Of a DNA stretch of 64,000 nt, positions 1 through 64,000 are shown one piece after another; within the stretch, counting starts at the first letter, position 1; each line of letters begins with the position of its first letter. Position numbers and translations under genes: made by a program. A model generated the notes under the pieces. It was not told the origin of the DNA. It saw nothing but the letters and a program-made list of their open reading frames with translations, and did not search any database. Source of the stretch: Alphaproteobacteria bacterium (GTDB lineage Bacteria > Pseudomonadota > Alphaproteobacteria > UBA6615); contig JAJFJA010000046.1 of the NCBI GenBank assembly GCA_021774445.1, positions 48,562 through 112,561 of the forward strand, given 5' to 3'.

Positions 1-288
1 CTAAAAATGACACAACATAAGTAAAAGACAAAAAGATCACTTGTAGTAAACAAATATAGAAAATTATAATTACTTACTTTCATCTACAATTTTCGGAAAT
101 TATCTCAAAAGATCACCAAAGCTGCGGCATACGAGAACCGCCCTCCTCCTACGTGCTCGATCCGTTAACAGGAAGTAAATGGTAAGTAAAATGTTAACCA
201 TCTAAAACATCAGTAAATATAATGTTTTGACAAGACACGTGATACCTTAAATAGTAACCGCCATTTTGTTTCAACGCGAGTATGAAAC
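1..288. other. Strongly A+T-rich non-coding region at the window edge, upstream of the TadG/vWA gene
   Basis: Hand counts give 15/60 G+C for nt 1-60 and 14/60 for nt 61-120. A spot-counted line in dusB gives 43/60. There is no substantial ORF. A 10-nt direct repeat AAAAGATCAC occurs at 31-40 and 107-116. Confidence 0.6.
194..223 (+). promoter_or_regulatory. Candidate sigma70-type promoter (TTAACC-N18-TATAAT)
   Basis: Perfect TATAAT at 218-223 and TTAACC at 194-199, about 65 nt upstream of the ATG at 289. This is a motif match only. Confidence 0.25.
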
Positions 289-1731
289 ATGTCCGAATAC
301 CTCAGACATACTTATGTCACAGTAAAGCAGAGCATTCGTCGTTTTACGACCGACCAGCGCGGTGCCGTTGCCGTTTTTCTGGCCCTCGGCATAATTCCGC
401 TAATCGGGTTTATCGGCATCGCGACGGATGCGGCGCGTGGCTACATGGTGAAGGCGAAGCTCCAACAGGCCCTGGATGCTGCCGCATTAGCCGGCGGCCG
501 AGCCATTGAGGATCCGGATCGCGACGACGATATTCGTGGTTATTTTGCCGCTAATTTTCCCGATGGTTTGCTTGGCGCAAGTGTCGCCATCCCGACCATC
601 GTGGTCGACACGGCGGAAGGCATCGTCGACGTGCAGGTCGCGGCCAACCTGCCGACCTCGTTCATGCGCGTGCTCGGCATAGACGACATCACGGTGAACG
701 CCCAGTCCGTCGTGCACCGCGCCGTTCGCGGCATGGAACTTGTCCTGATCATGGACAACACGGGCTCGATGCGTTGGGACAACAAAATGGTAACGATGAA
801 GAATGCGGCCACCGAACTCATCGATATTCTGTACGGACAAAAAGAGACGATAAAGGATTTCTACGTCGGCATTGTTCCTTACGTTTCCAATGTCAACGTC
901 GGTTTCGCCCATACCGACTGGACCAGCGACTATGACCCGGCCAATTTCGATCTCGTCGGCGCTTACAGCCCCACGCAACTGAGCTGGAAGGGCTGCGTTC
1001 TGGCACGGCCATATCCTGACGACACCAACGACAAGACCCCGGCCCAAGCCCTGTTCCAAACCTACATCTGGCAAGACGACAGCGAAAACAACTGGGATCC
1101 CGGCCCCTACGATGAATCCGATGCACAACAAGCCGCCTCGAGCAATACCGACGGACCCAATCTCTCTTGCCCCACCCCGATTCTGCCGTTGACGGCCGAG
1201 AAAAGCACCGTCCAGGCTGCAATCGACGCGATGGTCTGGTACCGCCGCTTCGGCACCATGAGTAATGTCGGCATGGTCTGGGGTTGGCGCGTCCTCTCTC
1301 CGGCTTGGCGCGGCTTGTGGGGGGGCGCCACGCCGCCCGAACTCCCGCTCGACTACAATGAGCCTCTGACCGACAAGGTCGCGATCCTACTGACCGATGG
1401 CCTGAACCAATGGAGTGGCGCCAGCAGCGATTATTATTACGCTTATGGCTACCCGGACGACGGCAACCTGGTGCCGCCTCCGGTCAATAACACCAACTCA
1501 CGCGCCGAACTCAACAGCCGGCTCGCGGAGATCTGCTCGTCGATGAAGGCCGCTGGAACGATCATTTATACAATCACCTTCCGGGTCGGCAGCAATACCG
1601 AGGTCAAAGACCTCTACAAGAATTGTGCGTCCGACCCAAGCCAATATTTTGATTCCCCGAGCAACGAACAGCTCAGCCAGACTTTCCAGGCGATCGGCGC
1701 TGAACTCAGCAATCTTCGTCTGCAGCAGTAG
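289..1731 (+). CDS. TadE/TadG-like N-terminal helix plus von Willebrand factor A (vWA) domain protein
   Basis: The N-terminus ...RGAVAVFLALGIIPLIGFIGIATDAARGY... is typical of the TadG/Flp-pilus-associated family. A MIDAS-like motif VLIMDNTGSM is followed by a vWA-like fold pattern (ILLTDG...IYTITF). Confidence 0.8.
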   Translation: MSEYLRHTYVTVKQSIRRFTTDQRGAVAVFLALGIIPLIGFIGIATDAARGYMVKAKLQQALDAAALAGGRAIEDPDRDDDIRGYFAANFPDGLLGASVAIPTIVVDTAEGIVDVQVAANLPTSFMRVLGIDDITVNAQSVVHRAVRGMELVLIMDNTGSMRWDNKMVTMKNAATELIDILYGQKETIKDFYVGIVPYVSNVNVGFAHTDWTSDYDPANFDLVGAYSPTQLSWKGCVLARPYPDDTNDKTPAQALFQTYIWQDDSENNWDPGPYDESDAQQAASSNTDGPNLSCPTPILPLTAEKSTVQAAIDAMVWYRRFGTMSNVGMVWGWRVLSPAWRGLWGGATPPELPLDYNEPLTDKVAILLTDGLNQWSGASSDYYYAYGYPDDGNLVPPPVNNTNSRAELNSRLAEICSSMKAAGTIIYTITFRVGSNTEVKDLYKNCASDPSQYFDSPSNEQLSQTFQAIGAELSNLRLQQ

Positions 1732-1744
1732 GCCCACAATACCG

Positions 1745-1780
1745 AATGGCCCGCGGCCGACCACCGCGGGCCATTCTTTA
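1745..1780 (+). terminator. Rho-independent terminator candidate after the vWA gene
   Basis: 12-bp perfect stem AATGGCCCGCGG / CCGCGGGCCATT (1745-1756 and 1764-1775) with a 7-nt loop, followed by CTTTA. Confidence 0.6.
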
Positions 1781-1868
1781 TGTGCGGGCACACCCGCCGG
1801 TCCTATTTCCTTCCTGCGGCACCACCGCTAAGTTCGGCAGCCTCGCCGTCTAACATGCGGAACGCCGG

Positions 1869-2696
1869 ATGACGCAGAACCTTCATCGCTTGCTCGAAGT
1901 CATGGCGCAGTTGCGCCACCCGGACACCGGCTGCCCGTGGGATGTCGAACAAACATTTGCGACCATTGCCCCTTATACCGTCGAGGAAGCTTACGAAGTC
2001 GCCGACGCTATCGAACGCGGCGATATGCATGCGTTGAAGAACGAGTTGGGCGACCTGCTGCTCCAGGTCGTGTTCCACGCCCGCATGGCCGAAGAGTCCG
2101 ACCTTTTCGATTTCGATGATGTCGCGGCGGCAATCTCTGAGAAAATGGTCCGACGCCATCCGCATGTATACGCGGGCGCGCCGCGCAACCCGGCCAGCCT
2201 GAAACAGAGTTGGCATGCCATCAAGGCCGAGGAACGGTCGGCCAAGGCCAGCCAGGAGCGCCGCAATCCCGGTGTCCTCGATGACGTCCCGCGCGCGCTC
2301 CCCGCCCTCGCCCGCGCCGACAAGCTGCAAGCCCGGGCCGCACGGGTCGGTTTTGATTGGCCGTCAGCGACCCAGGTTCTGGACAAAATCCGCGAAGAAA
2401 TCGCGGAAGTCGAGGAAGCGATAAGCGGCGACATGCAACGCGAACATGTCAGTGAGGAGATCGGCGATCTCTTGTTCGCCGTCGTCAATTTGGCCCGCCA
2501 CCTGAGTATCGATCCGGAGACGGCCTTGGCCACCGGCAATGCCAAATTCGTCCGCCGGTTCACCCGCATCGAAGAATTGCTGGCACAGCAGGATCGTTCG
2601 CCCGAACAGGCCGACCTCGATGAATTGGAGGCCCTGTGGCAACAGACCAAACAGGAAGAGCGTGCGCGCGAGTTAGGAATCTCTGATGCCGAGTGA
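1869..2696 (+). CDS. mazG: Nucleoside triphosphate pyrophosphohydrolase MazG
   Basis: Tandem MazG domains: ...CPWDVEQTFATIAPYTVEEAYEVADAIE... and a second EEIGDLLFAVVNLARH repeat. Length 275 aa. Confidence 0.9.
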   Translation: MTQNLHRLLEVMAQLRHPDTGCPWDVEQTFATIAPYTVEEAYEVADAIERGDMHALKNELGDLLLQVVFHARMAEESDLFDFDDVAAAISEKMVRRHPHVYAGAPRNPASLKQSWHAIKAEERSAKASQERRNPGVLDDVPRALPALARADKLQARAARVGFDWPSATQVLDKIREEIAEVEEAISGDMQREHVSEEIGDLLFAVVNLARHLSIDPETALATGNAKFVRRFTRIEELLAQQDRSPEQADLDELEALWQQTKQEERARELGISDAE

Positions 2697-3723
2697 CACC
2701 CACAATCGGAACAAGGACGCCCTGCGGCCCCTGCGCAGGGCCCTTTACGACTATGAAGCTGACGGCGTCCGAAGCGCGCTGGCGCACGCCTTCCGTAAAG
2801 ATGCGCCGGTGCGCCTCGCCTATCCGTTCGGAGATCTCGACGGTGCCGACGGCCTCTACAGCGAAGCCCTGGCGCCACTGCACAAGGCGCTACCCGACCT
2901 CGAACGCCGCGACACGATTGTCATCGCCGGCGCAACCGCAAACCATTCGAACTGGGTCGGCTGCGCCGGTTATTACACCGGAACTTTCGTGCGGTCCTGG
3001 CACGACATACCGCCGACCAATCATCAGGTCGCGCTGCGCTTCCATGAATTCTTTCGGATGGAAGAGGGTCGGATCGCTGAGATGCAGGCCCTCTGGGACA
3101 TCCCTGAGGTGATGATGCAGGCGAAGGCCTGGCCAATGGCGCCAAGCCTCGGGCGAGAATGGCACGTACCCGGCCCGGCGACCCAGGACGGCCTCGTATC
3201 TGGCCCCTACGATGCCGAACATTCGGATACCAGCGTCAGGCTTGTCTCGGAGATGCTTGCCGGCCTTGGCAATTTCGCGAGCGGTGGTGTCGAGGCGATG
3301 CGGCTCGCGGACCACTGGCATCCGAACTTCAGTTGGTACGGCCCTTCGGGCATCGGCACCGGCCGCGGCATCGCCGGTTTCCGCAACTGGCATCAAATCC
3401 CGTTTCTCAACGCTCTGCCCGACCGCGTCGGCTCGCTGGGCAAGGGCAACCTCTTCGGCGACGGCGACTATGTCGGCTTCACTGCCTGGCCGGGCATGCA
3501 CGCGACCGTCACCGGCGACGGCTGGCTGGGTATCGCGCCTGCCGGCCAGAAAATCACCATGCGCAGTCTCGACTTCTGGCGCTGCGAAAACGGCCTCATC
3601 CGAGAGAACTGGGTCTTGGTAGACCTCCTCGATGTGTTCCACCAGATCGGCGTCGATGTATTTGCCCGGCTGCGTGAGTTCAACAAGGCACGCGCGCCGT
3701 TCAGCGCGCCGCCGGCGTATTAG
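2686..3723 (+). CDS. Hypothetical protein with two NTF2/SnoaL-like (ester-cyclase-like) halves
   Basis: 345-aa ORF overlapping the mazG stop by 11 nt. Internal repeat-like halves carry SnoaL-type patterns (...FHEFFRMEEGRIAEMQALWD... and ...LDFWRCENGLIRENWVLVD...). The function is not assignable by eye. Confidence 0.5.
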   Translation: MPSDTHNRNKDALRPLRRALYDYEADGVRSALAHAFRKDAPVRLAYPFGDLDGADGLYSEALAPLHKALPDLERRDTIVIAGATANHSNWVGCAGYYTGTFVRSWHDIPPTNHQVALRFHEFFRMEEGRIAEMQALWDIPEVMMQAKAWPMAPSLGREWHVPGPATQDGLVSGPYDAEHSDTSVRLVSEMLAGLGNFASGGVEAMRLADHWHPNFSWYGPSGIGTGRGIAGFRNWHQIPFLNALPDRVGSLGKGNLFGDGDYVGFTAWPGMHATVTGDGWLGIAPAGQKITMRSLDFWRCENGLIRENWVLVDLLDVFHQIGVDVFARLREFNKARAPFSAPPAY

Positions 3724-4598
3724 TCGTTCGCCAACAACTGCATCAGGCTTGACGTGTCCCAACGATTGCCGCCTCGCGCTTGCACATGCGAGTAGAACTG
3801 GTCGACCAGCGCCGCCACCGGCAACCGTGCGCCAGTTCGTTGCGCCTCGTCCAGACAGATGGCCAGATCCTTGCGCATCCAATCGACCGCGAATCCGTGC
3901 TCGAACGCACCGGCGAGCATGGTTTCCCACCGATTTTCCATCTGCCAGGATTGTGCCGCGCCTTTTGAGATAACCTCCACCACCTTGGGCATGTCGAGGC
4001 CTGCCTTGACGCCGAAGTTCAGCGCTTCCGAGAGACCTTGTACCAACCCGGCGATGCAGATCTGGTTGACCATTTTGGCCAGTTGCCCCGACCCAGCCGG
4101 CCCCAGCAGGACGCAAGCCCGTGCGTAGGCATCGATCACCGGCTGCGCCGTCTCGAATGTCTCCTGTGCACCGCCAACCATCACCGTAAGAACACCGTTC
4201 TCCGCCCCGGCTTGGCCGCCCGACACCGGGGCATCCAAGAACCCGATGCCGCACTCGCCGGCGGCGTCCGCCAACTCTCTCGCCAGGCCGGCCGATGCGG
4301 TCGTGTGATCCACCAAGACCGCACCGGACTTCATCCCGGCCAGCGCGCCGTCGTCGCCATACATCACACTGCGCACATCGTCGTCATTGCCCACGCACGC
4401 AAATACGACGTCCGCCCCCGCGGCCGCCTCTCGCGGTGTCTGAGCACTCTTCCCCTTATGCTGCGACAGCCATTTCTCGGCCTTGCCGGGGCTCCGGTTA
4501 TAGACGGTGACCGAATGTCCCGCGGCCGCCAAATGCCCGGCCATGGGATAGCCCATGACGCCAAGTCCCAGAAACGCCGTGTTGCGCCCGTTGCTCAT
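3720..4598 (-). CDS. NAD(P)-dependent beta-hydroxyacid dehydrogenase family (3-hydroxyisobutyrate dehydrogenase-like)
   Basis: N-terminal Rossmann motif FLGLGVMGYPMAGHL and family motifs ...DAPVSGG...GTLTVMVGG... Length 292 aa. Confidence 0.8.
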   Translation of the reverse strand: MSNGRNTAFLGLGVMGYPMAGHLAAAGHSVTVYNRSPGKAEKWLSQHKGKSAQTPREAAAGADVVFACVGNDDDVRSVMYGDDGALAGMKSGAVLVDHTTASAGLARELADAAGECGIGFLDAPVSGGQAGAENGVLTVMVGGAQETFETAQPVIDAYARACVLLGPAGSGQLAKMVNQICIAGLVQGLSEALNFGVKAGLDMPKVVEVISKGAAQSWQMENRWETMLAGAFEHGFAVDWMRKDLAICLDEAQRTGARLPVAALVDQFYSHVQARGGNRWDTSSLMQLLAND

Positions 4599-4647
4599 AG
4601 TGCCAAACTCCTATTAGACGAATCTTCTGCTGAATCTCGTATGGGCC

Positions 4648-4791
4648 GTCATTACGAGCGCAGCGACGCAATCCGGGCGTTGCCAGCCCAATTCGTCGAC
4701 TGGCTCGAATCTCGTGGCGACCTCTCCGGACGACCGGCGACAGGGCTTTCCTACGAGCACCGATGGATTGCCTCGCTGCGCTCGCAACGAC
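4648..4791. repeat. REP/MITE-like palindromic element (27-nt imperfect inverted repeats flanking a 90-nt spacer)
   Basis: The left arm is GTCATTACGAGCGCAGCGACGCAATCC (4648-4674). The right arm is GGATTGCCTCGCTGCGCTCGCAACGAC (4765-4791). The right arm matches the reverse complement of the left arm at 24 of 27 positions. The element lies in the intergenic gap downstream of hflX. Confidence 0.6.
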
Positions 4792-4846
4792 GGCATTCAT
4801 CCGTTTTTTGGCAGAACCGCGGGCATACGGCCAGCCGAAAGACGCC

Positions 4847-6199
4847 CTATTGCGCGGCGACAGGCTCTTCCGCGGCGGCTTCGCACCGGATCCCCGTGCG
4901 GCGCAGGAATCGCGCCTTATTGGCCGGATCCAGGCGTACCCGCAAATGCACCCGCCCATCCTCGCTGCGCCGGTCGAGGACATCGCCATGCTCATGCAGC
5001 CAGGCCACGCTCGCACCGTCGCTTTCCGGCACGCTAACCTCTATGGCTTCATGCCGCGCCGCCAACAGCCGGTCGATTTCCCGCAACACCTCGTCGCAGC
5101 CATCGCCGGTCAGTGCCGAAATCGCGAACTGATCGGCACTCCGCTTGGTCAGCTCGTTTACCCGGCCTGCCTCGTCCGGCGCCAACCGATCGATCTTGTT
5201 GAGCAACACGATCTGCGCTTGATCCTTGTCATCGCCGACCCCGAGTTCCCCCAGGATCGTGCGCACGTCGGCATCCTGTGCATCGCTGTCGGGATGGGAA
5301 ATATCGCGCACCACGATCACTACATCGGCCGCCAAGACCTCTTCGAGCGTCGCCCGGAATGCCGCGATCAAATCATGCGGCAGATCGGAGATGAACCCCA
5401 CCGTGTCCGAGAGAATAATTTCCTTCCCGGAGGGCAGCACCACCCGCCGCATGGTCGGGTCCAATGTCGCAAACAACAGATCGTCGGCAAACACGTCGGC
5501 CGCGGTCAGTCGGTTGAACAAGGTTGACTTGCCGGCATTCGTGTAACCCACCAAAGCCACGATGGGATACGGTACCCGCTGCCGCGCCGCTCGATGCAGG
5601 CCGCGCGTGCGACGAACCTTACTGAGCTCCGTTTTCAGCCGCGCGATCCGTTCGCTGATGATGCGCCGGTCGATCTCAAGCTGACTCTCGCCCGGCCCAC
5701 CGAGGAAACCATGGCCACCACGCTGCCGCTCCAGATGGGTCCAAGACCGTACCAGGCGGGTCTTCTGATAGCTCAGGGCCGCTAGTTCGACCTGCAGCTT
5801 ACCTTCGTTGGTTTTCGCACGCGCCCCGAAGATTTCCAGGATAAGCCCGGTTCGATCGATAACCTTGCAGTGCCACGCTCGCTCCAGGTTGCGCTGCTGA
5901 ATAGGACTAAGCGCGCCATTGACAACGACAAGTTCGGCGTCCATCGCCTTCACGGTTACGCCGAGCGCTTCGACGGTGCCGGGGCCGAATAGCGTCGCCG
6001 GCCGCACGGCCTGAATGGTTACCGTTTCGGCATGCACCACATCCAGCTGTATCGCTGCGGCCAGACCAATGGCCTCCTGCAATAGCGCCTCGGCGCTTCT
6101 GGCACCGCTGCTGGACTTGCGTACCGCTTGCAGGACGACGGCACGAAGGGCTTCCGGCACCTCCCCCTTGTCTGTCCCTGGCGAAAGATTAGCTATCAC
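4847..6199 (-). CDS. hflX: GTPase HflX
   Basis: HflX N-domain followed by the G-domain motifs [21 protein letters not shown] and NKID. Located immediately downstream of hfq. Confidence 0.9.
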
Positions 6200-6443
6200 C
6201 GGCCTCCGATCGATCTTGCTCGAATAATTGGATAGGCATCGACGGCATCACCGTGGAGATTGCGTGCTTGTAGACAAGCTGCGAATGCGCATCGCGTCGC
6301 AACAAAACACAGAAATTGTCGAACCAAGTCACAACGCCCTGAAGTTTAACGCCGTTCACAAGGAATATTGTGACAGGTGTTTTGTTCTTTCGGATGTAGT
6401 TGAGAAAAACATCCTGGACATTCTGTGATTTTTCGGCAGCCAT
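6189..6443 (-). CDS. hfq: RNA chaperone Hfq
   Basis: [67 protein letters not shown] is the Sm1/Sm2 Hfq signature. I trimmed the start to the second ATG of the ATGATG pair, behind AAGGGGG. The ATG at 6446 is equally possible. Confidence 0.95.
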
Positions 6444-6567
6444 CATTACCCCCTTGTTGTTATTTGCCGTGGCCGTTTGAAAGTGACTCACACCGGATGC
6501 CTTCTACTTGAGGGCCTAACCCCAGAATAAGCCAAATTTCACTAATTTCCACTGACTTCCAGCGAAA

Positions 6568-7461
6568 TCATCCGGCCCGCTCTCCCGTATTCCTCGTTTC
6601 GCTCGTTTCGGACAGGCTCCGAACGTACCCGATATAGGCATCGTATAGCCTACGCGTTACCGGTCCTGGCCGCCCATCGCCGATCGTTCCTCCATCAATT
6701 TTCAGCACCGGCAGAACGGCGGACGAACTGCTCGACAGAAAGGCCTCACTTGCCATGCGCACCTCGTCTATCGTAAACGCCCGCTCCTCCACACGCACGC
6801 CCATATCGGCAGCCAGCCGTAGAATCGTCGCCCGTGTGACCCCGCCCAGGATTTCGCTGCCGATACCGCGCGTGACCAACTGCCCTTGCTCGCCCACAAG
6901 CCAAGCGTTGGAGGATGCTCCCTCGGTAACCGCACCGTCACGGTCCAGCAGCCACGCCTCATACGCCCCCGCCTCTGCCGCCGCCTGCTTGGCCAGTACA
7001 TTGGCGATCAGGGACACCGATTTAATGTCCGCCCGTCCCCACCGTATGTCGTCGAGGCTGATCACCGATACGCCCTTTTGGAACCGCGCCTCCGACCACA
7101 ACCCGTTGCAGCGCGCCGTCATCACCAGTGCCGGTTCGATTACCAGGGGAAACTTGTGATCGCGCCGCGCGACCCCCCGCGTCACCTGGAGGTAGAGTAG
7201 CCCGTCGCGCACCCGATTGCGCCGCAACAGCTCTCGCATGACCAACTGCAGTGCTGCGCGGCTCATCGGCCGGACGATGCGTAGCTCCCGTAGCGAACGG
7301 TCGAGGCGGTCCAGATGTGCCTCGCCATCAATCAGCGCACCACGATGGACCACCACGACCTCATAGACGCCGTCGGCGAACTGATAGCCGCGATCTTCCA
7401 CATGCACCATCGCATTGCGGTGCCGAACGTAACGGCCATTCACATAGGCGATTCGCGACAT
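6568..7461 (-). CDS. dat: Class IV aminotransferase (D-amino-acid / branched-chain aminotransferase family)
   Basis: 297 aa with fold-type IV patterns (...DRGYQFADGVYEV..., ...GVTR...). It sits between trkA and hfq, as does the gene annotated dat in rhizobia. Confidence 0.75.
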   Translation of the reverse strand: MSRIAYVNGRYVRHRNAMVHVEDRGYQFADGVYEVVVVHRGALIDGEAHLDRLDRSLRELRIVRPMSRAALQLVMRELLRRNRVRDGLLYLQVTRGVARRDHKFPLVIEPALVMTARCNGLWSEARFQKGVSVISLDDIRWGRADIKSVSLIANVLAKQAAAEAGAYEAWLLDRDGAVTEGASSNAWLVGEQGQLVTRGIGSEILGGVTRATILRLAADMGVRVEERAFTIDEVRMASEAFLSSSSSAVLPVLKIDGGTIGDGRPGPVTRRLYDAYIGYVRSLSETSETRNTGERAG

Positions 7462-7483
7462 ACGGCGGCAGACCTCGGCTGGC

Positions 7484-8860
7484 TTAGAAAAACTCGAGGC
7501 TGACCGAGAACATCTTCTCGACTCGTTTCACCGCGCCCTTGGTGGCGAAAAGTACCACCAAATCACCCACCCCGATGACCGTCCCGCCGCGTGCCATCTC
7601 GATGCCATCCTTTCGCACCACCGCCGCAATGACGATGCCCGACGGCAGCTTCGCCTCACGCAGCGGCAACCCGACGACACTGGACGTCTCGAGCGCTTCG
7701 ACCTCCATGATCTCGCCGAAATTGTCGGCGATCGAGTGGACGGAGCGAATCCGCCCGCGGCGTATGTATTGCAGGATAGTCGACACCGTAATCGCCCGCG
7801 GACTCACCACCACATCGATGCCGAGCGGCGCCATCAAGGGGCCGTAGGTTCCCGAATTCACCAATGTGATCACCCGCCCCGCGCCATAACGCTTGGCCAG
7901 GAGCGACGACAGGATGTTGACTTCGTCGTCATTGGTAACCGCGATCACCGTCTCGGCCCGCGACACGTTCGCTTCTTCGAGAATCTCCGGATCCAGGGCA
8001 TCTCCGTTGAGGATTACGGTCTTCGGGCAAGCTTGGGCGACGAACTCGGCCCGTTCGCGGTCCAACTCGATCAATCTCGTGCTAACGCCCGGAAAGTTAT
8101 CGGCCAGGTCCTCCGCCAGACAAAGCCCGATGTTGCCGCCACCGATGACCACGACCCGGCGCGCCTCGGGTTCTTCGTGGCCGAATGCCACCATTGTACG
8201 CGGCACATGATCGCTATCGACGACGAGATAGACCTCATCGCCTTCGAACAACTCGTCATCGCCTGACGCCACGATGGGTGAGGTGTTTCGTATAATGCCG
8301 ACAGTGTTGATGTTCAAATCCGGAAACAGCGACGTAAGCTGACGCAGTGGCGTGTTCAGGATTGGACAATCCGGCTCGCAACGAATCCCCAACAGCTTAA
8401 GTTTGTTATCGGCCAGCGGAATCATGTCGACGGTACCGGGTACGGTCAGCCGACGACCGATCGCCCGCGCGACTTCGATCTCCGGCGAGATGATCACGTC
8501 GATCGGCATATGGTCGCGGCTGAACAGATCCGACCAAATCGGCTCGAGATAGTCCCGCGCCCGCAGCCGTGCGACCTTCGTCGGCACATCGAACAATGAG
8601 TGCGCGATCTGGCAAGCCACCATGTTCACTTCGTCGGCGAAGGTCACGGCAACGATCATGTCGCAGTCCCGCGCGCCGGCAGCCTCCAGCACACTGGGAT
8701 GGGCGGCATGACCGACCATGCCGCGCACGTCGAGCGAATCGCCGATCTTTTGGATCAGATCCGGCCGCTGGTCGATAACGGTAATATCGATACCTTCGCT
8801 CGCCAGCTCCCGCGCAATATTCGAGCCGACCTGCCCCGCACCGCAAATAATAGCTTTCAT
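7484..8860 (-). CDS. trkA: Trk potassium uptake system protein TrkA
   Basis: 458 aa. Two Rossmann units (MKAIICGAGQVGSNIA and VVVIGGGNIGLCLA), each followed by an RCK_C-like segment. Confidence 0.9.
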   Translation of the reverse strand: MKAIICGAGQVGSNIARELASEGIDITVIDQRPDLIQKIGDSLDVRGMVGHAAHPSVLEAAGARDCDMIVAVTFADEVNMVACQIAHSLFDVPTKVARLRARDYLEPIWSDLFSRDHMPIDVIISPEIEVARAIGRRLTVPGTVDMIPLADNKLKLLGIRCEPDCPILNTPLRQLTSLFPDLNINTVGIIRNTSPIVASGDDELFEGDEVYLVVDSDHVPRTMVAFGHEEPEARRVVVIGGGNIGLCLAEDLADNFPGVSTRLIELDRERAEFVAQACPKTVILNGDALDPEILEEANVSRAETVIAVTNDDEVNILSSLLAKRYGAGRVITLVNSGTYGPLMAPLGIDVVVSPRAITVSTILQYIRRGRIRSVHSIADNFGEIMEVEALETSSVVGLPLREAKLPSGIVIAAVVRKDGIEMARGGTVIGVGDLVVLFATKGAVKRVEKMFSVSLEFF

Positions 8861-8866
8861 GGGCTG

Positions 8867-10291
8867 CTATTCACTTCGATTGGCCTCAGTCGCACCGCTT
8901 CCGCCGCCGCCATGCACGCCAAGCGACTTCAGCTTACGGTGCAAGGCTGACCGCTCCATCCCCACGAACGCTGCGGTGCGTGAGATATTACCGCCGAAGC
9001 GCGTAACCTGCGCGCCCAGATATTGCCGTTCGAATTCCTCGCGCGCATCGCGTAACGGCAAACTCAGCATCTCCATGCTATTTTCCAGCCGCAGAATCGG
9101 CGGTGCGATTGAACCAATCTCCGGCGGCAACATATCGGCTCGTATCGGCTCCGTAGAGTCTCCTGGCGCCATGATAAGCAACCAATCCACGACATTGCGC
9201 AACTGCCGCACATTTCCCGGCCAACCATACGCCTGCAGCGCCGCCATCGTATCCGGGCCGAACGGCCGCCGCGGCAGCCCCGCCATTTCCGAAGAACGCG
9301 CCATGAAATATTCGGCCAGCAACGGTATATCCTCGCGCCGCCGCCCCAGGGATGGAACCTCGATCGGCACCACGTTCAATCGATAGAACAAATCCTCGCG
9401 AAACCGCCCCTCGGCGATCGCGGATTGTAGGTCATGGGTCGTCGACGCGATGACCCGAACATCCACCCTGACCCGGTGATTGCCGCCGAGCCGCTCAAAA
9501 GTCTGATCCTGCAGGACGCGGACGATCTTGCCTTGAGTTTCCAGCGGCATGTCCACAACTTCGTCGAGAAACAAGGTCCCGCCGTGCGCCTGCTCGAACA
9601 AACCGACCCGTCCCGGCGGCTCGTTCCCCACGCCGCCGGACCCTTCGCTACCGAACAGCTCCAGCTCCATGCGATCCGGCGCCATGGTGGCGCAGCTCAC
9701 CACCACGAAAGGGCCATCCTTACGGCCGGAACGTTGATGCAACAGCCTGGCCACGACTTCCTTGCCCGACCCGGCCGGTCCGGTGATCAGTACCCGGCTT
9801 CCCGTCGGCGCAACTTTCTCGATCGCCTGTGAAATCTGGCTCATTGGCGCGGACTCGCCGACCAGCTTGGCCTCATCGACGACGCGCAATCGCAGTTCTC
9901 TTATTTCCCGCCGTAGCCGCGCCGCTTCGATGGCCCGCTGTATGATTAGCAGCAGCCGGTCGGACTTGAACGGCTTTTCGATGAAATCATAGGCTCCGGC
10001 CTTGATTGCCTGCACCGCCATCTCGATGCTGCCATGGCCGCTGATCATCACCACCGGCACGTCGGCATGTTCACGCCGCAGGATGTCGAGGATCTCCAGA
10101 CCGTCGCGTTTGCTGCCTTCCAGCCAAATATCGAGAATGACCAGGCTCGGCCGTCGCGCCGAAATCTCGGCCAGGGCCATGACATCGTTGCCCGCCTCAC
10201 GCGGCTGATAGCCCTCATCCTCGAGCAGGCCCGCAATCAGCGCTCGGATATCATCTTCATCATCGACAATGAGAATGTCCTGCGGCATCAA
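8867..10291 (-). CDS. ntrX: Sigma54-type response regulator NtrX
   Basis: Receiver domain (ILIVDDEDDIR...LDIWL), AAA+ sigma54-interaction domain (ITGPAGSGKEVVAR, GTLFLDEV) and a C-terminal HTH. Located downstream of ntrY. Confidence 0.85.
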   Translation of the reverse strand: MMPQDILIVDDEDDIRALIAGLLEDEGYQPREAGNDVMALAEISARRPSLVILDIWLEGSKRDGLEILDILRREHADVPVVMISGHGSIEMAVQAIKAGAYDFIEKPFKSDRLLLIIQRAIEAARLRREIRELRLRVVDEAKLVGESAPMSQISQAIEKVAPTGSRVLITGPAGSGKEVVARLLHQRSGRKDGPFVVVSCATMAPDRMELELFGSEGSGGVGNEPPGRVGLFEQAHGGTLFLDEVVDMPLETQGKIVRVLQDQTFERLGGNHRVRVDVRVIASTTHDLQSAIAEGRFREDLFYRLNVVPIEVPSLGRRREDIPLLAEYFMARSSEMAGLPRRPFGPDTMAALQAYGWPGNVRQLRNVVDWLLIMAPGDSTEPIRADMLPPEIGSIAPPILRLENSMEMLSLPLRDAREEFERQYLGAQVTRFGGNISRTAAFVGMERSALHRKLKSLGVHGGGGSGATEANRSE

Positions 10292-10445
10292 CGCCCAGTC
10301 TCTATTCTATGTTTGCCCAGCTGTTTGCTCCGCTGTGCTTTGCCATGACGCAACACCGTTGCAGTATCGCAACAGTAGAGGAAATGCAAGTTTCCTGCGA
10401 GTCTCATGGAGGACAGAGGATCTTCGGCAACAGAAAGCCGCGCAA

Positions 10446-12770
10446 TCAGTCGGATTCTGTCTCGACCTCGGTTGCGGTTTTCTCGATATCGACGTCCGGC
10501 GCTGTCGGAAAAACCAAGGTCGCCCGCGCGCCTGCGGGCTCGTTCCCCTCTAGGATGAGTTCGCCATGGTGGTCTTCCATGATCTTCTTGACGATGGCCA
10601 GGCCAAGGCCGGTTCCCCGTTTACGCGTCGTAACATAGGGTTCGGTCAGTTGATCCCGGGCCAAATCCGGCAAACCCTTGCCGTTATCCGCAATCACGAC
10701 CCGAACGCCCCCGTCATCCTCCAGCAACCGCAAGCTGATCTGACCGGGCGGTAGCGTGGCGTCCGGTGCCGCCTCCCGACCATCGGTCGCGTCGACCGCA
10801 TTCTGCAGCAAGTTAGTCAGGGCCTGGCTGATCAATCGTCTGTCGCACCGACAGGAAACCGCTGCCGCGGGAACGTCGATATCGAAATTGATCTCTTGAT
10901 GCGCATTTCGTTGCAGGAAGACCGCTTCCCGGCAGATCGACCGCAGATCCTCTTCCCGCATGACCGGGGTTGGCATGCGCGCAAAGGATGAGAACTCATC
11001 GACCATCCGCCCAATATCGCCGACCTGACGGACGATGGTATCGGTGCACTGTTCGAAGGCCGATCTGTCCGACACGATCTCTTGCAGATATTTTTTCTTT
11101 AGCCGCTCGGCCGACAATTGAATTGGCGTCAATGGGTTCTTGATTTCATGCGCGATCCGCCGCGCAACATCGGCCCAAGCCGCCTTTCTCTGCGCCGACA
11201 TAAGCTCGGTCACATCGTCGAACGTAATGATGTAGCCGACAATTGACCCGTCACCGCCCCGCTCCGAGGCAATGCGAACCAGTAAAGTGCGTGTCCGCCC
11301 GTTCGGCGTAATCGTGATCTGATCTTCGACCAGCTTGTTCGGCCACAGACGCACCCGGCTGAGTAGCTCGGCCATCTCCGGCACCACTTCGTCAAGCAGC
11401 CGCCCACGCAGCAGTTCGAAGTCCAAGCCCAACAGCGCCGTAGCACTCCGATTAGGCAGAGTGACGCGACCGGCGCCATCGACGCCGATCACCCCCGCCG
11501 AAACGCCGGACAGAACCGTCTCCGTAAACCGTCGCCGCTTATCAAGCTGGCGGTTTGCCTCGACCAGTTCCCGGCGCTGTTCGGAAAGCTGGTGCGTCAT
11601 GCGGTTAAAGGCCCGTGTCAGGGTAGCGAATTCGTCCTCGCGATCATGTTCGGCGACCCGAACGCTCAGATCACCGGCACGCACTCTCTCGGCCGCGCGC
11701 ACCAGACGCGATATCGGACGGGCCAGCCGGTTGGCAAAATTCAGCCCCACGCCGACCGCTGCCAGCAGCAGCAGCAAGGAGACCAAGACGAAGATCGAGG
11801 TCAGCGTCAGCTGCAAACCCGCCCGCCGTAACTCCAGCCGCTGATACTCGACGGCCGCCGCCTGAGTACGTTCCATGTGACCCAACACATTTGGATCGAC
11901 GAACCGGCCCACATAAAGGAAGGCGGTTGGTACGGTCTGCAGGGAGACCAGGGCCCGCACCCGATCGTCACTATCGCTCGTCAGAATGACGACTTCGCCC
12001 TTGGACGCCTCCTCCATCGCCCACACCGGCGGGCGGGCCAACTCCAACGCGAAACTCAGCCCGGTACGCCCTATTACCCTACCGCTCGAATCGAATACGA
12101 TGCCCTCGGAAAGAGCCCGCAGGGCCGCCTGAGTTTCGACGATCCGATTGGCGACAGCTGGACGCGAGATCAGCGCCGGCCATTGCCGGTTCAAGTCGTT
12201 GGCCATCGCCAGAGCATCCGCCGCGATAACCTGCTTATGCTCCTGCAGATAGGCCTCGGCGACCGCCACCGAACCGTTGACAGCGGTCCGCACTCGGTCG
12301 TTGAACCAAGTTCTGACTTCGAAATTGAAGAACACCGACGACATCGTGGCGACGATGATCGCCGGCGCCACCGCCACCACCGCGAAGACCGTGACCAGCC
12401 GGACATGCAGCCGCGAACCCGCCGCCCCGGCCCGCCGCATGCCCCAGAGCCGCACTAAGCCGAATGTCACCACACCACCCAGCGACAGCAGCAGCGTCAG
12501 ATCCAGGACCAGCAACGCGAGGATCAGATCCTGGGTCAGTGTGAAGCCGAGATTTCCGGTCAGGGCCAAAAAAGTCAGAATACCGGCCGCGACGGCCGCG
12601 AACATCAAAGCAATGGCCGCTTTCCGCCCGAGTCCGGCCCGCCGCAGCCGTCGCCAGGCGATGCCGGAATAGCGCTGCCAACGACCCCCGACGTCGGTCG
12701 TCGCTCTTAGTGACTGTGATGTCGTCTCAACCAAGCAAATGCGTCCACTAGCTATTCTCGATTGTACCAA
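10446..12770 (-). CDS. ntrY: Sensor histidine kinase NtrY
   Basis: N-terminal TM helices, HAMP, PAS, H-box (ARRIAHEIKNPLTPIQLSAERL) and an ATPase domain (GTGLGLAIVKKIMEDHHG). The exact start is uncertain. Confidence 0.85.
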   Translation of the reverse strand: MVQSRIASGRICLVETTSQSLRATTDVGGRWQRYSGIAWRRLRRAGLGRKAAIALMFAAVAAGILTFLALTGNLGFTLTQDLILALLVLDLTLLLSLGGVVTFGLVRLWGMRRAGAAGSRLHVRLVTVFAVVAVAPAIIVATMSSVFFNFEVRTWFNDRVRTAVNGSVAVAEAYLQEHKQVIAADALAMANDLNRQWPALISRPAVANRIVETQAALRALSEGIVFDSSGRVIGRTGLSFALELARPPVWAMEEASKGEVVILTSDSDDRVRALVSLQTVPTAFLYVGRFVDPNVLGHMERTQAAAVEYQRLELRRAGLQLTLTSIFVLVSLLLLLAAVGVGLNFANRLARPISRLVRAAERVRAGDLSVRVAEHDREDEFATLTRAFNRMTHQLSEQRRELVEANRQLDKRRRFTETVLSGVSAGVIGVDGAGRVTLPNRSATALLGLDFELLRGRLLDEVVPEMAELLSRVRLWPNKLVEDQITITPNGRTRTLLVRIASERGGDGSIVGYIITFDDVTELMSAQRKAAWADVARRIAHEIKNPLTPIQLSAERLKKKYLQEIVSDRSAFEQCTDTIVRQVGDIGRMVDEFSSFARMPTPVMREEDLRSICREAVFLQRNAHQEINFDIDVPAAAVSCRCDRRLISQALTNLLQNAVDATDGREAAPDATLPPGQISLRLLEDDGGVRVVIADNGKGLPDLARDQLTEPYVTTRKRGTGLGLAIVKKIMEDHHGELILEGNEPAGARATLVFPTAPDVDIEKTATEVETESD

Positions 12771-12790
12771 TCAGCGACGCCCCGGTCTGT

Positions 12791-14230
12791 CTACCGTAGG
12801 CCCCGCAAAACCTCGATGTCCAACATCCGAATCTTCTTACGCAAGGTATTGCGATTCAGCCCCAGCAAGGCCGCCGCGCGGATCTGATTGCCTCGCGTAG
12901 CCGCCAAGGCAAGGCTGATAAGCGGCCTTTCAACCTCCCGGATCACGCGCTCATAGAGACCTGCCGCCGGCAGCCCGCCGCCATGCGCCGCGAAATATTC
13001 TTTCAAGTGCCGCTCCACGGCATCGCCGAGCGACTCCGCGTCGTTGCCCGGTTCGGCCTCGGCTTCGGCATAACCGCTTAACTCGGCCTCGATGGTGGCT
13101 TGGGAGATCACCGGTTGACTGTATAGTGCCGCCAGGCGACGAACCAAATTCTCCAATTCCCGGACATTGCCCGGCCATCGATGCTGCTGCAGCCGCTCCA
13201 TGGCGCCGCTGTCCAACGACTTGCCTGACAGCCCGTCTTCCTGCACTTGCCGCAGGAAATGCTGTACCAGCGCCGGAATATCGGCCGTCCGCTCGCGCAG
13301 CGGCGGCACCCGTACCGGCACCACCGCCAAGCGATAGTAAAGATCGTCACGAAACAGGCCTTGGCGCACGGCCTGCCGCAAATCGCGATGCGTTGCGGCC
13401 ACGATCCTGACATTGGCCGGGATCGGATTACGGCCGCCGACCGTGGTAAACTCGCCTTCTTGCAACACGCGCAACAAGCGGGTTTGTGCCTCCATCGGCA
13501 TATCGCCGATTTCGTCGAGAAAAAGCGTCCCGCCGTCGGCCTGCTCGAACCGTCCACCGTGGCGGCTGGTGGCGCCGGTGAACGCACCCTTCTCGTGACC
13601 GAACAGCTCGCTCTCGATCAACTCCCGCGGGATCGCCGCCATGTTGATAGCGACGAATGGCCCCAAGCGTCGCTTGCCATAGTCGTGCATCGCGCGCGCG
13701 ATGAGTTCCTTCCCGGTGCCGGATTCCCCCGTGATCAGGACCGTCAAATCGGTTCCCATCACCCGCGCCATCACGCGATAGACGTCCTGCATCGCCGGTG
13801 AACGGCCGATCAGCGGCAAGCCGTCCTCGCCGGCCGGCAGCCCGCTCTCTTCGTAGCTCGCTTCCGGCCGCGTCAACGCCCGGTCGATCGAGTCCACCAG
13901 ATCGTTCAGATCGAATGGTTTCGGCAGATACTCGAACGCCCCGCGCTCGGCGGCCTTCACCGCCGTCAGCAGCGTGTTCTGCGCGCTCATCACGATGACC
14001 GGCAACTCCGGCCGCAATTTTCTGATCCGCGGCACCAACTCGAGACCGTTCTCATCCGGCATGACCACATCCGTCACCACCAGGTCGCCATGACCGTCGG
14101 CAACCCACCGCCACAGTGTTGAAGCGGTACCGGTCGTCCGCACATCGTGCCCGCGTTCGCTCAACGCCTTGGTCAAGACCGTCCGGATGCCGCTGTCGTC
14201 GTCGGCGACCAGGATTGTCGCGCCGCTCAT
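12791..14230 (-). CDS. ntrC: Nitrogen regulation response regulator NtrC
   Basis: Receiver domain ([11 protein letters not shown]), sigma54 AAA+ domain ([23 protein letters not shown]) and a Fis-type HTH ([21 protein letters not shown]). Confidence 0.9.
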
Positions 14231-15351
14231 GATACCTCCGGCGGTTCTGTATAGGCTGGCAGCATGACATTGAACCTCGTACGACGCGGCCGGCTGGTAA
14301 CGTCGACGATCCCGCCATGATTGCTGACGATCCGCGCCACCAGCGCCAGACCGAGGCCGGTGCCCTTGGCTTTCGTGGTCACGAACGGCTCGAACAGCTG
14401 CCGCCGCACGTCGTCCGATATGCCGGGGCCATTGTCGCCGATACTGACGACCAGCGGCAGGCCGAGACGCCGGTCGCCGCCCGGCGCCAACACATGCAGG
14501 CCGTGCTCGTAACGCGTGCCCAAGCTGACCTCTCCACCCTTATCTTTGACCGCCTCGGCGGCATTCTTCACCAAGTTGAGGAACACTTGTACGAGTTGGT
14601 CATGGTCCCCGGCGACCGCCGGCAGCGACGGATCGTAATGTTCGGCAAACCGCACATGCCGCGCGAAACCGGACTCCGCCAGCCGGCGCACATGATCCAG
14701 AACCTCGTGAATATTGACCGCTGCCGGCGACAAGTTGGGCGGGCCGGAAAACACCTCCATCCGGTTGACCATCGCCACGATCCGGTCTGTCTCGCGACAG
14801 ATCAAATCCGTCAGTTCCCGATCGTCACGGCTCACCCGCTGGCCCAGCAACTGCGCTGAGCCGCGAATGCCGGACAGCGGGTTCTTGACCTCATGGGCCA
14901 GCATCGCCGCCATCGCCGAGACCGAGCGCGCCGCGCTGCGGTGTGCCAGTTGCCGGTCGATCCGCCGCGCCAATGACCGCTCATGCAGCGTGATCACCAC
15001 GCAGCCATCCTCGTCCACCACCGGGTCCGCATTGACCGCAACCAGGTTGGGCCCGAATTTCTTGCCTTCCAGCACCACCTCGGACTCGGCCACGCTGGCC
15101 CCCGTCCGTCGCGCCTGCTCCAAAGCATAAAACACCGGGTTATCGGCCGGAATGAAGTCCGCCAGCTGCCGGCCCTCGAGCCCGGCGGCACTCACCGCCA
15201 ACAGGCTTTCCGCCGCCTGATTAGCGAACTTGATGTCGTTCCCGGCACCCACGGCGAGGACCGCGTGACTGATGGTATTCAGCATCGCCAAGCTGCTCGG
15301 CCGGTCGCCCGCCGAACAACCGGCGACAGTGGCGGCTTCACCCGCCTTCAT
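14227..15351 (-). CDS. ntrB: Nitrogen regulation sensor kinase NtrB
   Basis: PAS domain, H-box ([20 protein letters not shown]) and ATPase domain ([13 protein letters not shown]). I trimmed the start to the ATG forming an ATGA overlap with the dusB stop. There is also an ATGA overlap with the ntrC start. Confidence 0.85.
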
Positions 15352-16328
15352 GCCGCCTGCCCCAGCGGCATCCCGAAACACCGCACCACCGCTTCCATAA
15401 CTCGGCTTGGATCCATCGTGTTATTCACCACTTGCCGAAACTCGGCCGAGTTCGGCAATCCGGCCGAATACCAACCCAAATGCTTGCGCGCGATACGGAT
15501 ACCGCTATTCGCGCCGTAATAGTGCAGCATGTCCTCGAAATGCTCGGCCATCACCGCCCGCCGGTCCGCCGTCGCCGGCGCCGCCAGGCGCTGTCCGGTC
15601 GCCAGAAAATGCGCCACTTGCGCGGCAAACCAGGGGCGCCCCTGGGTCGCCCGCCCAACCATCACGCCGTCGGCGCCGGAAACCGCCAGACAACGCACGG
15701 CTGCGGCCTCATCGCGGATGTCGCCATTGGCGATGACCGGAATCCCCACCGCTTCCTTTACCGCGCGAATGGCCGCCCAATCCGCCTCACCCCGGTAGAA
15801 CTGGCAGCGCGTCCGACCATGCACCGTGACCATCTGCACGCCGCACTCTTCCGCCATGCGGGCCAACCGCGCCGCGTTTCGGTCGTCATCGTCCCACCCC
15901 AGACGCATCTTCACGGTCACGGGAACGCTCACCGCAGACACCGTTGCCGCCATGATCTGTCCTGCCAGCGCTTCGTCGCGCATCAAGGCCGAGCCGGACT
16001 GCTTGCCCACGACTTTTTTCGCCGGGCAACCGAAATTGATGTCGATGATCGAGGCCCCGAGGTCTTCGTTCAGCTTCGCCGCCTCGGCCATCACCGCCGG
16101 CTCCACCCCGGCCAACTGCACCGCCACCGGCGCCTCGTCCGCCGCCGTCCGTGCCCGCCGCAACGATTGCCGGGTTTGCCGCACCATATGCCGGCTCGCC
16201 ACCATCTCCGAGACCACCAGACCAACCCCGAACCGCCGCACCAATCGGCGAAACGGCAGGTCCGTCACCCCGGACATCGGCGCCAGGATGACCGGACAGG
16301 AAAGCCCGATATCACCAATCTTGACCAT
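15348..16328 (-). CDS. dusB: tRNA-dihydrouridine synthase B (NifR3 family)
   Basis: ...PVILAPMSGVTDLPFRRL...IDINFGCPAKKV...VTVHGRTR... I trimmed the start to MVKIGDIG, because the longer ORF adds an atypical N-terminus. First gene of the dusB-ntrBC operon. Confidence 0.85.
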   Translation of the reverse strand: MVKIGDIGLSCPVILAPMSGVTDLPFRRLVRRFGVGLVVSEMVASRHMVRQTRQSLRRARTAADEAPVAVQLAGVEPAVMAEAAKLNEDLGASIIDINFGCPAKKVVGKQSGSALMRDEALAGQIMAATVSAVSVPVTVKMRLGWDDDDRNAARLARMAEECGVQMVTVHGRTRCQFYRGEADWAAIRAVKEAVGIPVIANGDIRDEAAAVRCLAVSGADGVMVGRATQGRPWFAAQVAHFLATGQRLAAPATADRRAVMAEHFEDMLHYYGANSGIRIARKHLGWYSAGLPNSAEFRQVVNNTMDPSRVMEAVVRCFGMPLGQAA

Positions 16329-16584
16329 ATTTTGGTCAGCCCCAAAACCGTGACTAAGAATTAGGCAGAATACGGGATAACCCCGAACCCCGCAAACCCA
16401 ATCCAGGCCCGCGCCGGCCTTGTCGCCGCGTGACACCGCCCGGCAATTCCACTATCGACGTAGTCTCAAATAGTATTACTTAAGATTGTCAGACTACTGC
16501 TCTAAAGTGTTGTATGACAACTACGAAAGAACTATTTTGTTACCCAACACCCCTACGGGTTTGCCAGTATTCAGGAGGAAACGC

Positions 16585-16878
16585 ATGGCCCGCCCAACCC
16601 TCGGCACCGGTGCATCCCGGTCAAAGCTCACGGATGTGGTCGGCAACGGCCGCACCAATAACGTCCCCGACGTCTTGTGGCTCAAGAACGCCCTGCACGC
16701 CCTCGGCCGCTACAACGACCCCTTGGGCGAACGCCATGGCTTTATCGACCAGAAGCTCGACGACGCCATCACCAACTACCAGCGCGACAGCGGCCTCAAG
16801 AGCGACGGCTTTCTAAAACCCATGGGTGAGACCGAAAAGACCATCCGCGTCGAACTCATCCGTCTCGGCGAGGAGTGA
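16585..16878 (+). CDS. Small peptidoglycan-binding-domain (PG_binding_1-like) protein, first gene of the toxin-like cassette
   Basis: An AGGAGG sequence lies 5 nt upstream of the ATG at 16585. The pattern VLWLKNALHALGRY...LDDAITNYQRDSGLKSDGFLKPMGET fits the PG_binding_1 helical repeat. No signal peptide is evident. Confidence 0.65.
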   Translation: MARPTLGTGASRSKLTDVVGNGRTNNVPDVLWLKNALHALGRYNDPLGERHGFIDQKLDDAITNYQRDSGLKSDGFLKPMGETEKTIRVELIRLGEE

Positions 16879-16881
16879 GGC

Positions 16882-17596
16882 ATGAGCATCGCAACATCTG
16901 AAGGCCTACGTCGACTGGCGCAACTCCCGATTGTCGCCCGAACCTTTTTCGGCTCCGCCGAAAGGGCCTTCCGCGCCCTCGGGCTCGAGGATGCGGCGGC
17001 TAATTTGCGCCATTACCGCGGCGCCACAGGCAAGGAAAAGACCTTTTCCGACGAACAAATCGCCCGCCACCTCCCGATCATTGAGGCCGAGGACGAAAAT
17101 CGAACCCGTTTCGCAACAAAGACATTCGTCGGCCGAACAAAAAAACCGACCAAAGGTCAACAACCGCCTCCGCGGCCTCCAGGATGGTCAAACGTACTCG
17201 TTCGACGACCATTTCAATCGCGGATTCGAATATCGCGGCGCCATTGTGAGCAAGCCTGCCGCAAGCCTGTCATCGGGCCTCGGCCTACCGACCTACAAGG
17301 CGTTCGGCAACGGTGAAGTCATCTCGGTCGCCGACCTTACCGCGACCCGTATTGGCAAATTCCTTAACATAGCCGGCACGGTCCACCACGGCTTTGATAC
17401 GGATCGAGGGGACAACCTGTACAACTTCGATCCTGAACAGCCCGGTCACCTGGCCGGCAGAGCGCTCGAGCGCGAGGGCGAAGCAAAACCTTTTCGCATG
17501 CAGTTCGACCGCAAACAATCGGTCGACGCCGTGCTTGAATACGGGCCCGACCGAACGCTCACCCTCAGGAAAATCGACTGGGGCAAGATCGAGTGA
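16882..17596 (+). pseudogene. Toxin-like protein of unknown family, split by a 1-nt frameshift in an A7 run (about 237 aa if repaired)
   Basis: ORF 16882-17316 and ORF 16931-17596 are colinear halves. Removing one A from the run at 17139-17145 joins ...KTFVGRTK to NRPKVNNRLRGLQDGQTYSFDD... Its last 73 aa are paralogous to the C-terminus of ORF 18145-18519. Confidence 0.6.
17139..17145 (+). repeat. A7 homopolymer at the frameshift point of the toxin-like gene
   Basis: Read directly from the sequence: ggccgaac-aaaaaaa-ccgacc. The upstream frame has phase 1 and the downstream frame has phase 2. Confidence 0.9.
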
Positions 17597-18117
17597 CTAA
17601 GGCCGCAAAGAGGCGCCTTCGCGCCCTCGCCTACGTCGTCTCGGGCGGCGCAGCGCTGTTCCTCTTCCTCGCGACGGTTCCGGTGGTCCCGTATCATCCC
17701 GTGTGCGGCGGTTACTACGAGAACCGGACTGTCCTCAAAGGTCCCCTCCGCCCCATATACCAAACGTGGCTAGAGAAGATCATGACGGAAAGCGGTTTCA
17801 ATTACTGGAAACTCGGCGACCAGATTTTCATTCGTTACATCAACATCTTCGATGGACCTGACATCCTCGATCGAGAAGATCTCCACGACAACATCGAGTG
17901 GGGATTGATCTTAAGCATGGCGCAAGGATACACCGCGACACAAAGCGATATGCCGCCGCCACCGCCCTTGCTGGATGCTATCCGCGCCACGGACCACATC
18001 TATGGCCCGTTTGATCCCGACAGCTCAACGGGTTCATTCCGCCGTTTCGAAGATTGCGAGGTCAAACGCGCCGGCACCATCTGGGTCGAGAAGCTTGACG
18101 CCGCAGGTCAACCATAA
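17593..18117 (+). CDS. Membrane-anchored immunity-like protein 1 (unknown family)
   Basis: Its GTG start overlaps the upstream stop (GTGA). It has a basic N-terminus and one TM helix (LAYVVSGGAALFLFLATVPVV), followed by a domain of about 140 aa with two Cys and a PPPPP motif. Paralog of ORF 18516-19007. Confidence 0.65.
   Translation: MTKAAKRRLRALAYVVSGGAALFLFLATVPVVPYHPVCGGYYENRTVLKGPLRPIYQTWLEKIMTESGFNYWKLGDQIFIRYINIFDGPDILDREDLHDNIEWGLILSMAQGYTATQSDMPPPPPLLDAIRATDHIYGPFDPDSSTGSFRRFEDCEVKRAGTIWVEKLDAAGQP
17683..17835 (+). repeat. 153-bp direct repeat, copy 1 (inside immunity-like gene 1)
   Basis: Aligns without gaps to 18145-18297 at a constant offset of 462 bp, with 7 mismatches by hand alignment. 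Confidence 0.9.
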
Positions 18118-18144
18118 TGGCACGCCCGTGGCGCCATCCCCGCC

Positions 18145-18297
18145 GTGGTCCCGTATCATCCCGTGTGCGGCAGCGACTACGAGAACCGGACTGTCCTCAA
18201 AGGTCCCCTCCGCCCCATATACCAAACGTGGCTCGAAAAGGTCATGACGGAAAGCGGTTTCAATTACTGGAAACTCGGCGATCAGATTTTCATTCGT
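18145..18297 (+). repeat. 153-bp direct repeat, copy 2 (5' part of the chimeric orphan ORF)
   Basis: See copy 1. It encodes VVPYHPVCGSDYENRTVLKGPLRPIYQTWLEKVMTESGFNYWKLGDQIFIR, i.e. residues 31-81 of immunity-like protein 1. Confidence 0.9.
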
Positions 18298-18519
18298 GGC
18301 CGCGTAAGGCATGGCTTCGATGAAGATCTGGATGACAACGTCTTTGATTTCAATCCTGGGCAGATTGGACGCAACCATGCTCGTGTTTTGGAAGCCGCTG
18401 GTGAGGCCAAGGCGTTTGGGATGCAGTTCGATCGGCAGCAGTCCGTTGACGCTGAGGTGATCCGCGATAGGAACGGAAGACTTACCCTCAAGCGAGTTAC
18501 ATGGGGTGACATCGAGTGA
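18145..18519 (+). CDS. Chimeric orphan ORF: immunity-gene fragment fused to a second toxin C-terminal module
   Basis: The first 51 codons duplicate part of the immunity-like gene. The last 73 codons (18298-18516) align without gaps to the last 73 aa of the toxin-like gene, with 38/73 identical by hand. I see no Shine-Dalgarno sequence before the GTG at 18145, so independent translation is doubtful. Confidence 0.45.
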   Translation: MVPYHPVCGSDYENRTVLKGPLRPIYQTWLEKVMTESGFNYWKLGDQIFIRGRVRHGFDEDLDDNVFDFNPGQIGRNHARVLEAAGEAKAFGMQFDRQQSVDAEVIRDRNGRLTLKRVTWGDIE

Positions 18520-19007
18520 CCCGAGGAAAAACGGCGGCGTTTGGGCTGGGGTTGTGCGTTCTTGTGGGCTTCATGCTCTTCACCGTCGTGCCCCTCACAC
18601 GATACCGGCCCAACTGCGGCAGCATTGAAACCCCAATCTACCTCGATGGTCCGCTTCGGCCGGATTACCGCGACAACCTCGAACACGTTTTGAACGAAGA
18701 GGGGTTCTACTACTGGAAGCTGAACGGGAACATCTACCTGAAGACAATGGACGTCGTCACTGGTCTTGATTTTTATCACGAGCTGTTCCGCAACGCGGAA
18801 GCGGATATTATCTCGAACTTATCCCACGGCTACAGGGCAAACGGTGAACGAATTCCACCACCACCGCCCTTACTGGACGCCATTCGCCGGACCGAGGCCG
18901 AATACGGTCCTTTTCCCGCGGCCATAGTCGGCTCCGATTCGCGTCACTTTCGTGACTGCGACGTCATGCGCGCCGGCGCCATCTGGGTCGAGAAGCTGGA
19001 CGGTTAG
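18516..19007 (+). CDS. Membrane-anchored immunity-like protein 2 (diverged paralog of 17593-18117)
   Basis: It has the same GTGA stop/start overlap with the preceding toxin-CT module and a TM helix (FGLGLCVLVGFMLFTVVPL). Shared motifs are GPLRPxY, GFxYWKL, PPPPPLLDAIRxT, YGPF and FxDCxVxRAGxIWVEKLD. Confidence 0.65.
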   Translation: MTRGKTAAFGLGLCVLVGFMLFTVVPLTRYRPNCGSIETPIYLDGPLRPDYRDNLEHVLNEEGFYYWKLNGNIYLKTMDVVTGLDFYHELFRNAEADIISNLSHGYRANGERIPPPPPLLDAIRRTEAEYGPFPAAIVGSDSRHFRDCDVMRAGAIWVEKLDG

Positions 19008-19816
19008 GCGCCACCGCCCGCGACCAGCACGTCGGTGACGAATTTCACCCCCGGAAAGCCCAGGGTCAGCAGCAGATAGGCCAGCAACGCCAAGCGCGCC
19101 ACCCGTCGGCCCGCCAGGCCGCTGCGCAAATGCGCCACGATCAGCACGGCGATGACCACAAAGGCTGCAAAAGAGAACAGCACCTTATGATCGAGTACGA
19201 GCACCGATCCAGTGGTGAAGAACTGCGTCGCCATTCCGGTGATCAGACCCAGGCCAAGCACCGCTTCGCCACCCTGCAACAGGTTGAGCTGCAGCCGTTC
19301 TGCATCGCTAATCGACGGTAGAATTCTGACGATCTCCGACCGGCTCTTCATCCGCACCGCCCGCTCCCGCAGCAGCACGGCCAGCCCCGCCACCGCGGCC
19401 AGGGTCACCAGGGCGTAAGTCACCACCGCCGCGACGATATGCACGACCAGCCAGGCGTCGGGCGCCGCCGCCACCAGCGCACCGGCCGGGTCCGAACTCC
19501 AAATCGTGGCGACCAGCCCCAACACCAACAGATAGGGCACCAGCAGTGCCCCCAATCGCCAGCAATCCCGCAACGTCAGCGCCAACACGGCAAACAGCGT
19601 CATCGTTGCGGCGATGATGATCCATAAGGTTACCGCAAACCCGGTCCGCCACACCCCGGAGGTCAGGGCATAGACGAAGATCAACGGCCCGCCGACTCCG
19701 ATCGCCAAGACAATCCAGAACACGCCGTTGCGATGGTCCGGCCAGCGCAACGGCAAGACCGCGGCTGGTACCAGCGACACCAGGGCAGATATGCTGAGCA
19801 TTAGGCTACCGCTCAT
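19004..19816 (-). CDS. Cytochrome c assembly family membrane protein (CcsA/YpjD-like)
   Basis: 270 aa polytopic membrane protein resembling the YpjD/CcsA-like family. Its stop codon overlaps the stop of the convergent ORF 18516-19007. Confidence 0.55.
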   Translation of the reverse strand: MSGSLMLSISALVSLVPAAVLPLRWPDHRNGVFWIVLAIGVGGPLIFVYALTSGVWRTGFAVTLWIIIAATMTLFAVLALTLRDCWRLGALLVPYLLVLGLVATIWSSDPAGALVAAAPDAWLVVHIVAAVVTYALVTLAAVAGLAVLLRERAVRMKSRSEIVRILPSISDAERLQLNLLQGGEAVLGLGLITGMATQFFTTGSVLVLDHKVLFSFAAFVVIAVLIVAHLRSGLAGRRVARLALLAYLLLTLGFPGVKFVTDVLVAGGGA

Positions 19817-19891
19817 AACCCGCCTTATACTCCACCAGCCGAGACGGCTCTAGTTTAGAGTGATCCCAATTAGCGACATCGGTTACACCCA

Positions 19892-20392
19892 ATGACGCCT
19901 CCAAACCCAAATTGGACACCCCACGCCCTGATTGCAACATGGTTCGGCGCCGGCTTATTGCCGAAGGCGCCTGGCACATGGGGTTCCCTGGCCGCCCTCC
20001 CCTTCGCCGTGCTCATCGTCTGGCTGGGTGGCGTTTGGGCTCTGTCCATCGCCACGCTACTGTCCTTCATTGTCGGCGTTTGGGCGTCACAGCGCTATGC
20101 CGACGCAATCGGTCGTAAGGACCCCGGATCGGTCGTCATCGACGAGGTCGCCGGGCAATGGCTGGCTATCATCCCCATCGCCGGCAACCTCTGGCTTTAC
20201 CCCGTCGCCTTTCTCACCTTCCGGTTGTTTGACATCACGAAACCCTGGCCGGCACGCAATGCCGAAAAATTGCCCGGCGGCATGGGGATCATGACTGACG
20301 ATATCGTCGCCGGCGTTTACGCTGGGATCCTGACCTGGCTGCTGTCCGTTGCCGCCCGGGCTGCCGGACTTGAACTTTCACTAGAACTATAG
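19892..20392 (+). CDS. pgpA: Phosphatidylglycerophosphatase A
   Basis: ...LLPKAPGTWGSLAALP...DPGSVVIDEVAGQW...FRLFDITKPWP... are PgpA signatures. Confidence 0.85.
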   Translation: MTPPNPNWTPHALIATWFGAGLLPKAPGTWGSLAALPFAVLIVWLGGVWALSIATLLSFIVGVWASQRYADAIGRKDPGSVVIDEVAGQWLAIIPIAGNLWLYPVAFLTFRLFDITKPWPARNAEKLPGGMGIMTDDIVAGVYAGILTWLLSVAARAAGLELSLEL

Positions 20393-20408
20393 GAACCCGG
20401 AAACACCG

Positions 20409-20909
20409 ATGTTCGACAACGCCTTACTGGAAGATGCCAAAGAAGTAATCGAGCTTTGCCGGCGCGGCGATGTGCGCTTGGCCACGGCGGAATCCTGTAC
20501 CGGTGGATTGATCGTCGGCTGCCTGACCGCCGTCCCCGGCGCCTCCGACGTCGTCGATCGTGGTTTCGTCACCTACTCCAACGCCGCCAAGACGGAGATG
20601 CTCGGCGTCGCCGCGATGCTCATCAATTTCGAGGGCGCGGTCAGCGAAAAGGTTGCCCGCGCCATGGCCGAAGGCGCCCTCGCCCGCTCCGCTGCCGACC
20701 TGACTGTCGCGGTGACCGGGGTCGCCGGCCCCCGTGGTGGGACCGCAGCCAAGCCGGTCGGGCTGGTGCATCTGGCATGTGCGGGCACCGGCCGCCCGAC
20801 CCGCCACTATCGCGAGGTCTTTCCCGGTGACCGCGCCGCCATCCGCGATACCACGATCGTCACCGCCTTTGCCATGCTCCGCACCGTCCTGCAGACCGGC
20901 ACGGCTTGA
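20409..20909 (+). CDS. pncC: CinA C-terminal domain protein / nicotinamide-nucleotide amidohydrolase PncC
   Basis: ATAESCTGGLI...TYSNAAK...AVTGVAGP are CinA_C motifs. Length 166 aa. Confidence 0.85.
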   Translation: MFDNALLEDAKEVIELCRRGDVRLATAESCTGGLIVGCLTAVPGASDVVDRGFVTYSNAAKTEMLGVAAMLINFEGAVSEKVARAMAEGALARSAADLTVAVTGVAGPRGGTAAKPVGLVHLACAGTGRPTRHYREVFPGDRAAIRDTTIVTAFAMLRTVLQTGTA

Positions 20910-20971
20910 GGTTGCCTCGCCTCCCCGTCACCCCTACAAAAGCGGTCTAAACAACACCTGGGGGCACGCCA

Positions 20972-22027
20972 ATGGGACGCAGATATCAGAGCATTCTCGA
21001 AACGGTCGGCAACACGCCGGTCGTCAGAATCACCAAACTCGCCCCGAAGCACGTCAATCTGTTCGTCAAGATCGAGGCATTCAACCCACTCGGCTCGGTC
21101 AAGGATCGGCTGGCGCTCGGCGTCATCGAAGATGCCGAAAGAACCGGCGCCCTGAAACCGGGCCAAACCGTTATCGAGGCGACCAGCGGCAATACCGGCA
21201 TTGGTCTCGCCATGGTCTGTGCCCAGAAGGGTTATCCCCTCGTGGTCACCATGGCCGAGAGTTTCAGCGTCGAAAGACGGCGACTGATGCGCTTCCTCGG
21301 CGCCAAGGTCGTGTTGACCCCGGCAGCCGAGAAGGGCACCGGCATGGTCCGCAAGGCCATTGAGCTTGCCGAGGCTCACGGTTGGTTCCTCACCCGCCAG
21401 TTCGAGAATGAGGCCAATCCGGACTACCACTCGCAAACGACGGCCAGGGAGATCATTGACGATTTCAGCGACACCTCTCTTGACTACTGGGTGACCGGGT
21501 TTGGCACCGGCGGCACCCTGAAGGGCGTCGCGCGCGTGTTGGCCAAGGAGAGTCCGAACACCAAGATCATCGTTTGTGAACCCGAACTGGCCGCGATGTT
21601 GTCCAGCGGCACGGCGCAAGATCGCAATCCCGATGGCTCAGCCGCCGCGAGCCATCCGTCATTCACGCCCCATCCCATGCAGGGTTGGAGCCCGGATTTC
21701 ATTCCGAAAATAACCGGCGACGCGGTCGATATGGGTGTCATTGACGAACTTCTGACCATCGCCGGCCCCGATGCCATCCGCTGCAGCCAGGAGTTAGCCC
21801 GGCAGGAGGGGATTTTTGTCGGCATAACCAGCGGTGCTGCATTGGCCGGCGCCTTGCGGGTTTGTGAAGACGCTCCGGAGGGCGCAAATATCCTGTGCAT
21901 GTTGCCGGATACCGGCGAACGCTACCTGTCGACACCGCTTTTCGCCGATGTCCCTGCCGAGATGACCGAGGACGAGGTAAACCTTTCGCACTCGACGCCT
22001 AATTATCATCTCAAGCCGGCGTCTTAG
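20972..22027 (+). CDS. cysK: PLP-dependent cysteine synthase (CysK family)
   Basis: ...TVGNTPVVRITKL...FNPLGSVKDRLA...EATSGNTGIGLA...HPMQGW...FIP... At 351 aa it is somewhat longer than classical CysK. Confidence 0.8.
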   Translation: MGRRYQSILETVGNTPVVRITKLAPKHVNLFVKIEAFNPLGSVKDRLALGVIEDAERTGALKPGQTVIEATSGNTGIGLAMVCAQKGYPLVVTMAESFSVERRRLMRFLGAKVVLTPAAEKGTGMVRKAIELAEAHGWFLTRQFENEANPDYHSQTTAREIIDDFSDTSLDYWVTGFGTGGTLKGVARVLAKESPNTKIIVCEPELAAMLSSGTAQDRNPDGSAAASHPSFTPHPMQGWSPDFIPKITGDAVDMGVIDELLTIAGPDAIRCSQELARQEGIFVGITSGAALAGALRVCEDAPEGANILCMLPDTGERYLSTPLFADVPAEMTEDEVNLSHSTPNYHLKPAS

Positions 22028-22046
22028 TACCCAGGATTTGCCGGAG

Positions 22047-22060
22047 TATGAACTTTCATA
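22047..22060. promoter_or_regulatory. Candidate operator palindrome upstream of the TRAP operon
   Basis: TATGAA-CT-TTCATA (a 6-2-6 perfect palindrome) about 100 nt upstream of dctP. Motif only. No regulator gene is adjacent. Confidence 0.2.
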
Positions 22061-22160
22061 TTCCCGATCACCATGCGATGTTTCAGACCTAAAATAATAT
22101 GACTGTCGCTGGCGGGCTGTCCGGCGCCGCCGGCGAATGGTCTCTAGGGGAGGAAAACCG

Positions 22161-23144
22161 ATGAACCGAAGAATGCAATTCGCGACGGGCTTGTTCGTTT
22201 CCTTGGGAATAGCGGTCGGGTATGCCATCGACGCGTTCGGTGAGGAGGTCACTCTCACGGCCGTCAGCGCTTTTGCCGAAGGCACGAACTTCTCGCGCAA
22301 CTTCGAACGCTTCATTGACAAGACCAATGAGATCGGCGCCGGCAAAGTCCGCATCGATTACAAGGGCGGTGGCGGAAAGGTCATGGACCCGTTCCAGCTC
22401 GGTGATGCCATCCGCACCGGCGTCGTCGACATCGGCAATTTGCCGGGCGCCTTTTACACCAAACTTCTGCCGGAGGCCGATGCCGCGAAACTATCGGACT
22501 TCACCATCGGCGAGGAACGCGAGAACGGCGCATGGGAATTCGTCAACCAGCTCCATAACGACCGCATGAACGTGCAGCATTTGGCGCGCCAGAAGGATTG
22601 CGTGCCGTTCCACCTTTACTTAACCAAACCCATCGATAGCATGGACCTGGACGGCTTCAAGATCCGCGTAACGCCGATCTACCGGGCCTTTTTTGCCTCC
22701 ATGGGCGCCAGCATGATCCGCACCAGCCCCGGCGACGTCTATACCGCTCTTGAGCGCGGCACGGTCGACGGCTATGGCTGGCCAAGCCAGGGCGTCTTCG
22801 ATCTCGGCTGGCACGAGGTAACCAAATACCGCGTCGACCCGCCCTTCTATCGTGCCAGTGTCGAAATGTTGATCAATCTGGATCAATGGAATGCGCTCGA
22901 CGACGAACAGAAGGCGGTACTGAACGAGGCGGCCTCCTTCATGGAAGGGCTGTGCAGCGAGGACCAGGATCAATCCGCCGCCGAGCTTAAGCGCCAGGAA
23001 AGCGAGGCCGGTATCGAGGTCATCACCTTTGCCGGCGCCGATGGCGAAAAATACCTCAGTCAAGCCAAGGAAAGCGGCTGGGCCGAGTTCATCAAGACCA
23101 ACCCGGAAACCGGCCCGAAGCTCCAGCAGCTTCTAAGCAAGTAG
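22161..23144 (+). CDS. TRAP transporter substrate-binding protein (DctP family)
   Basis: GGGAGG lies before the ATG at 22161. It has a signal-peptide-like N-terminus (MNRRMQFATGLFVSLGIAVGYA), DctP-like length, and is followed by Q and M subunits. Confidence 0.8.
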   Translation: MNRRMQFATGLFVSLGIAVGYAIDAFGEEVTLTAVSAFAEGTNFSRNFERFIDKTNEIGAGKVRIDYKGGGGKVMDPFQLGDAIRTGVVDIGNLPGAFYTKLLPEADAAKLSDFTIGEERENGAWEFVNQLHNDRMNVQHLARQKDCVPFHLYLTKPIDSMDLDGFKIRVTPIYRAFFASMGASMIRTSPGDVYTALERGTVDGYGWPSQGVFDLGWHEVTKYRVDPPFYRASVEMLINLDQWNALDDEQKAVLNEAASFMEGLCSEDQDQSAAELKRQESEAGIEVITFAGADGEKYLSQAKESGWAEFIKTNPETGPKLQQLLSK

Positions 23145-23231
23145 AGTCGCCCCATCATGCTCGTCGGGCCGAGGCATCCCTACGGGATCGCTTCGGCCCT
23201 TTACCGCTAGTAAGTCTCTCGGAGGAGGCGT

Positions 23232-23744
23232 GTGACCGGCAGCGTCGCGTCGCGCATCTATCACGGTACCCTGCGGTTGACGGCATTCCTCGCCGGCGCG
23301 TCCTTCGCCGGTCTGGCGGTAATGATCAGTCTCGACGTCGTGCTGCGGAACATCGGCATAGTCAACTTTCCTTGGCTGCTTGAAATCTCCGAATATGCCC
23401 TCTACGGCGCAACATTCCTTGCGGCGCCCTGGGTGCTGAGTCAGGGCGCCCATGTGCGCGTCGACTTGCTACGCATGACCCTGCCAAAGCCGGCGGCACG
23501 GTTGGCCGAATTCGCCGCCGACGGTGTTGGCGCACTGCTCGCGGCCACCCTCATGTGGTTTGGCGGCCGGGTCACGTGGGACACCTTCCAACGCGGCGAC
23601 CTGCTCTACAAAGAACTCGTCATCCCCGAATGGACCTTGCTGATCGTCCTGCCGATTTCGGGCGCACTTCTTACGGTCGAGTTTCTTCGCCGCCTGTCGA
23701 TGGTTCTACCTCTCCAGCCGAGCACGAACGGAGAAGACCCCTAA
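23232..23744 (+). CDS. TRAP transporter small permease (DctQ family)
   Basis: 170 aa with four predicted TM helices, located between the TRAP P and M genes. Confidence 0.75.
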   Translation: MTGSVASRIYHGTLRLTAFLAGASFAGLAVMISLDVVLRNIGIVNFPWLLEISEYALYGATFLAAPWVLSQGAHVRVDLLRMTLPKPAARLAEFAADGVGALLAATLMWFGGRVTWDTFQRGDLLYKELVIPEWTLLIVLPISGALLTVEFLRRLSMVLPLQPSTNGEDP

Positions 23745-23746
23745 TC

Positions 23747-25063
23747 ATGGCGTGGACGCTCTCCCTCACCCTCATGCTTGGCACCTTGGTGGCACTCATG
23801 GCGGTCGGCGTGCCGGTGGCGTTTGCCTTCTTGGGCGTCAACATCATCGGCGCCGCGGTCTTCTTGGGCGGACAACCAGGCCTCGACCAAATGGCCCGTA
23901 ACACCTTCGCGGCGATTTCCAACTTCTCGCTTATGCCCATACCGCTGTTCCTGCTGATGGGCGAGATCCTTTTTCATACCGGCGTCGCCCAACGGGCCAT
24001 CACCGCGATCGACCGGTTGATTGCCAAAGTGCCCGGCCGTTTATCAATAGTGACCGTGATTGGCGGTACCGTTTTTTCGTCGCTATCAGGATCGACCATC
24101 GCCAACACCGCGGTGCTCGGCTCTTCGTTGCTCGGCGACATGCTCAAGCGCGGTTACCACCCGACCATCGCCATGGGGCCGATCATGTCGACCGGTTCCA
24201 TCGCCATGCTGATCCCGCCCTCGGCGCTAGCGGTCCTACTCGGCAGCCTGGCCGGCATATCAATCGCCAAATTGCTGATCGCCGGCATCATCCCGGGCCT
24301 GCTAATGGCCAGCGTCTTCCTGGCCTACATCATGATCCGCTGTCGGCTCAACCCGTCACTCGCGCCGGCCTATGAGGTCGAGCATCTAGGTCTCGTGGAG
24401 CGTTGGCGCCCGTTTCTCTTTCACGTCGTGCCGCTGCTGATCATTTTTGTCCTCGTGGTGGGCAGTGTCCTTGCGGGTTGGGCGACACCGACCGAATCCG
24501 CTGCCCTCGGCAGCGTCGCCTCCGTGATCGCGGCCATCGCCTACCGCCAATTCTCCTGGCCCAAACTGACGAAGGCGCTGTTCGAAACCACCAAGATCTC
24601 CGTCATGATCCTGTTCATCATTGCGGCATCTGTCACCTTTTCTCAGATCTTGGCCTTCTCCGGCGCCACATCTGGCTTGCTGCAACTGATCGATGGTGTT
24701 GGCGCCTCCCCCTTCATCATCCTGCTCGCCATGATCGCCGTCCTCTTGTTCCTCGGCGCCTTCATGGACCAGGTCAGCATGATAATGATCACTTTGCCGT
24801 TCTTTATCCCCCTGGCCCAATCCCTGGGCCTCGACCTGTTATGGTTCGGCGTGCTGATGCTGGTGGTGATGGAGATCAGCTTCACGACGCCACCTTTCGG
24901 CCTGCTGATCTATGTGATGAAGGGTGTCGCGCCGCCGTCGATCACCCTCGGCGACGTCTACCGCGCGACTTTGCCCTTTATCGTCCTGGAACTGATCGTC
25001 CTGGCCGCGATCATCCTGATCCCGGACCTCGCGACCCTGTTACCCTCACTGCTACGCCGCTGA
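23747..25063 (+). CDS. TRAP transporter large permease (DctM family)
   Basis: I trimmed the start to MAWTLSLTLMLG, 3 nt after the dctQ stop. About 438 aa, polytopic, DctM-like. Confidence 0.85.
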   Translation: MAWTLSLTLMLGTLVALMAVGVPVAFAFLGVNIIGAAVFLGGQPGLDQMARNTFAAISNFSLMPIPLFLLMGEILFHTGVAQRAITAIDRLIAKVPGRLSIVTVIGGTVFSSLSGSTIANTAVLGSSLLGDMLKRGYHPTIAMGPIMSTGSIAMLIPPSALAVLLGSLAGISIAKLLIAGIIPGLLMASVFLAYIMIRCRLNPSLAPAYEVEHLGLVERWRPFLFHVVPLLIIFVLVVGSVLAGWATPTESAALGSVASVIAAIAYRQFSWPKLTKALFETTKISVMILFIIAASVTFSQILAFSGATSGLLQLIDGVGASPFIILLAMIAVLLFLGAFMDQVSMIMITLPFFIPLAQSLGLDLLWFGVLMLVVMEISFTTPPFGLLIYVMKGVAPPSITLGDVYRATLPFIVLELIVLAAIILIPDLATLLPSLLRR

Positions 25064-25066
25064 GCC

Positions 25067-26806
25067 CTATTCCGGCAGCCCAAGCTTGACCAGGTTGCCG
25101 ATCATCCGGTTCATGTAGCTCTCGGAAAACGCCATCGCTTGCCGAACCTGCTCCCCGGTCAGATTCGGATAGCTCTCCATTAGCGCGTCAAAGGCCGCTT
25201 GGGCCTCCTCGATCCTTCCGGCGCTCACCAGGACGGGCGCGAGGCTCCGATAGATCCAGGCGGCGTTCGGCCGTTCTTCCAGGGCTCGGCGGAAGTATGA
25301 GATTGCTGTGTCGTAGTCTCCCAGGATCTCGTGCGAGCACGCCATGCCCACATACATGTTGAAGATCAGCGGATCGAACGGGCTCAACCGGCGCGCTTTC
25401 TCGAAATGCTGTAAGGCGACATCGGGTCGGTCCGCATAGGCGCTGAGCCAGGCCAGCCGGCTCCAGGCCCAGGCATCATTCGGATCGATCGAGACGGCCC
25501 GTTCCAGCAGGATGCGTGCTGTGCCGAAATTGCGGCTGACCGTGTGTACCGTGCCCAACACCGCCAGGACCAACGGATCGCTGCCGTTTTGATCGGCCGC
25601 CCGCTCGGCCAGGGTCAACGCCAGTCTCCGGCTTTCGACCAGGTCGTCCGTCCAGTTGTAGACGCTGCGTTGCGCATGGCACCAGGCCGCCAGCGACAGG
25701 GCCATCGGATAATCCGGATCCATTTTCAGGGCCCGTTCCAGAAACTCGAGCCCTGCGGTCGTCTTGTCTTTCTCCAGCGTCCACACATGGGTCAGTGCCT
25801 GCATCGTCAGGTCGTAGGCCCCCAAATCCTGCGGCGGCTTGCGCTTGACCCGCTCGATCTCCGCCAGCCGGATCGACGGCTGCAGGGCGCCCGCCACCTG
25901 CTCGGTGATCTGGTCCTGCAAGTCGAAGATATCGTCGCTGACGCCGTCGAACCGCTTGGCCCAGACATGAGTGCCGTTGGTCGTCTCGATCAACTGCGCC
26001 GTGATCCGGATCCGCTGGCTCGCGCGCTGGACACTTCCTTCCAGCACATACCCGACCCCCAACTCCCGGCCGATATCCGGCACGCTCACCGCCTTGTTCT
26101 TGTAGGTGAAGGCGGTATTGCGGGCGATCACGAAGAAGGCCCGGATATTCGCCAATGCCGCGGTAATGGCTTCGACCATGCCGTCGGCAAAATATTCCTG
26201 CGCCGGATCCCCCGACATATTGTCGAACGGCAGCACCACGATGGAGGGCTTGTCGGGCAGGGCCAGCGCCACTGTCGCTTGCGCTTTCAGGCTCTTGTCC
26301 GCCTGCCAGTTGAACACCCGGATCGGCCGGTCGATATTCTTGAAACGGTGTTCCCCCGCATCGACGAACGTCGCCTCGACGCGGTTGCCGATGCTTTCAT
26401 GCACAATGGAGGAAATGCTAATCCCGCCGGCCTCGGCCGCGGTTTCGAGCCGCGCCGCGATATTGACACCATCGCCGTAGATGTCGTCGTCCTCGATGAT
26501 GATGTCGCCCAGATTGATGCCGATGCGCACGGCAATGCCGGAGGGATCGCCGGCCAGGGTCCCCTGGATCGCCACCGCGGCCTGCACCGCATCGACGACA
26601 CTGGGGAACTCCACCAGCACGCCGTCCCCCATCAGCTTGACGATGCGGCCATGGTGGGTGTCGATGGTGGGGTTGAAAACCTCCGTCCGCAACCGTTTCA
26701 GCACTTCGAGCGTGCCAGACTCGTCCGCCTCCATGAGCTTCGAGTAGCCGACGACATCGGCGGCAAGTATGGCGCTAAGGCGGCGTTCCAAGTCAGTCTC
26801 CCGCAA
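25067..26806 (-). CDS. Class III adenylate/guanylate cyclase domain protein with TolB-like and TPR regions
   Basis: N-terminal cyclase homology domain (ILAADVVGYSKLM...KLMGDGVLVEF...GDGVNIAARLE), a central VVLPFDNMSGDP...YFADG segment and C-terminal TPR-like repeats. Confidence 0.8.
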   Translation of the reverse strand: MRETDLERRLSAILAADVVGYSKLMEADESGTLEVLKRLRTEVFNPTIDTHHGRIVKLMGDGVLVEFPSVVDAVQAAVAIQGTLAGDPSGIAVRIGINLGDIIIEDDDIYGDGVNIAARLETAAEAGGISISSIVHESIGNRVEATFVDAGEHRFKNIDRPIRVFNWQADKSLKAQATVALALPDKPSIVVLPFDNMSGDPAQEYFADGMVEAITAALANIRAFFVIARNTAFTYKNKAVSVPDIGRELGVGYVLEGSVQRASQRIRITAQLIETTNGTHVWAKRFDGVSDDIFDLQDQITEQVAGALQPSIRLAEIERVKRKPPQDLGAYDLTMQALTHVWTLEKDKTTAGLEFLERALKMDPDYPMALSLAAWCHAQRSVYNWTDDLVESRRLALTLAERAADQNGSDPLVLAVLGTVHTVSRNFGTARILLERAVSIDPNDAWAWSRLAWLSAYADRPDVALQHFEKARRLSPFDPLIFNMYVGMACSHEILGDYDTAISYFRRALEERPNAAWIYRSLAPVLVSAGRIEEAQAAFDALMESYPNLTGEQVRQAMAFSESYMNRMIGNLVKLGLPE

Positions 26807-26858
26807 CTTTCGCGGGAGCGTAACACCCTGGGCCTAGGGACGCCACGTCATCGCCAGA

Positions 26859-28244
26859 TCACGCCGGTGATCCACCCCGCATCTTCCGCTGCGCCAGGAA
26901 TTCGCGCCGGCTTTTCGGACCGAAGGTAAGAAAATGCGGGTCCGGGTTCTCGCGGTAGGACGCCTTGCGGCGCTGAATCCGGTCATGACCGGCGCGTTTG
27001 AGGACCTCATCCACGTCGATCCCGTAGGCGTCGGCGGCATTGAGCCCGAAGATCTGTGCCCGCAGCTTTGGCGTTATCTTCGCATAGCCATACTTGTCTT
27101 GCAGCTCATCAGAAATCTGGAACGTCCTTAGCGCCTGGATCTGATCCTGCGGCGAACCGAACCAGATGCAGTCTGAGCCATAGAGCACATTCTTCTCGCC
27201 GATATGCTTCACCAGCTTGCCGACAATATGTGCGGCATCGTCCGGATTGCGCATCGCGGAGCGCCAGGTACTGCCCAGCTCCGCATAGACGTTGCTGTTA
27301 CGTGCCACGCCGTTCTCCTCGACTGAGCGGATCAGCTCATCGATGCCCTCGCCGCGGCTTGGATCGTACGGCCCCTCCCGCTGCCCCGAGATAAAGCCGG
27401 AGTGATAGACCAGAAAATTCACGTCGGGGAACATCTTGGCGACCACCCCAATATCGGTCGCCAGGCTATGCTCATAGGAGCGCCGGCCGAACGGCAGGCC
27501 TTTATGCACGCAGATATTCTTCACGCCCAGAGACCGCGCCGTCTCGATCATCCGCAGACCGATATCATCACTAAGGAAGAAGCCGCCGGCCCGGTTTGGG
27601 CCCCATTGCGTGTAGCATTTCCAGGCCGATACGCCCCAGCGCTCGGCCAGCTCCGCCATTCCCTCCACGTCGCCATCCTGGTTCGGGTTCACCCGCCCGT
27701 GGATTAAGAGCCGCCGCGTACCCGCCATCCCGTCGATCACACGTCTCGTCTCGTCGGCCTCTTGAATGGTGAGCAACTCACGTTCGCGTTGCGACGGAAT
27801 GAAAGACAGCACCATCATGTCCGTATCCGAATCCATGAAGATGTCTTTAATGAACTGGTCGGCATCGCCCAGCCGTGAGCGCCCAATCCCGTTCCGCCCG
27901 ACAAAGTGTCCTTGTACGTCGAACACGAACTCGCGGCCCGCCAGCTGCTCGACCGCCGCATCCGGATCCACCGCTGCAATTTGATCCACGTCGAAAAATC
28001 CACCGGTGCGGCCGGCAGCGGCGTTTGCCCTATTGAACGCCAGCAGCGTACTCGCCGCCCCGCAGGCCGAAATCATGAAACTGCGGCGATCGACACCCCG
28101 GCTCCGCGCATTCTCGCTGGCCCATTCCTGTGCCAGCCGGTTTGCCCTGCGGTTGGTCTCGTCCAGCGGTATCGGTACGAACTCGCCGTTCGATGTCGAA
28201 TCCAACTTGATCGGCAGGCGTTTCCCTTCCGGATCATTGGTCAT
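26859..28244 (-). CDS. Amidohydrolase family protein with a twin-arginine-like motif
   Basis: 461 aa. The RRSFMISACGAASTLLAFNRANA segment is followed by a metal-dependent-hydrolase-like body (...VYHSGF...LYGSDC...). Confidence 0.65.
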   Translation of the reverse strand: MTNDPEGKRLPIKLDSTSNGEFVPIPLDETNRRANRLAQEWASENARSRGVDRRSFMISACGAASTLLAFNRANAAAGRTGGFFDVDQIAAVDPDAAVEQLAGREFVFDVQGHFVGRNGIGRSRLGDADQFIKDIFMDSDTDMMVLSFIPSQRERELLTIQEADETRRVIDGMAGTRRLLIHGRVNPNQDGDVEGMAELAERWGVSAWKCYTQWGPNRAGGFFLSDDIGLRMIETARSLGVKNICVHKGLPFGRRSYEHSLATDIGVVAKMFPDVNFLVYHSGFISGQREGPYDPSRGEGIDELIRSVEENGVARNSNVYAELGSTWRSAMRNPDDAAHIVGKLVKHIGEKNVLYGSDCIWFGSPQDQIQALRTFQISDELQDKYGYAKITPKLRAQIFGLNAADAYGIDVDEVLKRAGHDRIQRRKASYRENPDPHFLTFGPKSRREFLAQRKMRGGSPA

Positions 28245-28380
28245 GATGAGCCTCCCTTTACGATCGTTTGCTCATCATATGGCAATACCTCACCCAGCCG
28301 CCAAGCACCGTCGCGCATCTTCCGCAAGTCATCGCCGCGCTCGCGCTCGCAAAGGCGATGAGGAATGATTGAGAGCGGCC

Positions 28381-30123
28381 CTAGTCCGAACGATCTTTCC
28401 CCACCGCTGCCCGCGCTACCTGACGCCGGGTCTCGATAACTTGCCGGGCCGCATCGTCGGGAATCCCAGCACCCATCAATGCGACTTCGCCGAGCTGTAG
28501 GCTCACCTCCATCGTCTCCGGAATGACGTGGCTGGCACCTTTTGCCACCAGTCGCTCGGCATGCCTAACGTCGCGAGCCCGAGCGTAAATGGCGAGATCG
28601 GGCCAGTGGTGATGCGCCGCTGCGACCACGCCCTCGGCGGCCAGCGGATCATCCATGGTGACGACCAGCGCCGCCGCCCGTTCGATGCCGAACTTGCGCA
28701 ACATCTCCGCCCGGCTACCATCTCCATAAAACAGACTGGCGCCCTGTGCGCGAAATCGCGCGACCCGGTTCGCATCGACATCGAGCCCGATATGGAACAA
28801 TTCTTGTTCCCCGAGGATCGACCCCACGGTCTGGCCAACGCGACCGTATCCGACGACGATGACATGGCCGGCAAGATCGCTGGGCAGGTCTGCATTGTCC
28901 TGGCCCCGCTGTGCCTCCCAGGCTTCGACCCGGCGCGCCAGCCTACGCGCGACATGCGCAACCAACGGTGTCACGAACATGGTCAGACCGGTAACGATGA
29001 GCATGAATTGGGCGGTATCGCCGGGCACTAGGGTGAGACTCAGTGCCAGCCCAACAATCAGAAAGCCAAACTCGCCGCCCTGACCGAGTAACAGGGCGGC
29101 CTCAAGGGCGACGGAGCGTGGCTGCCGAAACAGCCGGGCTAAGGCATAAATTACCACCCCTTTGGTCAGGAACAACCCCACCACGGAAGCCAGCAGCCAC
29201 AGCGGTCTGGCACCGACTTGGCCGATATCGATGCCCATCCCCACCGAAACGAAGAAAAGCCCTAGCAGCAGCCCCTTGAAGGGCTCGATATCGATTTCGA
29301 CCTGGTGGCGATACTCCGTCTCGGCAAGCAGCAGCCCGGCGAGGAAGGCGCCGAGCGCCAGCGACAGGCCGGCCCGTTCGGTGACCACGGCGGTACCGAT
29401 GATCACCAGCAGAACCAGGGCGAGAAACATCTCCCGGCTGGCCGCACTCCCGACGAACTGAAACAGCGGCCGGATCAGCAGCCGCCCCAGCACGAGGATG
29501 ACCACGACAGCGATCAAGGCCTGGCCAATCGCCCACCCGAACGCCAGTACCGCCGATTGATCGCTCTGCGCCGCAAAAGCCGTGACCATCAACAATATCG
29601 GCAGGACGGCAAGGTCTTGAAACAGCAGGACGGCGAAGCTGAGCCGCCCGGTTGCTGTGCCAAGCCGCCGGTTCTCGGTCAGCAACTGCATGACGATCGC
29701 CGTCGACGACAGCGCGAACGCGGCACCGAACACCATCGCCGCGATCAGGGTATTGTCGAACGCCGACGCGATCGCGGTGATGACCACCCCAGACACCACC
29801 ACTTGCAGCCCGCCGAGCCCAAACACCAGACGGCGCATTGCCCACAATCGATCGACCGATAGCTCAAGGCCGATCATAAACAACAGGAACACCACCCCCA
29901 GCTCCGCCAGGGCACGCACGCCTTCCTGGTCGCCAATCATGGCGTAGTCAAGCCAGGGCGCCATATCGGCAAAACGCGCCAGGCCATGCGGTCCGATCAC
30001 TAGTCCGACCAAGAGAAAGCCCAGCACAGGACTGATCCTAAGGCGGTGGACCAACGGCACCACGACACCGGCGGCAACCAGAAAAACAATCACTTCTCGT
30101 AAGTTGAGCGTCTCGATATCCAC
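28381..30123 (-). CDS. CPA2-family monovalent cation:proton antiporter with C-terminal TrkA-N domain (KefB/KefC-like)
   Basis: A polytopic Na_H_exchanger-like N-terminal region of about 390 aa plus a Rossmann motif HVIVVGYGRVGQTVG. Confidence 0.8.
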   Translation of the reverse strand: MDIETLNLREVIVFLVAAGVVVPLVHRLRISPVLGFLLVGLVIGPHGLARFADMAPWLDYAMIGDQEGVRALAELGVVFLLFMIGLELSVDRLWAMRRLVFGLGGLQVVVSGVVITAIASAFDNTLIAAMVFGAAFALSSTAIVMQLLTENRRLGTATGRLSFAVLLFQDLAVLPILLMVTAFAAQSDQSAVLAFGWAIGQALIAVVVILVLGRLLIRPLFQFVGSAASREMFLALVLLVIIGTAVVTERAGLSLALGAFLAGLLLAETEYRHQVEIDIEPFKGLLLGLFFVSVGMGIDIGQVGARPLWLLASVVGLFLTKGVVIYALARLFRQPRSVALEAALLLGQGGEFGFLIVGLALSLTLVPGDTAQFMLIVTGLTMFVTPLVAHVARRLARRVEAWEAQRGQDNADLPSDLAGHVIVVGYGRVGQTVGSILGEQELFHIGLDVDANRVARFRAQGASLFYGDGSRAEMLRKFGIERAAALVVTMDDPLAAEGVVAAAHHHWPDLAIYARARDVRHAERLVAKGASHVIPETMEVSLQLGEVALMGAGIPDDAARQVIETRRQVARAAVGKDRSD

Positions 30124-30232
30124 CGGGCCCGTCCAATCGCGAACTACGACACCCCTATACTATGATTTTTAAGTGATGGGCCGCGCTTTCGTCGGTGCTG
30201 TATATTCGATCTTCCGCAATCCAGGTGACCAC

Positions 30233-30754
30233 ATGGCCGATCCAGCCAAAATAAAGGAAATCGCCGAACGCAATGTCCGGTTGTTGGCGGCGAAGCCGAC
30301 GCGAGGACATCTGACCGGGATCACCAAGGCGCGCATCGTCGACGGTCTCCATTGCGAGATCGAAGAAGGGCCCTGGAAGCTGACGGCCGATATGCCGCAG
30401 AAAGCAGGTGGCGAGGATAGCGCCCCCACCCCCGGCGTTCTCGGTCGCGGCGCCCTTGCCAGTTGTCTTGCCATCGGTATCTCGATGTGGGCGGCGCGCC
30501 TCGGCGTGCCAATCGACGCGCTTGAAGTTGAGGTCCAAGCCGATTTCGACGCTCGCGGCGAGTTAGGCGTCGGCGAGAACATCGCGCCGGGATATCAGGA
30601 GGTCCGCTATCAAGTGACCCTCGACAGCCCGGCGCCTGAACCCGCTGTACAAGAACTCCTTGCGGTTGCCCAGCGTCATAGCCCGTACCTGGATGTCTTC
30701 AGTCGCGCCCAACGGATGAAACCCGTACTGCGCCTCAACGGCAAAGACATGTAA
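30233..30754 (+). CDS. OsmC family protein
   Basis: About 173 aa from MADPAKIKEI, with OsmC-like patterns (...GPTPGVLGRGALASCLAIG...). The longer ORF start at 30173 is possible. Confidence 0.65.
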   Translation: MADPAKIKEIAERNVRLLAAKPTRGHLTGITKARIVDGLHCEIEEGPWKLTADMPQKAGGEDSAPTPGVLGRGALASCLAIGISMWAARLGVPIDALEVEVQADFDARGELGVGENIAPGYQEVRYQVTLDSPAPEPAVQELLAVAQRHSPYLDVFSRAQRMKPVLRLNGKDM

Positions 30755-30759
30755 CGGAC

Positions 30760-31578
30760 ATGGATCCCCGGCTTCAACGACGTGTCCAGCGCTACGGCTG
30801 GGACAAGGCGGTCGGCGATTATGAGACAGGCTGGCGCCAGCAGCTCGAACCTGCCCAGTCATTGCTGCTCGATATGCTCGCGGCGCGGCCCGGCGAGCGC
30901 GTGCTCGAGGTCGCTTGCGGCACCGGGTTGGTCAGTTTCCGCGTTATCGACGCCGTCGGCGAGCAGGGCTCGGTGGTCGGCACCGACATCTCCGGCGAGA
31001 TGGTCGAGGCCGCACGTCGCCTGGCAGCAGAGCGCGGCATTACCAACGCCAAATTCGAACGCGCTGATGCCGAAGACCTGAAACTTGATGGGGACGTATT
31101 CGACGCCGCGATCTGCGCCCTCGGCCTAATGTATGTTCCTGATCCGGTGCAAGCGCTTGGAGAAATGCGGCGGCGGCTCAAACCCGGCGGGCGGATCGCC
31201 GCGGCCGTCTGGGGGGCGCGGGCCAACTGCGGTTGGGCCGAGATATTCCCCATCACTGATGCCCGTGTGGCTTCAGAAGTTTGTCCGATGTTCTTCCATC
31301 TCGGCACCGGCGACATGCTGGCCCATTCCTTCGCCGCAGCCGGTTGCACCGATATCCGCACCGAACGCCTCGCGGTGAAACTATCCTACCCATCCGAGGA
31401 CGATGCGTTAGCCGCGGCATTTCGCGGCGGGCCGGTAGCACTCGCCTATAGCCGTTTCGATGACGCGACCAAACGAGCCGTGCACGCCGAATATCTCCAG
31501 TCTATCACTGACTATCGGGTTGAGCAGGGGTATGAGATTCCGGGCGAATTCGTCGTCGCGGCAGGCGCGAACAGCTAG
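30760..31578 (+). CDS. Class I SAM-dependent methyltransferase
   Basis: Motif I VLEVACGTGLVS and post-I/II patterns (DAAICALGLMYVPDP...LKPGGRI). Confidence 0.8.
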   Translation: MDPRLQRRVQRYGWDKAVGDYETGWRQQLEPAQSLLLDMLAARPGERVLEVACGTGLVSFRVIDAVGEQGSVVGTDISGEMVEAARRLAAERGITNAKFERADAEDLKLDGDVFDAAICALGLMYVPDPVQALGEMRRRLKPGGRIAAAVWGARANCGWAEIFPITDARVASEVCPMFFHLGTGDMLAHSFAAAGCTDIRTERLAVKLSYPSEDDALAAAFRGGPVALAYSRFDDATKRAVHAEYLQSITDYRVEQGYEIPGEFVVAAGANS

Positions 31579-32756
31579 CCGTCGAGGTAGGACGCCAGAT
31601 GCGCGCTGAGGTCTCGTGCATCGTCGCCGGCGCCATCGATGAGAGCCGATTTGCGGCGGCGCAGAAACTGCAGGCCCATGACATACATGCCCGGCGACTC
31701 AACGACCCCGCCGTCATGGCGAAGCTGCCCCTTGCGATCCAATACCGGCACCTCAACCCATGAGTAGTCGGGCCGAAAGCCGGTCGCCCAGATAATCGTT
31801 CGGATCCCTTCGCCGATAAGGTCCAGGCCAAGTGGTGGCGAGTCCTCGACCTTCGTGGGCTCGTGGCGCTGCGCCGGCTCGATCTCACCGTCGAGACCGT
31901 TCTCGGTCGCCCACTCGTCGATGGCGTCGAGCAATCTGTTCATTTTCAGGTCGGACAAGGCGCACTGGTTGCGCAGTGAGCCCGAGAACTGGGCCTTGCC
32001 ATTGCTGATCCCGGCCAGCCGGCCGACCAGCCTGACACCCATGGCGGTCAGCGCATTCAGGTCCAGCGTCGCGCGGCCGCGCGAGCCGGCGAGCTGTAAC
32101 GACGGCACGCGGCGCGCTCGCGTGATATCCTCGACCTCGTCATAGCGCTCGTCGAGCACTCCGGCCGCGTCCATCCACCACTCAAGGTCCCGCCCCCGAT
32201 AGACCCTCGGCGCCCGTATGTGCTCGCCGACCGCCAGAGTCACCGGACGTCCGGCCCGGTGAATCTCATCGGCGATCTGAGTACCGGTTGCCGACGCACC
32301 GACGACGAGCACGCCGCCATCGGCAATCTGGGCCGGGTTGCGATATTCCATCGGCGTAAACATATCAATTCCCGCCGGCACCGCGTCAGCGACCGCCGGG
32401 ACTTGCGGCACATTGCAAGCCCCGGTCGCCAGCACCACGGTACGGCACCGCCAGTCGCCTTGATCGGTCGCCACCAAATACCCTTTATCGGCATTCCGGA
32501 CCGATGTGACGGTCGTACTGGTCCGCACCGGCGCCGAGATCACCCGGGCATACTGGCCGATGAAGTCGATGACTTCGGGCATCGTCCGATACCCGTCGGG
32601 ATCGTCACCCTGGTAACCGTAGCCGGGCAGCCTGCTTTGCCAGTTCGGAGTCAGCAGGCGCAGCGAATCCCAACGCTCGGTCCGCCACGAGTTCGCCACC
32701 TCGCCACGCTCAAGCAACACATGGTCGATCGAGCGCTCGGCCAAGCACCGGCTCAT
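31575..32756 (-). CDS. FAD/NAD(P)-binding flavin monooxygenase-like oxidoreductase (true start probably upstream of 32756)
   Basis: A second nucleotide-binding motif VLVVGASATGTQIA lies inside the ORF. The first Rossmann motif TTTTVVIGAGHAGLA is encoded in frame immediately upstream of the first ATG (32757-32801). No ATG, GTG or TTG is available before the in-frame TGA at 32850-32852. Confidence 0.7.
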   Translation of the reverse strand: MSRCLAERSIDHVLLERGEVANSWRTERWDSLRLLTPNWQSRLPGYGYQGDDPDGYRTMPEVIDFIGQYARVISAPVRTSTTVTSVRNADKGYLVATDQGDWRCRTVVLATGACNVPQVPAVADAVPAGIDMFTPMEYRNPAQIADGGVLVVGASATGTQIADEIHRAGRPVTLAVGEHIRAPRVYRGRDLEWWMDAAGVLDERYDEVEDITRARRVPSLQLAGSRGRATLDLNALTAMGVRLVGRLAGISNGKAQFSGSLRNQCALSDLKMNRLLDAIDEWATENGLDGEIEPAQRHEPTKVEDSPPLGLDLIGEGIRTIIWATGFRPDYSWVEVPVLDRKGQLRHDGGVVESPGMYVMGLQFLRRRKSALIDGAGDDARDLSAHLASYLDG

Positions 32757-32839
32757 GGCTAAACCGGCGTGCCCGGCGCCAATAACAACTGTCGTGGTCG
32801 TACGAACGGTACGCGTCCTTGTCTTCTGAACGAACGAGT

Positions 32840-33394
32840 TCAGTTGACCTCAACGGTAACGTTGGTCGGATTGGTGACGATATCGTAGACCGCTGAACGC
32901 TTCTGCGACTGAGCGACCAGCGCATCGATGTCCTGCGGACTCGCGTCGGCGTCGATCTTATACGACACCTTGATGCCGTCGAAGCCGTTGCGCACGTCGC
33001 TATCGATACCGAGGATGCCCTGAATATCCATGCCCCCCTCGATCGTCGCCGTGACTGAGCGCAGCTGGATTTTCCGATGCTGAGCCACCGCCGCGACCCC
33101 GGCCGTTAGGCAGCTCGCCAACCCGACCAGCACATATTCGACCGGTGTGGCGCCCAAATCCTCCGACGCAAAGACCTCGGGATGATCCGCATCGAAGTTG
33201 AACTTGGTCGAACGATGCTGTTCCTCGCCGAGCCCGAAGAAGCTTTCGACGGTGGAATGACTATGGGTCCCGTTTTTCCACTCACAGGCCGCCCGCCACT
33301 TGAATTGCGCGGCTTCCGGTGCGGCGGTCAGTGCCTTGCGGGCGTCGAGCAATGCTTCGACATTGACCCCATTATCAACTTGAGCTTCTGACAT
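32840..33394 (-). CDS. OsmC family protein (second copy)
   Basis: I trimmed the start to MSEAQVDNG, behind GAGGGAG. OsmC-like ...ATPVEYVLVGLASCLTAG... About 184 aa. Confidence 0.7.
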   Translation of the reverse strand: MSEAQVDNGVNVEALLDARKALTAAPEAAQFKWRAACEWKNGTHSHSTVESFFGLGEEQHRSTKFNFDADHPEVFASEDLGATPVEYVLVGLASCLTAGVAAVAQHRKIQLRSVTATIEGGMDIQGILGIDSDVRNGFDGIKVSYKIDADASPQDIDALVAQSQKRSAVYDIVTNPTNVTVEVN

Positions 33395-33552
33395 TCGGCT
33401 ACTCCCTCTCTCGCTCCCCGAACCCGGGATTTCAGTTATTTCAAGGCCAGCAATGGCTTGGCACGCCACTAGAGCCAACATAAGACGATAGATCTTGCCA
33501 TCGGATAGTCAAGCGTGACGCCCTCGAAACAATCCGGCAGCAGCGGTCACCG

Positions 33553-34827
33553 TCATTGCGCGCGGCGCAGCTCGCCGATCGTCAACCCCAGCCCGCCGAC
33601 CGCGCAGGTGATCAGCGCCACCGCGGCGATGGCCGCCCGGGCCCCCAGAACCGGAATGGCAAATCCCGCGCCCAGGCCGCCAAGCGGGCCCCCGCTCTGC
33701 ATCAGCGTGCGCATGATCGCGAAGCACCGGCCGTGGAAACCCGCCGGGATAATCTTCATGCGCAAGGTCTGCCCCCAGATCGTCAGCGGCGCACTGAACG
33801 CGCCATAGAGCGCCAGAGCAACCGCTACCCCGACGGCATCGGGACTGACGGCCACCGCTGCGACCGCAACGCCGCTGAGCAACGCCGCCAGGCCGATGGC
33901 GAGGCCCGGCGGGACTGGCAGCCTGATGAAGCCAACGGCGACCGAGCCAACAAGCTCGCCGAGGGCGATACTGCCGAGCAACAGCCCGAACAGCGCCGGG
34001 CCGCCGCCGAGAACGGTATCTGCGAACACCGGCAGGACGACGAGCAACGCGCCGAGCCCCACATTGAAGGCCAGATACATCAACGTCGTGCTCACAAGAA
34101 CAGGATTACGAACAATAATCCGCGCCGCGGCGAGGAGGTCCGTCGGCTCGGCCGTCCCGGAGCGCCCGGCGTCGACGCGAGGCCGGCATCGCCACACCGC
34201 CCAGGCAAAGACGAGGTAGGAGCCGGCATCGAAATAGAGGGCCTCGAGAGGCCCGATTTGCGCGATCAACAAACCCGCAAGCGGTGGGCCAAGCACACCG
34301 CCTATCGTGTAGCCGATCGTCTCCAGCGCATTGGCCGCGTCCAGGTCGTCGCCGCTCACCAGTGCCGGCAGCAGGCTCGGCACGCCGGCCAGGGGTATCA
34401 TCATCAGGAACCCGAACACGGCGGCAACCACGAACACGTACCACAACGGTAGCCAGTCAAACGCGGCCAGGAGCGGTATCGAGATCACCACAAGCGCCTT
34501 TGCCAGCGAATCTATCGCCATGATCGCGCGGCGATCGTATCGGTCCAGCAGCCATCCAGCGGTCACACCCCCGACGATAACCGGCGCCGTAAAGCAAAAC
34601 GACAGCCAACCCAGCGACACCGATGAGCCGGTAAGATCAAACACGTACCAGATCAGTGTGGTCCGGGTAATCGCGTCGCCGAGCACCGTCACACTGAAGG
34701 CCAACCAGAAAATTCCGAAGCCACGATCGGAACGCAACGCGCGGTGCATACTCATGTCAACATCGCCAACTGCATGACGCAAACCCGTCCACCCGTTGGA
34801 GTCATGCTCTTTCATAGAACACCGCAC
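33553..34827 (-). CDS. MFS transporter
   Basis: About 420 aa with roughly 12 hydrophobic segments and an MFS-like loop (DRYDRRAIM). The start is uncertain. Confidence 0.75.
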   Translation of the reverse strand: MRCSMKEHDSNGWTGLRHAVGDVDMSMHRALRSDRGFGIFWLAFSVTVLGDAITRTTLIWYVFDLTGSSVSLGWLSFCFTAPVIVGGVTAGWLLDRYDRRAIMAIDSLAKALVVISIPLLAAFDWLPLWYVFVVAAVFGFLMMIPLAGVPSLLPALVSGDDLDAANALETIGYTIGGVLGPPLAGLLIAQIGPLEALYFDAGSYLVFAWAVWRCRPRVDAGRSGTAEPTDLLAAARIIVRNPVLVSTTLMYLAFNVGLGALLVVLPVFADTVLGGGPALFGLLLGSIALGELVGSVAVGFIRLPVPPGLAIGLAALLSGVAVAAVAVSPDAVGVAVALALYGAFSAPLTIWGQTLRMKIIPAGFHGRCFAIMRTLMQSGGPLGGLGAGFAIPVLGARAAIAAVALITCAVGGLGLTIGELRRAQ

Positions 34828-34945
34828 GAGCCGATACTGGCTGGTTTCGGACGCCTATGTTGGCGTCCGCTCGATTATCCGCGAAGGGTTTTGTAGATTG
34901 GAGAATGTTGCATCTTGATGCCGAAAGACACGACGCCAGCCGCAT

Positions 34946-35452
34946 ATGCCCCAAGCAACGAAACTCCGCTACGGCTATTTTGACAGCCCGATTGGCCCAT
35001 TACTCGTTGCCGGGGCCGATCAATTGCACCTGATTGGCTTCCCTACCGAGCGCCGGACCAAAGGACCGCGCGCCGACTGGCACCGGGACGATGCTCTGTT
35101 CGCCCATGCCTTCGCTCAGCTCGCCGCCTATTTCGCCGGCGAGCTAACCCGGTTTGACCTGCCCCTGCGTTTCGCCGGCACGGCATTTCAGAACAAAGTC
35201 TGGACGGCCCTATGCGATATTCCGTTCGGAGAAACGACGTCCTACGGTACCCTCGCCGCACGTATCGGCAAACCAACCGCAAGCCGTGCGGTGGGCGGCG
35301 CCAACGGCGCGAACCCCCTGCCGATTGTCGTACCGTGCCATCGGGTTATCGGCGCCGATAAGTCGCTGACGGGCTTTGGCGGCGGTGTCGAAATAAAGCA
35401 GTTCCTGCTGGCTCACGAGCATGGTGTCTGTATGGACGAAGCGCTCCGGTGA
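34946..35452 (+). CDS. ogt: Methylated-DNA--protein-cysteine methyltransferase
   Basis: Active-site motif VPCHRVIG preceded by ...TSYGTLAARIGKPTASRAVGGANGANP... Confidence 0.9.
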   Translation: MPQATKLRYGYFDSPIGPLLVAGADQLHLIGFPTERRTKGPRADWHRDDALFAHAFAQLAAYFAGELTRFDLPLRFAGTAFQNKVWTALCDIPFGETTSYGTLAARIGKPTASRAVGGANGANPLPIVVPCHRVIGADKSLTGFGGGVEIKQFLLAHEHGVCMDEALR

Positions 35453-35494
35453 TCAGACAACTTGTTGCCTCGACATTCGGCCGAGTGATAGTCA

Positions 35495-36175
35495 GTGGCC
35501 ATGATTCTCCGCTCGAATTTACCCAAGCTCCAGAAAATCTGCCGCGACCTGCCGCGCGTGCTCGATGTCGGTGGCTGGCACAATCCGTTTCACCTGGCCA
35601 CCCACGTGCTGGACATCATGCCCTACGAGACCCGGCAGACACACGAGGCCCTGGTTCCTGAAGATCCCGAGCGTTTTACCAGCGACACCTGGCAAATCTT
35701 GGATGCTTGTGACGGTGATTGGCCCTGGCCTGATAATTACTTCGATTTCGCGATCTGCTCCCACATCCTCGAAGATGTGAGGGATCCGATCATCGTCGCG
35801 CGCGAGCTAACCAGAGTATCGCAGGCCGGCTATGTCGAGGTCCCATCGCGCGCTCGCGAAATCTTCGTCAAGGACCGTTTCTCCAGGCTCAAGGCGCTGT
35901 TCGGTTATGGCGCCAACATCGGTTTCTACCATCACCGCTGGTTCTGCGAGCTCAGCGACGACGAACTGCTTTTCTTCCGCAAAAGCCTGGACGTAAGTCA
36001 GCACCCGTCGCGATACATCACCAGAGGCGAACTCGGCCGGAAGCTTACGGAAGCGGAATCCGGCATCTGTCTCTTTTGGTCCGATACATTTGTCGCCAAA
36101 GAAGTCATCGACATCTCCGATGACCTACTGGCGCAAAAGAAGACCGAAATTCTTGCGCAGCTGCGTCGCAAGTGA
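35495..36175 (+). CDS. Putative SAM-dependent methyltransferase (uncharacterised)
   Basis: VLDVGGW... and ...FAICSHILEDVRDP...L.RV..AGYVEVP resemble class I methyltransferase motifs. It lies in a lower-G+C stretch. Confidence 0.5.
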   Translation: MAMILRSNLPKLQKICRDLPRVLDVGGWHNPFHLATHVLDIMPYETRQTHEALVPEDPERFTSDTWQILDACDGDWPWPDNYFDFAICSHILEDVRDPIIVARELTRVSQAGYVEVPSRAREIFVKDRFSRLKALFGYGANIGFYHHRWFCELSDDELLFFRKSLDVSQHPSRYITRGELGRKLTEAESGICLFWSDTFVAKEVIDISDDLLAQKKTEILAQLRRK

Positions 36176-36226
36176 CCAGGCAGCGGCACGCTCCATAGCG
36201 AAACGACCCCTGTGATGCGGAACCGT

Positions 36227-36562
36227 TCAGGCGGTCCGATCCTGAACTACCGCTTCCGGGGCATTTTTCCTTACCGACCCGATGCCTTTTTCCCGTGACG
36301 AAGCGGTCTTATAGCTCTCGCTCGTTCCGATAACTTGCTTATTGCGGGCCAAAAGATTGAAACGGTGCTCGCCTGACTTGGTTTCGTTGCGATCGTAATT
36401 CGCATCTAACGGCGCGTTTTTCTTGACCGACCTAATGCCGTTCATCACACCCGCTCTTTGTTTATAACCTTCGCTCGCCAGGATAATTTGACCGTTGCTT
36501 GCCTTAAGCCTGAACCGATACTCGCCCGCCTTGTCCTTAAAGATCTCGAATTTTCCGGCCAT
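36227..36562 (-). CDS. yegP: YegP family (DUF1508) tandem-repeat protein
   Basis: Two YegP repeats: FEIFKDKAGEYRFRLKASNGQIILASEGYKQRAGVMNGIRSVKKNA and ...GEHRFNLLARNKQVIGTSESYKTASSREKGIGSVRKNA. Confidence 0.85.
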   Translation of the reverse strand: MAGKFEIFKDKAGEYRFRLKASNGQIILASEGYKQRAGVMNGIRSVKKNAPLDANYDRNETKSGEHRFNLLARNKQVIGTSESYKTASSREKGIGSVRKNAPEAVVQDRTA

Positions 36563-36729
36563 CCGTCTAGACTCCTCTTGCCTAGTGCATCATATCACAC
36601 TGCCGAGCTTGCGCCGGAATACTGAGACATCAACGGTCATTCATCAAGCGCGCGGGTTCTGCCGTGGTCTGCCACACCAACATGTCGAGGCCTGCAACAG
36701 CTTCGAGATAAACTCCCTATAAGGCAGTC

Positions 36730-37194
36730 CTAAGCCGGCTTCGCACGCGCGCCGACCGCCCCAGCGTCGCCGTAGAGGTCTTTCGCCCGCGCTTCGAAGG
36801 CCCGCACCATGCGCGAGATCGCCTCGTGGAACAGCGCGCCGATCAGCTTTTGCAGCACCCGGGAGCGGAATTCGAAATCCACATAGAAATCGATCTCGCA
36901 GCGGCCGTCCGGCAGATCTTTGAAAATCCAGTGGTTCTGCAAGTGTTTCAACGGCCCGTCGATATATTCCACATCGATCCGCAGCGGCGACAGGGTCACC
37001 TTGGAGGTGAAGCGCTCACGCACGAATTTGAAGCCGATGATCATCTCGGACCACACCACGTCGCCCTCTCGCCGCAAGTGGCGAGCGGCCAGGCACCAGG
37101 GCAGGAACTCAGGATATTTCTCGATATCCGCGACCAGGCCATAAACCTGCTCGGCGCTATAGGGCAGGACACGTTTCTCGGCATGGCTTGGCAT
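36730..37194 (-). CDS. SRPBCC/START-fold protein, COQ10/RatA family (ubiquinone-binding type)
   Basis: 154 aa. ...LPYSAEQVYGLVADIEKYPEFLPWC... Located immediately downstream of lipA, with a 1-nt gap. Confidence 0.75.
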   Translation of the reverse strand: MPSHAEKRVLPYSAEQVYGLVADIEKYPEFLPWCLAARHLRREGDVVWSEMIIGFKFVRERFTSKVTLSPLRIDVEYIDGPLKHLQNHWIFKDLPDGRCEIDFYVDFEFRSRVLQKLIGALFHEAISRMVRAFEARAKDLYGDAGAVGARAKPA

Positions 37195-37195
37195 G

Positions 37196-38143
37196 CTATT
37201 CGGCGGCGCTTTTCAGCTGTGCCTCTCGCGCCTCGCGCAGCTTCGCAAAATCGTCGCCGGCGTGATAGCTCGAGCGCGTTAGCGGCGAGCTGGCCGCCAA
37301 CAGAAAACCCTTACCGCGGGCGATACTGGCATAAGCCTCGAACTCGTCCGGCGTCACGAACCTGTCGATCGCGGCGTGCTTCGCCGTCGGCTGTAGATAT
37401 TGGCCGATAGTCAGAAAATCGACCTGCGCCGAGCGCATGTCGTCCATCACCTGCAACACTTCTTCGCGGGTCTCACCGAGACCGACCATCAACCCCGACT
37501 TGGTGAAGAGTCCGGGCATCCGCTGTTTGGCTTCAAACAGCAGATTGAGGCTGGTGAAATAGCGCGCCCCGGGGCGGATCGACGGATACAACCGCGGCAC
37601 GGTCTCAAGATTGTGGTTGAACACATCCGGCGGTGCCGCTTCAAAACAATCCAGCGCGTTCGGCTTTTCCTTAAAATCCGGAGTCAGAATCTCAATCGTC
37701 GTCGCCGGCGCCGCCGCTCGTATCTGCGTCACCACATCCGCAAAATGTGCCGCGCCACCGTCCGCCAGATCGTCACGATCCACCGAAGTGATCACCACGT
37801 GATTCAGACCCAGGCTGCCGACCGCCAACGCCACATTCGTCGGCTCCAGCGGATCAAGCGGATTCGGCTGCCCGGTCGCCACATTGCAGAAGGCGCAAGC
37901 CCGGGTGCAGGTGTCCCCCATGATCATCATGGTGGCGTGCTTCTTCGACCAGCACTCGCCGATATTGGGACAAGCCGCTTCCTCGCACACCGTCGTCAGA
38001 TTCAGGCCCCGCATCAGCTCGCGGACCTTGTGATATTCCGGCGACGTCGGCGCCTTCACCCGGATCCATTTCGGCTTGCGCTGAATCGGGTTATCCGGCC
38101 GGTTTCGCTTCTCCGGATGACGATATGTGGCCTGTTCGCTCAT
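37196..38143 (-). CDS. lipA: Lipoyl synthase
   Basis: Cys clusters [12 protein letters not shown] and CTRACAFC (radical SAM). I trimmed the start to [12 protein letters not shown] to avoid overlapping the lpd stop. Confidence 0.9.
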
Positions 38144-38150
38144 GCTAAGC

Positions 38151-39563
38151 CTAGAAGTGGATCGCCCGTCCGTAGGCGTCAAGGACGGACTCATGCATCA
38201 TCTCGCTCAACGTCGGATGCGGGAAGATCGCATGCATCAGCTCCGCTTCGGTGGATTCGAGGGTCTTGGCGACGCCATAGCCTTGAATCAGCTCCGTGAC
38301 CTCCGCGCCGATCATATGCGCGCCGAGCAACTCCCCGGTTTCGGCGTCGAAAACAGTTTTGACCATCCCTTCGGGTTCACCCAGAGCGATCGCCTTGCCG
38401 TTGCCGATGAAAGGAAAACGGCCAATCTTAAGCTTCCGTCCGCCCTCCGCGGCCTTCGCTTCCGTCAGCCCGATAGAGGCGATCTGCGGTCGGCAATAGG
38501 TGCATCCCGGAATGGCGGAGACATTCAGCGGCTGCACATGGCCTAACCCGGCGATCTTCTCAACGCAGATCACCCCTTCATGGCTCGCCTTATGGGCCAG
38601 CCAGGGCGGTCCGGTCAGATCGCCGATCGCATAGACGCCGGCCTCGTCGGTCTCCATCCATTGGTTGGTGACTACATGGGTCTTCTCAACCCGGATTTTC
38701 GTCCCCTCGAGCCCGATATTCTCCACATTGCCGACGATCCCAACCGCCAGGATGACGCGGTCAACGGTGATTTCCGACGATTTTCCACCGCTCTCGATCA
38801 CCGCCTTAACGGAATTCCCACCCGGTTTAAGCGACTTCACCGTCGCGCCCGTATGCAAGGTCATACCCTGCTTCTTGAACGCCTTCAGCGCCATGGCCGA
38901 AATCTCTTCGTCCTCGACCGGCAGGATACGGTCCATCACCTCGACCACCGTCACCTCGGCACCGAGATCCCGATAGAAGGAGGCAAACTCGATCCCGATG
39001 GCGCCCGACCCAACGACCAGCAGCGATTTCGGCATCGCCTCCGGCACCATGGCCTCCCGGTAGGTCCAGATCAGCTTGCCGTCCGGCTCCAGCCCCGGCA
39101 GGGAGCGCGCCCGCGCCCCAGTGGCCAGAATTACATGTTTCGCCGTCAGCTCGGCCACCGCGGCACCGTCTTTCGTCACCGCGACTTTACGCGCACCGGC
39201 GGCCCCACCCGCCAGCGCGCCCTGCCCATCGAACACCGTCACTTTGTTCTTCTTGAGCAGCCCGCCGACGCCACGGTTGAGCTGGCCCGCCACCTTGCGC
39301 GATCGCTTGACGATCTTGGCGACATCGAACCCAACATTGTCGGCCGACAGGCCGAAATCCGCGGCGTGCTGCATCAAGTGATAAATCTCGGATGTCCGCA
39401 GCAAGGCTTTGGTCGGGATACAGCCCCAATTCAGGCAGATCCCACCGAGATGCTCCCGCTCGACGACCGCCGCTTTCATGCCCAGTTGGGCGGCGCGAAT
39501 AGCGGCCACATAGCCGCCGGGGCCGCCGCCGACGACGACCAGGTCGAAACTACTTTCAGCCAT
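38151..39563 (-). CDS. lpdA: Dihydrolipoyl dehydrogenase (E3)
   Basis: [22 protein letters not shown], the redox disulfide [13 protein letters not shown] and the C-terminal HPTLSE motif. Confidence 0.95.
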
Positions 39564-39580
39564 GATTTCCCCGCTGACCG

Positions 39581-40858
39581 CTACAGCAGCATGGTCAGCG
39601 GATCTTCCACCAACGTCTTGAATGCTGCCAGGAACTTCGCACCGATCGCGCCGTCAACGACCCGGTGATCCACCGACAAGGTACAGCTCATCACCGTCGC
39701 CACGGCCAACGCTCCATCCTTGACCACCGGGCGTTGTTCTCCGGCCCCGACCGCCAGGATGCAGCCCTGTGGCGGGTTGATCACCGCGGCGAATTCACGG
39801 ATCCCGAACATACCCAGGTTGGAGATGGAGAAGGTGCCGCCTTGGTACTCCTCGGGCATCAGTTTGCCCTCGCGCGCCTTCGTCGCCAGGACCTTCATCT
39901 CCTCGGAAATGTTACGCAGTCCCTTGTCTTCCGCTTGCCGGATAACCGGCGTGATCAACCCGCCGTCGATTGCGACCGCGACCGCGACATCGGCCGATTT
40001 GTACCGCCTCACGCCCTCGTCCGACCACGATGCGTTGGCCTCCGGAACTATGCGTAGGCCCAGCGCCACCGCTTTGATGATCATATCGTTGACCGACAGC
40101 TTGAAATCGTCCGCCCGGCCGTTCAACTCCTTGCGGATTTCCAGCAACCGATCGATATGACAGTCGATCGTCAGGTAGAAATGCGGCACGGTTTGTTTGG
40201 ATTCCGTCAGCCGTTGGGCGATGACTTTGCGCATGGTCGTATGCGGCACCAAGTCATAGGCGGCTTCGCCGGCACTCAGCGCGACCGGTTGTCTGGCCGC
40301 CGCCGCGGCCGGCGCCGGAGCGGCGGCCGCCGGCCTTGCCCCAACCTGACCACCCTCAACATCGGCCCGCACGATACGGCCATGCGGACCGCTGCCTGTG
40401 ATTCTGCTTAGATCGAGGCCCATTTGCTGGGCCATCCGCCGTGCCAACGGGCTGGCAAAGATCCGCTGATGATCGGCGCCATTGCCTGCCGCGGCCGGCG
40501 CCAACGGTGCCTCGGCCACAGCGCGCACCGGTTCGGCGGGGGCCGGCGCCGGCTGATCCGCCACCGTTTGCGGCGCCGCAGCAGCAGAAAAACCGGCCAA
40601 GTCCGCCTCCCCTTCGCCTTCTTCCAGGATCACCGCGATTGGCGTGTTCACCGCCACCCCGTCGGTCCCTTCCTCGACCAGGATCCGACCAAGCGTGCCC
40701 TCTTCGACCGCCTCGACCTCCATGGTCGCCTTATCGGTCTCGATCTCCGCGACCACGTCGCCGGCGGTGACCGTATCGCCGACCGCCTTGTGCCACTTGG
40801 CCAGGTTGCCTTCAGTCATCGTCGGCGACAGCGCCGGCATCAATATCGAAATTGGCAT
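39581..40858 (-). CDS. pdhC: Pyruvate dehydrogenase complex E2, dihydrolipoyllysine-residue acetyltransferase
   Basis: I trimmed the start to [17 protein letters not shown]. It has a lipoyl domain ([14 protein letters not shown]), an Ala/Pro linker, a subunit-binding domain (ASPLARRMA) and a catalytic DHRVVDG. Confidence 0.9.
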   Translation of the reverse strand: MPISILMPALSPTMTEGNLAKWHKAVGDTVTAGDVVAEIETDKATMEVEAVEEGTLGRILVEEGTDGVAVNTPIAVILEEGEGEADLAGFSAAAAPQTVADQPAPAPAEPVRAVAEAPLAPAAAGNGADHQRIFASPLARRMAQQMGLDLSRITGSGPHGRIVRADVEGGQVGARPAAAAPAPAAAAARQPVALSAGEAAYDLVPHTTMRKVIAQRLTESKQTVPHFYLTIDCHIDRLLEIRKELNGRADDFKLSVNDMIIKAVALGLRIVPEANASWSDEGVRRYKSADVAVAVAIDGGLITPVIRQAEDKGLRNISEEMKVLATKAREGKLMPEEYQGGTFSISNLGMFGIREFAAVINPPQGCILAVGAGEQRPVVKDGALAVATVMSCTLSVDHRVVDGAIGAKFLAAFKTLVEDPLTMLL

Positions 40859-40892
40859 GAGCCCCCGCTCCGTTTCTGCCTTGCCGCGCTCG

Positions 40893-42257
40893 TCATGAGC
40901 GGTAGCTGACGGCTTTTGCTGCGTCGACGATATCTTTTGTCTGCGGCAACGCCAATCGTTCCAGGTTTGCGGCATACGGCATCGGCACGTCCGCGCCGTT
41001 GACCCGCGCGACCGGCGCATCGAGCCAATCGAACGCCTGTTCCATCATGATTGCCGCCATCTCCGACCCGATACCGGCAAACGGCCAGCCCTCTTCCACC
41101 GAAACCAGGCGATTGGTCTTCTTCACCGAAGTGACAATCGTTTCGACGTCCAGCGGCCGAATGGTCCGCAGGTCGATCACCTCGGCGCTGATACCCTCTC
41201 CGGCCAGGGCGTCGGCGGCCTCCACCGCGCGCTCGACCATCAAGGAAAAGGCGACGATGGTAACATCGTCGCCTTTCCGCACGACCTTGGCCTTGCCCAG
41301 GGGGACGACATAGTCCTCCTCAGTCGGCACGTCGAAGCTTTGGCCGTAAAGCAGTTCATTCTCCAAGAACACCACCGGATTGGGATCGCGAATAGCTGCT
41401 TTCAGCAGCCCCTTCGCATCCGCCGCCGAATAAGGCGCCACCACTTTCAAACCGGGGCAATGAGCATACCAACTGGCGTAACATTGGGAATGCTGTGCCC
41501 CCACCCGTGACGCCGCGCCATTCGGGCCTCTGAACACGATCTGAGAGGTGATCTGCCCCCCGGACATGTAGTGGGTCTTCGCGGCAGAATTGATGATCTG
41601 ATCGATGGCCTGCATGGCAAAGTTGAAGGTCATGAACTCGATGATCGGTTTTAGTCCGGCAAAAGCGGCACCGACCCCAAGCCCGGTAAACCCGTGTTCC
41701 GTAATCGGCGTGTCGATGACGCGACGCTCGCCGAACTCGTCCAGCAGACCCTGACTGACCTTGTAAGCCCCTTGGTACTGCGCGACTTCCTCGCCCATCA
41801 GGAACACGTCGTCGTCGCGCCGCATTTCTTCCGCCATCGCGTCCCGCAACGCCTCGCGTACGCTCAGCCGCGTCGTCGGACCGGTATAGTCCGCCTCTGC
41901 CGGCACCGCAGCCACAGCCGGCGCAACGGATTTGCTCGCCGTCATGGGTTCAGGCGACGGCGCTACCGCCGCCGGCGCATTGTCGGCGCCGTTCTTGAGT
42001 ACCGCGGCGTCCTCACCCTCTTCCAACAGCACGGCGATCGGCGTATTCACCGCGACATTCTCCGTACCTTCCGGGACCAGGATCTGGCCAAGTACGCCTT
42101 CGTCGGCGGCCTCCACCTCCATCGTCGCCTTGTCGGTCTCGATTTCCGCCAGCACGTCTCCCGCCACGACATCGTCGCCCTCGGATTTCAGCCACTTGGC
42201 CAGGTTGCCCTCGGTCATTGTCGGCGATAGCGCCGGCATTAGTACTTGGATCGACAT
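40893..42257 (-). CDS. pdhB: Pyruvate dehydrogenase E1 beta subunit with N-terminal lipoyl domain
   Basis: The N-terminal lipoyl domain ([21 protein letters not shown]...[14 protein letters not shown]) is fused to a transketolase-like E1 beta body (...[13 protein letters not shown]...). Confidence 0.9.
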
Positions 42258-42294
42258 GCTGTCCCCCGTTTGTCCCAACCCAGCCTACGGCCGC

Positions 42295-43317
42295 TCACGC
42301 TTCCACCAGAATATCGGTGTATAGCTCGGCCGGGTCCGGCTCCGGGCTGTTTTGTGCAAACTCCGCCGCTTCCGTGATGACGCGCTTTACCTCGCGGTCA
42401 ATCTCCTTCAGCCCGTCCTCCGATACGTGGTCGCCATCAAGGATCGTCTTGCGCAGCGTCTCGATCGGATCCTTCTCGGACCGCATCTTTTGCACTTCTT
42501 CCTTCGATCGATATTTCGCCGGATCCGACATCGAATGGCCGCGATAGCGGTAGGTCTGCATTTCGAGGATTATCGGCCCTTTGCCGGCGCGCGCGGCAGC
42601 CACCGCCTTGGCGCCCGCTTCCCTCACGGCCATCACATCCATGCCGTCGACTGTCTCACCGGGAATGCCGTAGGCGGAACCGCGACGGTACAAGTCCGTA
42701 TTCGCCGACGCGCGCTCGATCGACGTTCCCATGCCGTATCGGTTGTTCTCGATCACGTAGATCACCGGCAGTTGCCACAGCGCCGCCATGTTGAAGGACT
42801 CATACACTTGGCCTTGATTGACTGCGCCATCGCCGAAATACGTCAGACTCACGCCGCCATTGCCGCGATACATGTGGGAGAAGGCAATTCCGGTCCCCAG
42901 CGGCACGTTGGCGCCGACGATGCCGTGCCCGCCGAAGAAGTTCTTCTCCTTCGAGAACATGTGCATCGAGCCGCCTTTGCCCTTTGAGTAACCGCCACGT
43001 CGCCCCGTCAGTTCGGCCATGACCCCGCGCGGGTCCATACCGCACGCCAGCATATGACCGTGATCGCGATAGGTCGTGATCACCGTGTCTTGCGCCTCCA
43101 ATTCGGCCTGCATGCCCACAACCACGGCCTCTTGGCCGATATAGAGGTGACAGAAACCGCCGATGAGGCCCATGCCATACATTTGTCCGGCCTTCTCTTC
43201 GAAGCGCCGGATGAGTAGCATATCTTTGTAATATTTGAGAAATTCGTCACGACTGACTGCCGGTTTTCGCCCCCGCGATTTCACCGCGGGTTTGGCCTTG
43301 CTACTCGATTTCGCCAT
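42295..43317 (-). CDS. pdhA: Pyruvate dehydrogenase E1 alpha subunit
   Basis: I trimmed the start to MAKSSSKAK, behind GGGAGGGGA. TPP-binding motif ...GDGAVNQGQVYESFNMAAL...NNRYGMGT...YRYRGHSMSDP. Confidence 0.9.
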   Translation of the reverse strand: MAKSSSKAKPAVKSRGRKPAVSRDEFLKYYKDMLLIRRFEEKAGQMYGMGLIGGFCHLYIGQEAVVVGMQAELEAQDTVITTYRDHGHMLACGMDPRGVMAELTGRRGGYSKGKGGSMHMFSKEKNFFGGHGIVGANVPLGTGIAFSHMYRGNGGVSLTYFGDGAVNQGQVYESFNMAALWQLPVIYVIENNRYGMGTSIERASANTDLYRRGSAYGIPGETVDGMDVMAVREAGAKAVAAARAGKGPIILEMQTYRYRGHSMSDPAKYRSKEEVQKMRSEKDPIETLRKTILDGDHVSEDGLKEIDREVKRVITEAAEFAQNSPEPDPAELYTDILVEA

Positions 43318-43812
43318 TCGTGTCCCCTCCCTGCATCGGTATCTGACGGCCACCTCATCGTTCCACAGTTAAGTTAATCAACTACCTTCCGCAAGCTGGC
43401 CCACGCCAGAAAAGCGCGGATAACCAGTGCGTAAGAACGAATTAACTAGAATTAAGTTAAGTCGATGTCACGCACACGAAAGATACTATCCGATATCCGC
43501 TGGACTGGAACACAATGTTACCTTGGGTTTTTGTCCGAACTCCGGGACCCGAACTCAAAACCACCGGCGGCAATCCGCACCCGCGTGGCGTCAGTGCACG
43601 ACTTGCAAGCCCGACCTTGATGCAAGGTCACGCGTCGAGACCGGCAAGCGAAGCCCGTCCATAAGAACACCGACGTCGGCCCGACGTCGCTCCATTCCTG
43701 ATCTCCCCATCAGCAGGATTGGCGGGCCGATATTAGAAATACGATTGAATTCGTTGAATCATTAGGAGCAGAGATTTGAGCTGCCCGTCATAGCCGCCTG
43801 GGGCGACGCGCC

Positions 43813-44163
43813 TCAGCGTCCTTCCAGAATCACCAGGTCGTCGGGCCGGGCGTAGTTCAGCATCACCCGCGCCCGTTCCTCCAGCATATCCCGGTCGAGG
43901 CTGTCCGGACGCAATAAGGTGACCCGTGCCTCGAGCACCTCTCGTTCGTCCCGAAGCTGCGCTTCTATGGTTTCGGCGCGCGCCACTTTGGCCTGCATCT
44001 GCAAATAGGCCATCACGCCATACTGGCCCTGCACCATGTGATAACCCAGATAGCCGACCACCAAGGCGCCGAATATCGGGAACATGGCCTGTCGGGCCCG
44101 CAATTTGATCTCAAGCATTACTGCCATGGGTACCAACGAATCACAGCCGAATCCCGGCGTCAA
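43813..44163 (-). CDS. ftsB: Septum formation initiator family protein (FtsB/DivIC-like)
   Basis: Small protein with one TM helix (FPIFGALVVGYLGYH) followed by a coiled coil. It sits between eno and pdhA. The start may be the internal MAVMLEIK. Confidence 0.7.
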   Translation of the reverse strand: MTPGFGCDSLVPMAVMLEIKLRARQAMFPIFGALVVGYLGYHMVQGQYGVMAYLQMQAKVARAETIEAQLRDEREVLEARVTLLRPDSLDRDMLEERARVMLNYARPDDLVILEGR

Positions 44164-44199
44164 GGTCAGGAGTGGGTCAAGCTGGGGACAACTCTCGGA

Positions 44200-45498
<1,299 letters not shown>

Positions 45499-46353
45499 TT
45501 AAGCCAGTCGAACCGGCTTTGATTTCGCCACCTTGTCAAAGGCCTGCAGTGTCTCGATCAGGTCCTCCAACTCGCCAAGCCGGACCATATTCGGGCCATC
45601 GCTCGGGGCATTGTCCGGATCCTGATGTGTTTCCATGAACACCGCCGCCACACCCACGGCGACCGCCGCCCGGGCCAGCACCGGCACGAATTCACGCTGC
45701 CCGCCGGTGCTCTTGCCCTGCCCGCCCGGCTGCTGCACCGAATGGGTGGCGTCGAACACGACGGGACACCCGGTTTGCTGCGCCAGCACCGGCAAGGCCC
45801 GCATGTCGGAGACCAGCGTGTTGTAGCCAAAGCTGACACCGCGTTCGCAGACCATCACCTGATTATTGCCGGCATCCAACACCTTGTCGGCAACATTTTT
45901 CATATCCCAAGGCGCCAGGAACTGACCCTTTTTGATATTCAGCGCCTTTCCCGTCGCGGCGGCGGCCAGCAATAAATCGGTCTGCCGACAAAGAAATGCC
46001 GGGATTTGCAGCACGTCGACGACGTCGGCAGCGATCGCACACTGCTCAGCCGTATGGACATCCGTCAGCACCGGGCAGCCGATCGTCTCGCGGATCTCCG
46101 CCAGCACCGCCAGCCCGGCGTCGATCCCGACCCCACGCCCGCTCGTCGCCGCCGTCCGATTCGCCTTGTCAAAGCTGCTCTTGTAGATCAGCCCAATACC
46201 ACGCCGCCCGCCGATTTCGGCCAGTGCGTGGGCCATCTCCAAGCCATGCTGCCGTGACTCGATAGCGCATGGCCCGGCAATCACCGTCAGCGGCAGATCG
46301 TTACCGATCTCCAACGCTCCCACCCGCACCCGCCGTCCGCTTGGCATACTCAT
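45499..46353 (-). CDS. kdsA: 3-deoxy-8-phosphooctulonate synthase
   Basis: ...[10 protein letters not shown]...[10 protein letters not shown]...DVHT...[14 protein letters not shown]...[10 protein letters not shown]... Confidence 0.95.
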
Positions 46354-46365
46354 GGCCAGTCGCCC

Positions 46366-48096
<1,731 letters not shown>

Positions 48097-48108
48097 CTAT
48101 TGCCGACA

Positions 48109-48489
48109 TCAATTGGTTGGCACCGTCGGCAGCAGCGGTGCGTCCGTGGCCTCTTCTTCGGCCGGCGCGGCGGCACCGCTATGTTCACCTCCCATGGTCG
48201 CGCCGCCGGAAATCGGCGCGGCACCATCCAACACCAGCGACCGGTTCCCGCCCGAGGGACCACCAGCCAATATCGCCAAGCCGATACTTGTTACAAAGAA
48301 AAGTCCCGCCAATACGGCTGTGGCACGGGTCAGGAAATTCGCTGTCGACCGGGTATCCATGAGACCGCCGCCACCACCGCCGCCGCCACCGCCAATGCCG
48401 AGGCCGCCACCTTCCGAACGCTGCAGCAGCACGGCTCCAACGATGCCGAGCGCCAACAGCAAGTGAATGACAAGGACGATTTGTTGCAT
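48109..48489 (-). CDS. secG: Preprotein translocase subunit SecG
   Basis: MQQIVLVIHLLLALGIVGAVLLQRSEGGGLG..., a Gly-rich middle and a second TM helix. Located downstream of tpiA. Confidence 0.85.
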   Translation of the reverse strand: MQQIVLVIHLLLALGIVGAVLLQRSEGGGLGIGGGGGGGGGGLMDTRSTANFLTRATAVLAGLFFVTSIGLAILAGGPSGGNRSLVLDGAAPISGGATMGGEHSGAAAPAEEEATDAPLLPTVPTN

Positions 48490-48586
48490 GTGGATTCCCT
48501 AACACCCCTTCCCTTCGCCGGAAGGGAGTATTTCCGGGTATTTAGTCCCGCCAGGCGCCCAATACCAGCTTAAACTTGCCGCCCAA

Positions 48587-49366
48587 TCAAGCGGCTGCGT
48601 CATAGATCGCACAGAATCCGTCTGCCTTAAGGCTGGCACCGCCGACCAGCGCCCCGTCAACATCCGCCAACGCCATAATTTCAGAGGCATTCTCCGGTTT
48701 CACGGAGCCACCATAGAGCAATCGGACCTCCCCGGCCGCATCGCCAAGCAATCCTGCCAATTCACGTCTAATATGGCCGTGGGCCTCGACAATCTGTTCA
48801 CGACTCGGCGTTCGCCCGGTGCCGATCGCCCACACTGGCTCATATGCGACAACCAGGTTATCGCCGGAGAGCTGAGTTTCACTGACCGGCAAGGACCCGT
48901 TCAACTGACCGCTCAATACCGCCAAGGTCTGCCCGGCATCGCGCTGCCCTTCGGTCTCGCCGATACAGACAATAGCCTTTAGTCCGGCCGCAATGGCCGC
49001 CACGGCCTTCCCTCGCACCTCGCCATCGCTCTCGCCATGGTCTTGACGGCGCTCGGAATGCCCGAGAATCACCGAGCGGGCCCCCGCATCCACCAGCATC
49101 GCGGCGCTCACATCTCCGGTATGAGCCCCCTGCCCGGCCGCATGGCAATCCTGGCCGCCGGCACTCACCCAGCTATCCCGCAACGCCGTGGCCACCGCGG
49201 CGAGCAGGGTCGCCGGCGGGCATACCAGCATATCGGCCGTCGGGGCCTGCCGCCCCTTTGCCCAAGCGCCGAGGGTTTCTGCCAGCGCCAGTCCATCGGC
49301 CCGCAGGCCATTCATTTTCCAATTTCCGGCAATCAGCGGTCGTCGCTGGCCATTGTGCCCGCTCAC
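48587..49366 (-). CDS. tpiA: Triose-phosphate isomerase
   Basis: ...[10 protein letters not shown]...ILGHSERR...[11 protein letters not shown]...GGASL... Confidence 0.95.
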
Positions 49367-49555
49367 CCCAGTCTCCCATAAAGGCTTTTACTGTCCGCGC
49401 CATGTAGCACAAAGCCTGGAATCCCGCCATGGCCGACCTCACATATTGTCGAACCGAGCGTGATCGGCCTCGCTAGCCTTGCCGCTGACTATGGCACAAC
49501 CGTATCATGCGTCGATTTTGGCGATCCATCGCAACCAGATAGAAGGCGACCGGCC

Positions 49556-51511
49556 ATGTTGAGAGCAATGCGCAGGGGCTCCAAGAGCTGGGTGATGAAG
49601 GTTATTCTCGGCTTATTGGCCCTGACCTTCGTGGCCTTCTTCGGCGGCGTCGGAGGTCTTGGTGGTTTTAGCAGCGGCGGCCATAATCGCGGCGGCGGCC
49701 AAACCGGCAGCGTCGGCAATCTCAACTCGCTGGTTCAGGTTGGCGACATCGCTATCGACGCCCGCACTGTCTCAAACGCCTACAATCAGGAACTACGCGC
49801 CATTTCCCAGCTTCTGGGTGGCCAGATCTCTCCCGAGCAAGCCCGTCAGCTCGGTCTGATCGACCAAGCCATCGAGCGCCTGGTCGCGCAAGCCCTGATA
49901 GATCAGGGCGCCGCGGATCTGGGTATTTCAATTTCGGACGAAGCTGTGGCCCAGGCCGTGCGGAGTATCCCGCAATTGCAGTCGGCCGATGGTGGTTTCG
50001 ACCCTAATCTTTACGCCGCGCTTCTCAGCCAAAGCGGCATTTCCGAGGCGCAGTTCATTAACGATGTCCGTGGCGACCTCACCCGCCGGCAAGTCCTCGG
50101 CACCGTCCAGGCGGCGACCACGGCCCCATTTGCCCTCGTCGACACCATCTACCAGTATCGCCAGGAACGCCGGGTGGTCGAGAGCGTGCAGATCGGCGCC
50201 ATCGACCTGCCGGACCTGTCCGAACCGACCGAGGCGGAAATCGCCGCTTTCTACGAGACGGCCAAGAACCGGTTCCTGGCCCCCGAATATCGTAGCGTCA
50301 CCGTTGCATCCCTCTCTCCGGAACAACTTGCTGAACAGCTCACCATCGACGAAACGGAACTCCGCATCGATTATGAAGTTCGTGAGGCCGAATTCAGCTC
50401 CCCGGAACGGCGTGCAATCGCGCAGGCGATCTTCCCGGATCAGCAGACTGCCGAACGTGCCCGCGAGTTGATCGCCAACGGCCAGCCCTTCGCCACCGTG
50501 GTCGAGGAGGTCTCTGGCGCACCGGCGGTCGAACTCGGCCAGGTAACCAGAGCCGACCTGCTGCCCGAACTGGCCGACGCCAGCTTTACTCTCAGCGCCG
50601 GCGCCGTCAGTGATCCGGTTGAAAGCCCGTTCGGCTGGCACGTTGCGTTGGTCAAGGAAATTATCCCGGCAGGCACGCGGACATTTGCGGAAGTTCGCGA
50701 TGAGTTGGCGGCGGACCGGGCGCTGATCGAAGCGCGAGACCGAATCTTCGAGGTAATGGATGCGGTTACCGATGCTTATGCCGGCGGCGCCAGTCTCGAG
50801 GACGCCGTTCAGGAGAATGGCCTTCAGAGACGCACTATCGCTGCTGTGGCCGCGAACGGCACCGATCCGCAGGGCGTGCCGGTCGCCGGACTCGATCCGG
50901 ATGGATTGATGACACGTATCGCCTTTTCGACCGGGTCCGGCCAAGACAGCGATGTCGTAGAAACGTCTGACGGCGGTTTCTTCGTCCTTCGGGTCGGCGC
51001 GATTACCGAGCCGACCCCACGCCCGCTTGCGGAGGTTCGTGAGGCCGTCGCAGCAGCGTGGCAAGCCCAGCAGATTGCCGATGGTGCCCAGGAATTGGCC
51101 AACCGACTTGTTGATCGGGTCGCCAGTGGCGCGACTCTGGCCGGCGCCGCCGCCGAGCTTGATCTTGTGGCGGATTTGTCCGAGCCCGTCCTGCGGACCG
51201 GCGAAGGCGACGATCTCCCGCCGGCTCTCATTGACCTCATGTTCGAAGGCGACGTCGGCGACATTTCGGTCAGCCCGGACAGCGAGGGTGTTGTCGTTGG
51301 CCGCCTGGCGGAGATTGTTCCCGCAACCGGCGCCACGGCCCTCGTCGGCCTTCGCAACGACCTCACGCGGGATGTGGCCATTGACATCCAGACCCAACTC
51401 ACCGCAGCGCTTCGTGAACGTTACAAAGTAGACATCGACCGCGCCGCGCTGGGTGGCCTTTTCCAGGTGGACCTGCAGCAGAATCCTCGCCCCCCCCACA
51501 CCGCAATGTGA
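49556..51511 (+). CDS. Periplasmic chaperone / peptidylprolyl isomerase, PpiD/SurA-like (parvulin domain)
   Basis: I trimmed the start to MLRAMRRGSKSWVMKVILGLLALTFVAF (N-terminal anchor). Parvulin motif ...SPFGWHVALVKEI... Confidence 0.75.
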   Translation: MLRAMRRGSKSWVMKVILGLLALTFVAFFGGVGGLGGFSSGGHNRGGGQTGSVGNLNSLVQVGDIAIDARTVSNAYNQELRAISQLLGGQISPEQARQLGLIDQAIERLVAQALIDQGAADLGISISDEAVAQAVRSIPQLQSADGGFDPNLYAALLSQSGISEAQFINDVRGDLTRRQVLGTVQAATTAPFALVDTIYQYRQERRVVESVQIGAIDLPDLSEPTEAEIAAFYETAKNRFLAPEYRSVTVASLSPEQLAEQLTIDETELRIDYEVREAEFSSPERRAIAQAIFPDQQTAERARELIANGQPFATVVEEVSGAPAVELGQVTRADLLPELADASFTLSAGAVSDPVESPFGWHVALVKEIIPAGTRTFAEVRDELAADRALIEARDRIFEVMDAVTDAYAGGASLEDAVQENGLQRRTIAAVAANGTDPQGVPVAGLDPDGLMTRIAFSTGSGQDSDVVETSDGGFFVLRVGAITEPTPRPLAEVREAVAAAWQAQQIADGAQELANRLVDRVASGATLAGAAAELDLVADLSEPVLRTGEGDDLPPALIDLMFEGDVGDISVSPDSEGVVVGRLAEIVPATGATALVGLRNDLTRDVAIDIQTQLTAALRERYKVDIDRAALGGLFQVDLQQNPRPPHTAM

Positions 51512-51576
51512 GTCGGACTGCCCAAGCCGGCCGATGCATCATTGCGCGTGATCGAGGTTGCGGAAACCCGCTGGAA

Positions 51577-52620
51577 TTAGCCGCTCTCGGCTTGTGCCGA
51601 TACCACAGTACTGATCGGAACCAGCGCAAAACCGCGCTCCGCCGCCAAGGGAAGCCACTCCCTGAGCACCTCTATGGTGGCGTCTCTCGGATGTCCTATG
51701 CCAATGGCGTAACCTCTCCGGAGGGCAATCTCTTCCAATTCCGCCAGCGCCGCCCGCACGGATTCGGGCGTCGGATCATGATCCAGGAATACGTCGCGCT
51801 GCACCGACGGCACGTCGAGGTCCTTTGCCACTTTATAGGCAACGGAGTCGGCCGACGTACGACTATCGAGGAAGAGCAGGCCCCGAGACCGGACAACATC
51901 CATCACGGTCCTCATACCGGCTTCGTTCTCGGTAAATCTGCTTCCCATGTGATTATTGATCCCGACATATCCCGGAAACTGGCTTAGCGCGCTTTTGAGC
52001 CGACTTTGCAGTTCCGCCTGACTGAACTCGAGCAGCAGCGCTCCGGGGCCCGGATCGGCGTCCGGGTTATGGGGTCCCATGGAAACATGCACGAGCAGCT
52101 CATGCCCGGCCACGCGAGCCGCCTCCGCCTGCTTGGGTAGATCGTTGGCATAGGAGAGGAAGCTGATCGTCAGCGGCCCCGGTAGCTCGACCATCTGCCG
52201 TGAGCGCCCGCGGTCGATACCCACATCGTCGATCACCAGCGCGATCATCGGCCGGCCTTCGGTCGCCGGCGCCGCCAGCGCATATCGCCGCCAGGCGGGC
52301 ACCGTGCCAACTGCCCCGGCCGCTGGCGGTGAGATTGTTCTGGCGGCGCGCTCTGTGTCGATACGCACCGCGCCGACCTCGGTGGGCGCCTCCTCAACCG
52401 GTCGTTCGGGAGCTTGCACCGCAACGGTGGTGTCGGGCGAGGTAACGCGTTCGTCGCCAAAGGCACCCACGCCCGAAGCGTCTTCGGGGCCCCGCAGGCC
52501 CAGTGTCACGAGACTTCCGGTCAGGACACCGACAAGCAGCGCACCGGCGAGCAACAGCGGGCTGATTCCCAGCCGGCGATACCATGGACGATACCCAAAT
52601 CCACCAATCCTACGCCCCAA
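51577..52620 (-). CDS. Divergent polysaccharide deacetylase family protein (YibQ-like)
   Basis: N-terminal TM helix followed by ...IALVIDDVG...HELLVH...GINNHMGS... Confidence 0.7.
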   Translation of the reverse strand: MGRRIGGFGYRPWYRRLGISPLLLAGALLVGVLTGSLVTLGLRGPEDASGVGAFGDERVTSPDTTVAVQAPERPVEEAPTEVGAVRIDTERAARTISPPAAGAVGTVPAWRRYALAAPATEGRPMIALVIDDVGIDRGRSRQMVELPGPLTISFLSYANDLPKQAEAARVAGHELLVHVSMGPHNPDADPGPGALLLEFSQAELQSRLKSALSQFPGYVGINNHMGSRFTENEAGMRTVMDVVRSRGLLFLDSRTSADSVAYKVAKDLDVPSVQRDVFLDHDPTPESVRAALAELEEIALRRGYAIGIGHPRDATIEVLREWLPLAAERGFALVPISTVVSAQAESG

Positions 52621-52930
52621 GGCCTTGCTCCACGATCCTCATCAAACCCGTCCTGGGCAACGTTATTAGACTACTTTAGCGGCGCACCATAGTCGCTTAA
52701 CAAGCCGCCAACAATGTGCCTCGGGCGGTTCCGCCATCTTGACTATGCCTGAAGAAGCCGACTTGCTATAAAACAGCACTCAATGGGGGTGCCATCTTGA
52801 TCTGGCAAGAGATCGAATGGTTAGCTCCAATAACTATTGGTACATCGGCGGCCATCGATTTGTCGACTACTAGCCAACGACCGAGAAATACGTAAGAGGG
52901 CGCTCAAGCCATGCAGTTAAGGACGGCCCA

Positions 52931-53959
52931 ATGACTGGCAATATGCTCGACTTCAAGGCATTGCTTGCCGTCGCCGCGTCCGGCAACGCCCTGACGCGAG
53001 CGCAGGCCGAGCGCGCCTTCGACATCATGATGTCGGGTGACGCCACGCCGGCGCAGATGGGCGGCCTGCTCATGGCCATGCGTGTGCGCGGCGAAACCGT
53101 CGATGAGATCACCGGTGCCGCCAGCATCATGCGCTCCAAGGCGCTGACGATCGATGCGCCTGCGGGCGCCATAGACACCTGCGGTACCGGCGGCGACGCC
53201 AAGGGAACGCTCAACATCTCCAGTGGCGCCAGCTTTGTTATCGCCGCCTGTGGCGTGCCGGTCGCCAAGCATGGCAACCGCGCGCTCAGCTCCAAGACCG
53301 GCGCCGCGGACGTATTGGCCGAACTCGGCGTCAACATCGATGCCGACATGAGCCTTATCCGGGAGTCCCTGTGGGACAACAACATCGGCTTCCTGATGGC
53401 GCCCCGCCACCACACGGCGATGCGGAATGTCGCCGGCGTGCGCGTTGAGCTGGGCACACGCACCCTCTTCAACCTGCTCGGCCCGATGTCAAACCCGGCT
53501 CTCGTGAAGCGCCAGGTTGTCGGCGTGTTTTCTCGCGATTGGATAGAACCCCTCGCCCATGTGCTGAGCAACCTCGGCGTCGAGCGTGCCTGGGTCGTTC
53601 ATGGCGAGGGCGGTTTCGACGAAATGACCACCACCGGTGTCACCTATGTGGCGCAGCTCGACAATGGCAACGTCACCATGACCGAGACCGTGCCTGAAGA
53701 TGCCGGCTTAGACCGAGCCGATCCGGCCGACCTCAAGGGTGGCGATTCTCGCTACAACGCCGCCGCCATGCGCGCCATGCTGGCTGGCGAGCCAAGCCCG
53801 TTCCGCGACATCGTCCTCTACACCTCGGCCAGCGCCTTGATCGTCGCCGGCAAGGCCGCCGACCTCCGCGACGGTGTCGCCCTGGCCGGCGCCGCCGTCG
53901 ATAGTGGTGCCGCCCAGACTTGCCTGCAGCGCATGGTTGAGATCACCAACCGCAAATGA
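52931..53959 (+). CDS. trpD: Anthranilate phosphoribosyltransferase
   Basis: ...[16 protein letters not shown]...[20 protein letters not shown]... Length 342 aa. Confidence 0.95.
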
Positions 53960-54774
53960 GCGATACCCTCACCCGCATTTGCGCCAGCAAGCGCGACCAT
54001 ATCGCGCGCCAAAAGACCGCCCGACCGCACGCCGAACTCGAGCGCTTGGCGGCCGACGCAACAGCACCCAGGGGTTTTGCCGCCAGTCTTCGGCGCCGGG
54101 TAGCGGCCGGCAAGATCGGTCTGATTGCGGAAATCAAGAAAGCCTCACCAAGCAAGGGCCTCATCCGAGACGACTTCGATCCGGAAGCCTTGGCGACCGC
54201 TTACGCCTTCGGCGGCGCCACTTGCCTATCGGTGCTCACCGACGAGCCATACTTCCAAGGCACCGACGCCTATCTTGTCGCCGCGCGTGCCGCCGTCGAC
54301 CTGCCGGTCCTGCGCAAGGATTTCATGCTCGACCCGTACCAGATTATTGAGGCCCGGGTCCTCGGGGCCGATTGCGTGCTCTTGATCATGGCGGCGCTGA
54401 GCGACGACGAGGCGCTACGGCTTGCTTCCCTGGCCGCGGACCTCGGTATGGATGTCCTCGTCGAAGTGCATGACCGACCGGAACTCGACCGTGCGTTACG
54501 CCTCGACACGCCTCTCCTCGGCATAAACAACCGCAATCTCAAGACCCTGACGGTCGACATCGCGACCACCGAGACATTGGCGTCCCATGTACCGGCCGAA
54601 AAGTTGCTGATCAGCGAGAGTGGCCTTGGTTCCGCGGCGCATCTCGCCCGTATGCGAGACGCCGGCGCCCATTGTTTTCTGATCGGCGAGCAATTCATGC
54701 GGCAGGCTGACGTGGCCGCCGCCGTGCGCCGTCTCCTGGCGGATCAACTGGCAGAAATGATCTCTCATGTCTGA
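53956..54774 (+). CDS. trpC: Indole-3-glycerol phosphate synthase
   Basis: ...[12 protein letters not shown]...[12 protein letters not shown]...LRKDF...EVH...GINNRNLKT... ATGA overlap with trpD. Confidence 0.95.
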
Positions 54775-55264
54775 GTTCACCCATTTCGACGCCCACGGCA
54801 ACGCCCACATGGTCGATGTCTCCGACAAAGATGTCACCGAACGGATCGCGACGGCCGCCGCGCGCGTGCACACGACGCCCGAGACCATGGCCCTTATTCA
54901 GCAGGGCGGGGTCAAGAAGGGAGATGTCCTCTCGATCGCCCGCCTCGCGGGGATCATGGGCGCGAAACGCACCGCCGACCTCATACCGTTGTGCCATCCC
55001 CTGGCCCTGACCTCGGTCTCCGTCGATCTTCACCTCGACCCGCCGACCAATACCGTCGAGATTACCGCCACCGCCAAGCTCAAGGGCCGCACGGGGGTCG
55101 AGATGGAGGCCCTTACGGCCGTGTCCGTCGCCGCCCTCACGGTTTACGACATGTGCAAGGCGGTCGACCGCGCCATGCGCATCACCGACATCCGGCTGCT
55201 CACCAAGAGTGGCGGCAAATCGGGTGACTATCGCGCCCCGGCGTCACCGACAGCGCAGGGGTGA
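54767..55264 (+). CDS. moaC: Cyclic pyranopterin monophosphate synthase
   Basis: ...LTHFD..G.A.MVDVS.K..T.R.A...KGDVL..A..AGI.AAK....LIPLCHPL...[18 protein letters not shown]. Confidence 0.93.
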
Positions 55265-55268
55265 GGCC

Positions 55269-56483
55269 ATGTTATCCGTCGCCGAAGCCAAGCAACGTAT
55301 TCTCGCCGACCTCCCGGTCATGCCGGTTGTGCAGGTCGGCCTAAACGAAGCGCTGGGGCGTGTCCTCGGCGAGGACCTAGCCGCCCGCACCACCCAGCCA
55401 CCTCTCGCCATGTCGGCCATGGACGGTTACGCGGTCCGCGCCCAGGACATCGCCACGGTGCCCGTTACCCTCGACATTATCGAGGAGATCGCCGCCGGCC
55501 ATACCGCGAGTAAGCCTGTCGCGTCCGGTCAGGCCGCGCGCATCTTCACCGGCGCCCCGCTGCCCGCGGGCACCGACACCATCATCATCCAGGAAGACAC
55601 GACCCGCGACGGCGATCGCGTAACGATTACCGAGACCGTAGAGGCCGGCCACTATGTCCGCCCCGCCGGGCTGGACTTCGCCGCCGGTGATCGATTGCTC
55701 AAGGCGGGTAAGCAGCTCACCGCCCGGGACATCGGACTCGCGGCGGCGATGAACCTCCCGTGGCTTCCCGTACGGCGGCGCCCGCGTGTCGCGCTGCTGA
55801 CCACCGGCGATGAAATCGTCATGCCGGGCGAACCCCTCGGTCCGGCACAGATCATCAGCACCAACAACTTTGCCCTGGCGGGTCTTGTCGAGGCGACCGG
55901 GGGCGAGCCCCTGACTTTGGGAATCGCCCGGGACAACGAGGCGTCCCTCCGCACCCTCGCCGCCGCCGCCGAGGGCACCGATCTTCTTGTGACGACCGGC
56001 GGCGCCTCCGTCGGTGACCACGATCTCGTCCAGTCTGCCCTGACCAAGGTCGGTTTATCTCTGGACTTCTGGCGTATCGCCATGCGCCCGGGCAAACCTC
56101 TGATGTTCGGCCGCTTCGGTGCCGTGCCGCTCATCGGCCTCCCCGGAAATCCCGTATCCGCGATGGTCTGCGCCGTGCTCTTCCTCCAACCCGCGCTGCG
56201 CGCGATGCTCGCCGTTTCCGGCGGCGCCGAACCGGTACACACGGCCATCCTTGGCCGCGACTTGCCCGCGAACGACCGCCGCCAGGATTACCTGCGCGCA
56301 ACCCTGACAATCGGCGACGACGGCGAGCCCATCGCGACCCCGGCGCAACGGCAAGACAGTTCGATGTTCGCAACATTGGCCGCCGCCGGTTGTCTCGTCG
56401 TGCGGGCACCGAGCGCCCCCCCGGCCAAGGCCGGCAGCCGCGTCGAAATCATCCCGCTCGGCGGCGGCAGCCAAAACGTTTGA
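55269..56483 (+). CDS. moeA: Molybdopterin molybdotransferase
   Basis: I trimmed the start to MLSVAEAKQRIL, 4 nt after the moaC stop. ...MDGYAV...TGAPLP.GTDT...TGDE...TTGGASVGDHD...PGKP...GLPGNPVSA. Confidence 0.9.
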   Translation: MLSVAEAKQRILADLPVMPVVQVGLNEALGRVLGEDLAARTTQPPLAMSAMDGYAVRAQDIATVPVTLDIIEEIAAGHTASKPVASGQAARIFTGAPLPAGTDTIIIQEDTTRDGDRVTITETVEAGHYVRPAGLDFAAGDRLLKAGKQLTARDIGLAAAMNLPWLPVRRRPRVALLTTGDEIVMPGEPLGPAQIISTNNFALAGLVEATGGEPLTLGIARDNEASLRTLAAAAEGTDLLVTTGGASVGDHDLVQSALTKVGLSLDFWRIAMRPGKPLMFGRFGAVPLIGLPGNPVSAMVCAVLFLQPALRAMLAVSGGAEPVHTAILGRDLPANDRRQDYLRATLTIGDDGEPIATPAQRQDSSMFATLAAAGCLVVRAPSAPPAKAGSRVEIIPLGGGSQNV

Positions 56484-56529
56484 CCGTGGACCGATCACAT
56501 CGGTAACAATTTTCGTTGACCGGATGCAA

Positions 56530-56544
56530 GAACAGGACTAGAAC
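56530..56544. promoter_or_regulatory. Alphaproteobacterial-type LexA (SOS) box GAAC-N7-GAAC upstream of lexA
   Basis: GAACAGGACTAGAAC lies about 55 nt upstream of the lexA ATG. It matches the GTTC-N7-GTTC direct-repeat consensus, read on the other strand. Confidence 0.6.
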
Positions 56545-56597
56545 AACTGAACTGTTTGCTTTTTGTTCTTTCTTGGCCAGGGATACTCAAAGAACCG

Positions 56598-57314
56598 ATG
56601 CTCACCCGTAAGCAACACGAACTTTTGCTGTTCATCAATCGTCATCTCACCGAGAACGGTGTTTCTCCCTCATTCGACGAGATGAAGCAGGCCCTCGGCC
56701 TCAAATCGAAATCCGGCATTCACCGTCTGATCACCGGCCTCGAGGAACGCGGATTTATTCGCCGTCTGCCTCATCGTGCGCGGGCGCTTGAGATCACCCG
56801 TCTGCCCGAAGATGTCGTCGCCGCGCAAAGTGGCCGCCCGGCCATCGCCGGCCGCTTCGATCCGCAGGTGATCGAAGGCGGCTTCGGTGCCGGCAAACCG
56901 GCCGAAAGTGCTCAACCCGCCGGTGACGGGGGCGTCACCCAGATCCCACTACTGGGCCGCATCGCTGCCGGCACACCAATCGAAGCGCTGAGAGACAACT
57001 CCAATTGGCAGCAAATTCCCACCGGCATGCTTGGCAGTGGTGAGTATTATTGCCTCGATGTCGACGGCGATTCTATGGTCGATGCCGGTATCCTGGATGG
57101 CGACACCGTCGTCATCGAACGTTGTGACAACGCCGAAAGCGGCGCCATCGTTGTCGCCCTGGTCGAGAGCCAGGAAGTGACACTTAAGCGTTTGCGTAAG
57201 CGCAATAACAGCGTCGCGTTGGAACCGGCCAACCCGAACTACGAAATCCGTATTTTCGGGCCGGATCAGGTCGAGGTCCAAGGCCGCCTGGTCGGCTTGT
57301 TGCGTCGTTATTGA
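56598..57314 (+). CDS. lexA: LexA repressor
   Basis: I trimmed the start to [13 protein letters not shown]. It has a winged HTH, a long linker, the cleavage site region ...GRIAAG.P... and a Ser/Lys peptidase domain (VDGDSM...LKRL). Confidence 0.93.
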
Positions 57315-59500
57315 GGTACCCACGGCCGGCGTCCCCGCGCCGCATTGACATTGGCGGCAATCGCACCGCCCGGCTCCAGCCACAACACATGCGCCCCGCC
57401 GACCCGCAACTCCCGCGGCGAAATTCTCGTATGCGGTCGAACGCAATCGCGCGGCACCGGCACCCGGCTGACGATCACGTCCGCGGCACGGCAGTCGTCG
57501 CCGAAAGCCGCGGCGTCTTCCACCAACGCAACGATCTGCCCTTTGGCGCGGTAGAGACAGCCGAGGCCGTCGCAAGTCAGCCGGCCGTCGTCGCTGGCGC
57601 CCGTTTTTGGAAACGCCGACCATTGTTCAAGAGCGGCTCGCCGCAGCCAAACGCCACGCGCAAACGCCGCCGCACGGCCGCTCGAGACCAGCAGACCGTC
57701 GCCGCCGTCCCGCACCGCGACCAAGCGCCCATCGCCGGTCACCCAAATATCCGGAACCCTGCCGTGCCCGGCGGTGAACAGGCCCAGCAGTACCAGCGGC
57801 AGGCCGGCCCAGCGCCAGGACCGCCGCATCAGGCATAACCACAAACCGCCGAAGACAACCGCGGCAAACCCGAATGCCGGCATGGCGCTAACCAGCAGCA
57901 CGGCCCCGGACCAACCCGCGACGGTGTGCGCGACCACCAGGATCCAGTGGACGCCCCACCCCATGGGGATCAGCGCCAGCGCCTCAAAGCCGAACGGCAT
58001 CAGCAACAGTGCCAGCACCGCCCACGGCATGACCCAGAGGCCGGTCAGAGGCACCGCCAGCAGATTGGCGACCACGCCGAACACCGCCACGCGGTTGAAA
58101 TGCTGTATCGCGAACGGCAGGGTCGCCAGACCGGCGATCAAGGTCGTGCAGCCAATACCAACGATATACAGCCCGAACCGCCGCAACGGCCCCGAATCGC
58201 CATACCAGATCCGCATCCTCGGCCCGGCCACTTCATAAAAGGCCACCAGCGCCAACACCGCTGCAAACGACATCTGAAAGCTGGCGCCGACAATGCTTTC
58301 CGGCCGCAGCAACAGCACCACCGCGGCCGCCCAGGCCACCAGGCGCAGCGATAAGGCGGTACGATCCAGCATCACCGCCACCAGCACCAACCCGGTCATC
58401 ACGAACGCCCGCCGTGTCGGCACCGGCGCCCCCGCCAACAGCAAATAGCCGAACACCCCGACCAATGCCGCCAACGCCGCCCACTTCTTGATCGGCCGGC
58501 CGAGGGCGAGCGGCACGACAAGCGCCAACAACCCGCGTACGGCGAAGAACAGTAGCCCGGCAACGAGCCCCATATGCAGCCCTGATATCGCCAGCAAATG
58601 CGCCAAGCCGGCGTCGCGCATGGCGGTCAAAGCAGACTCCGAGATACTGCCCCGCTGCCCCATCAGCAACGCCGCCGCCACCGCACCCGTATCCCCGTCC
58701 AGCACCGCGGTGACGCGTCTGAACACCGCCTGACGCAGCCCCGCCACCAAGCCGCCACCGAGGCGAATCTGCCCCGATTCCACCACCTCGGGCTGTCCGA
58801 ATGCAAAACCCACGGCGCCGAGGCGCAGGAACCACGCCTGCCGCTGAAAATCGAACGCCCCCGGCGCCGATGGCCCGGGCGGCGGCAGCAGCGCGGCGCG
58901 AATCCGGACCCGGCTGCCCACGTCGGGCGGCACGCCATTGCCGCGCACCCGAACCCGAACCAACGCCGGAGTCTGTTCTGGCGACAGGCGTTCGACGGCC
59001 GGTTCGGCCACCACCAGCCGGAAACCGCCGGCGGCCGGTTCGGCTCCCAGCACCCGGCCTTCGACCATGACGCCCGACAAGGAGCGCTCCAGCACCGGCG
59101 CTGCCACGCCGGCACTGCGCCATTGCGCTGCCATGAAGCCAAGCGCCATGGCCAAGACGGCACTCGCCCCAATCAACGCTGGCAGATAGTGGCGGACCTG
59201 CCAAAGCAGCACCGTGGCAACGCCGAACCACAGCCCGCTAAACCAAAGCGGCGGTTCAAATCGCAACAGGAAATAGCCGGCGACGCCGACCCCGAGGGCA
59301 ACCGCCAACCATGGGATCCAGCTATGCCGCTCCGCGACGACCTGTTCGTGCAGCCACCGCGTCAGCCCGGACACCGGCGATCCTGAACGCCATCCAACAC
59401 CCTCGGCCTGGTGGACAGCCCGCACCTTCCCCCCAACTGACTGGCGCGACACATGCCGCTGCCGCGCAAAAGTGTTAGGCATATGTCCCAATGGGTGCAA
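57308..59500 (-). CDS. comEC: ComEC/Rec2 family membrane protein
   Basis: 730 aa polytopic protein with a competence-domain pattern (...[11 protein letters not shown]...) and a C-terminal metallo-beta-lactamase-like region. Convergent with lexA. The start is uncertain. Confidence 0.75.
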
Positions 59501-59571
59501 CCCTGGATGCTGCCGTCGCGGCGCTCTCCATGTTAAAAGACCCCGCCCAAGTCACCACAACTCCGGTCACC

Positions 59572-60978
59572 ATGACGGTCATCACCCGCTTCGCCCCCTC
59601 GCCTACCGGCTTTCTCCATATTGGTGGCGCTCGAACGGCGCTGTTCAATTGGTTGTTCAGTCGCCACCACGGCGGCAGCTTCCGGCTCCGTATCGAAGAT
59701 ACCGACCGCAAGCGCTCCACGCCTGAAGCCATCGACGGCATCCTTGATGGCCTGCGTTGGCTCGGGTTGGATTGGGACGGCGATACCGTCTACCAGTCCG
59801 CTAACGCGGCCCGCCACGTCGCTGTGGTTGATCAACTGCTGGCCAGCGGGAACGCCTACCGCTGCTATTGCACCCCTGAAGAATTGACCGAGATGCGCGC
59901 CCAGGCAAAAGCGGCCGGCCGGGCGCAATTGTACGACCGGCGTTGGCGTGATCGCGACCCGGCCGCCGCACCGCCGGACATACCGCCGGTAATTCGGGTC
60001 AAGATGCCGATCGGCGGACAAACGGTGATCGACGACCTCGTCCAAGGCGAGGTAACGGTGGCGAATGACCAGCTCGACGACTTCATCCTGCTCCGCGCCG
60101 ACGGCACACCGACTTACATGCTATCGGTCGTCGTCGATGACCGGGATATGGGTATAAGCCATATCATCCGCGGCGACGACCATCTCAACAACGCCTTCCG
60201 CCAATACCATCTCTATGGGGCATGCGGTTGGGATGTCCCTGCGTTCGCCCACATACCTCTGATCCATGGCCCGGATGGCGCCAAACTCTCAAAACGCCAT
60301 GGCGCCCTTGGCGTCGACGCCTATCGGGACATGGGTTACTTGCCGGAAGCCCTCCGCAATTACCTTCTGCGGCTCGGCTGGAGCCATGGTGATGACGAGA
60401 TCATCAGCACCGAGCAGGCGGTTGCCTGGTTCGATCTCGACTCTGTCGGTCGGGCCGCGGCTCGTATGGACTTCGCCAAGCTTGAATCCTTGAACGGTAA
60501 CTATATTCGCCAATCGGACGACCACCGGCTTATCGACCTCATCCGGCCGCAGCTCGAGCAAATGCTCGGTTATGCCATTGCTGAGCCCGAACTCGAACGC
60601 CTCGACAAGGGTCTTGCCGGCCTGAAACAACGCGCCAAGACCCTGCCAGACCTGGCGGAGGCTGCTCTGATCTATTGTCGGCGCGTGCCCCTGCCAATCA
60701 CCGATGCTGCCGCCAAGCTCCTCGGTAACGATAGCGTGTCTCACCTAAAGCACCTTGCTACCCTCCTGCGCCCGTTAACCATGTGGGACGAGGCAAGTCT
60801 CGAGACCCGGCTGCGCGAATATTGCGAGCAATCCGGCATGAAATTTGGTAAGATTGCCCAGCCACTCAGAGCGGCCCTGACTGGCACGACCACGTCTCCT
60901 GGCATTTTTGAGGTTATGACGATACTTGGCCGTGAAGAAGTAATGCGGCGGCTCGCCGCAGTGACTGGGGAGCCATAA
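59572..60978 (+). CDS. gltX: Glutamate--tRNA ligase
   Basis: I trimmed the start to [27 protein letters not shown] (HIGH motif). The KMSKS-like motif is KLSKRHG. Confidence 0.95.
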
Positions 60979-61089
60979 CTCGGCCTCTCCCCGGTCGCTG
61001 ATTTGCACTCAGCAAGTCAGGTCTAGTAACTTAACACCGGTAGCCTCGCTCGCCGGGTGTGAACGTAACCTGTACATAGGAATTAGCAC

Positions 61090-62418
61090 ATGACAGCAGA
61101 ACGCGCAGCGAGCAACCCGGAAACCGAAGATACCGTCACGGTTACGTTCAACAAGACCGGAAAGTCTCACGAACTACGCATTCTGTCGGGGACGGCCGGT
61201 CCCCGTGCCATCGACGTCCGCAGCCTCTATGCCGAAACCGGCATGTTCACTTACGACCCTGGTTTCACCTCGACGGCAAGCTGCGACTCTTCGCTGACCT
61301 ATATCGATGGCGACGCCGGCATTCTCCGTCATCGCGGCTACGCGATCGAGGATCTTGCCGAGCACAGCGATTTCATGGAGGTGTGTTACCTGCTGCTCAA
61401 TGGTGAGCTGCCGACCACCGAGCAGAAGGACAAGTTCGAGCACACCATCACTTATCACAGCATGGTGCATGAGCAGCTCTTGTACCTCTACCGCGGCTTC
61501 CGCCGCGACGCCCACCCGATGGCCATTCTCGTTGGCGTCACCGGCGCTCTGTCGGCTTTTTACCATGACTCAACGGATATCACCGATGAGCATCAGCGCA
61601 TGGTGGCGTCGCACCGGCTCATCTCGAAGATGCCGACGATCGCTGCCATGGCGTACAAATACTCCATCGGCCAACCCTTCGTTTACCCACGCAACGATCT
61701 GAATTTTGCCGCGAACTTCCTGCACATGACTTTCTCTGTGCCGGCGGAAGACTACCAGCCGCTGCCCGAGGTCGCGCGCGCCATGGATCGCATCTTTATT
61801 CTGCATGCCGATCACGAACAAAACGCATCCACCTCTACGGTCCGGTTAGCCGGGTCATCCGGTGCCAACCCCTTTGCCTGCATCGCCGCCGGCATATCGT
61901 CGCTTTGGGGCCCCGCTCACGGCGGCGCCAACGAAGCGGTGCTGAATATGCTGCAGGAAATCGGCAGCAAGGACCGCATCCCCGAGTTTATCGAACGGGC
62001 CAAGGATCGAGATGATCCGTTCCGCCTGATGGGATTTGGCCATCGCGTCTACAAAAACCACGATCCCCGTGCGACCGTGCTGCGGACGTCTTGCAACGAG
62101 GTTCTTGAGGCACTTGGTGTCCGTGACGAACCCTTGCTTGCCTTGGCCATGGAGCTCGAAAGGATCGCCCTCGAGGACCCCTATTTCGTCGAACGCAAAC
62201 TCTTCCCCAATGTCGATTTCTACTCCGGCATTATTCTCAAGGCGATGGGCTTCCCGACCAGTATGTTCACGGTACTGTTCGCGCTCGCGCGCACGGTGGG
62301 TTGGGTGGCACAATGGAAAGAGATGGTGGAAGACCCCAACCAACGCATTGGCCGCCCCAGACAACTGTATGTCGGACCGGCGGAACGCAAATACATGCCA
62401 CCGGACGAGCGCCAATAA
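61090..62418 (+). CDS. gltA: Citrate synthase (type II)
   Basis: ...[11 protein letters not shown]......EV.YLLL.GELP...[16 protein letters not shown]...GPAHGGANE...[14 protein letters not shown]... Confidence 0.97.
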
Positions 62419-62420
62419 CA

Positions 62421-62627
62421 ATGGTTCCGCAACCCCCCAGGCGGCTTGTTCCGTCGCCGCAAACCCTTCGCCCGAAGCCCAAACGCTATCAGCCGAAGCG
62501 GCGCATTCGTGTCGGTCCCGCGGCCAATGACAATGCGGCTGCCCGGCGCTACGGCCGCCGCCTTGGCCTCGTCGCGATCGGTCTCATCGCCATAGCTATT
62601 TTGGCGGCCTTAGCCCTCGCGGTCTGA
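62421..62627 (+). CDS. Possible small basic, Pro-rich protein with a C-terminal TM helix (hypothetical)
   Basis: The ATG lies 3 nt after the gltA stop. The 68-aa product MVPQPPRRLVPSPQTLRPKPKRYQPKRR...LGLVAIGLIAIAILAALALAV ends 18 nt inside the convergent lpxB 3' end. There is no homology evidence. Confidence 0.3.
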   Translation: MVPQPPRRLVPSPQTLRPKPKRYQPKRRIRVGPAANDNAAARRYGRRLGLVAIGLIAIAILAALALAV

Positions 62628-63773
62628 CCCTACCAAGGCGCAAAGCGTGGCGGCGGCGCGTTCACTCGGTAACGGTCCCGCAAGCCCCAAGGCACGGACG
62701 GCCTCTGCCTGAGCCTCCAGCGCATCCTGACGCCGCGACGGCACGCTCAGCATTGTTTCCAGCGCCTCCGCTAGCGCCTTCGGCCGGCACTTATCCTGTA
62801 GTAGCTCCGGCAGCGCCGCTCGGCTCACGAGCAAGTTGACCAGCGAGACGAACCGCACTCGCATCATCCGCCGCAGCACCAACGCCGTAACCGGCGCGAC
62901 TTTGTAACCAATGACTGTTGGCACGCGTGCCATCGCCAACTCCAGCGCCACGGTGCCGGAAGCAGCGATTGCAACATCGCTGGCCGCCATGGCATCGAAA
63001 CGCGCCGTCGTGCCTTCCACTATGATCGCCCGAAACGGCCACGCCTCGGCGGCCATGCGGACCTGGGAGGCGATATGCGGCAGTGTCGGCACCACGGCGA
63101 CCAGATCCGACCGTCGCGCCGCGAGCCGCGCCACCGCACCGCCGAACGGCGCCAGCAGGCGCTTTACCTCGCCACCGCGGCTCCCCGGCAACACACACAC
63201 CACGGTGGTTTTCGCATCGATTTCATGTTGTGCGCGAAAAGCCACGCCATCGCCCTTATCGGCACCGCCTTCGATGACCGGGTGACCGACGAACTTGCAA
63301 GACAGCCCAGCCTTCTCGAAATAGGGCGGCTCAAACGGCAGCAGTGCCAACATATGGTCGAATGCACGGCGAAACTTATGCACCCGCCATGGCCGCCACG
63401 CCCATACCGTTGGCGCCACATAGTGCACCCTTGGGATATTCCGGCTGCGCAGACGTCGCACCACGCCAAAAGCGAACGCCGGCGAATCTATGGTGACCAG
63501 CACGTCCGGCTGGACCCTCTCGATTGCCCGGGCCGCAATCCGCATGCGACCCAAAAGTGAACGAGCCTTCGGCAGAACCTCGAAGACACCCATAACGGCG
63601 AGCTCCGAATAAGGAAACAGGCTTTCCAAACCTTGTTCCGTCATCTGCGGTCCGCCGATGCCGGTAAACCGAACCCGATCCCCCAGCCGGTCCCGCAAAG
63701 CGGCCATTAGTCGGCCGCCGATCAGGTCACCCGACGGTTCACCGGCGATCAGGAATACATGCATCGCCACCAC
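62610..63773 (-). CDS. lpxB: Lipid-A-disaccharide synthase
   Basis: ...VFLIAGEPSGDLIGGRLM...YVAPTVWAWR... Length 387 aa. GTG start directly after the stop of the upstream gene. Confidence 0.9.
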   Translation of the reverse strand: MVAMHVFLIAGEPSGDLIGGRLMAALRDRLGDRVRFTGIGGPQMTEQGLESLFPYSELAVMGVFEVLPKARSLLGRMRIAARAIERVQPDVLVTIDSPAFAFGVVRRLRSRNIPRVHYVAPTVWAWRPWRVHKFRRAFDHMLALLPFEPPYFEKAGLSCKFVGHPVIEGGADKGDGVAFRAQHEIDAKTTVVCVLPGSRGGEVKRLLAPFGGAVARLAARRSDLVAVVPTLPHIASQVRMAAEAWPFRAIIVEGTTARFDAMAASDVAIAASGTVALELAMARVPTVIGYKVAPVTALVLRRMMRVRFVSLVNLLVSRAALPELLQDKCRPKALAEALETMLSVPSRRQDALEAQAEAVRALGLAGPLPSERAAATLCALVGSDREG

Positions 63774-64000
63774 TTACCGAACCGACGGGACATCCATACC
63801 GCCGCCGGCATTGGCCCGGTAGTCGGGATTGACCCCAATAATGAACAGACCTTGATCGTCTGCCGCAGCGACCAGCGCCTCCCGGTCTAGGATCAGGCTT
63901 TCGCCCGCCTGCACCGCGATCCCTCGCAATCCGGCGGCCACCGCTCGCTGCAATGTATCCGGACCGATGGTCGGCAGGTCGGCGCGTCGCTCCTGCTGCG
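63774..64000 (-). CDS. lpxI: Partial (C-terminal) LpxI-like UDP-2,3-diacylglucosamine pyrophosphatase, truncated by the window edge
   Basis: My minus-strand translation reads ...ADLPTIGPDTLQRAVAAGLRGIAVQAGESLILDREALVAAADDQGLFIIGVNPDYR...*. This matches the LpxI C-domain pattern and the lpxI-lpxB gene order of Alphaproteobacteria. It is not in the ORF track because the start lies outside the window. Confidence 0.6.
   Translation of the reverse strand, partial: QQERRADLPTIGPDTLQRAVAAGLRGIAVQAGESLILDREALVAAADDQGLFIIGVNPDYRANAGGGMDVPSVR

Follow-up and report, generated by a model that had tools for sequence, protein, structure and literature searches.

A putative effector–immunity cassette with a frameshifted toxin-like gene and an extra immunity-like gene in an alphaproteobacterial genome

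We analysed 64,000 nt of DNA from an Alphaproteobacteria bacterium (GCA_021774445.1 JAJFJA010000046.1:48562-112561; hereafter the window), and describe five same-strand genes, A to E, that we read with moderate confidence as an effector–immunity cassette directed at the cell envelope, in which the toxin gene is frameshifted in a run of seven A residues (A7) and a spare immunity gene has been kept. From the features set out below we infer that B is toxic, that its partner C confers immunity, that the action takes place in the periplasm and that a contractile injection system (T6SS or eCIS) delivers the toxin. In the window genome the toxin gene is probably switched off.

Organisation of the cassette

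ORF calling reproduced every coordinate of the five ORFs at 16585-19007 in the initial annotation, which had taken them for a polymorphic toxin locus. The features are as follows, with coordinates counted from the first letter of the window.

15348-16436, minus strand: dusB (nifR3), the divergent left flank, followed by ntrBC-ntrYX
16585-16878, plus strand: A, a 97-aa stand-alone PG_binding_1-like protein without a signal peptide
16882-17596, plus strand: B, a putative toxin/effector domain protein of 237 aa after repair of a +1 frameshift
17139-17145, plus strand: A7 homopolymer, where the frame of B breaks; one A more than in L001 and L003 by site alignment
17593-18117, plus strand: C, a 174-aa immunity-like protein whose GTG start overlaps the TGA stop of B
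17683-17835, plus strand: copy 1 of a 153-nt direct repeat (repeat search), within C, codons 31-81
18145-18519, plus strand: D, a chimera of a C fragment and a B fragment
18145-18297, plus strand: copy 2 of the direct repeat, the 5′ part of D, a C fragment without the TM helix
18298-18519, plus strand: the 3′ part of D, derived from a diverged B-like gene whose final ~73 codons it keeps (counterpart of B residues 165-237)
18516-19007, plus strand: E, a 163-aa intact C paralogue and an extra, orphan immunity-like gene
19004-19816, minus strand: CcsA-like cytochrome c assembly gene, the convergent right flank

The genes are tightly packed. The ATG of A lies 6 nt downstream of an AGGAGG Shine–Dalgarno sequence, the B–C and D–E junctions both read GTGA with GGGG upstream, as had been noted before, and the stop codon of E overlaps that of the convergent CcsA-like gene. 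The GC content dips to 54-60% in the cassette compared with 64-68% in the flanks, which favours the effector–immunity reading. Counting against it, genes for T6SS, eCIS or T4SS were found neither within the 64-kb window nor adjoining any A-B-C locus examined.

The B domain family

B contains no cysteine, signal peptide or hydrophobic segment (maximum KD19 of 1.04), and searches of Pfam, NCBIfam, PADLOC and PHROGs returned zero matches for B, C, D and E, in line with the initial annotation, which had recognised no domain in B. An exhaustive HMMER search matched the whole ~210-aa B domain, at the C-terminus, in at least 539 clusters (50% identity) from Alphaproteobacteria, Actinomycetota and low-GC lineages, with profile positions ~33-246 aligning as a single stretch. 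In these proteins the domain stands alone, follows one or two PG_binding_1 domains, or follows eCIS_core/DUF4157 (PF13699), the N-terminal marker of eCIS toxins that carry a C-terminal toxin domain (Geller et al. 2021, PMC8213781). There are three independent fusions of the last kind (P0146; L021, E 2e-31; L023, E 7e-30), and the B domain is consistently C-terminal, where DUF4157 proteins, and likewise the PG_binding_1-led proteins, have their "toxin slot", which supports the effector–immunity reading. The L021 fusion sits within an array of DUF4157 proteins that includes one with YkuD in the same slot. Three points about these fusions weigh on the other side: they are three cases against hundreds of family members, no immunity gene adjoins the L021 gene, and downstream of the L023 gene comes an Lgt-like membrane protein instead of a C homologue.

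The AF2 model of B is of moderate confidence (pLDDT 69, pTM 0.61), and a Foldseek search with it against PDB and BFVD gave nothing at E ≤ 0.001 (best E 0.29); both count against the effector–immunity reading. Pore-forming-toxin entries near E ~1 in that search were treated as noise, and a profile search against PDB sequences returned a cupin at E 1.8 alone. Two candidate activities were dropped: a LAS/M15 metallopeptidase (HxxxD), given a single conserved His and no HxH, and a colicin M-like activity, for which a DxYD-like motif had no sequence or fold support. The published DUF4157-fused, periplasm-toxic PT6 (85 aa, Moraxella canis WP_078255899.1) was compared with B by size only; the sizes differ, and no 85-aa match occurs among the best 150 of the 539.

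Protein A as a separate PG_binding_1 module

The earlier description of A as PG_binding_1-like was borne out by a match to PF01471 (E 2.7e-7, residues 28-75) that scores 31.1 bits, above the Pfam gathering threshold of 23 used here as the criterion of membership. Every related locus has an A orthologue 5′ of B, and an A-type domain is fused to the B N-terminus in P0010, P0019, P0035 and others. P0010 is a 345-aa A–B Rosetta-stone fusion with a C-like gene after it in L015, and 24 of the 37 long B-family members carry PG_binding_1-like domain(s); both findings argue for the effector–immunity reading. PG_binding_1 is found in vgrG loci both stand-alone and joined to toxin N-termini, in that study within the γ-proteobacteria only (PMC10673891), and is present in 68 predicted eCIS toxins (PMC11297309). 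We propose that A and B are a split form of a two-part protein, in which A would be the N-terminal module for trafficking, adaptor or cell-wall targeting functions and B the ~210-aa C-terminal toxin domain, with no export signal of its own.

The immunity-like proteins C and E

C has a basic N-terminus followed by a single TM helix (residues ~11-31), as first described, and a domain predicted to face outward, which carries a PPPPP motif and two invariant Cys (38 and 155). It matches the C-family HMM at E 6e-68, and the profile search against PDB sequences gave no real match for it (TIP20 at E ~1 at best). E had been called a diverged paralogue of C, with which it shares 47.6% identity over 143 aa; it matches the C HMM at E 6.7e-60 and likewise has a TM segment (residues 7-25) after a basic N-terminus and the conserved Cys pair. 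C is probably a membrane-anchored, periplasmic protein. A signal-less B beside C and E, each with a basic N-terminus, one TM helix and two invariant Cys, is the pattern of a periplasmic effector with its immunity protein and supports the effector–immunity reading. The AF2 model of C, built from three sequences, reached a pLDDT of 40, which counts against it.

B is followed in every alphaproteobacterial locus by a C-type gene that overlaps or directly adjoins it, the position of an immunity gene. Further support comes from the amplification of C-like genes (E in the window, two copies each in L007 and L016, and the second cassette in L002/L003) and from L018 and L019, where the long form of B is also trailed by a TM-anchored gene with PxxP[YF]xPxC. 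C would be the cognate immunity protein, translationally coupled to B, with an inner-membrane anchor and a disulfide-bonded domain towards the periplasm. If C is a periplasm-facing immunity protein, B would act on the envelope, i.e. on the periplasm, the peptidoglycan or lipid-linked precursors, so that the envelope or periplasmic target first suggested for the locus is plausible.

Distribution of the cassette and two further explanations

The A-B-C order and its tight coupling are kept in all related loci (L001-L016), which lie in at least five unrelated genomic contexts in Rhodospirillales/Acetobacterales-type genomes. The spread is patchy (7 GTDB species matches), and IS elements lie near the cassette in L002 and L006. 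Conserved order, patchiness and IS elements all speak for the effector–immunity reading. L001-L003 share the synteny on the dusB side (PF01207 Dus), and L001 has PF01578 at the position equivalent to ccsA; this dusB–ccsA synteny indicates vertical inheritance inside one clade and counts against the reading. L002 and L003 carry a full second cassette. An intact B is also present in a cultured carrier, Azospirillum sp. B2RO_4 (L010, 7935-8633).

The synteny beside housekeeping genes also bears on a different explanation, that A and B together are the cell's own peptidoglycan-associated enzyme or structural factor and C is a membrane-anchored regulator or docking partner. PG_binding_1 is frequent on autolysins and cell-wall enzymes (Pfam PF01471), and secretion-system genes were not found near the loci, both of which fit such an endogenous module. 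However, A and B lack signal peptides, so the wall would be out of their reach by Sec or Tat; the cassette occurs rarely and patchily, has a lower GC content, is duplicated and associated with IS elements, and is frequently disrupted; and DUF4157 proteins have the B domain in their toxin slot. We therefore consider an endogenous role unlikely.

Some endolysins of Gram-negative phages combine PG_binding_1 with a catalytic domain and lack a signal peptide, and Rz-type i-spanins are type-II anchored periplasmic proteins with Cys residues. The cassette could thus also be a phage or GTA lysis module, with A and B as a signal-less modular endolysin and C as an i-spanin- or holin-like protein; A has a weak PHROG endolysin match (phrog_1493, E 0.008), and C, as a putative type-II anchored periplasmic protein with Cys, resembles the i-spanins by analogy. 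Against this, PHROGs gave no significant match for B (best E 0.035) and none for C, tblastn against 50,697 phage genomes gave no match, the IMG/VR viral contigs scanned contained no relative, and phage genes flank no locus examined. A phage origin was rejected on the PHROGs, phage-genome and IMG/VR searches, and we regard a lysis cassette as very improbable.

The frameshift in B

B is split between two frames (ORF pieces 16882-17316 and 16931-17596), and once the A7 run is shortened by one A, the product is 237 aa long and aligns over its full length with intact homologues, which upholds the 1-nt frameshift noticed at the outset. The repaired protein is 52-59% identical to the intact P0001-P0003. 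A programmed frameshift at A7 was rejected, since the homopolymer is missing in L001 and L003 and the other loci are disrupted at different positions. B is disrupted at different sites in the window, the second copy in L002, L006 (by an IS), L008 and L009, which argues for the effector–immunity reading, although some of these breaks may have arisen in assembly: the gene found frameshifted in L008 exists intact as P0007, and the break in the window lies in a homopolymer.

The frameshift may instead be a homopolymer sequencing or assembly error and the A-B-C unit of the window fully active, an explanation that competes only with the proposal that the toxin is off and the immunity kept. The break coincides with the window's longest A/T homopolymer (A7 is the sole A/T run of seven or more in the 64 kb), repair of a single base suffices, and the frameshifted L008 copy has its intact twin in another assembly. 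However, no other gene inspected in the window is broken, not even those with G7, C7 and C8 runs, and B is independently disrupted elsewhere (by the IS in L006 and by a frameshift in the isolate genome of L009). An error is a possibility to be taken seriously, which we nevertheless think is not the probable explanation. If the frameshift is real, the remaining B would be off through the +1 shift in the A7 tract, and C and E would be immunity genes retained without an active toxin, unless the tract slips back.

The chimeric gene D

B and D align without gaps over their final 73 aa and are identical at 38 of 73 positions, exactly as counted by hand before; at the DNA level, 125 of 219 nt are identical. 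The initial annotation had taken D for a displaced orphan C-terminal module. Absent from that account is the origin of its 5′ part: the first 51 codons of D repeat C codons 31-81 at 95% identity (146 of 153 nt and 47 of 50 aa), and match positions 29-77 of the C HMM (E 2.7e-19). Because of this direct repeat, D is a chimera of a C fragment and a B fragment and not merely a displaced module. Its B-like part keeps only B residues 165-237 and begins in the middle of an AF2-predicted strand (160-171), and it retains the GGGG/GTGA coupling signal to E. Joined to a duplicated piece of C and starting mid-strand in the predicted fold, D would be a truncated remnant and not a functional orphan C-terminal module. 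We suggest that the window formerly held a second, diverged cassette like that of L002/L003 today, and that a rearrangement removed the A gene of that cassette together with the 5′ two-thirds of its B gene; D would be the scar of this event and E the intact spare immunity gene.

The 73-aa segment had also been proposed as a C-terminal toxin module on a tiny carrier, i.e. a polymorphic toxin in the strict sense, in which the last ~73 aa of B are a self-sufficient, swappable toxin and D–E is a functional orphan pair. Besides the 38/73 identity and the GTGA/GGGG coupling to a C-type gene at both junctions, fragments of the family that consist of this C-terminal part only are present in the database (P0044, P0077, P0086, P0093 and P0145). 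However, the conserved evolutionary unit is the entire ~210-aa domain, and its C-terminal part is no more variable than its N-terminal part. Identity of B to P0001-P0003 is 55-65% in the N region, 39-55% in the middle and 52-58% in the C region; with the three thirds conserved about equally, there is no boundary between a conserved N-terminus and a variable C-terminus. The conserved N-terminus with sharply variable C-terminal toxins of the Zhang/Aravind definition is thus not seen in the B family. As for an N-terminal trafficking domain, B of the window has none, PG_binding_1 being the separate gene A, and relatives carry PG_binding_1 (24 of 37 long forms) or eCIS_core/DUF4157 (three cases) at that end. 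D, besides its mid-strand start, is fused to the C fragment and has no Shine–Dalgarno sequence; many short database entries are frameshift pieces (P0045 and P0057 come from L008 and L009), and P0105 and P0068 run out of frame. Co-variation of the C-terminal part of B with C, which the strict form had led one to expect, was weak over 12 pairs (Pearson 0.45, Spearman 0.30), and is no more than expected from shared ancestry. This strict form is hardly credible to us. What stands of the original proposal is its general class, a toxin followed by an immunity-like gene and an orphan-like second unit, which agrees with the toxin slot, the C-like gene after B and the C duplications; the module detail is not supported.

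As in CdiA-CT/CdiI and Rhs-CT arrays, a truncated 3′ toxin fragment with its own immunity-type gene directly follows a complete pair, and the translational coupling is likewise retained at D–E. Unlike those arrays, the locus lacks a large conserved carrier and any VENN or PxxxxDPxGL-type demarcation; the orphan D belongs to the same toxin family as B and its domain is incomplete; and the junction in D consists of a duplicated piece of the immunity gene before it and not of a carrier-homology stub.

Comparison with known delivery systems and with colicin M

Distant members of the B family (P0146, L021 and L023), with the domain C-terminal behind DUF4157, have the feature by which eCIS-associated toxins are recognised, a DUF4157 domain in the protein or a neighbouring gene or a place in or close to an eCIS operon (Geller et al. 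2021, PMC8213781; Danov et al. 2024, PMC11297309), and PG-binding domains also occur among the predicted eCIS toxins (PMC11297309). The window differs: A-E have no PF13699 match and the 64 kb contain no eCIS genes, B is short and stand-alone, after a separate PG_binding_1 gene and before a dedicated membrane-anchored partner, whereas many eCIS toxins have no membrane-anchored partner of this type.

With T6SS periplasmic effector–immunity pairs, the cassette shares a signal-less putative effector and a probably periplasm-exposed immunity-like protein, bicistronic coupling and orphan extra immunity-like genes, and PG_binding_1 as its own gene or as an N-terminal fusion to the toxin (PMC10673891). 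It differs in that no vgrG, hcp, PAAR or adaptor gene (DUF4123, DUF1795, DUF2169) was found in the window or in the flanks of L001-L016, and B and its long relatives gave no Pfam match to MIX, FIX, RIX or WHIX. The PG_binding_1 vgrG loci are γ-proteobacterial (PMC10673891) whereas the present loci are α-proteobacterial, and C is TM-anchored and neither a lipoprotein nor a signal-peptide protein.

We offer more tentatively, as something that may hold but on which we would not rely, the wider proposal that B is a widespread new toxin domain with a fold without a solved relative and periplasmic-side action, that the C family, equally new and made up of TM-anchored, disulfide-bonded immunity proteins, neutralises it, and that in Alphaproteobacteria the small stand-alone A is devoted to B as its trafficking protein or adaptor, with the route of delivery not encoded alongside. 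If true, a toxin family and an immunity family, both missing from the curated libraries searched, would join the catalogue of interbacterial weapons. The toxin would be without structural precedent and probably envelope-targeting, and such activities have repeatedly exposed new antibacterial targets. PG_binding_1, stand-alone or fused, would gain support as a MIX-type-like marker beyond γ-proteobacterial vgrG loci. For the window genome itself the message is modest, since what the locus chiefly documents is duplication, rearrangement and decay.

Colicin M is a lipid II-degrading bacteriocin, and its immunity protein Cmi is a TM-anchored, disulfide-bonded periplasmic protein. B differs from colicin M in having no sequence or fold similarity to it and no colicin translocation or receptor domains; its D-x-[YF]-[DN]-F motif is a superficial likeness in which the DxYDx5HR signature is missing, with no HR, and ColM-family entries are absent from the best 50 Foldseek matches listed for B. 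The likeness lies in the proposed action from the periplasmic side and in the immunity partner, which in both systems combines an N-terminal membrane anchor with a periplasmic domain, predicted in the case of C, that carries a conserved Cys pair.

The five-gene locus and the break in B

The five same-strand ORFs proposed in the initial annotation were located at their coordinates in the window; four are listed here, and D, a chimera that begins at 18145, is treated with the history of the locus.

A, 16585-16878, same strand: good Shine-Dalgarno; PG_binding_1 (PF01471)
B, 16882-17596, same strand: split across two frames; 237 aa once repaired
C, 17593-18117, same strand: basic N-terminus, one hydrophobic helix, two conserved Cys
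E, 18516-19007, same strand: basic N-terminus, one hydrophobic helix, two conserved Cys

The assignment of A as PG_binding_1-like was borne out (PF01471, 31.1 bits against a threshold of 23, E 2.7e-7), as were the paralogy of C and E (47.6% identical), the gap-free match of the B and D C-termini (38 of their last 73 residues identical), and the GGGG followed by a GTGA overlap where B meets C and where D meets E. The GC content is 54-60% over the cassette (window 16250-19000) compared to 64-68% in dusB/ntrB and ccsA, a dip consistent with a foreign origin. E and the CcsA-like gene converge and share 4 nt at their stop codons (19004-19007), and no terminator-like hairpin was found between these two genes. 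On the other side, the mechanical dusB ORF (15348-16436) encodes 362 aa, about 36 codons more than the orthologues called in the homologous loci L001-L003 (326 aa); translation probably starts at an internal Met (MVKIGDIGL...), and the divergent intergenic region before A would then be wider.

The frameshift reported in B lies within an A7 run (17139-17145), the sole A/T homopolymer of seven or more in the 64-kb window. Aligned at this site, the homologous DNA of L001 and L003 is one base shorter, and the repaired 237-aa B aligns with intact homologues over its whole length; the window frameshift could be a homopolymer error. Other disruptions of B, in the second copy of L002/L003, L006 (an IS insertion), L008 and L009, differ in position. 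Because an intact twin (P0007) exists of the gene frameshifted in L008, some of the "recurrent inactivation" of B may be technical, but this is harder to argue for the IS in L006 and for the frameshift of L009, an isolate genome. In L006 (Siccirubricoccus sp. G192), a 413-aa transposase-like ORF (6695-7936) sits inside the B homologue at roughly the position of the window frameshift, and the C homologue downstream is likewise frameshifted.

A-B-C is a recurrent triad

Word-indexed searches recovered only a handful of relatives; an exhaustive profile search for B with HMMER gave 539 cluster representatives at E ≤ 1e-3, including 277 at E ≤ 1e-10. In L001 and L003, dusB and the CcsA-like gene enclose A-B-C, the same as in the window. 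L002 and L003 carry a second tandem cassette with A' and a frameshifted B', followed in L002 by a C' interrupted by an IS, while the L003 contig stops within B'. Distant triads were found in Azospirillum (L004, L010), Rubritepida (L008), Paracraurococcus (L009), Siccirubricoccus (L006) and on metagenomic contigs (L007, L011-L016), in neighbourhoods entirely unlike that of the window (e.g. ilvD/rplM, glnA). When A, B and C were mapped by HMM across all retrieved loci, the A-B-C order proved to be kept in every triad, with additional C copies in L007 and L016. The cassette has the behaviour of a mobile, decay-prone accessory module and not of a housekeeping one.

IS elements (rve, DDE_Tnp_1, Mu-type transposase) flank the duplicated cassette of L002, a close relative (2441-3759 and 10587-13335), one of them between ntrC and ntrY. 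In L007 (1864-3087), the C-type gene alone is in tandem, as two 194-aa copies about 90% identical, and L016 (8854-9840) has one frameshifted and one intact C-type gene in tandem.

B is a single domain found in several architectures

No match for B was found in Pfam, NCBIfam, PADLOC or PHROGs, and no relative among PDB sequences. The AF2 model (mean pLDDT 69, pTM 0.61) is helical in its N-terminal part and has a β-sheet core with pLDDT over 90; Foldseek matched it to nothing in PDB or BFVD. A phage-borne origin was rejected, having no support in phage or viral-contig searches.

Among the 150 listed of the 539 representatives, 103 were near-full members, 66 of them stand-alone (~230 aa) and 37 with an N-terminal extension, which in 24/37 comprises one or two PG_binding_1-like domains and then a long low-complexity linker. 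P0010 is a direct A-B fusion with a C-type gene next downstream. In three independent members, P0146, L021 (E 2e-31) and L023 (E 7e-30), the N-terminal domain is eCIS_core/DUF4157, and B occupies the toxin slot; such fusions are few, and their lineages are distant. DUF4157 has been described as an N-terminal marker of eCIS toxins, whose toxin domain is C-terminal (PMC8213781), and serves as a trafficking-domain anchor in polymorphic-toxin discovery (bioRxiv 10.1101/2021.10.19.465003). PG_binding_1 is reported from vgrG loci as an independent gene or fused to toxin N-termini (PMC10673891), and a PG-binding domain is present in 68 predicted eCIS toxins (PMC11297309), behaviour that the split and fused forms of A+B resemble.

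A TM-anchored protein with the C-family signature PxxP[YF]xPxC follows the long-form B in L018 and L019, its likeness to C resting on an hmmsearch E of 1.7e-4 (L018) and an hhalign probability of 94% over only 21 columns. No C homologue lies downstream of the DUF4157-B fusion in L021 or L023. In L023, the fusion is directly followed by a 213-aa multi-pass membrane protein (8630-9271) with a weak, sub-threshold Lgt match (PF01790, E 2e-4), possibly an immunity partner of another type for this toxin domain. In L021, the fusion is flanked by two other DUF4157 proteins, one ending in a YkuD L,D-transpeptidase domain. On this high-GC metagenomic contig, the three successive proteins (1-4354), with an unknown C-terminus, the B domain and YkuD respectively, make up a compact toxin array.

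An actinomycete locus, L017 (Nonomuraea gerenzanensis NZ_LT559118.1, 7721825-7722187, an 11.85-Mb replicon labelled "plasmid"), has a stand-alone, unannotated B-like ORF, about 31% identical to P0035 across the matched segment. One neighbour is a very large ORF in which WD40-like repeats and a P-loop motif were recognised by eye; the other, also large, has a P-loop motif and is hydrophobic in stretches of its C-terminal part.

A putative split effector and its immunity protein

B has neither an export signal nor any Cys, as the initial annotation stated. As judged from sequence, C is the obligate downstream partner of B, predicted to be anchored N-in with its Cys-pair domain outside. Such a layout is expected for immunity to a periplasm-side effector, and resembles those for T6SS cell-wall effectors and colicin M/Cmi. 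We infer all functional roles assigned to the cassette: since B lacks an export signal and C would face the periplasm, A+B would be a split effector acting from the periplasmic side, with C as its immunity protein. The PG-binding module, attached or accompanying, points the same way. The invariant polar residues of the B family could form a putative active site; they comprise the Glu and Asn of an AExxN helix, the Arg of AxRxG, and the His and Asp of VxHxxxDxYDF. Neither the 64-kb window nor the surroundings of any related triad yielded delivery-system genes. Apart from a gene for a TadG-like protein (289-1728; Flp pilus assembly, Tad and VWA domains), nothing secretion- or pilus-related was seen in the window.

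The toxin/immunity reading of the initial annotation is partly supported, as to the effector–immunity class, but not as to a separate 73-aa C-terminal module or CdiA/Rhs-type polymorphism. The N-terminal, middle and C-terminal thirds of B are about equally conserved among close homologues, and B is one domain, of which the 73-aa stretch is a fragment, the B-like part of D beginning inside a predicted β-strand. Co-variation between the B C-terminus and C was weak (Pearson 0.45 over 12 pairs) and favours no reading. The locus is best regarded as representing a new toxin-domain/immunity family, not yet curated, in the known effector–immunity (polymorphic-toxin-like) class.

D is a chimeric remnant

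The first 51 codons of D (18145-18297) directly repeat codons 31-81 of C (17683-17835), with 146 of 153 nt identical, a repeat that was initially overlooked. D is therefore a chimera, in which a TM-less fragment of C is fused in frame to the final third of a B-like gene; of B it keeps only the equivalents of residues 165-237, a segment that starts mid-strand in the AF2 model. Several short database entries of the B family are demonstrable frameshift fragments of longer genes. The D C-terminus/E pair is about equally far from B/C and from the L001/L003 cassettes (45-56% and 44-48%), which makes the two units old paralogues unless one was imported.

In the simplest account, the ancestral state would be a tandem pair of cassettes, still seen in L002/L003. 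A rearrangement would then have deleted A' and about 164 codons of B', leaving at the junction a recent (95% identical) partial duplicate of C and so creating D. E would be a spare immunity gene, surviving from the second cassette whose toxin gene this rearrangement destroyed. The window locus comprises a probably inactivated copy, the scar of a recombination and a putative spare immunity gene.

What the first reader, a model, noticed from the sequence alone, without database searches (positions are those of the whole stretch)
17683..18297. Recent 153-bp duplication of the immunity-like gene fused to an older, diverged toxin C-terminal module
Segment 17683-17835 (codons 31-81 of immunity-like gene 1) reappears at 18145-18297. 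The offset is a constant 462 bp, with 7 mismatches and no indels. At 18297/18298 the similarity switches abruptly. From there the reading frame continues into a module only about half identical (protein level) to the C-terminus of the toxin-like gene. Near-identical DNA is thus joined to old, diverged DNA in one ORF. This marks a recombination junction of the kind left when an incoming CT/immunity cassette displaces a resident one. The direct repeats could also mediate deletion of the 462-bp unit.
Basis: seen in the sequence. Interest (0 to 1): 0.65.

Follow-up and report, generated by a model that had tools for sequence, protein, structure and literature searches.

The report
Recombination scar in toxin-like gene array
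A 153-base copy of a membrane "immunity-like" gene really is spliced onto the tail of a second, diverged "toxin-like" gene; it looks like the scar of a rearrangement that reduced a two-module gene array to one module plus an orphan, in a rare and uncharacterised gene family.

Summary
Bases 17683-17835 recur at 18145-18297: 153 nt, 7 mismatches, no indel, offset 462, blastn E 3.6e-66, with sharp edges on both sides. The frame then runs into the last 73 codons of a second toxin-like gene that is 52% identical to tox1.

The locus is a small island of PG_binding_1 ORF, ~230-aa "tox" domain and membrane-anchored "imm" modules. The family is rare: 266 representatives among 1.84 billion proteins. It has no Pfam, PDB, PHROG or PADLOC match, and both folds lack structural neighbours.

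Relatives at the same chromosomal site carry tandem arrays. One has two 5'-truncated tox genes, each followed by an intact imm gene. So the orphan-module reading holds.

The "incoming cassette" story is not specifically supported. The 27-nt spacer before the copy begins with 10 of the first 11 bases of a PG-binding gene. That points to a former complete second module that lost about 0.77 kb, with the imm1 copy as filler at the junction.

The chimera is unique to this genome and has no ribosome-binding site. Toxin and immunity function is inferred only, and type VI secretion is unlikely as the delivery route.

The parts
16585..16878 (+). Small ORF (97 aa) with a PG_binding_1 domain; first gene of module 1
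   Evidence: Pfam PF01471, E 2.7e-7. The domain is fused N-terminally to the tox domain in 14 of 20 long relatives tested.
16882..17596 (+). tox1, a ~237-codon member of an uncharacterised domain family; split by a +1 frameshift at the A7 run 17139-17145
   Evidence: ORFs 16882..17316 and ..17596 lie in different frames. HMM hits 1-90 and 86-225 of 226 positions. Family profile: 266 hits at E<=1e-3 in 1.84e9 representatives.
17593..18117 (+). imm1 (174 aa): N-terminal membrane helix plus a ~140-aa domain with conserved Cys38/Cys155 and a PP motif; its start overlaps the tox1 stop (GTGA)
   Evidence: AF2 model pLDDT 86.3, helix 3-28. Family alignment A9. imm HMM 3-170/171.
17683..17835 (+). Repeat copy 1 (imm1 codons 31-81)
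18117..18144 (+). Spacer. It begins ATGGCACGCCC, overlapping the imm1 stop (TAATG), and is the probable 5' stub of a lost second PG-binding gene
   Evidence: 10/11 identity to the PG gene start at 16585-16595. Such matches occur about 3.9 times per 128 kb by chance, so about 1e-3 are expected in the spacer; this test was post hoc.
18145..18297 (+). Repeat copy 2 (imm1-derived filler, 95.4% identical to copy 1)
   Evidence: imm HMM positions 29-79
18298..18519 (+). tox2-CT: the last 73 codons of a second tox gene (HMM positions ~153-225), 52% identical to tox1; its stop overlaps the imm2 start
   Evidence: It retains the family motifs HGFD, FDFNPGQ, GEAK.F, LTL and WG.
18145..18519 (+). Chimeric ORF (124 aa): GTG start, no Shine-Dalgarno sequence, same frame as imm1 and separated from it by TAA plus 9 codons
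   Evidence: Singleton protein P0002.
18516..19007 (+). imm2 (163 aa): intact paralogue of imm1 (46% aa identity), i.e. an orphan immunity-like gene
   Evidence: It keeps all invariant columns of the family.

Best explanation
The 153-bp repeat is a real rearrangement scar inside a small accessory island (16.44-19.0 kb, between dusB and a cytochrome-c-assembly-family membrane gene). The island holds modules of three genes: a PG_binding_1 ORF, a ~230-aa 'tox' domain protein and a membrane-anchored 'imm' protein. The locus most likely once held two complete modules in tandem (PG1-tox1-imm1-PG2-tox2-imm2).

About 0.77 kb was then lost, covering PG2 after its first few codons and the first ~150 codons of tox2. 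A copy of imm1 codons 31-81, taken from 462 bp upstream, was left at the joint. This happened either in one template-switching event or as a partial tandem duplication followed by a microhomology-mediated deletion (inferred). The 3' joint lies where imm1 (..GDQIFIR) happens to resemble the tox motif G[DN]xLxIxG, so a short microhomology (about TCATTCG) is likely (inferred).

The product is an orphan module: a toxin-like remnant that cannot be made in full, followed by an intact imm2. The chimeric ORF is probably not a functional gene. With tox1 also frameshifted, the locus keeps two intact imm genes and no intact tox gene.

The modules behave like effector-immunity pairs acting on the cell envelope, but that function is inferred from gene arrangement only.
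For: Repeat and sharp edges.

Spacer starts with 10/11 of the PG gene start, placed exactly at the imm1 stop.

Two full modules in tandem occur at the same dusB site in relatives L021/L022, and G001 also has a second PG gene after imm.

Orphan modules (5'-truncated tox plus full imm) occur in L019, whose neighbouring membrane gene is 79% identical to the window's, so it is the same locus. One truncation there lies only 5-9 codons from the window's.

imm copy number varies (1 or 2) beside an identical tox in L015/L016/L018.

The tox motif at the joint, and the G001 tox DNA ATCATTCGCGG against the chimera's TTCATTCGTGG.

The chimera is unique and has no start context or promoter-like site.

PG_binding_1 is fused to tox in many relatives.

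The tox-imm gene pair is conserved with overlapping stop and start at four or more different chromosomal sites.

imm has an N-terminal membrane helix and a conserved Cys pair.
Against: No same-species genome was available, so the ancestral form was not seen.

The PG2-stub argument rests on 11 bases and was found post hoc.

The 4.6% divergence between the copies could also mean the fragment came from another strain's allele.

Against the toxin/immunity label: neither protein has any known homologue or structural neighbour. Tox and the PG-binding ORF have no signal peptide. Only 1 of the 13 other carrier genomes tested has the T6SS sheath gene tssC. A distant PG_binding-tox fusion (L026) and the holC-linked copies in G000 and G001 have no imm gene beside them.

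Reads could not be checked.
Confidence: 0.6

Rival explanations
1. First reader's model. A horizontally acquired tox1-imm1 cassette recombined upstream by homology (PG gene or tox N-terminus) and downstream by illegitimate joining inside the resident tox2. This is homology-facilitated illegitimate recombination, and it pushed tox2-CT-imm2 downstream as an orphan. The imm fragment came in with the donor DNA, for example from a donor with duplicated imm genes.
For: This model was proposed for T6SS effector-immunity arrays (PMC5361080, read) and for Rhs orphans (PMC3967940, listed). Donors with two tandem imm genes exist (L015/L016). The 4.6% divergence resembles an allelic difference between strains. 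The N-terminal 86 residues of tox are somewhat more conserved (58-66%) than the rest (44-53%), which could serve as an anchor.
Against: It does not explain why the fragment starts at codon 31, nor why a PG-gene start precedes it. There is no sharp boundary between a constant and a variable part in the tox family. No near-identical tox or PG segment marks an upstream crossover. GC content does not distinguish the two modules (0.54-0.59).
Confidence: 0.2
2. The chimera is a working gene. The imm-derived beta-hairpin replaces the equivalent hairpin of tox and yields a small protein with a role of its own, or its translation is kept to couple expression of imm2.
For: Both joints are in frame, and the ORF is intact with all C-terminal family motifs. 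The tox HMM aligns from position 134, which is inside the imm-derived part. The fragment ends exactly at the end of a hairpin in the imm1 model (E71-74, E77-81). Its stop overlaps the imm2 start. In L019 a 75-codon tox-CT has an ATG overlapping the preceding imm stop.
Against: It is unique to this genome. It has a GTG start with no ribosome-binding site and no promoter-like site. It lacks the family's most conserved residues upstream of the joint (S137, and R145 at 99%). Being in frame at one joint has a 1-in-3 chance. At 4.6% divergence an intact ORF is expected anyway.
Confidence: 0.07
3. Assembly artefact: two strain variants or mis-joined reads were chained through the shared segment.
For: The genome is a draft of 81 contigs. 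The copies differ by an allele-like 4.6%.
Against: The seven mismatches make the two copies distinct paths. The longest shared perfect block is 58 nt. Both flanks of copy 2 are unique sequence and must exist in reads. No alternative contig carries the region. The contig is 191 kb. Similar arrays occur in independent assemblies.
Confidence: 0.05
4. Functional rival, independent of the junction. The modules are not toxin-immunity pairs but a cell-wall-acting enzyme (or lysis protein) with a membrane-anchored partner or regulator. The array is then simply decaying paralogues.
For: PG_binding_1 is typical of cell-wall hydrolases and endolysins; the only PHROG hit is to the PG-binding part of endolysins. 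There is no secretion signal and no link to T6SS. Some tox homologues stand without imm. Disruptions are frequent.
Against: Tandem diversified modules, 5'-truncated tox with intact imm, variable imm copy number and patchy distribution (13 of 401 genomes of the class) are the pattern of conflict systems rather than housekeeping enzymes. The copies that lack imm have also lost the FDFNPGQ motif.
Confidence: 0.3

Closest known systems
Orphan toxin-CT/immunity modules of Rhs and CDI loci (e.g. Salmonella Rhs orphans, PMC3967940)
   Same: A full toxin-immunity pair is followed by a 5'-truncated toxin gene with an intact immunity gene. Arrays differ between relatives at one locus.
   Different: Rhs and CdiA orphans keep a stretch of the conserved core upstream of a defined motif, and that stretch lets them recombine with the main gene. 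Here the near-identical stretch comes from the immunity-like gene, not the toxin. The tox protein is a single 220-aa domain with no constant/variable boundary. No delivery apparatus is linked.
T6SS effector-immunity arrays formed by sequential displacement in Vibrio cholerae (PMC5361080)
   Same: Old immunity genes are retained downstream of a newer pair, and illegitimate joints are invoked.
   Different: Those arrays sit at the 3' end of T6SS clusters. This island lies between dusB and a membrane gene, the genome's tssC is on another contig, and 12 of 13 other carriers lack tssC. The evidence here favours loss within a two-module array rather than insertion.
Templated (filler) insertions at deletion joints from replication template switching or microhomology-mediated repair (general knowledge, not tested here)
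   Same: A short copy of nearby sequence (153 nt, from 462 bp upstream) sits exactly between two breakpoints, with probable microhomology at one joint.
   Different: The copies have since diverged by 4.6%. The mechanism cannot be shown from one genome.
PG_binding_1-containing cell-wall hydrolases and phage endolysins
   Same: A PG_binding_1 domain lies N-terminal to, or just upstream of, a second domain. There is no signal peptide, as in endolysins.
   Different: The second domain matches no known catalytic family or fold. The partner is a 170-aa anchored protein, not a recognisable holin or spanin.

Membership tests
Polymorphic toxin-immunity systems with orphan modules (Rhs/CDI type) | The toxin gene is immediately followed by a small cognate immunity gene | tested here: met
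   tox and imm are adjacent with overlapping stop and start in the window (twice) and in L012, L013, L015, L018, L019, L022, L023, L024 and L025. This is gene arrangement only; cognate protection was not tested.
Polymorphic toxin-immunity systems with orphan modules (Rhs/CDI type) | A conserved N-terminal delivery region joined to a hypervariable C-terminal toxin at a defined motif | tested here: not met
   One domain is conserved over all 226 profile positions. There is only a mild gradient: 58-66% identity in the N-terminal part against 44-53% in the C-terminal part.
Polymorphic toxin-immunity systems with orphan modules (Rhs/CDI type) | Downstream orphan modules: a 5'-truncated toxin plus an intact immunity gene | tested here: met
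   Window: tox HMM ~153-225 plus imm2. L019: tox 118-224 plus imm, and tox 144-226 plus imm.
Polymorphic toxin-immunity systems with orphan modules (Rhs/CDI type) | The orphan keeps a segment homologous to the main toxin gene that allows recombination with it | tested here: not met
   tox1 and tox2-CT are 57% identical at nucleotide level, with no long identical block. The only near-identical segment is imm-derived.
Polymorphic toxin-immunity systems with orphan modules (Rhs/CDI type) | Toxicity of the toxin and specific neutralisation by the immunity protein | not testable with these tools
T6SS effector-immunity arrays | Linked to, or dependent on, a type VI secretion system | tested here: not met
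   tssC (PF05943) is present in the window's genome but on contig C7. It is absent from 12 of 13 other genomes that carry the tox family.
PG_binding_1 cell-wall hydrolases / endolysins | A PG_binding_1 domain | tested here: met
   PF01471, E 2.7e-7, for 16585-16875. The domain is fused to tox in relatives.
PG_binding_1 cell-wall hydrolases / endolysins | A recognisable catalytic (hydrolase) domain | tested here: not met
   No Pfam, NCBIfam, PHROG or PDB sequence hit. Foldseek best E is 0.26 against PDB and 0.007 (TM 0.11) against BFVD, using a model with pLDDT 88.6.

The most novel reading that the evidence does not exclude
The island belongs to an undescribed, mostly alphaproteobacterial effector-immunity family: a PG-binding module, a tox domain with a new fold and an anchored periplasmic imm protein with a new fold. 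Its delivery would not depend on type VI secretion. It would diversify as tandem module arrays that decay by template-switch deletions, and this junction, where immunity-gene sequence is grafted in frame onto a toxin tail, would be the first visible trace of that process. A stronger version is that such grafts are used, because the imm hairpin structurally mimics the tox hairpin it replaces.
Probability: 0.15. Interest if true: 0.7.

Novelty: new variant of a known kind. Interest (0 to 1): 0.42.

Why it matters
Orphan toxin/immunity modules are well known. Here the junction shows how one was made: the filler comes from the immunity-like gene, and a stub of the lost upstream gene remains. This occurs in a gene family nobody has described. 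If the family is an effector-immunity system, the locus is a 'disarmed but immune' state, with two intact imm genes and no intact tox gene. It also gives two natural imm variants for testing specificity. The wider value lies in the family itself: two confident models without structural neighbours, a recurrent PG_binding_1 fusion and no known delivery route.

Tried and rejected
1. Spacer 18118-18144 as a copy of the DNA after imm2 (the 3' end of the neighbouring membrane gene): local alignment score 18, no better than matches to unrelated loci at 21-27. Rejected.

2. Short tox-CT proteins P0053 and P0070 as independent orphans with the same 5' boundary: their loci show longer tox homology upstream, so they are gene-caller artefacts. 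Rejected. Only L019 toxC-CT has a nearby boundary.

3. The 88%-identical 49-nt 3' ends of imm1 and imm2 as a recombination substrate: the same protein motif (DCxVxRAGxIWxEKLD) occurs in all imm genes, with 62-94% nucleotide identity. Protein constraint is sufficient. Left open.

4. Gene conversion from imm1 into an older fragment: there is no imm homology beyond either edge. Unlikely.

5. Type VI delivery. Unlikely.

6. Phage lysis cassette or GTA endolysin-holin: only the PG-binding domain matches phage families. The GTA lysis locus was read about in PMC5026251, with no sequence link. Not supported.

7. Defence system: no PADLOC hit.

8. Searches that found nothing: the word-based search with imm1 found only the window's own proteins. 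Two JGI metagenome scans found nothing. The species-representative scan found only the genus mate.

Full report
OBSERVATION

The repeat is exactly as described. Bases 17683-17835 and 18145-18297 match over 153 nt with 7 mismatches, no indel and an offset of 462. A blastn self-comparison gives E = 3.6e-66. The only other repeat inside the island is a 49-nt stretch at 88% at the 3' ends of the two imm genes.

Identity falls to background within one or two bases at both edges. The copy covers codons 31-81 of gene 17593-18117, and three of the 51 residues differ. After 18297 the same frame reads 73 codons that are 52% identical to the end of tox1. Elsewhere the two modules are only 55-57% identical in DNA.

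The perfect blocks within the repeat are 27, 58, 40 and 15 nt long. No other contig of the assembly carries this DNA.

ANATOMY OF THE ISLAND

The island spans 16441-19007. Its GC content is 0.573, against 0.61-0.62 in the flanks. It lies between dusB (minus strand) and a 270-aa Cytochrom_C_asm-family membrane gene (minus strand). On the plus strand it holds:
- a 97-aa PG_binding_1 ORF (Pfam E 2.7e-7);
- tox1 (16882-17596), split by a +1 frameshift at an A7 run at 17139-17145;
- imm1, whose start overlaps the tox1 stop;
- a 27-nt spacer;
- the chimeric ORF 18145-18519;
- imm2, whose start overlaps the chimera's stop.

The chimera has a GTG start and no Shine-Dalgarno sequence. It lies in the same frame as imm1, behind its TAA. 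No promoter-like site was found in the island.

WHAT THE GENES ARE

Tox and imm match nothing in Pfam, NCBIfam, PADLOC, PHROGs or PDB sequences.

A profile of tox found 266 representatives at E<=1e-3 (133 at <=1e-10) among 1.84 billion. It is one domain, conserved over its whole length. The best-conserved positions are R145 (99%), W222 (100%), S137 and D170 (89%) and H158 (83%).

In 14 of 20 longer relatives examined, a PG_binding_1 domain is fused N-terminally to it. The upstream ORF and tox are therefore one functional unit.

AlphaFold models are confident: tox has pLDDT 88.6 and pTM 0.81, and imm1 has 86.3 and 0.80 with a membrane helix at residues 3-28. Neither has a structural neighbour in the PDB, and tox has none in BFVD; no hit reaches E<=1e-3 and TM-scores stay at or below 0.25.

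The family is patchy: 13 of 401 genomes sampled from the class carry it.

COMPARATIVE LOCI

The trio sits at different chromosomal sites in different lineages:
- dusB in the window and in L021/L022;
- ABC-F/EamA-holC in L013;
- ilvD/rplM in L015-L018;
- other sites in L020 and L023.

Three points bear on the finding.

(i) L021/L022, at the same dusB site, have two complete modules in tandem (PG-tox-imm-PG-tox-imm...). The genus mate G001 also has a second PG gene after imm.

(ii) L019 has a neighbouring membrane gene 79% identical to the window's, so it is the same locus in a related organism. It reads tox-imm-tox[118-224]-imm-tox[144-226]-imm. These are orphan modules with 5'-truncated tox and intact imm. 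Its second truncation lies 5-9 codons from the window's. Its immB is the closest relative of imm1 (57-59%) and carries the same GDQIFIRYINIFDG.

(iii) Beside one identical tox protein, L015/L016 have two tandem imm genes (84% identical) and L018 has one.

No other locus shows an imm fragment fused to tox. The chimera protein is a singleton in the 5.8-billion-cluster collection.

THE JOINTS

3' joint. The tox family has the motif R.G[DN].L.I.G.V.HGFD at the breakpoint. The imm1 sequence ..LGDQIFIR resembles it, so the chimera reads GDQIFIRGRVRHGFD and fits the tox consensus. The genus mate's tox has ATCATTCGCGG where the chimera has TTCATTCGTGG. A microhomology of about seven bases is therefore plausible; this is an inference.

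5' joint. The spacer begins ATGGCACGCCC, overlapping the imm1 stop as TAATG. This is 10/11 identical to the start of the PG gene (ATGGCCCGCCC, encoding MARP). Matches of that quality are expected 3.9 times in the whole window on both strands, so about 1e-3 in the spacer. The test was post hoc.

I read the spacer as the stub of a second PG gene. By comparison with module 1 (from the PG start to the equivalent tox position, about 16600 to 17372), roughly 0.77 kb is missing between the stub and tox2-CT.

MOST LIKELY HISTORY (INFERRED)

A two-module array lost PG2 and the first two-thirds of tox2. The imm1 copy filled the joint. There are two possible routes: template switching in one event, or a partial tandem duplication (unit 17683-18144) followed by a deletion from imm1' codon 82 into tox2.

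Gene conversion is unlikely because no imm homology extends beyond either edge.

It remains possible. However, it does not explain the PG stub or why the fragment starts at codon 31.

The 4.6% divergence is split about evenly between the two copies when polarised with a distant outgroup. It does not decide between the models.

FUNCTION

The following fit an effector-immunity system acting on the cell envelope:
- gene coupling and diversified tandem modules;
- orphan imm genes and variable imm copy number;
- the PG-binding partner;
- an anchored, Cys-pair-bearing imm domain, probably periplasmic by the positive-inside rule.

The following argue for caution:
- there is no signal peptide on tox or the PG-binding ORF;
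- no known fold matches either protein;
- only 1 of 13 other carriers has tssC, although the window's own genome has it on another contig;
- some homologues stand without imm. These are the distant fusion in L026 and the holC-linked PG-tox-like copies in G001 and in the window's own genome (contig C52), which have also lost the FDFNPGQ motif.

I put the effector-immunity reading at about 0.6 and a non-conflict envelope function at about 0.3.

CONSEQUENCES

If the frameshift in tox1 is real, the locus has two intact imm genes and no intact tox gene. Recombination between the repeats would fuse imm1(1-81) to tox2-CT and destroy imm1. The 58- and 40-nt perfect blocks make this possible at low frequency. 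That judgement rests on general knowledge of RecA substrate length and was not tested.

VERDICT

This is a new variant of a known kind of scar, the orphan toxin/immunity module, in an undescribed family. The junction itself is of moderate interest. The family deserves more attention than the junction.

Noticed in passing
window 17139-17145; L021/L022 ~6790-6800; L020 ~5270-5390: Three independent disruptions of tox genes fall within a few codons of the same spot (profile position ~86, the loop between the N-terminal helical part and the beta-rich part). They are the A7 +1 frameshift in the window, a one-base insertion creating TAA in the second module of L021/L022, and an IS (Transposase_mut) insertion in Siccirubricoccus sp. 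G192. Many metagenomic hits are N-only (ending at 77-87) or C-only (starting at 79-94). This could be a hotspot, phase variation or slippage; it is unresolved.
   Followed up: partly
own genome G000:C52:182846-183726 (L041 3841-4727, minus strand): The same genome has a second, distant PG-binding plus tox-like pair (205 aa) next to EamA-holC-pepA. It has no imm gene, and the FDFNPGQ motif is missing. It is syntenic with G001 L011, and with the full trio at that site in L013.
   Followed up: partly
L015/L016 6735-7702 versus L018 2128-2622; L017 has an N gap there: Freshwater metagenome contigs with an identical tox protein carry either two tandem imm genes (84% identical) or one. So imm copy number varies between close strains.
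   Followed up: partly
window 18052-18100 and 18954-19002: The last 16 codons of imm1 and imm2 are 88% identical in DNA, against about 55% for the rest of the genes. The motif DCxVxRAGxIWxEKLD is shared by all close imm genes.
   Followed up: partly
window 16876-16884, 18115-18145; L022 6268-6300: Successive genes are often in one frame and separated only by a stop codon: PG-TGA-GGC-tox1; imm1-TAA-9 codons-chimera; and in L022 imm-TGA-PG2, where PG2 has no in-frame start. This may be chance or a hint of read-through; it was not tested.
   Followed up: no
L026 3595-4998: A 467-aa PG_binding_1-tox fusion (26% identical to the genus mate's tox) is followed by a convergent Rieske oxygenase gene, and there is no imm gene. 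The distant fused branch may work differently.
   Followed up: no
tox model med130c6757e4; imm1 model m8a0800b6b65a: Both proteins give confident AlphaFold models (pLDDT 86-89) with no Foldseek neighbour in the PDB at E<=1e-3, so both are possibly new folds. The weak top hits for tox include beta-pore-forming toxins but are not significant (TM 0.1-0.25).
   Followed up: yes
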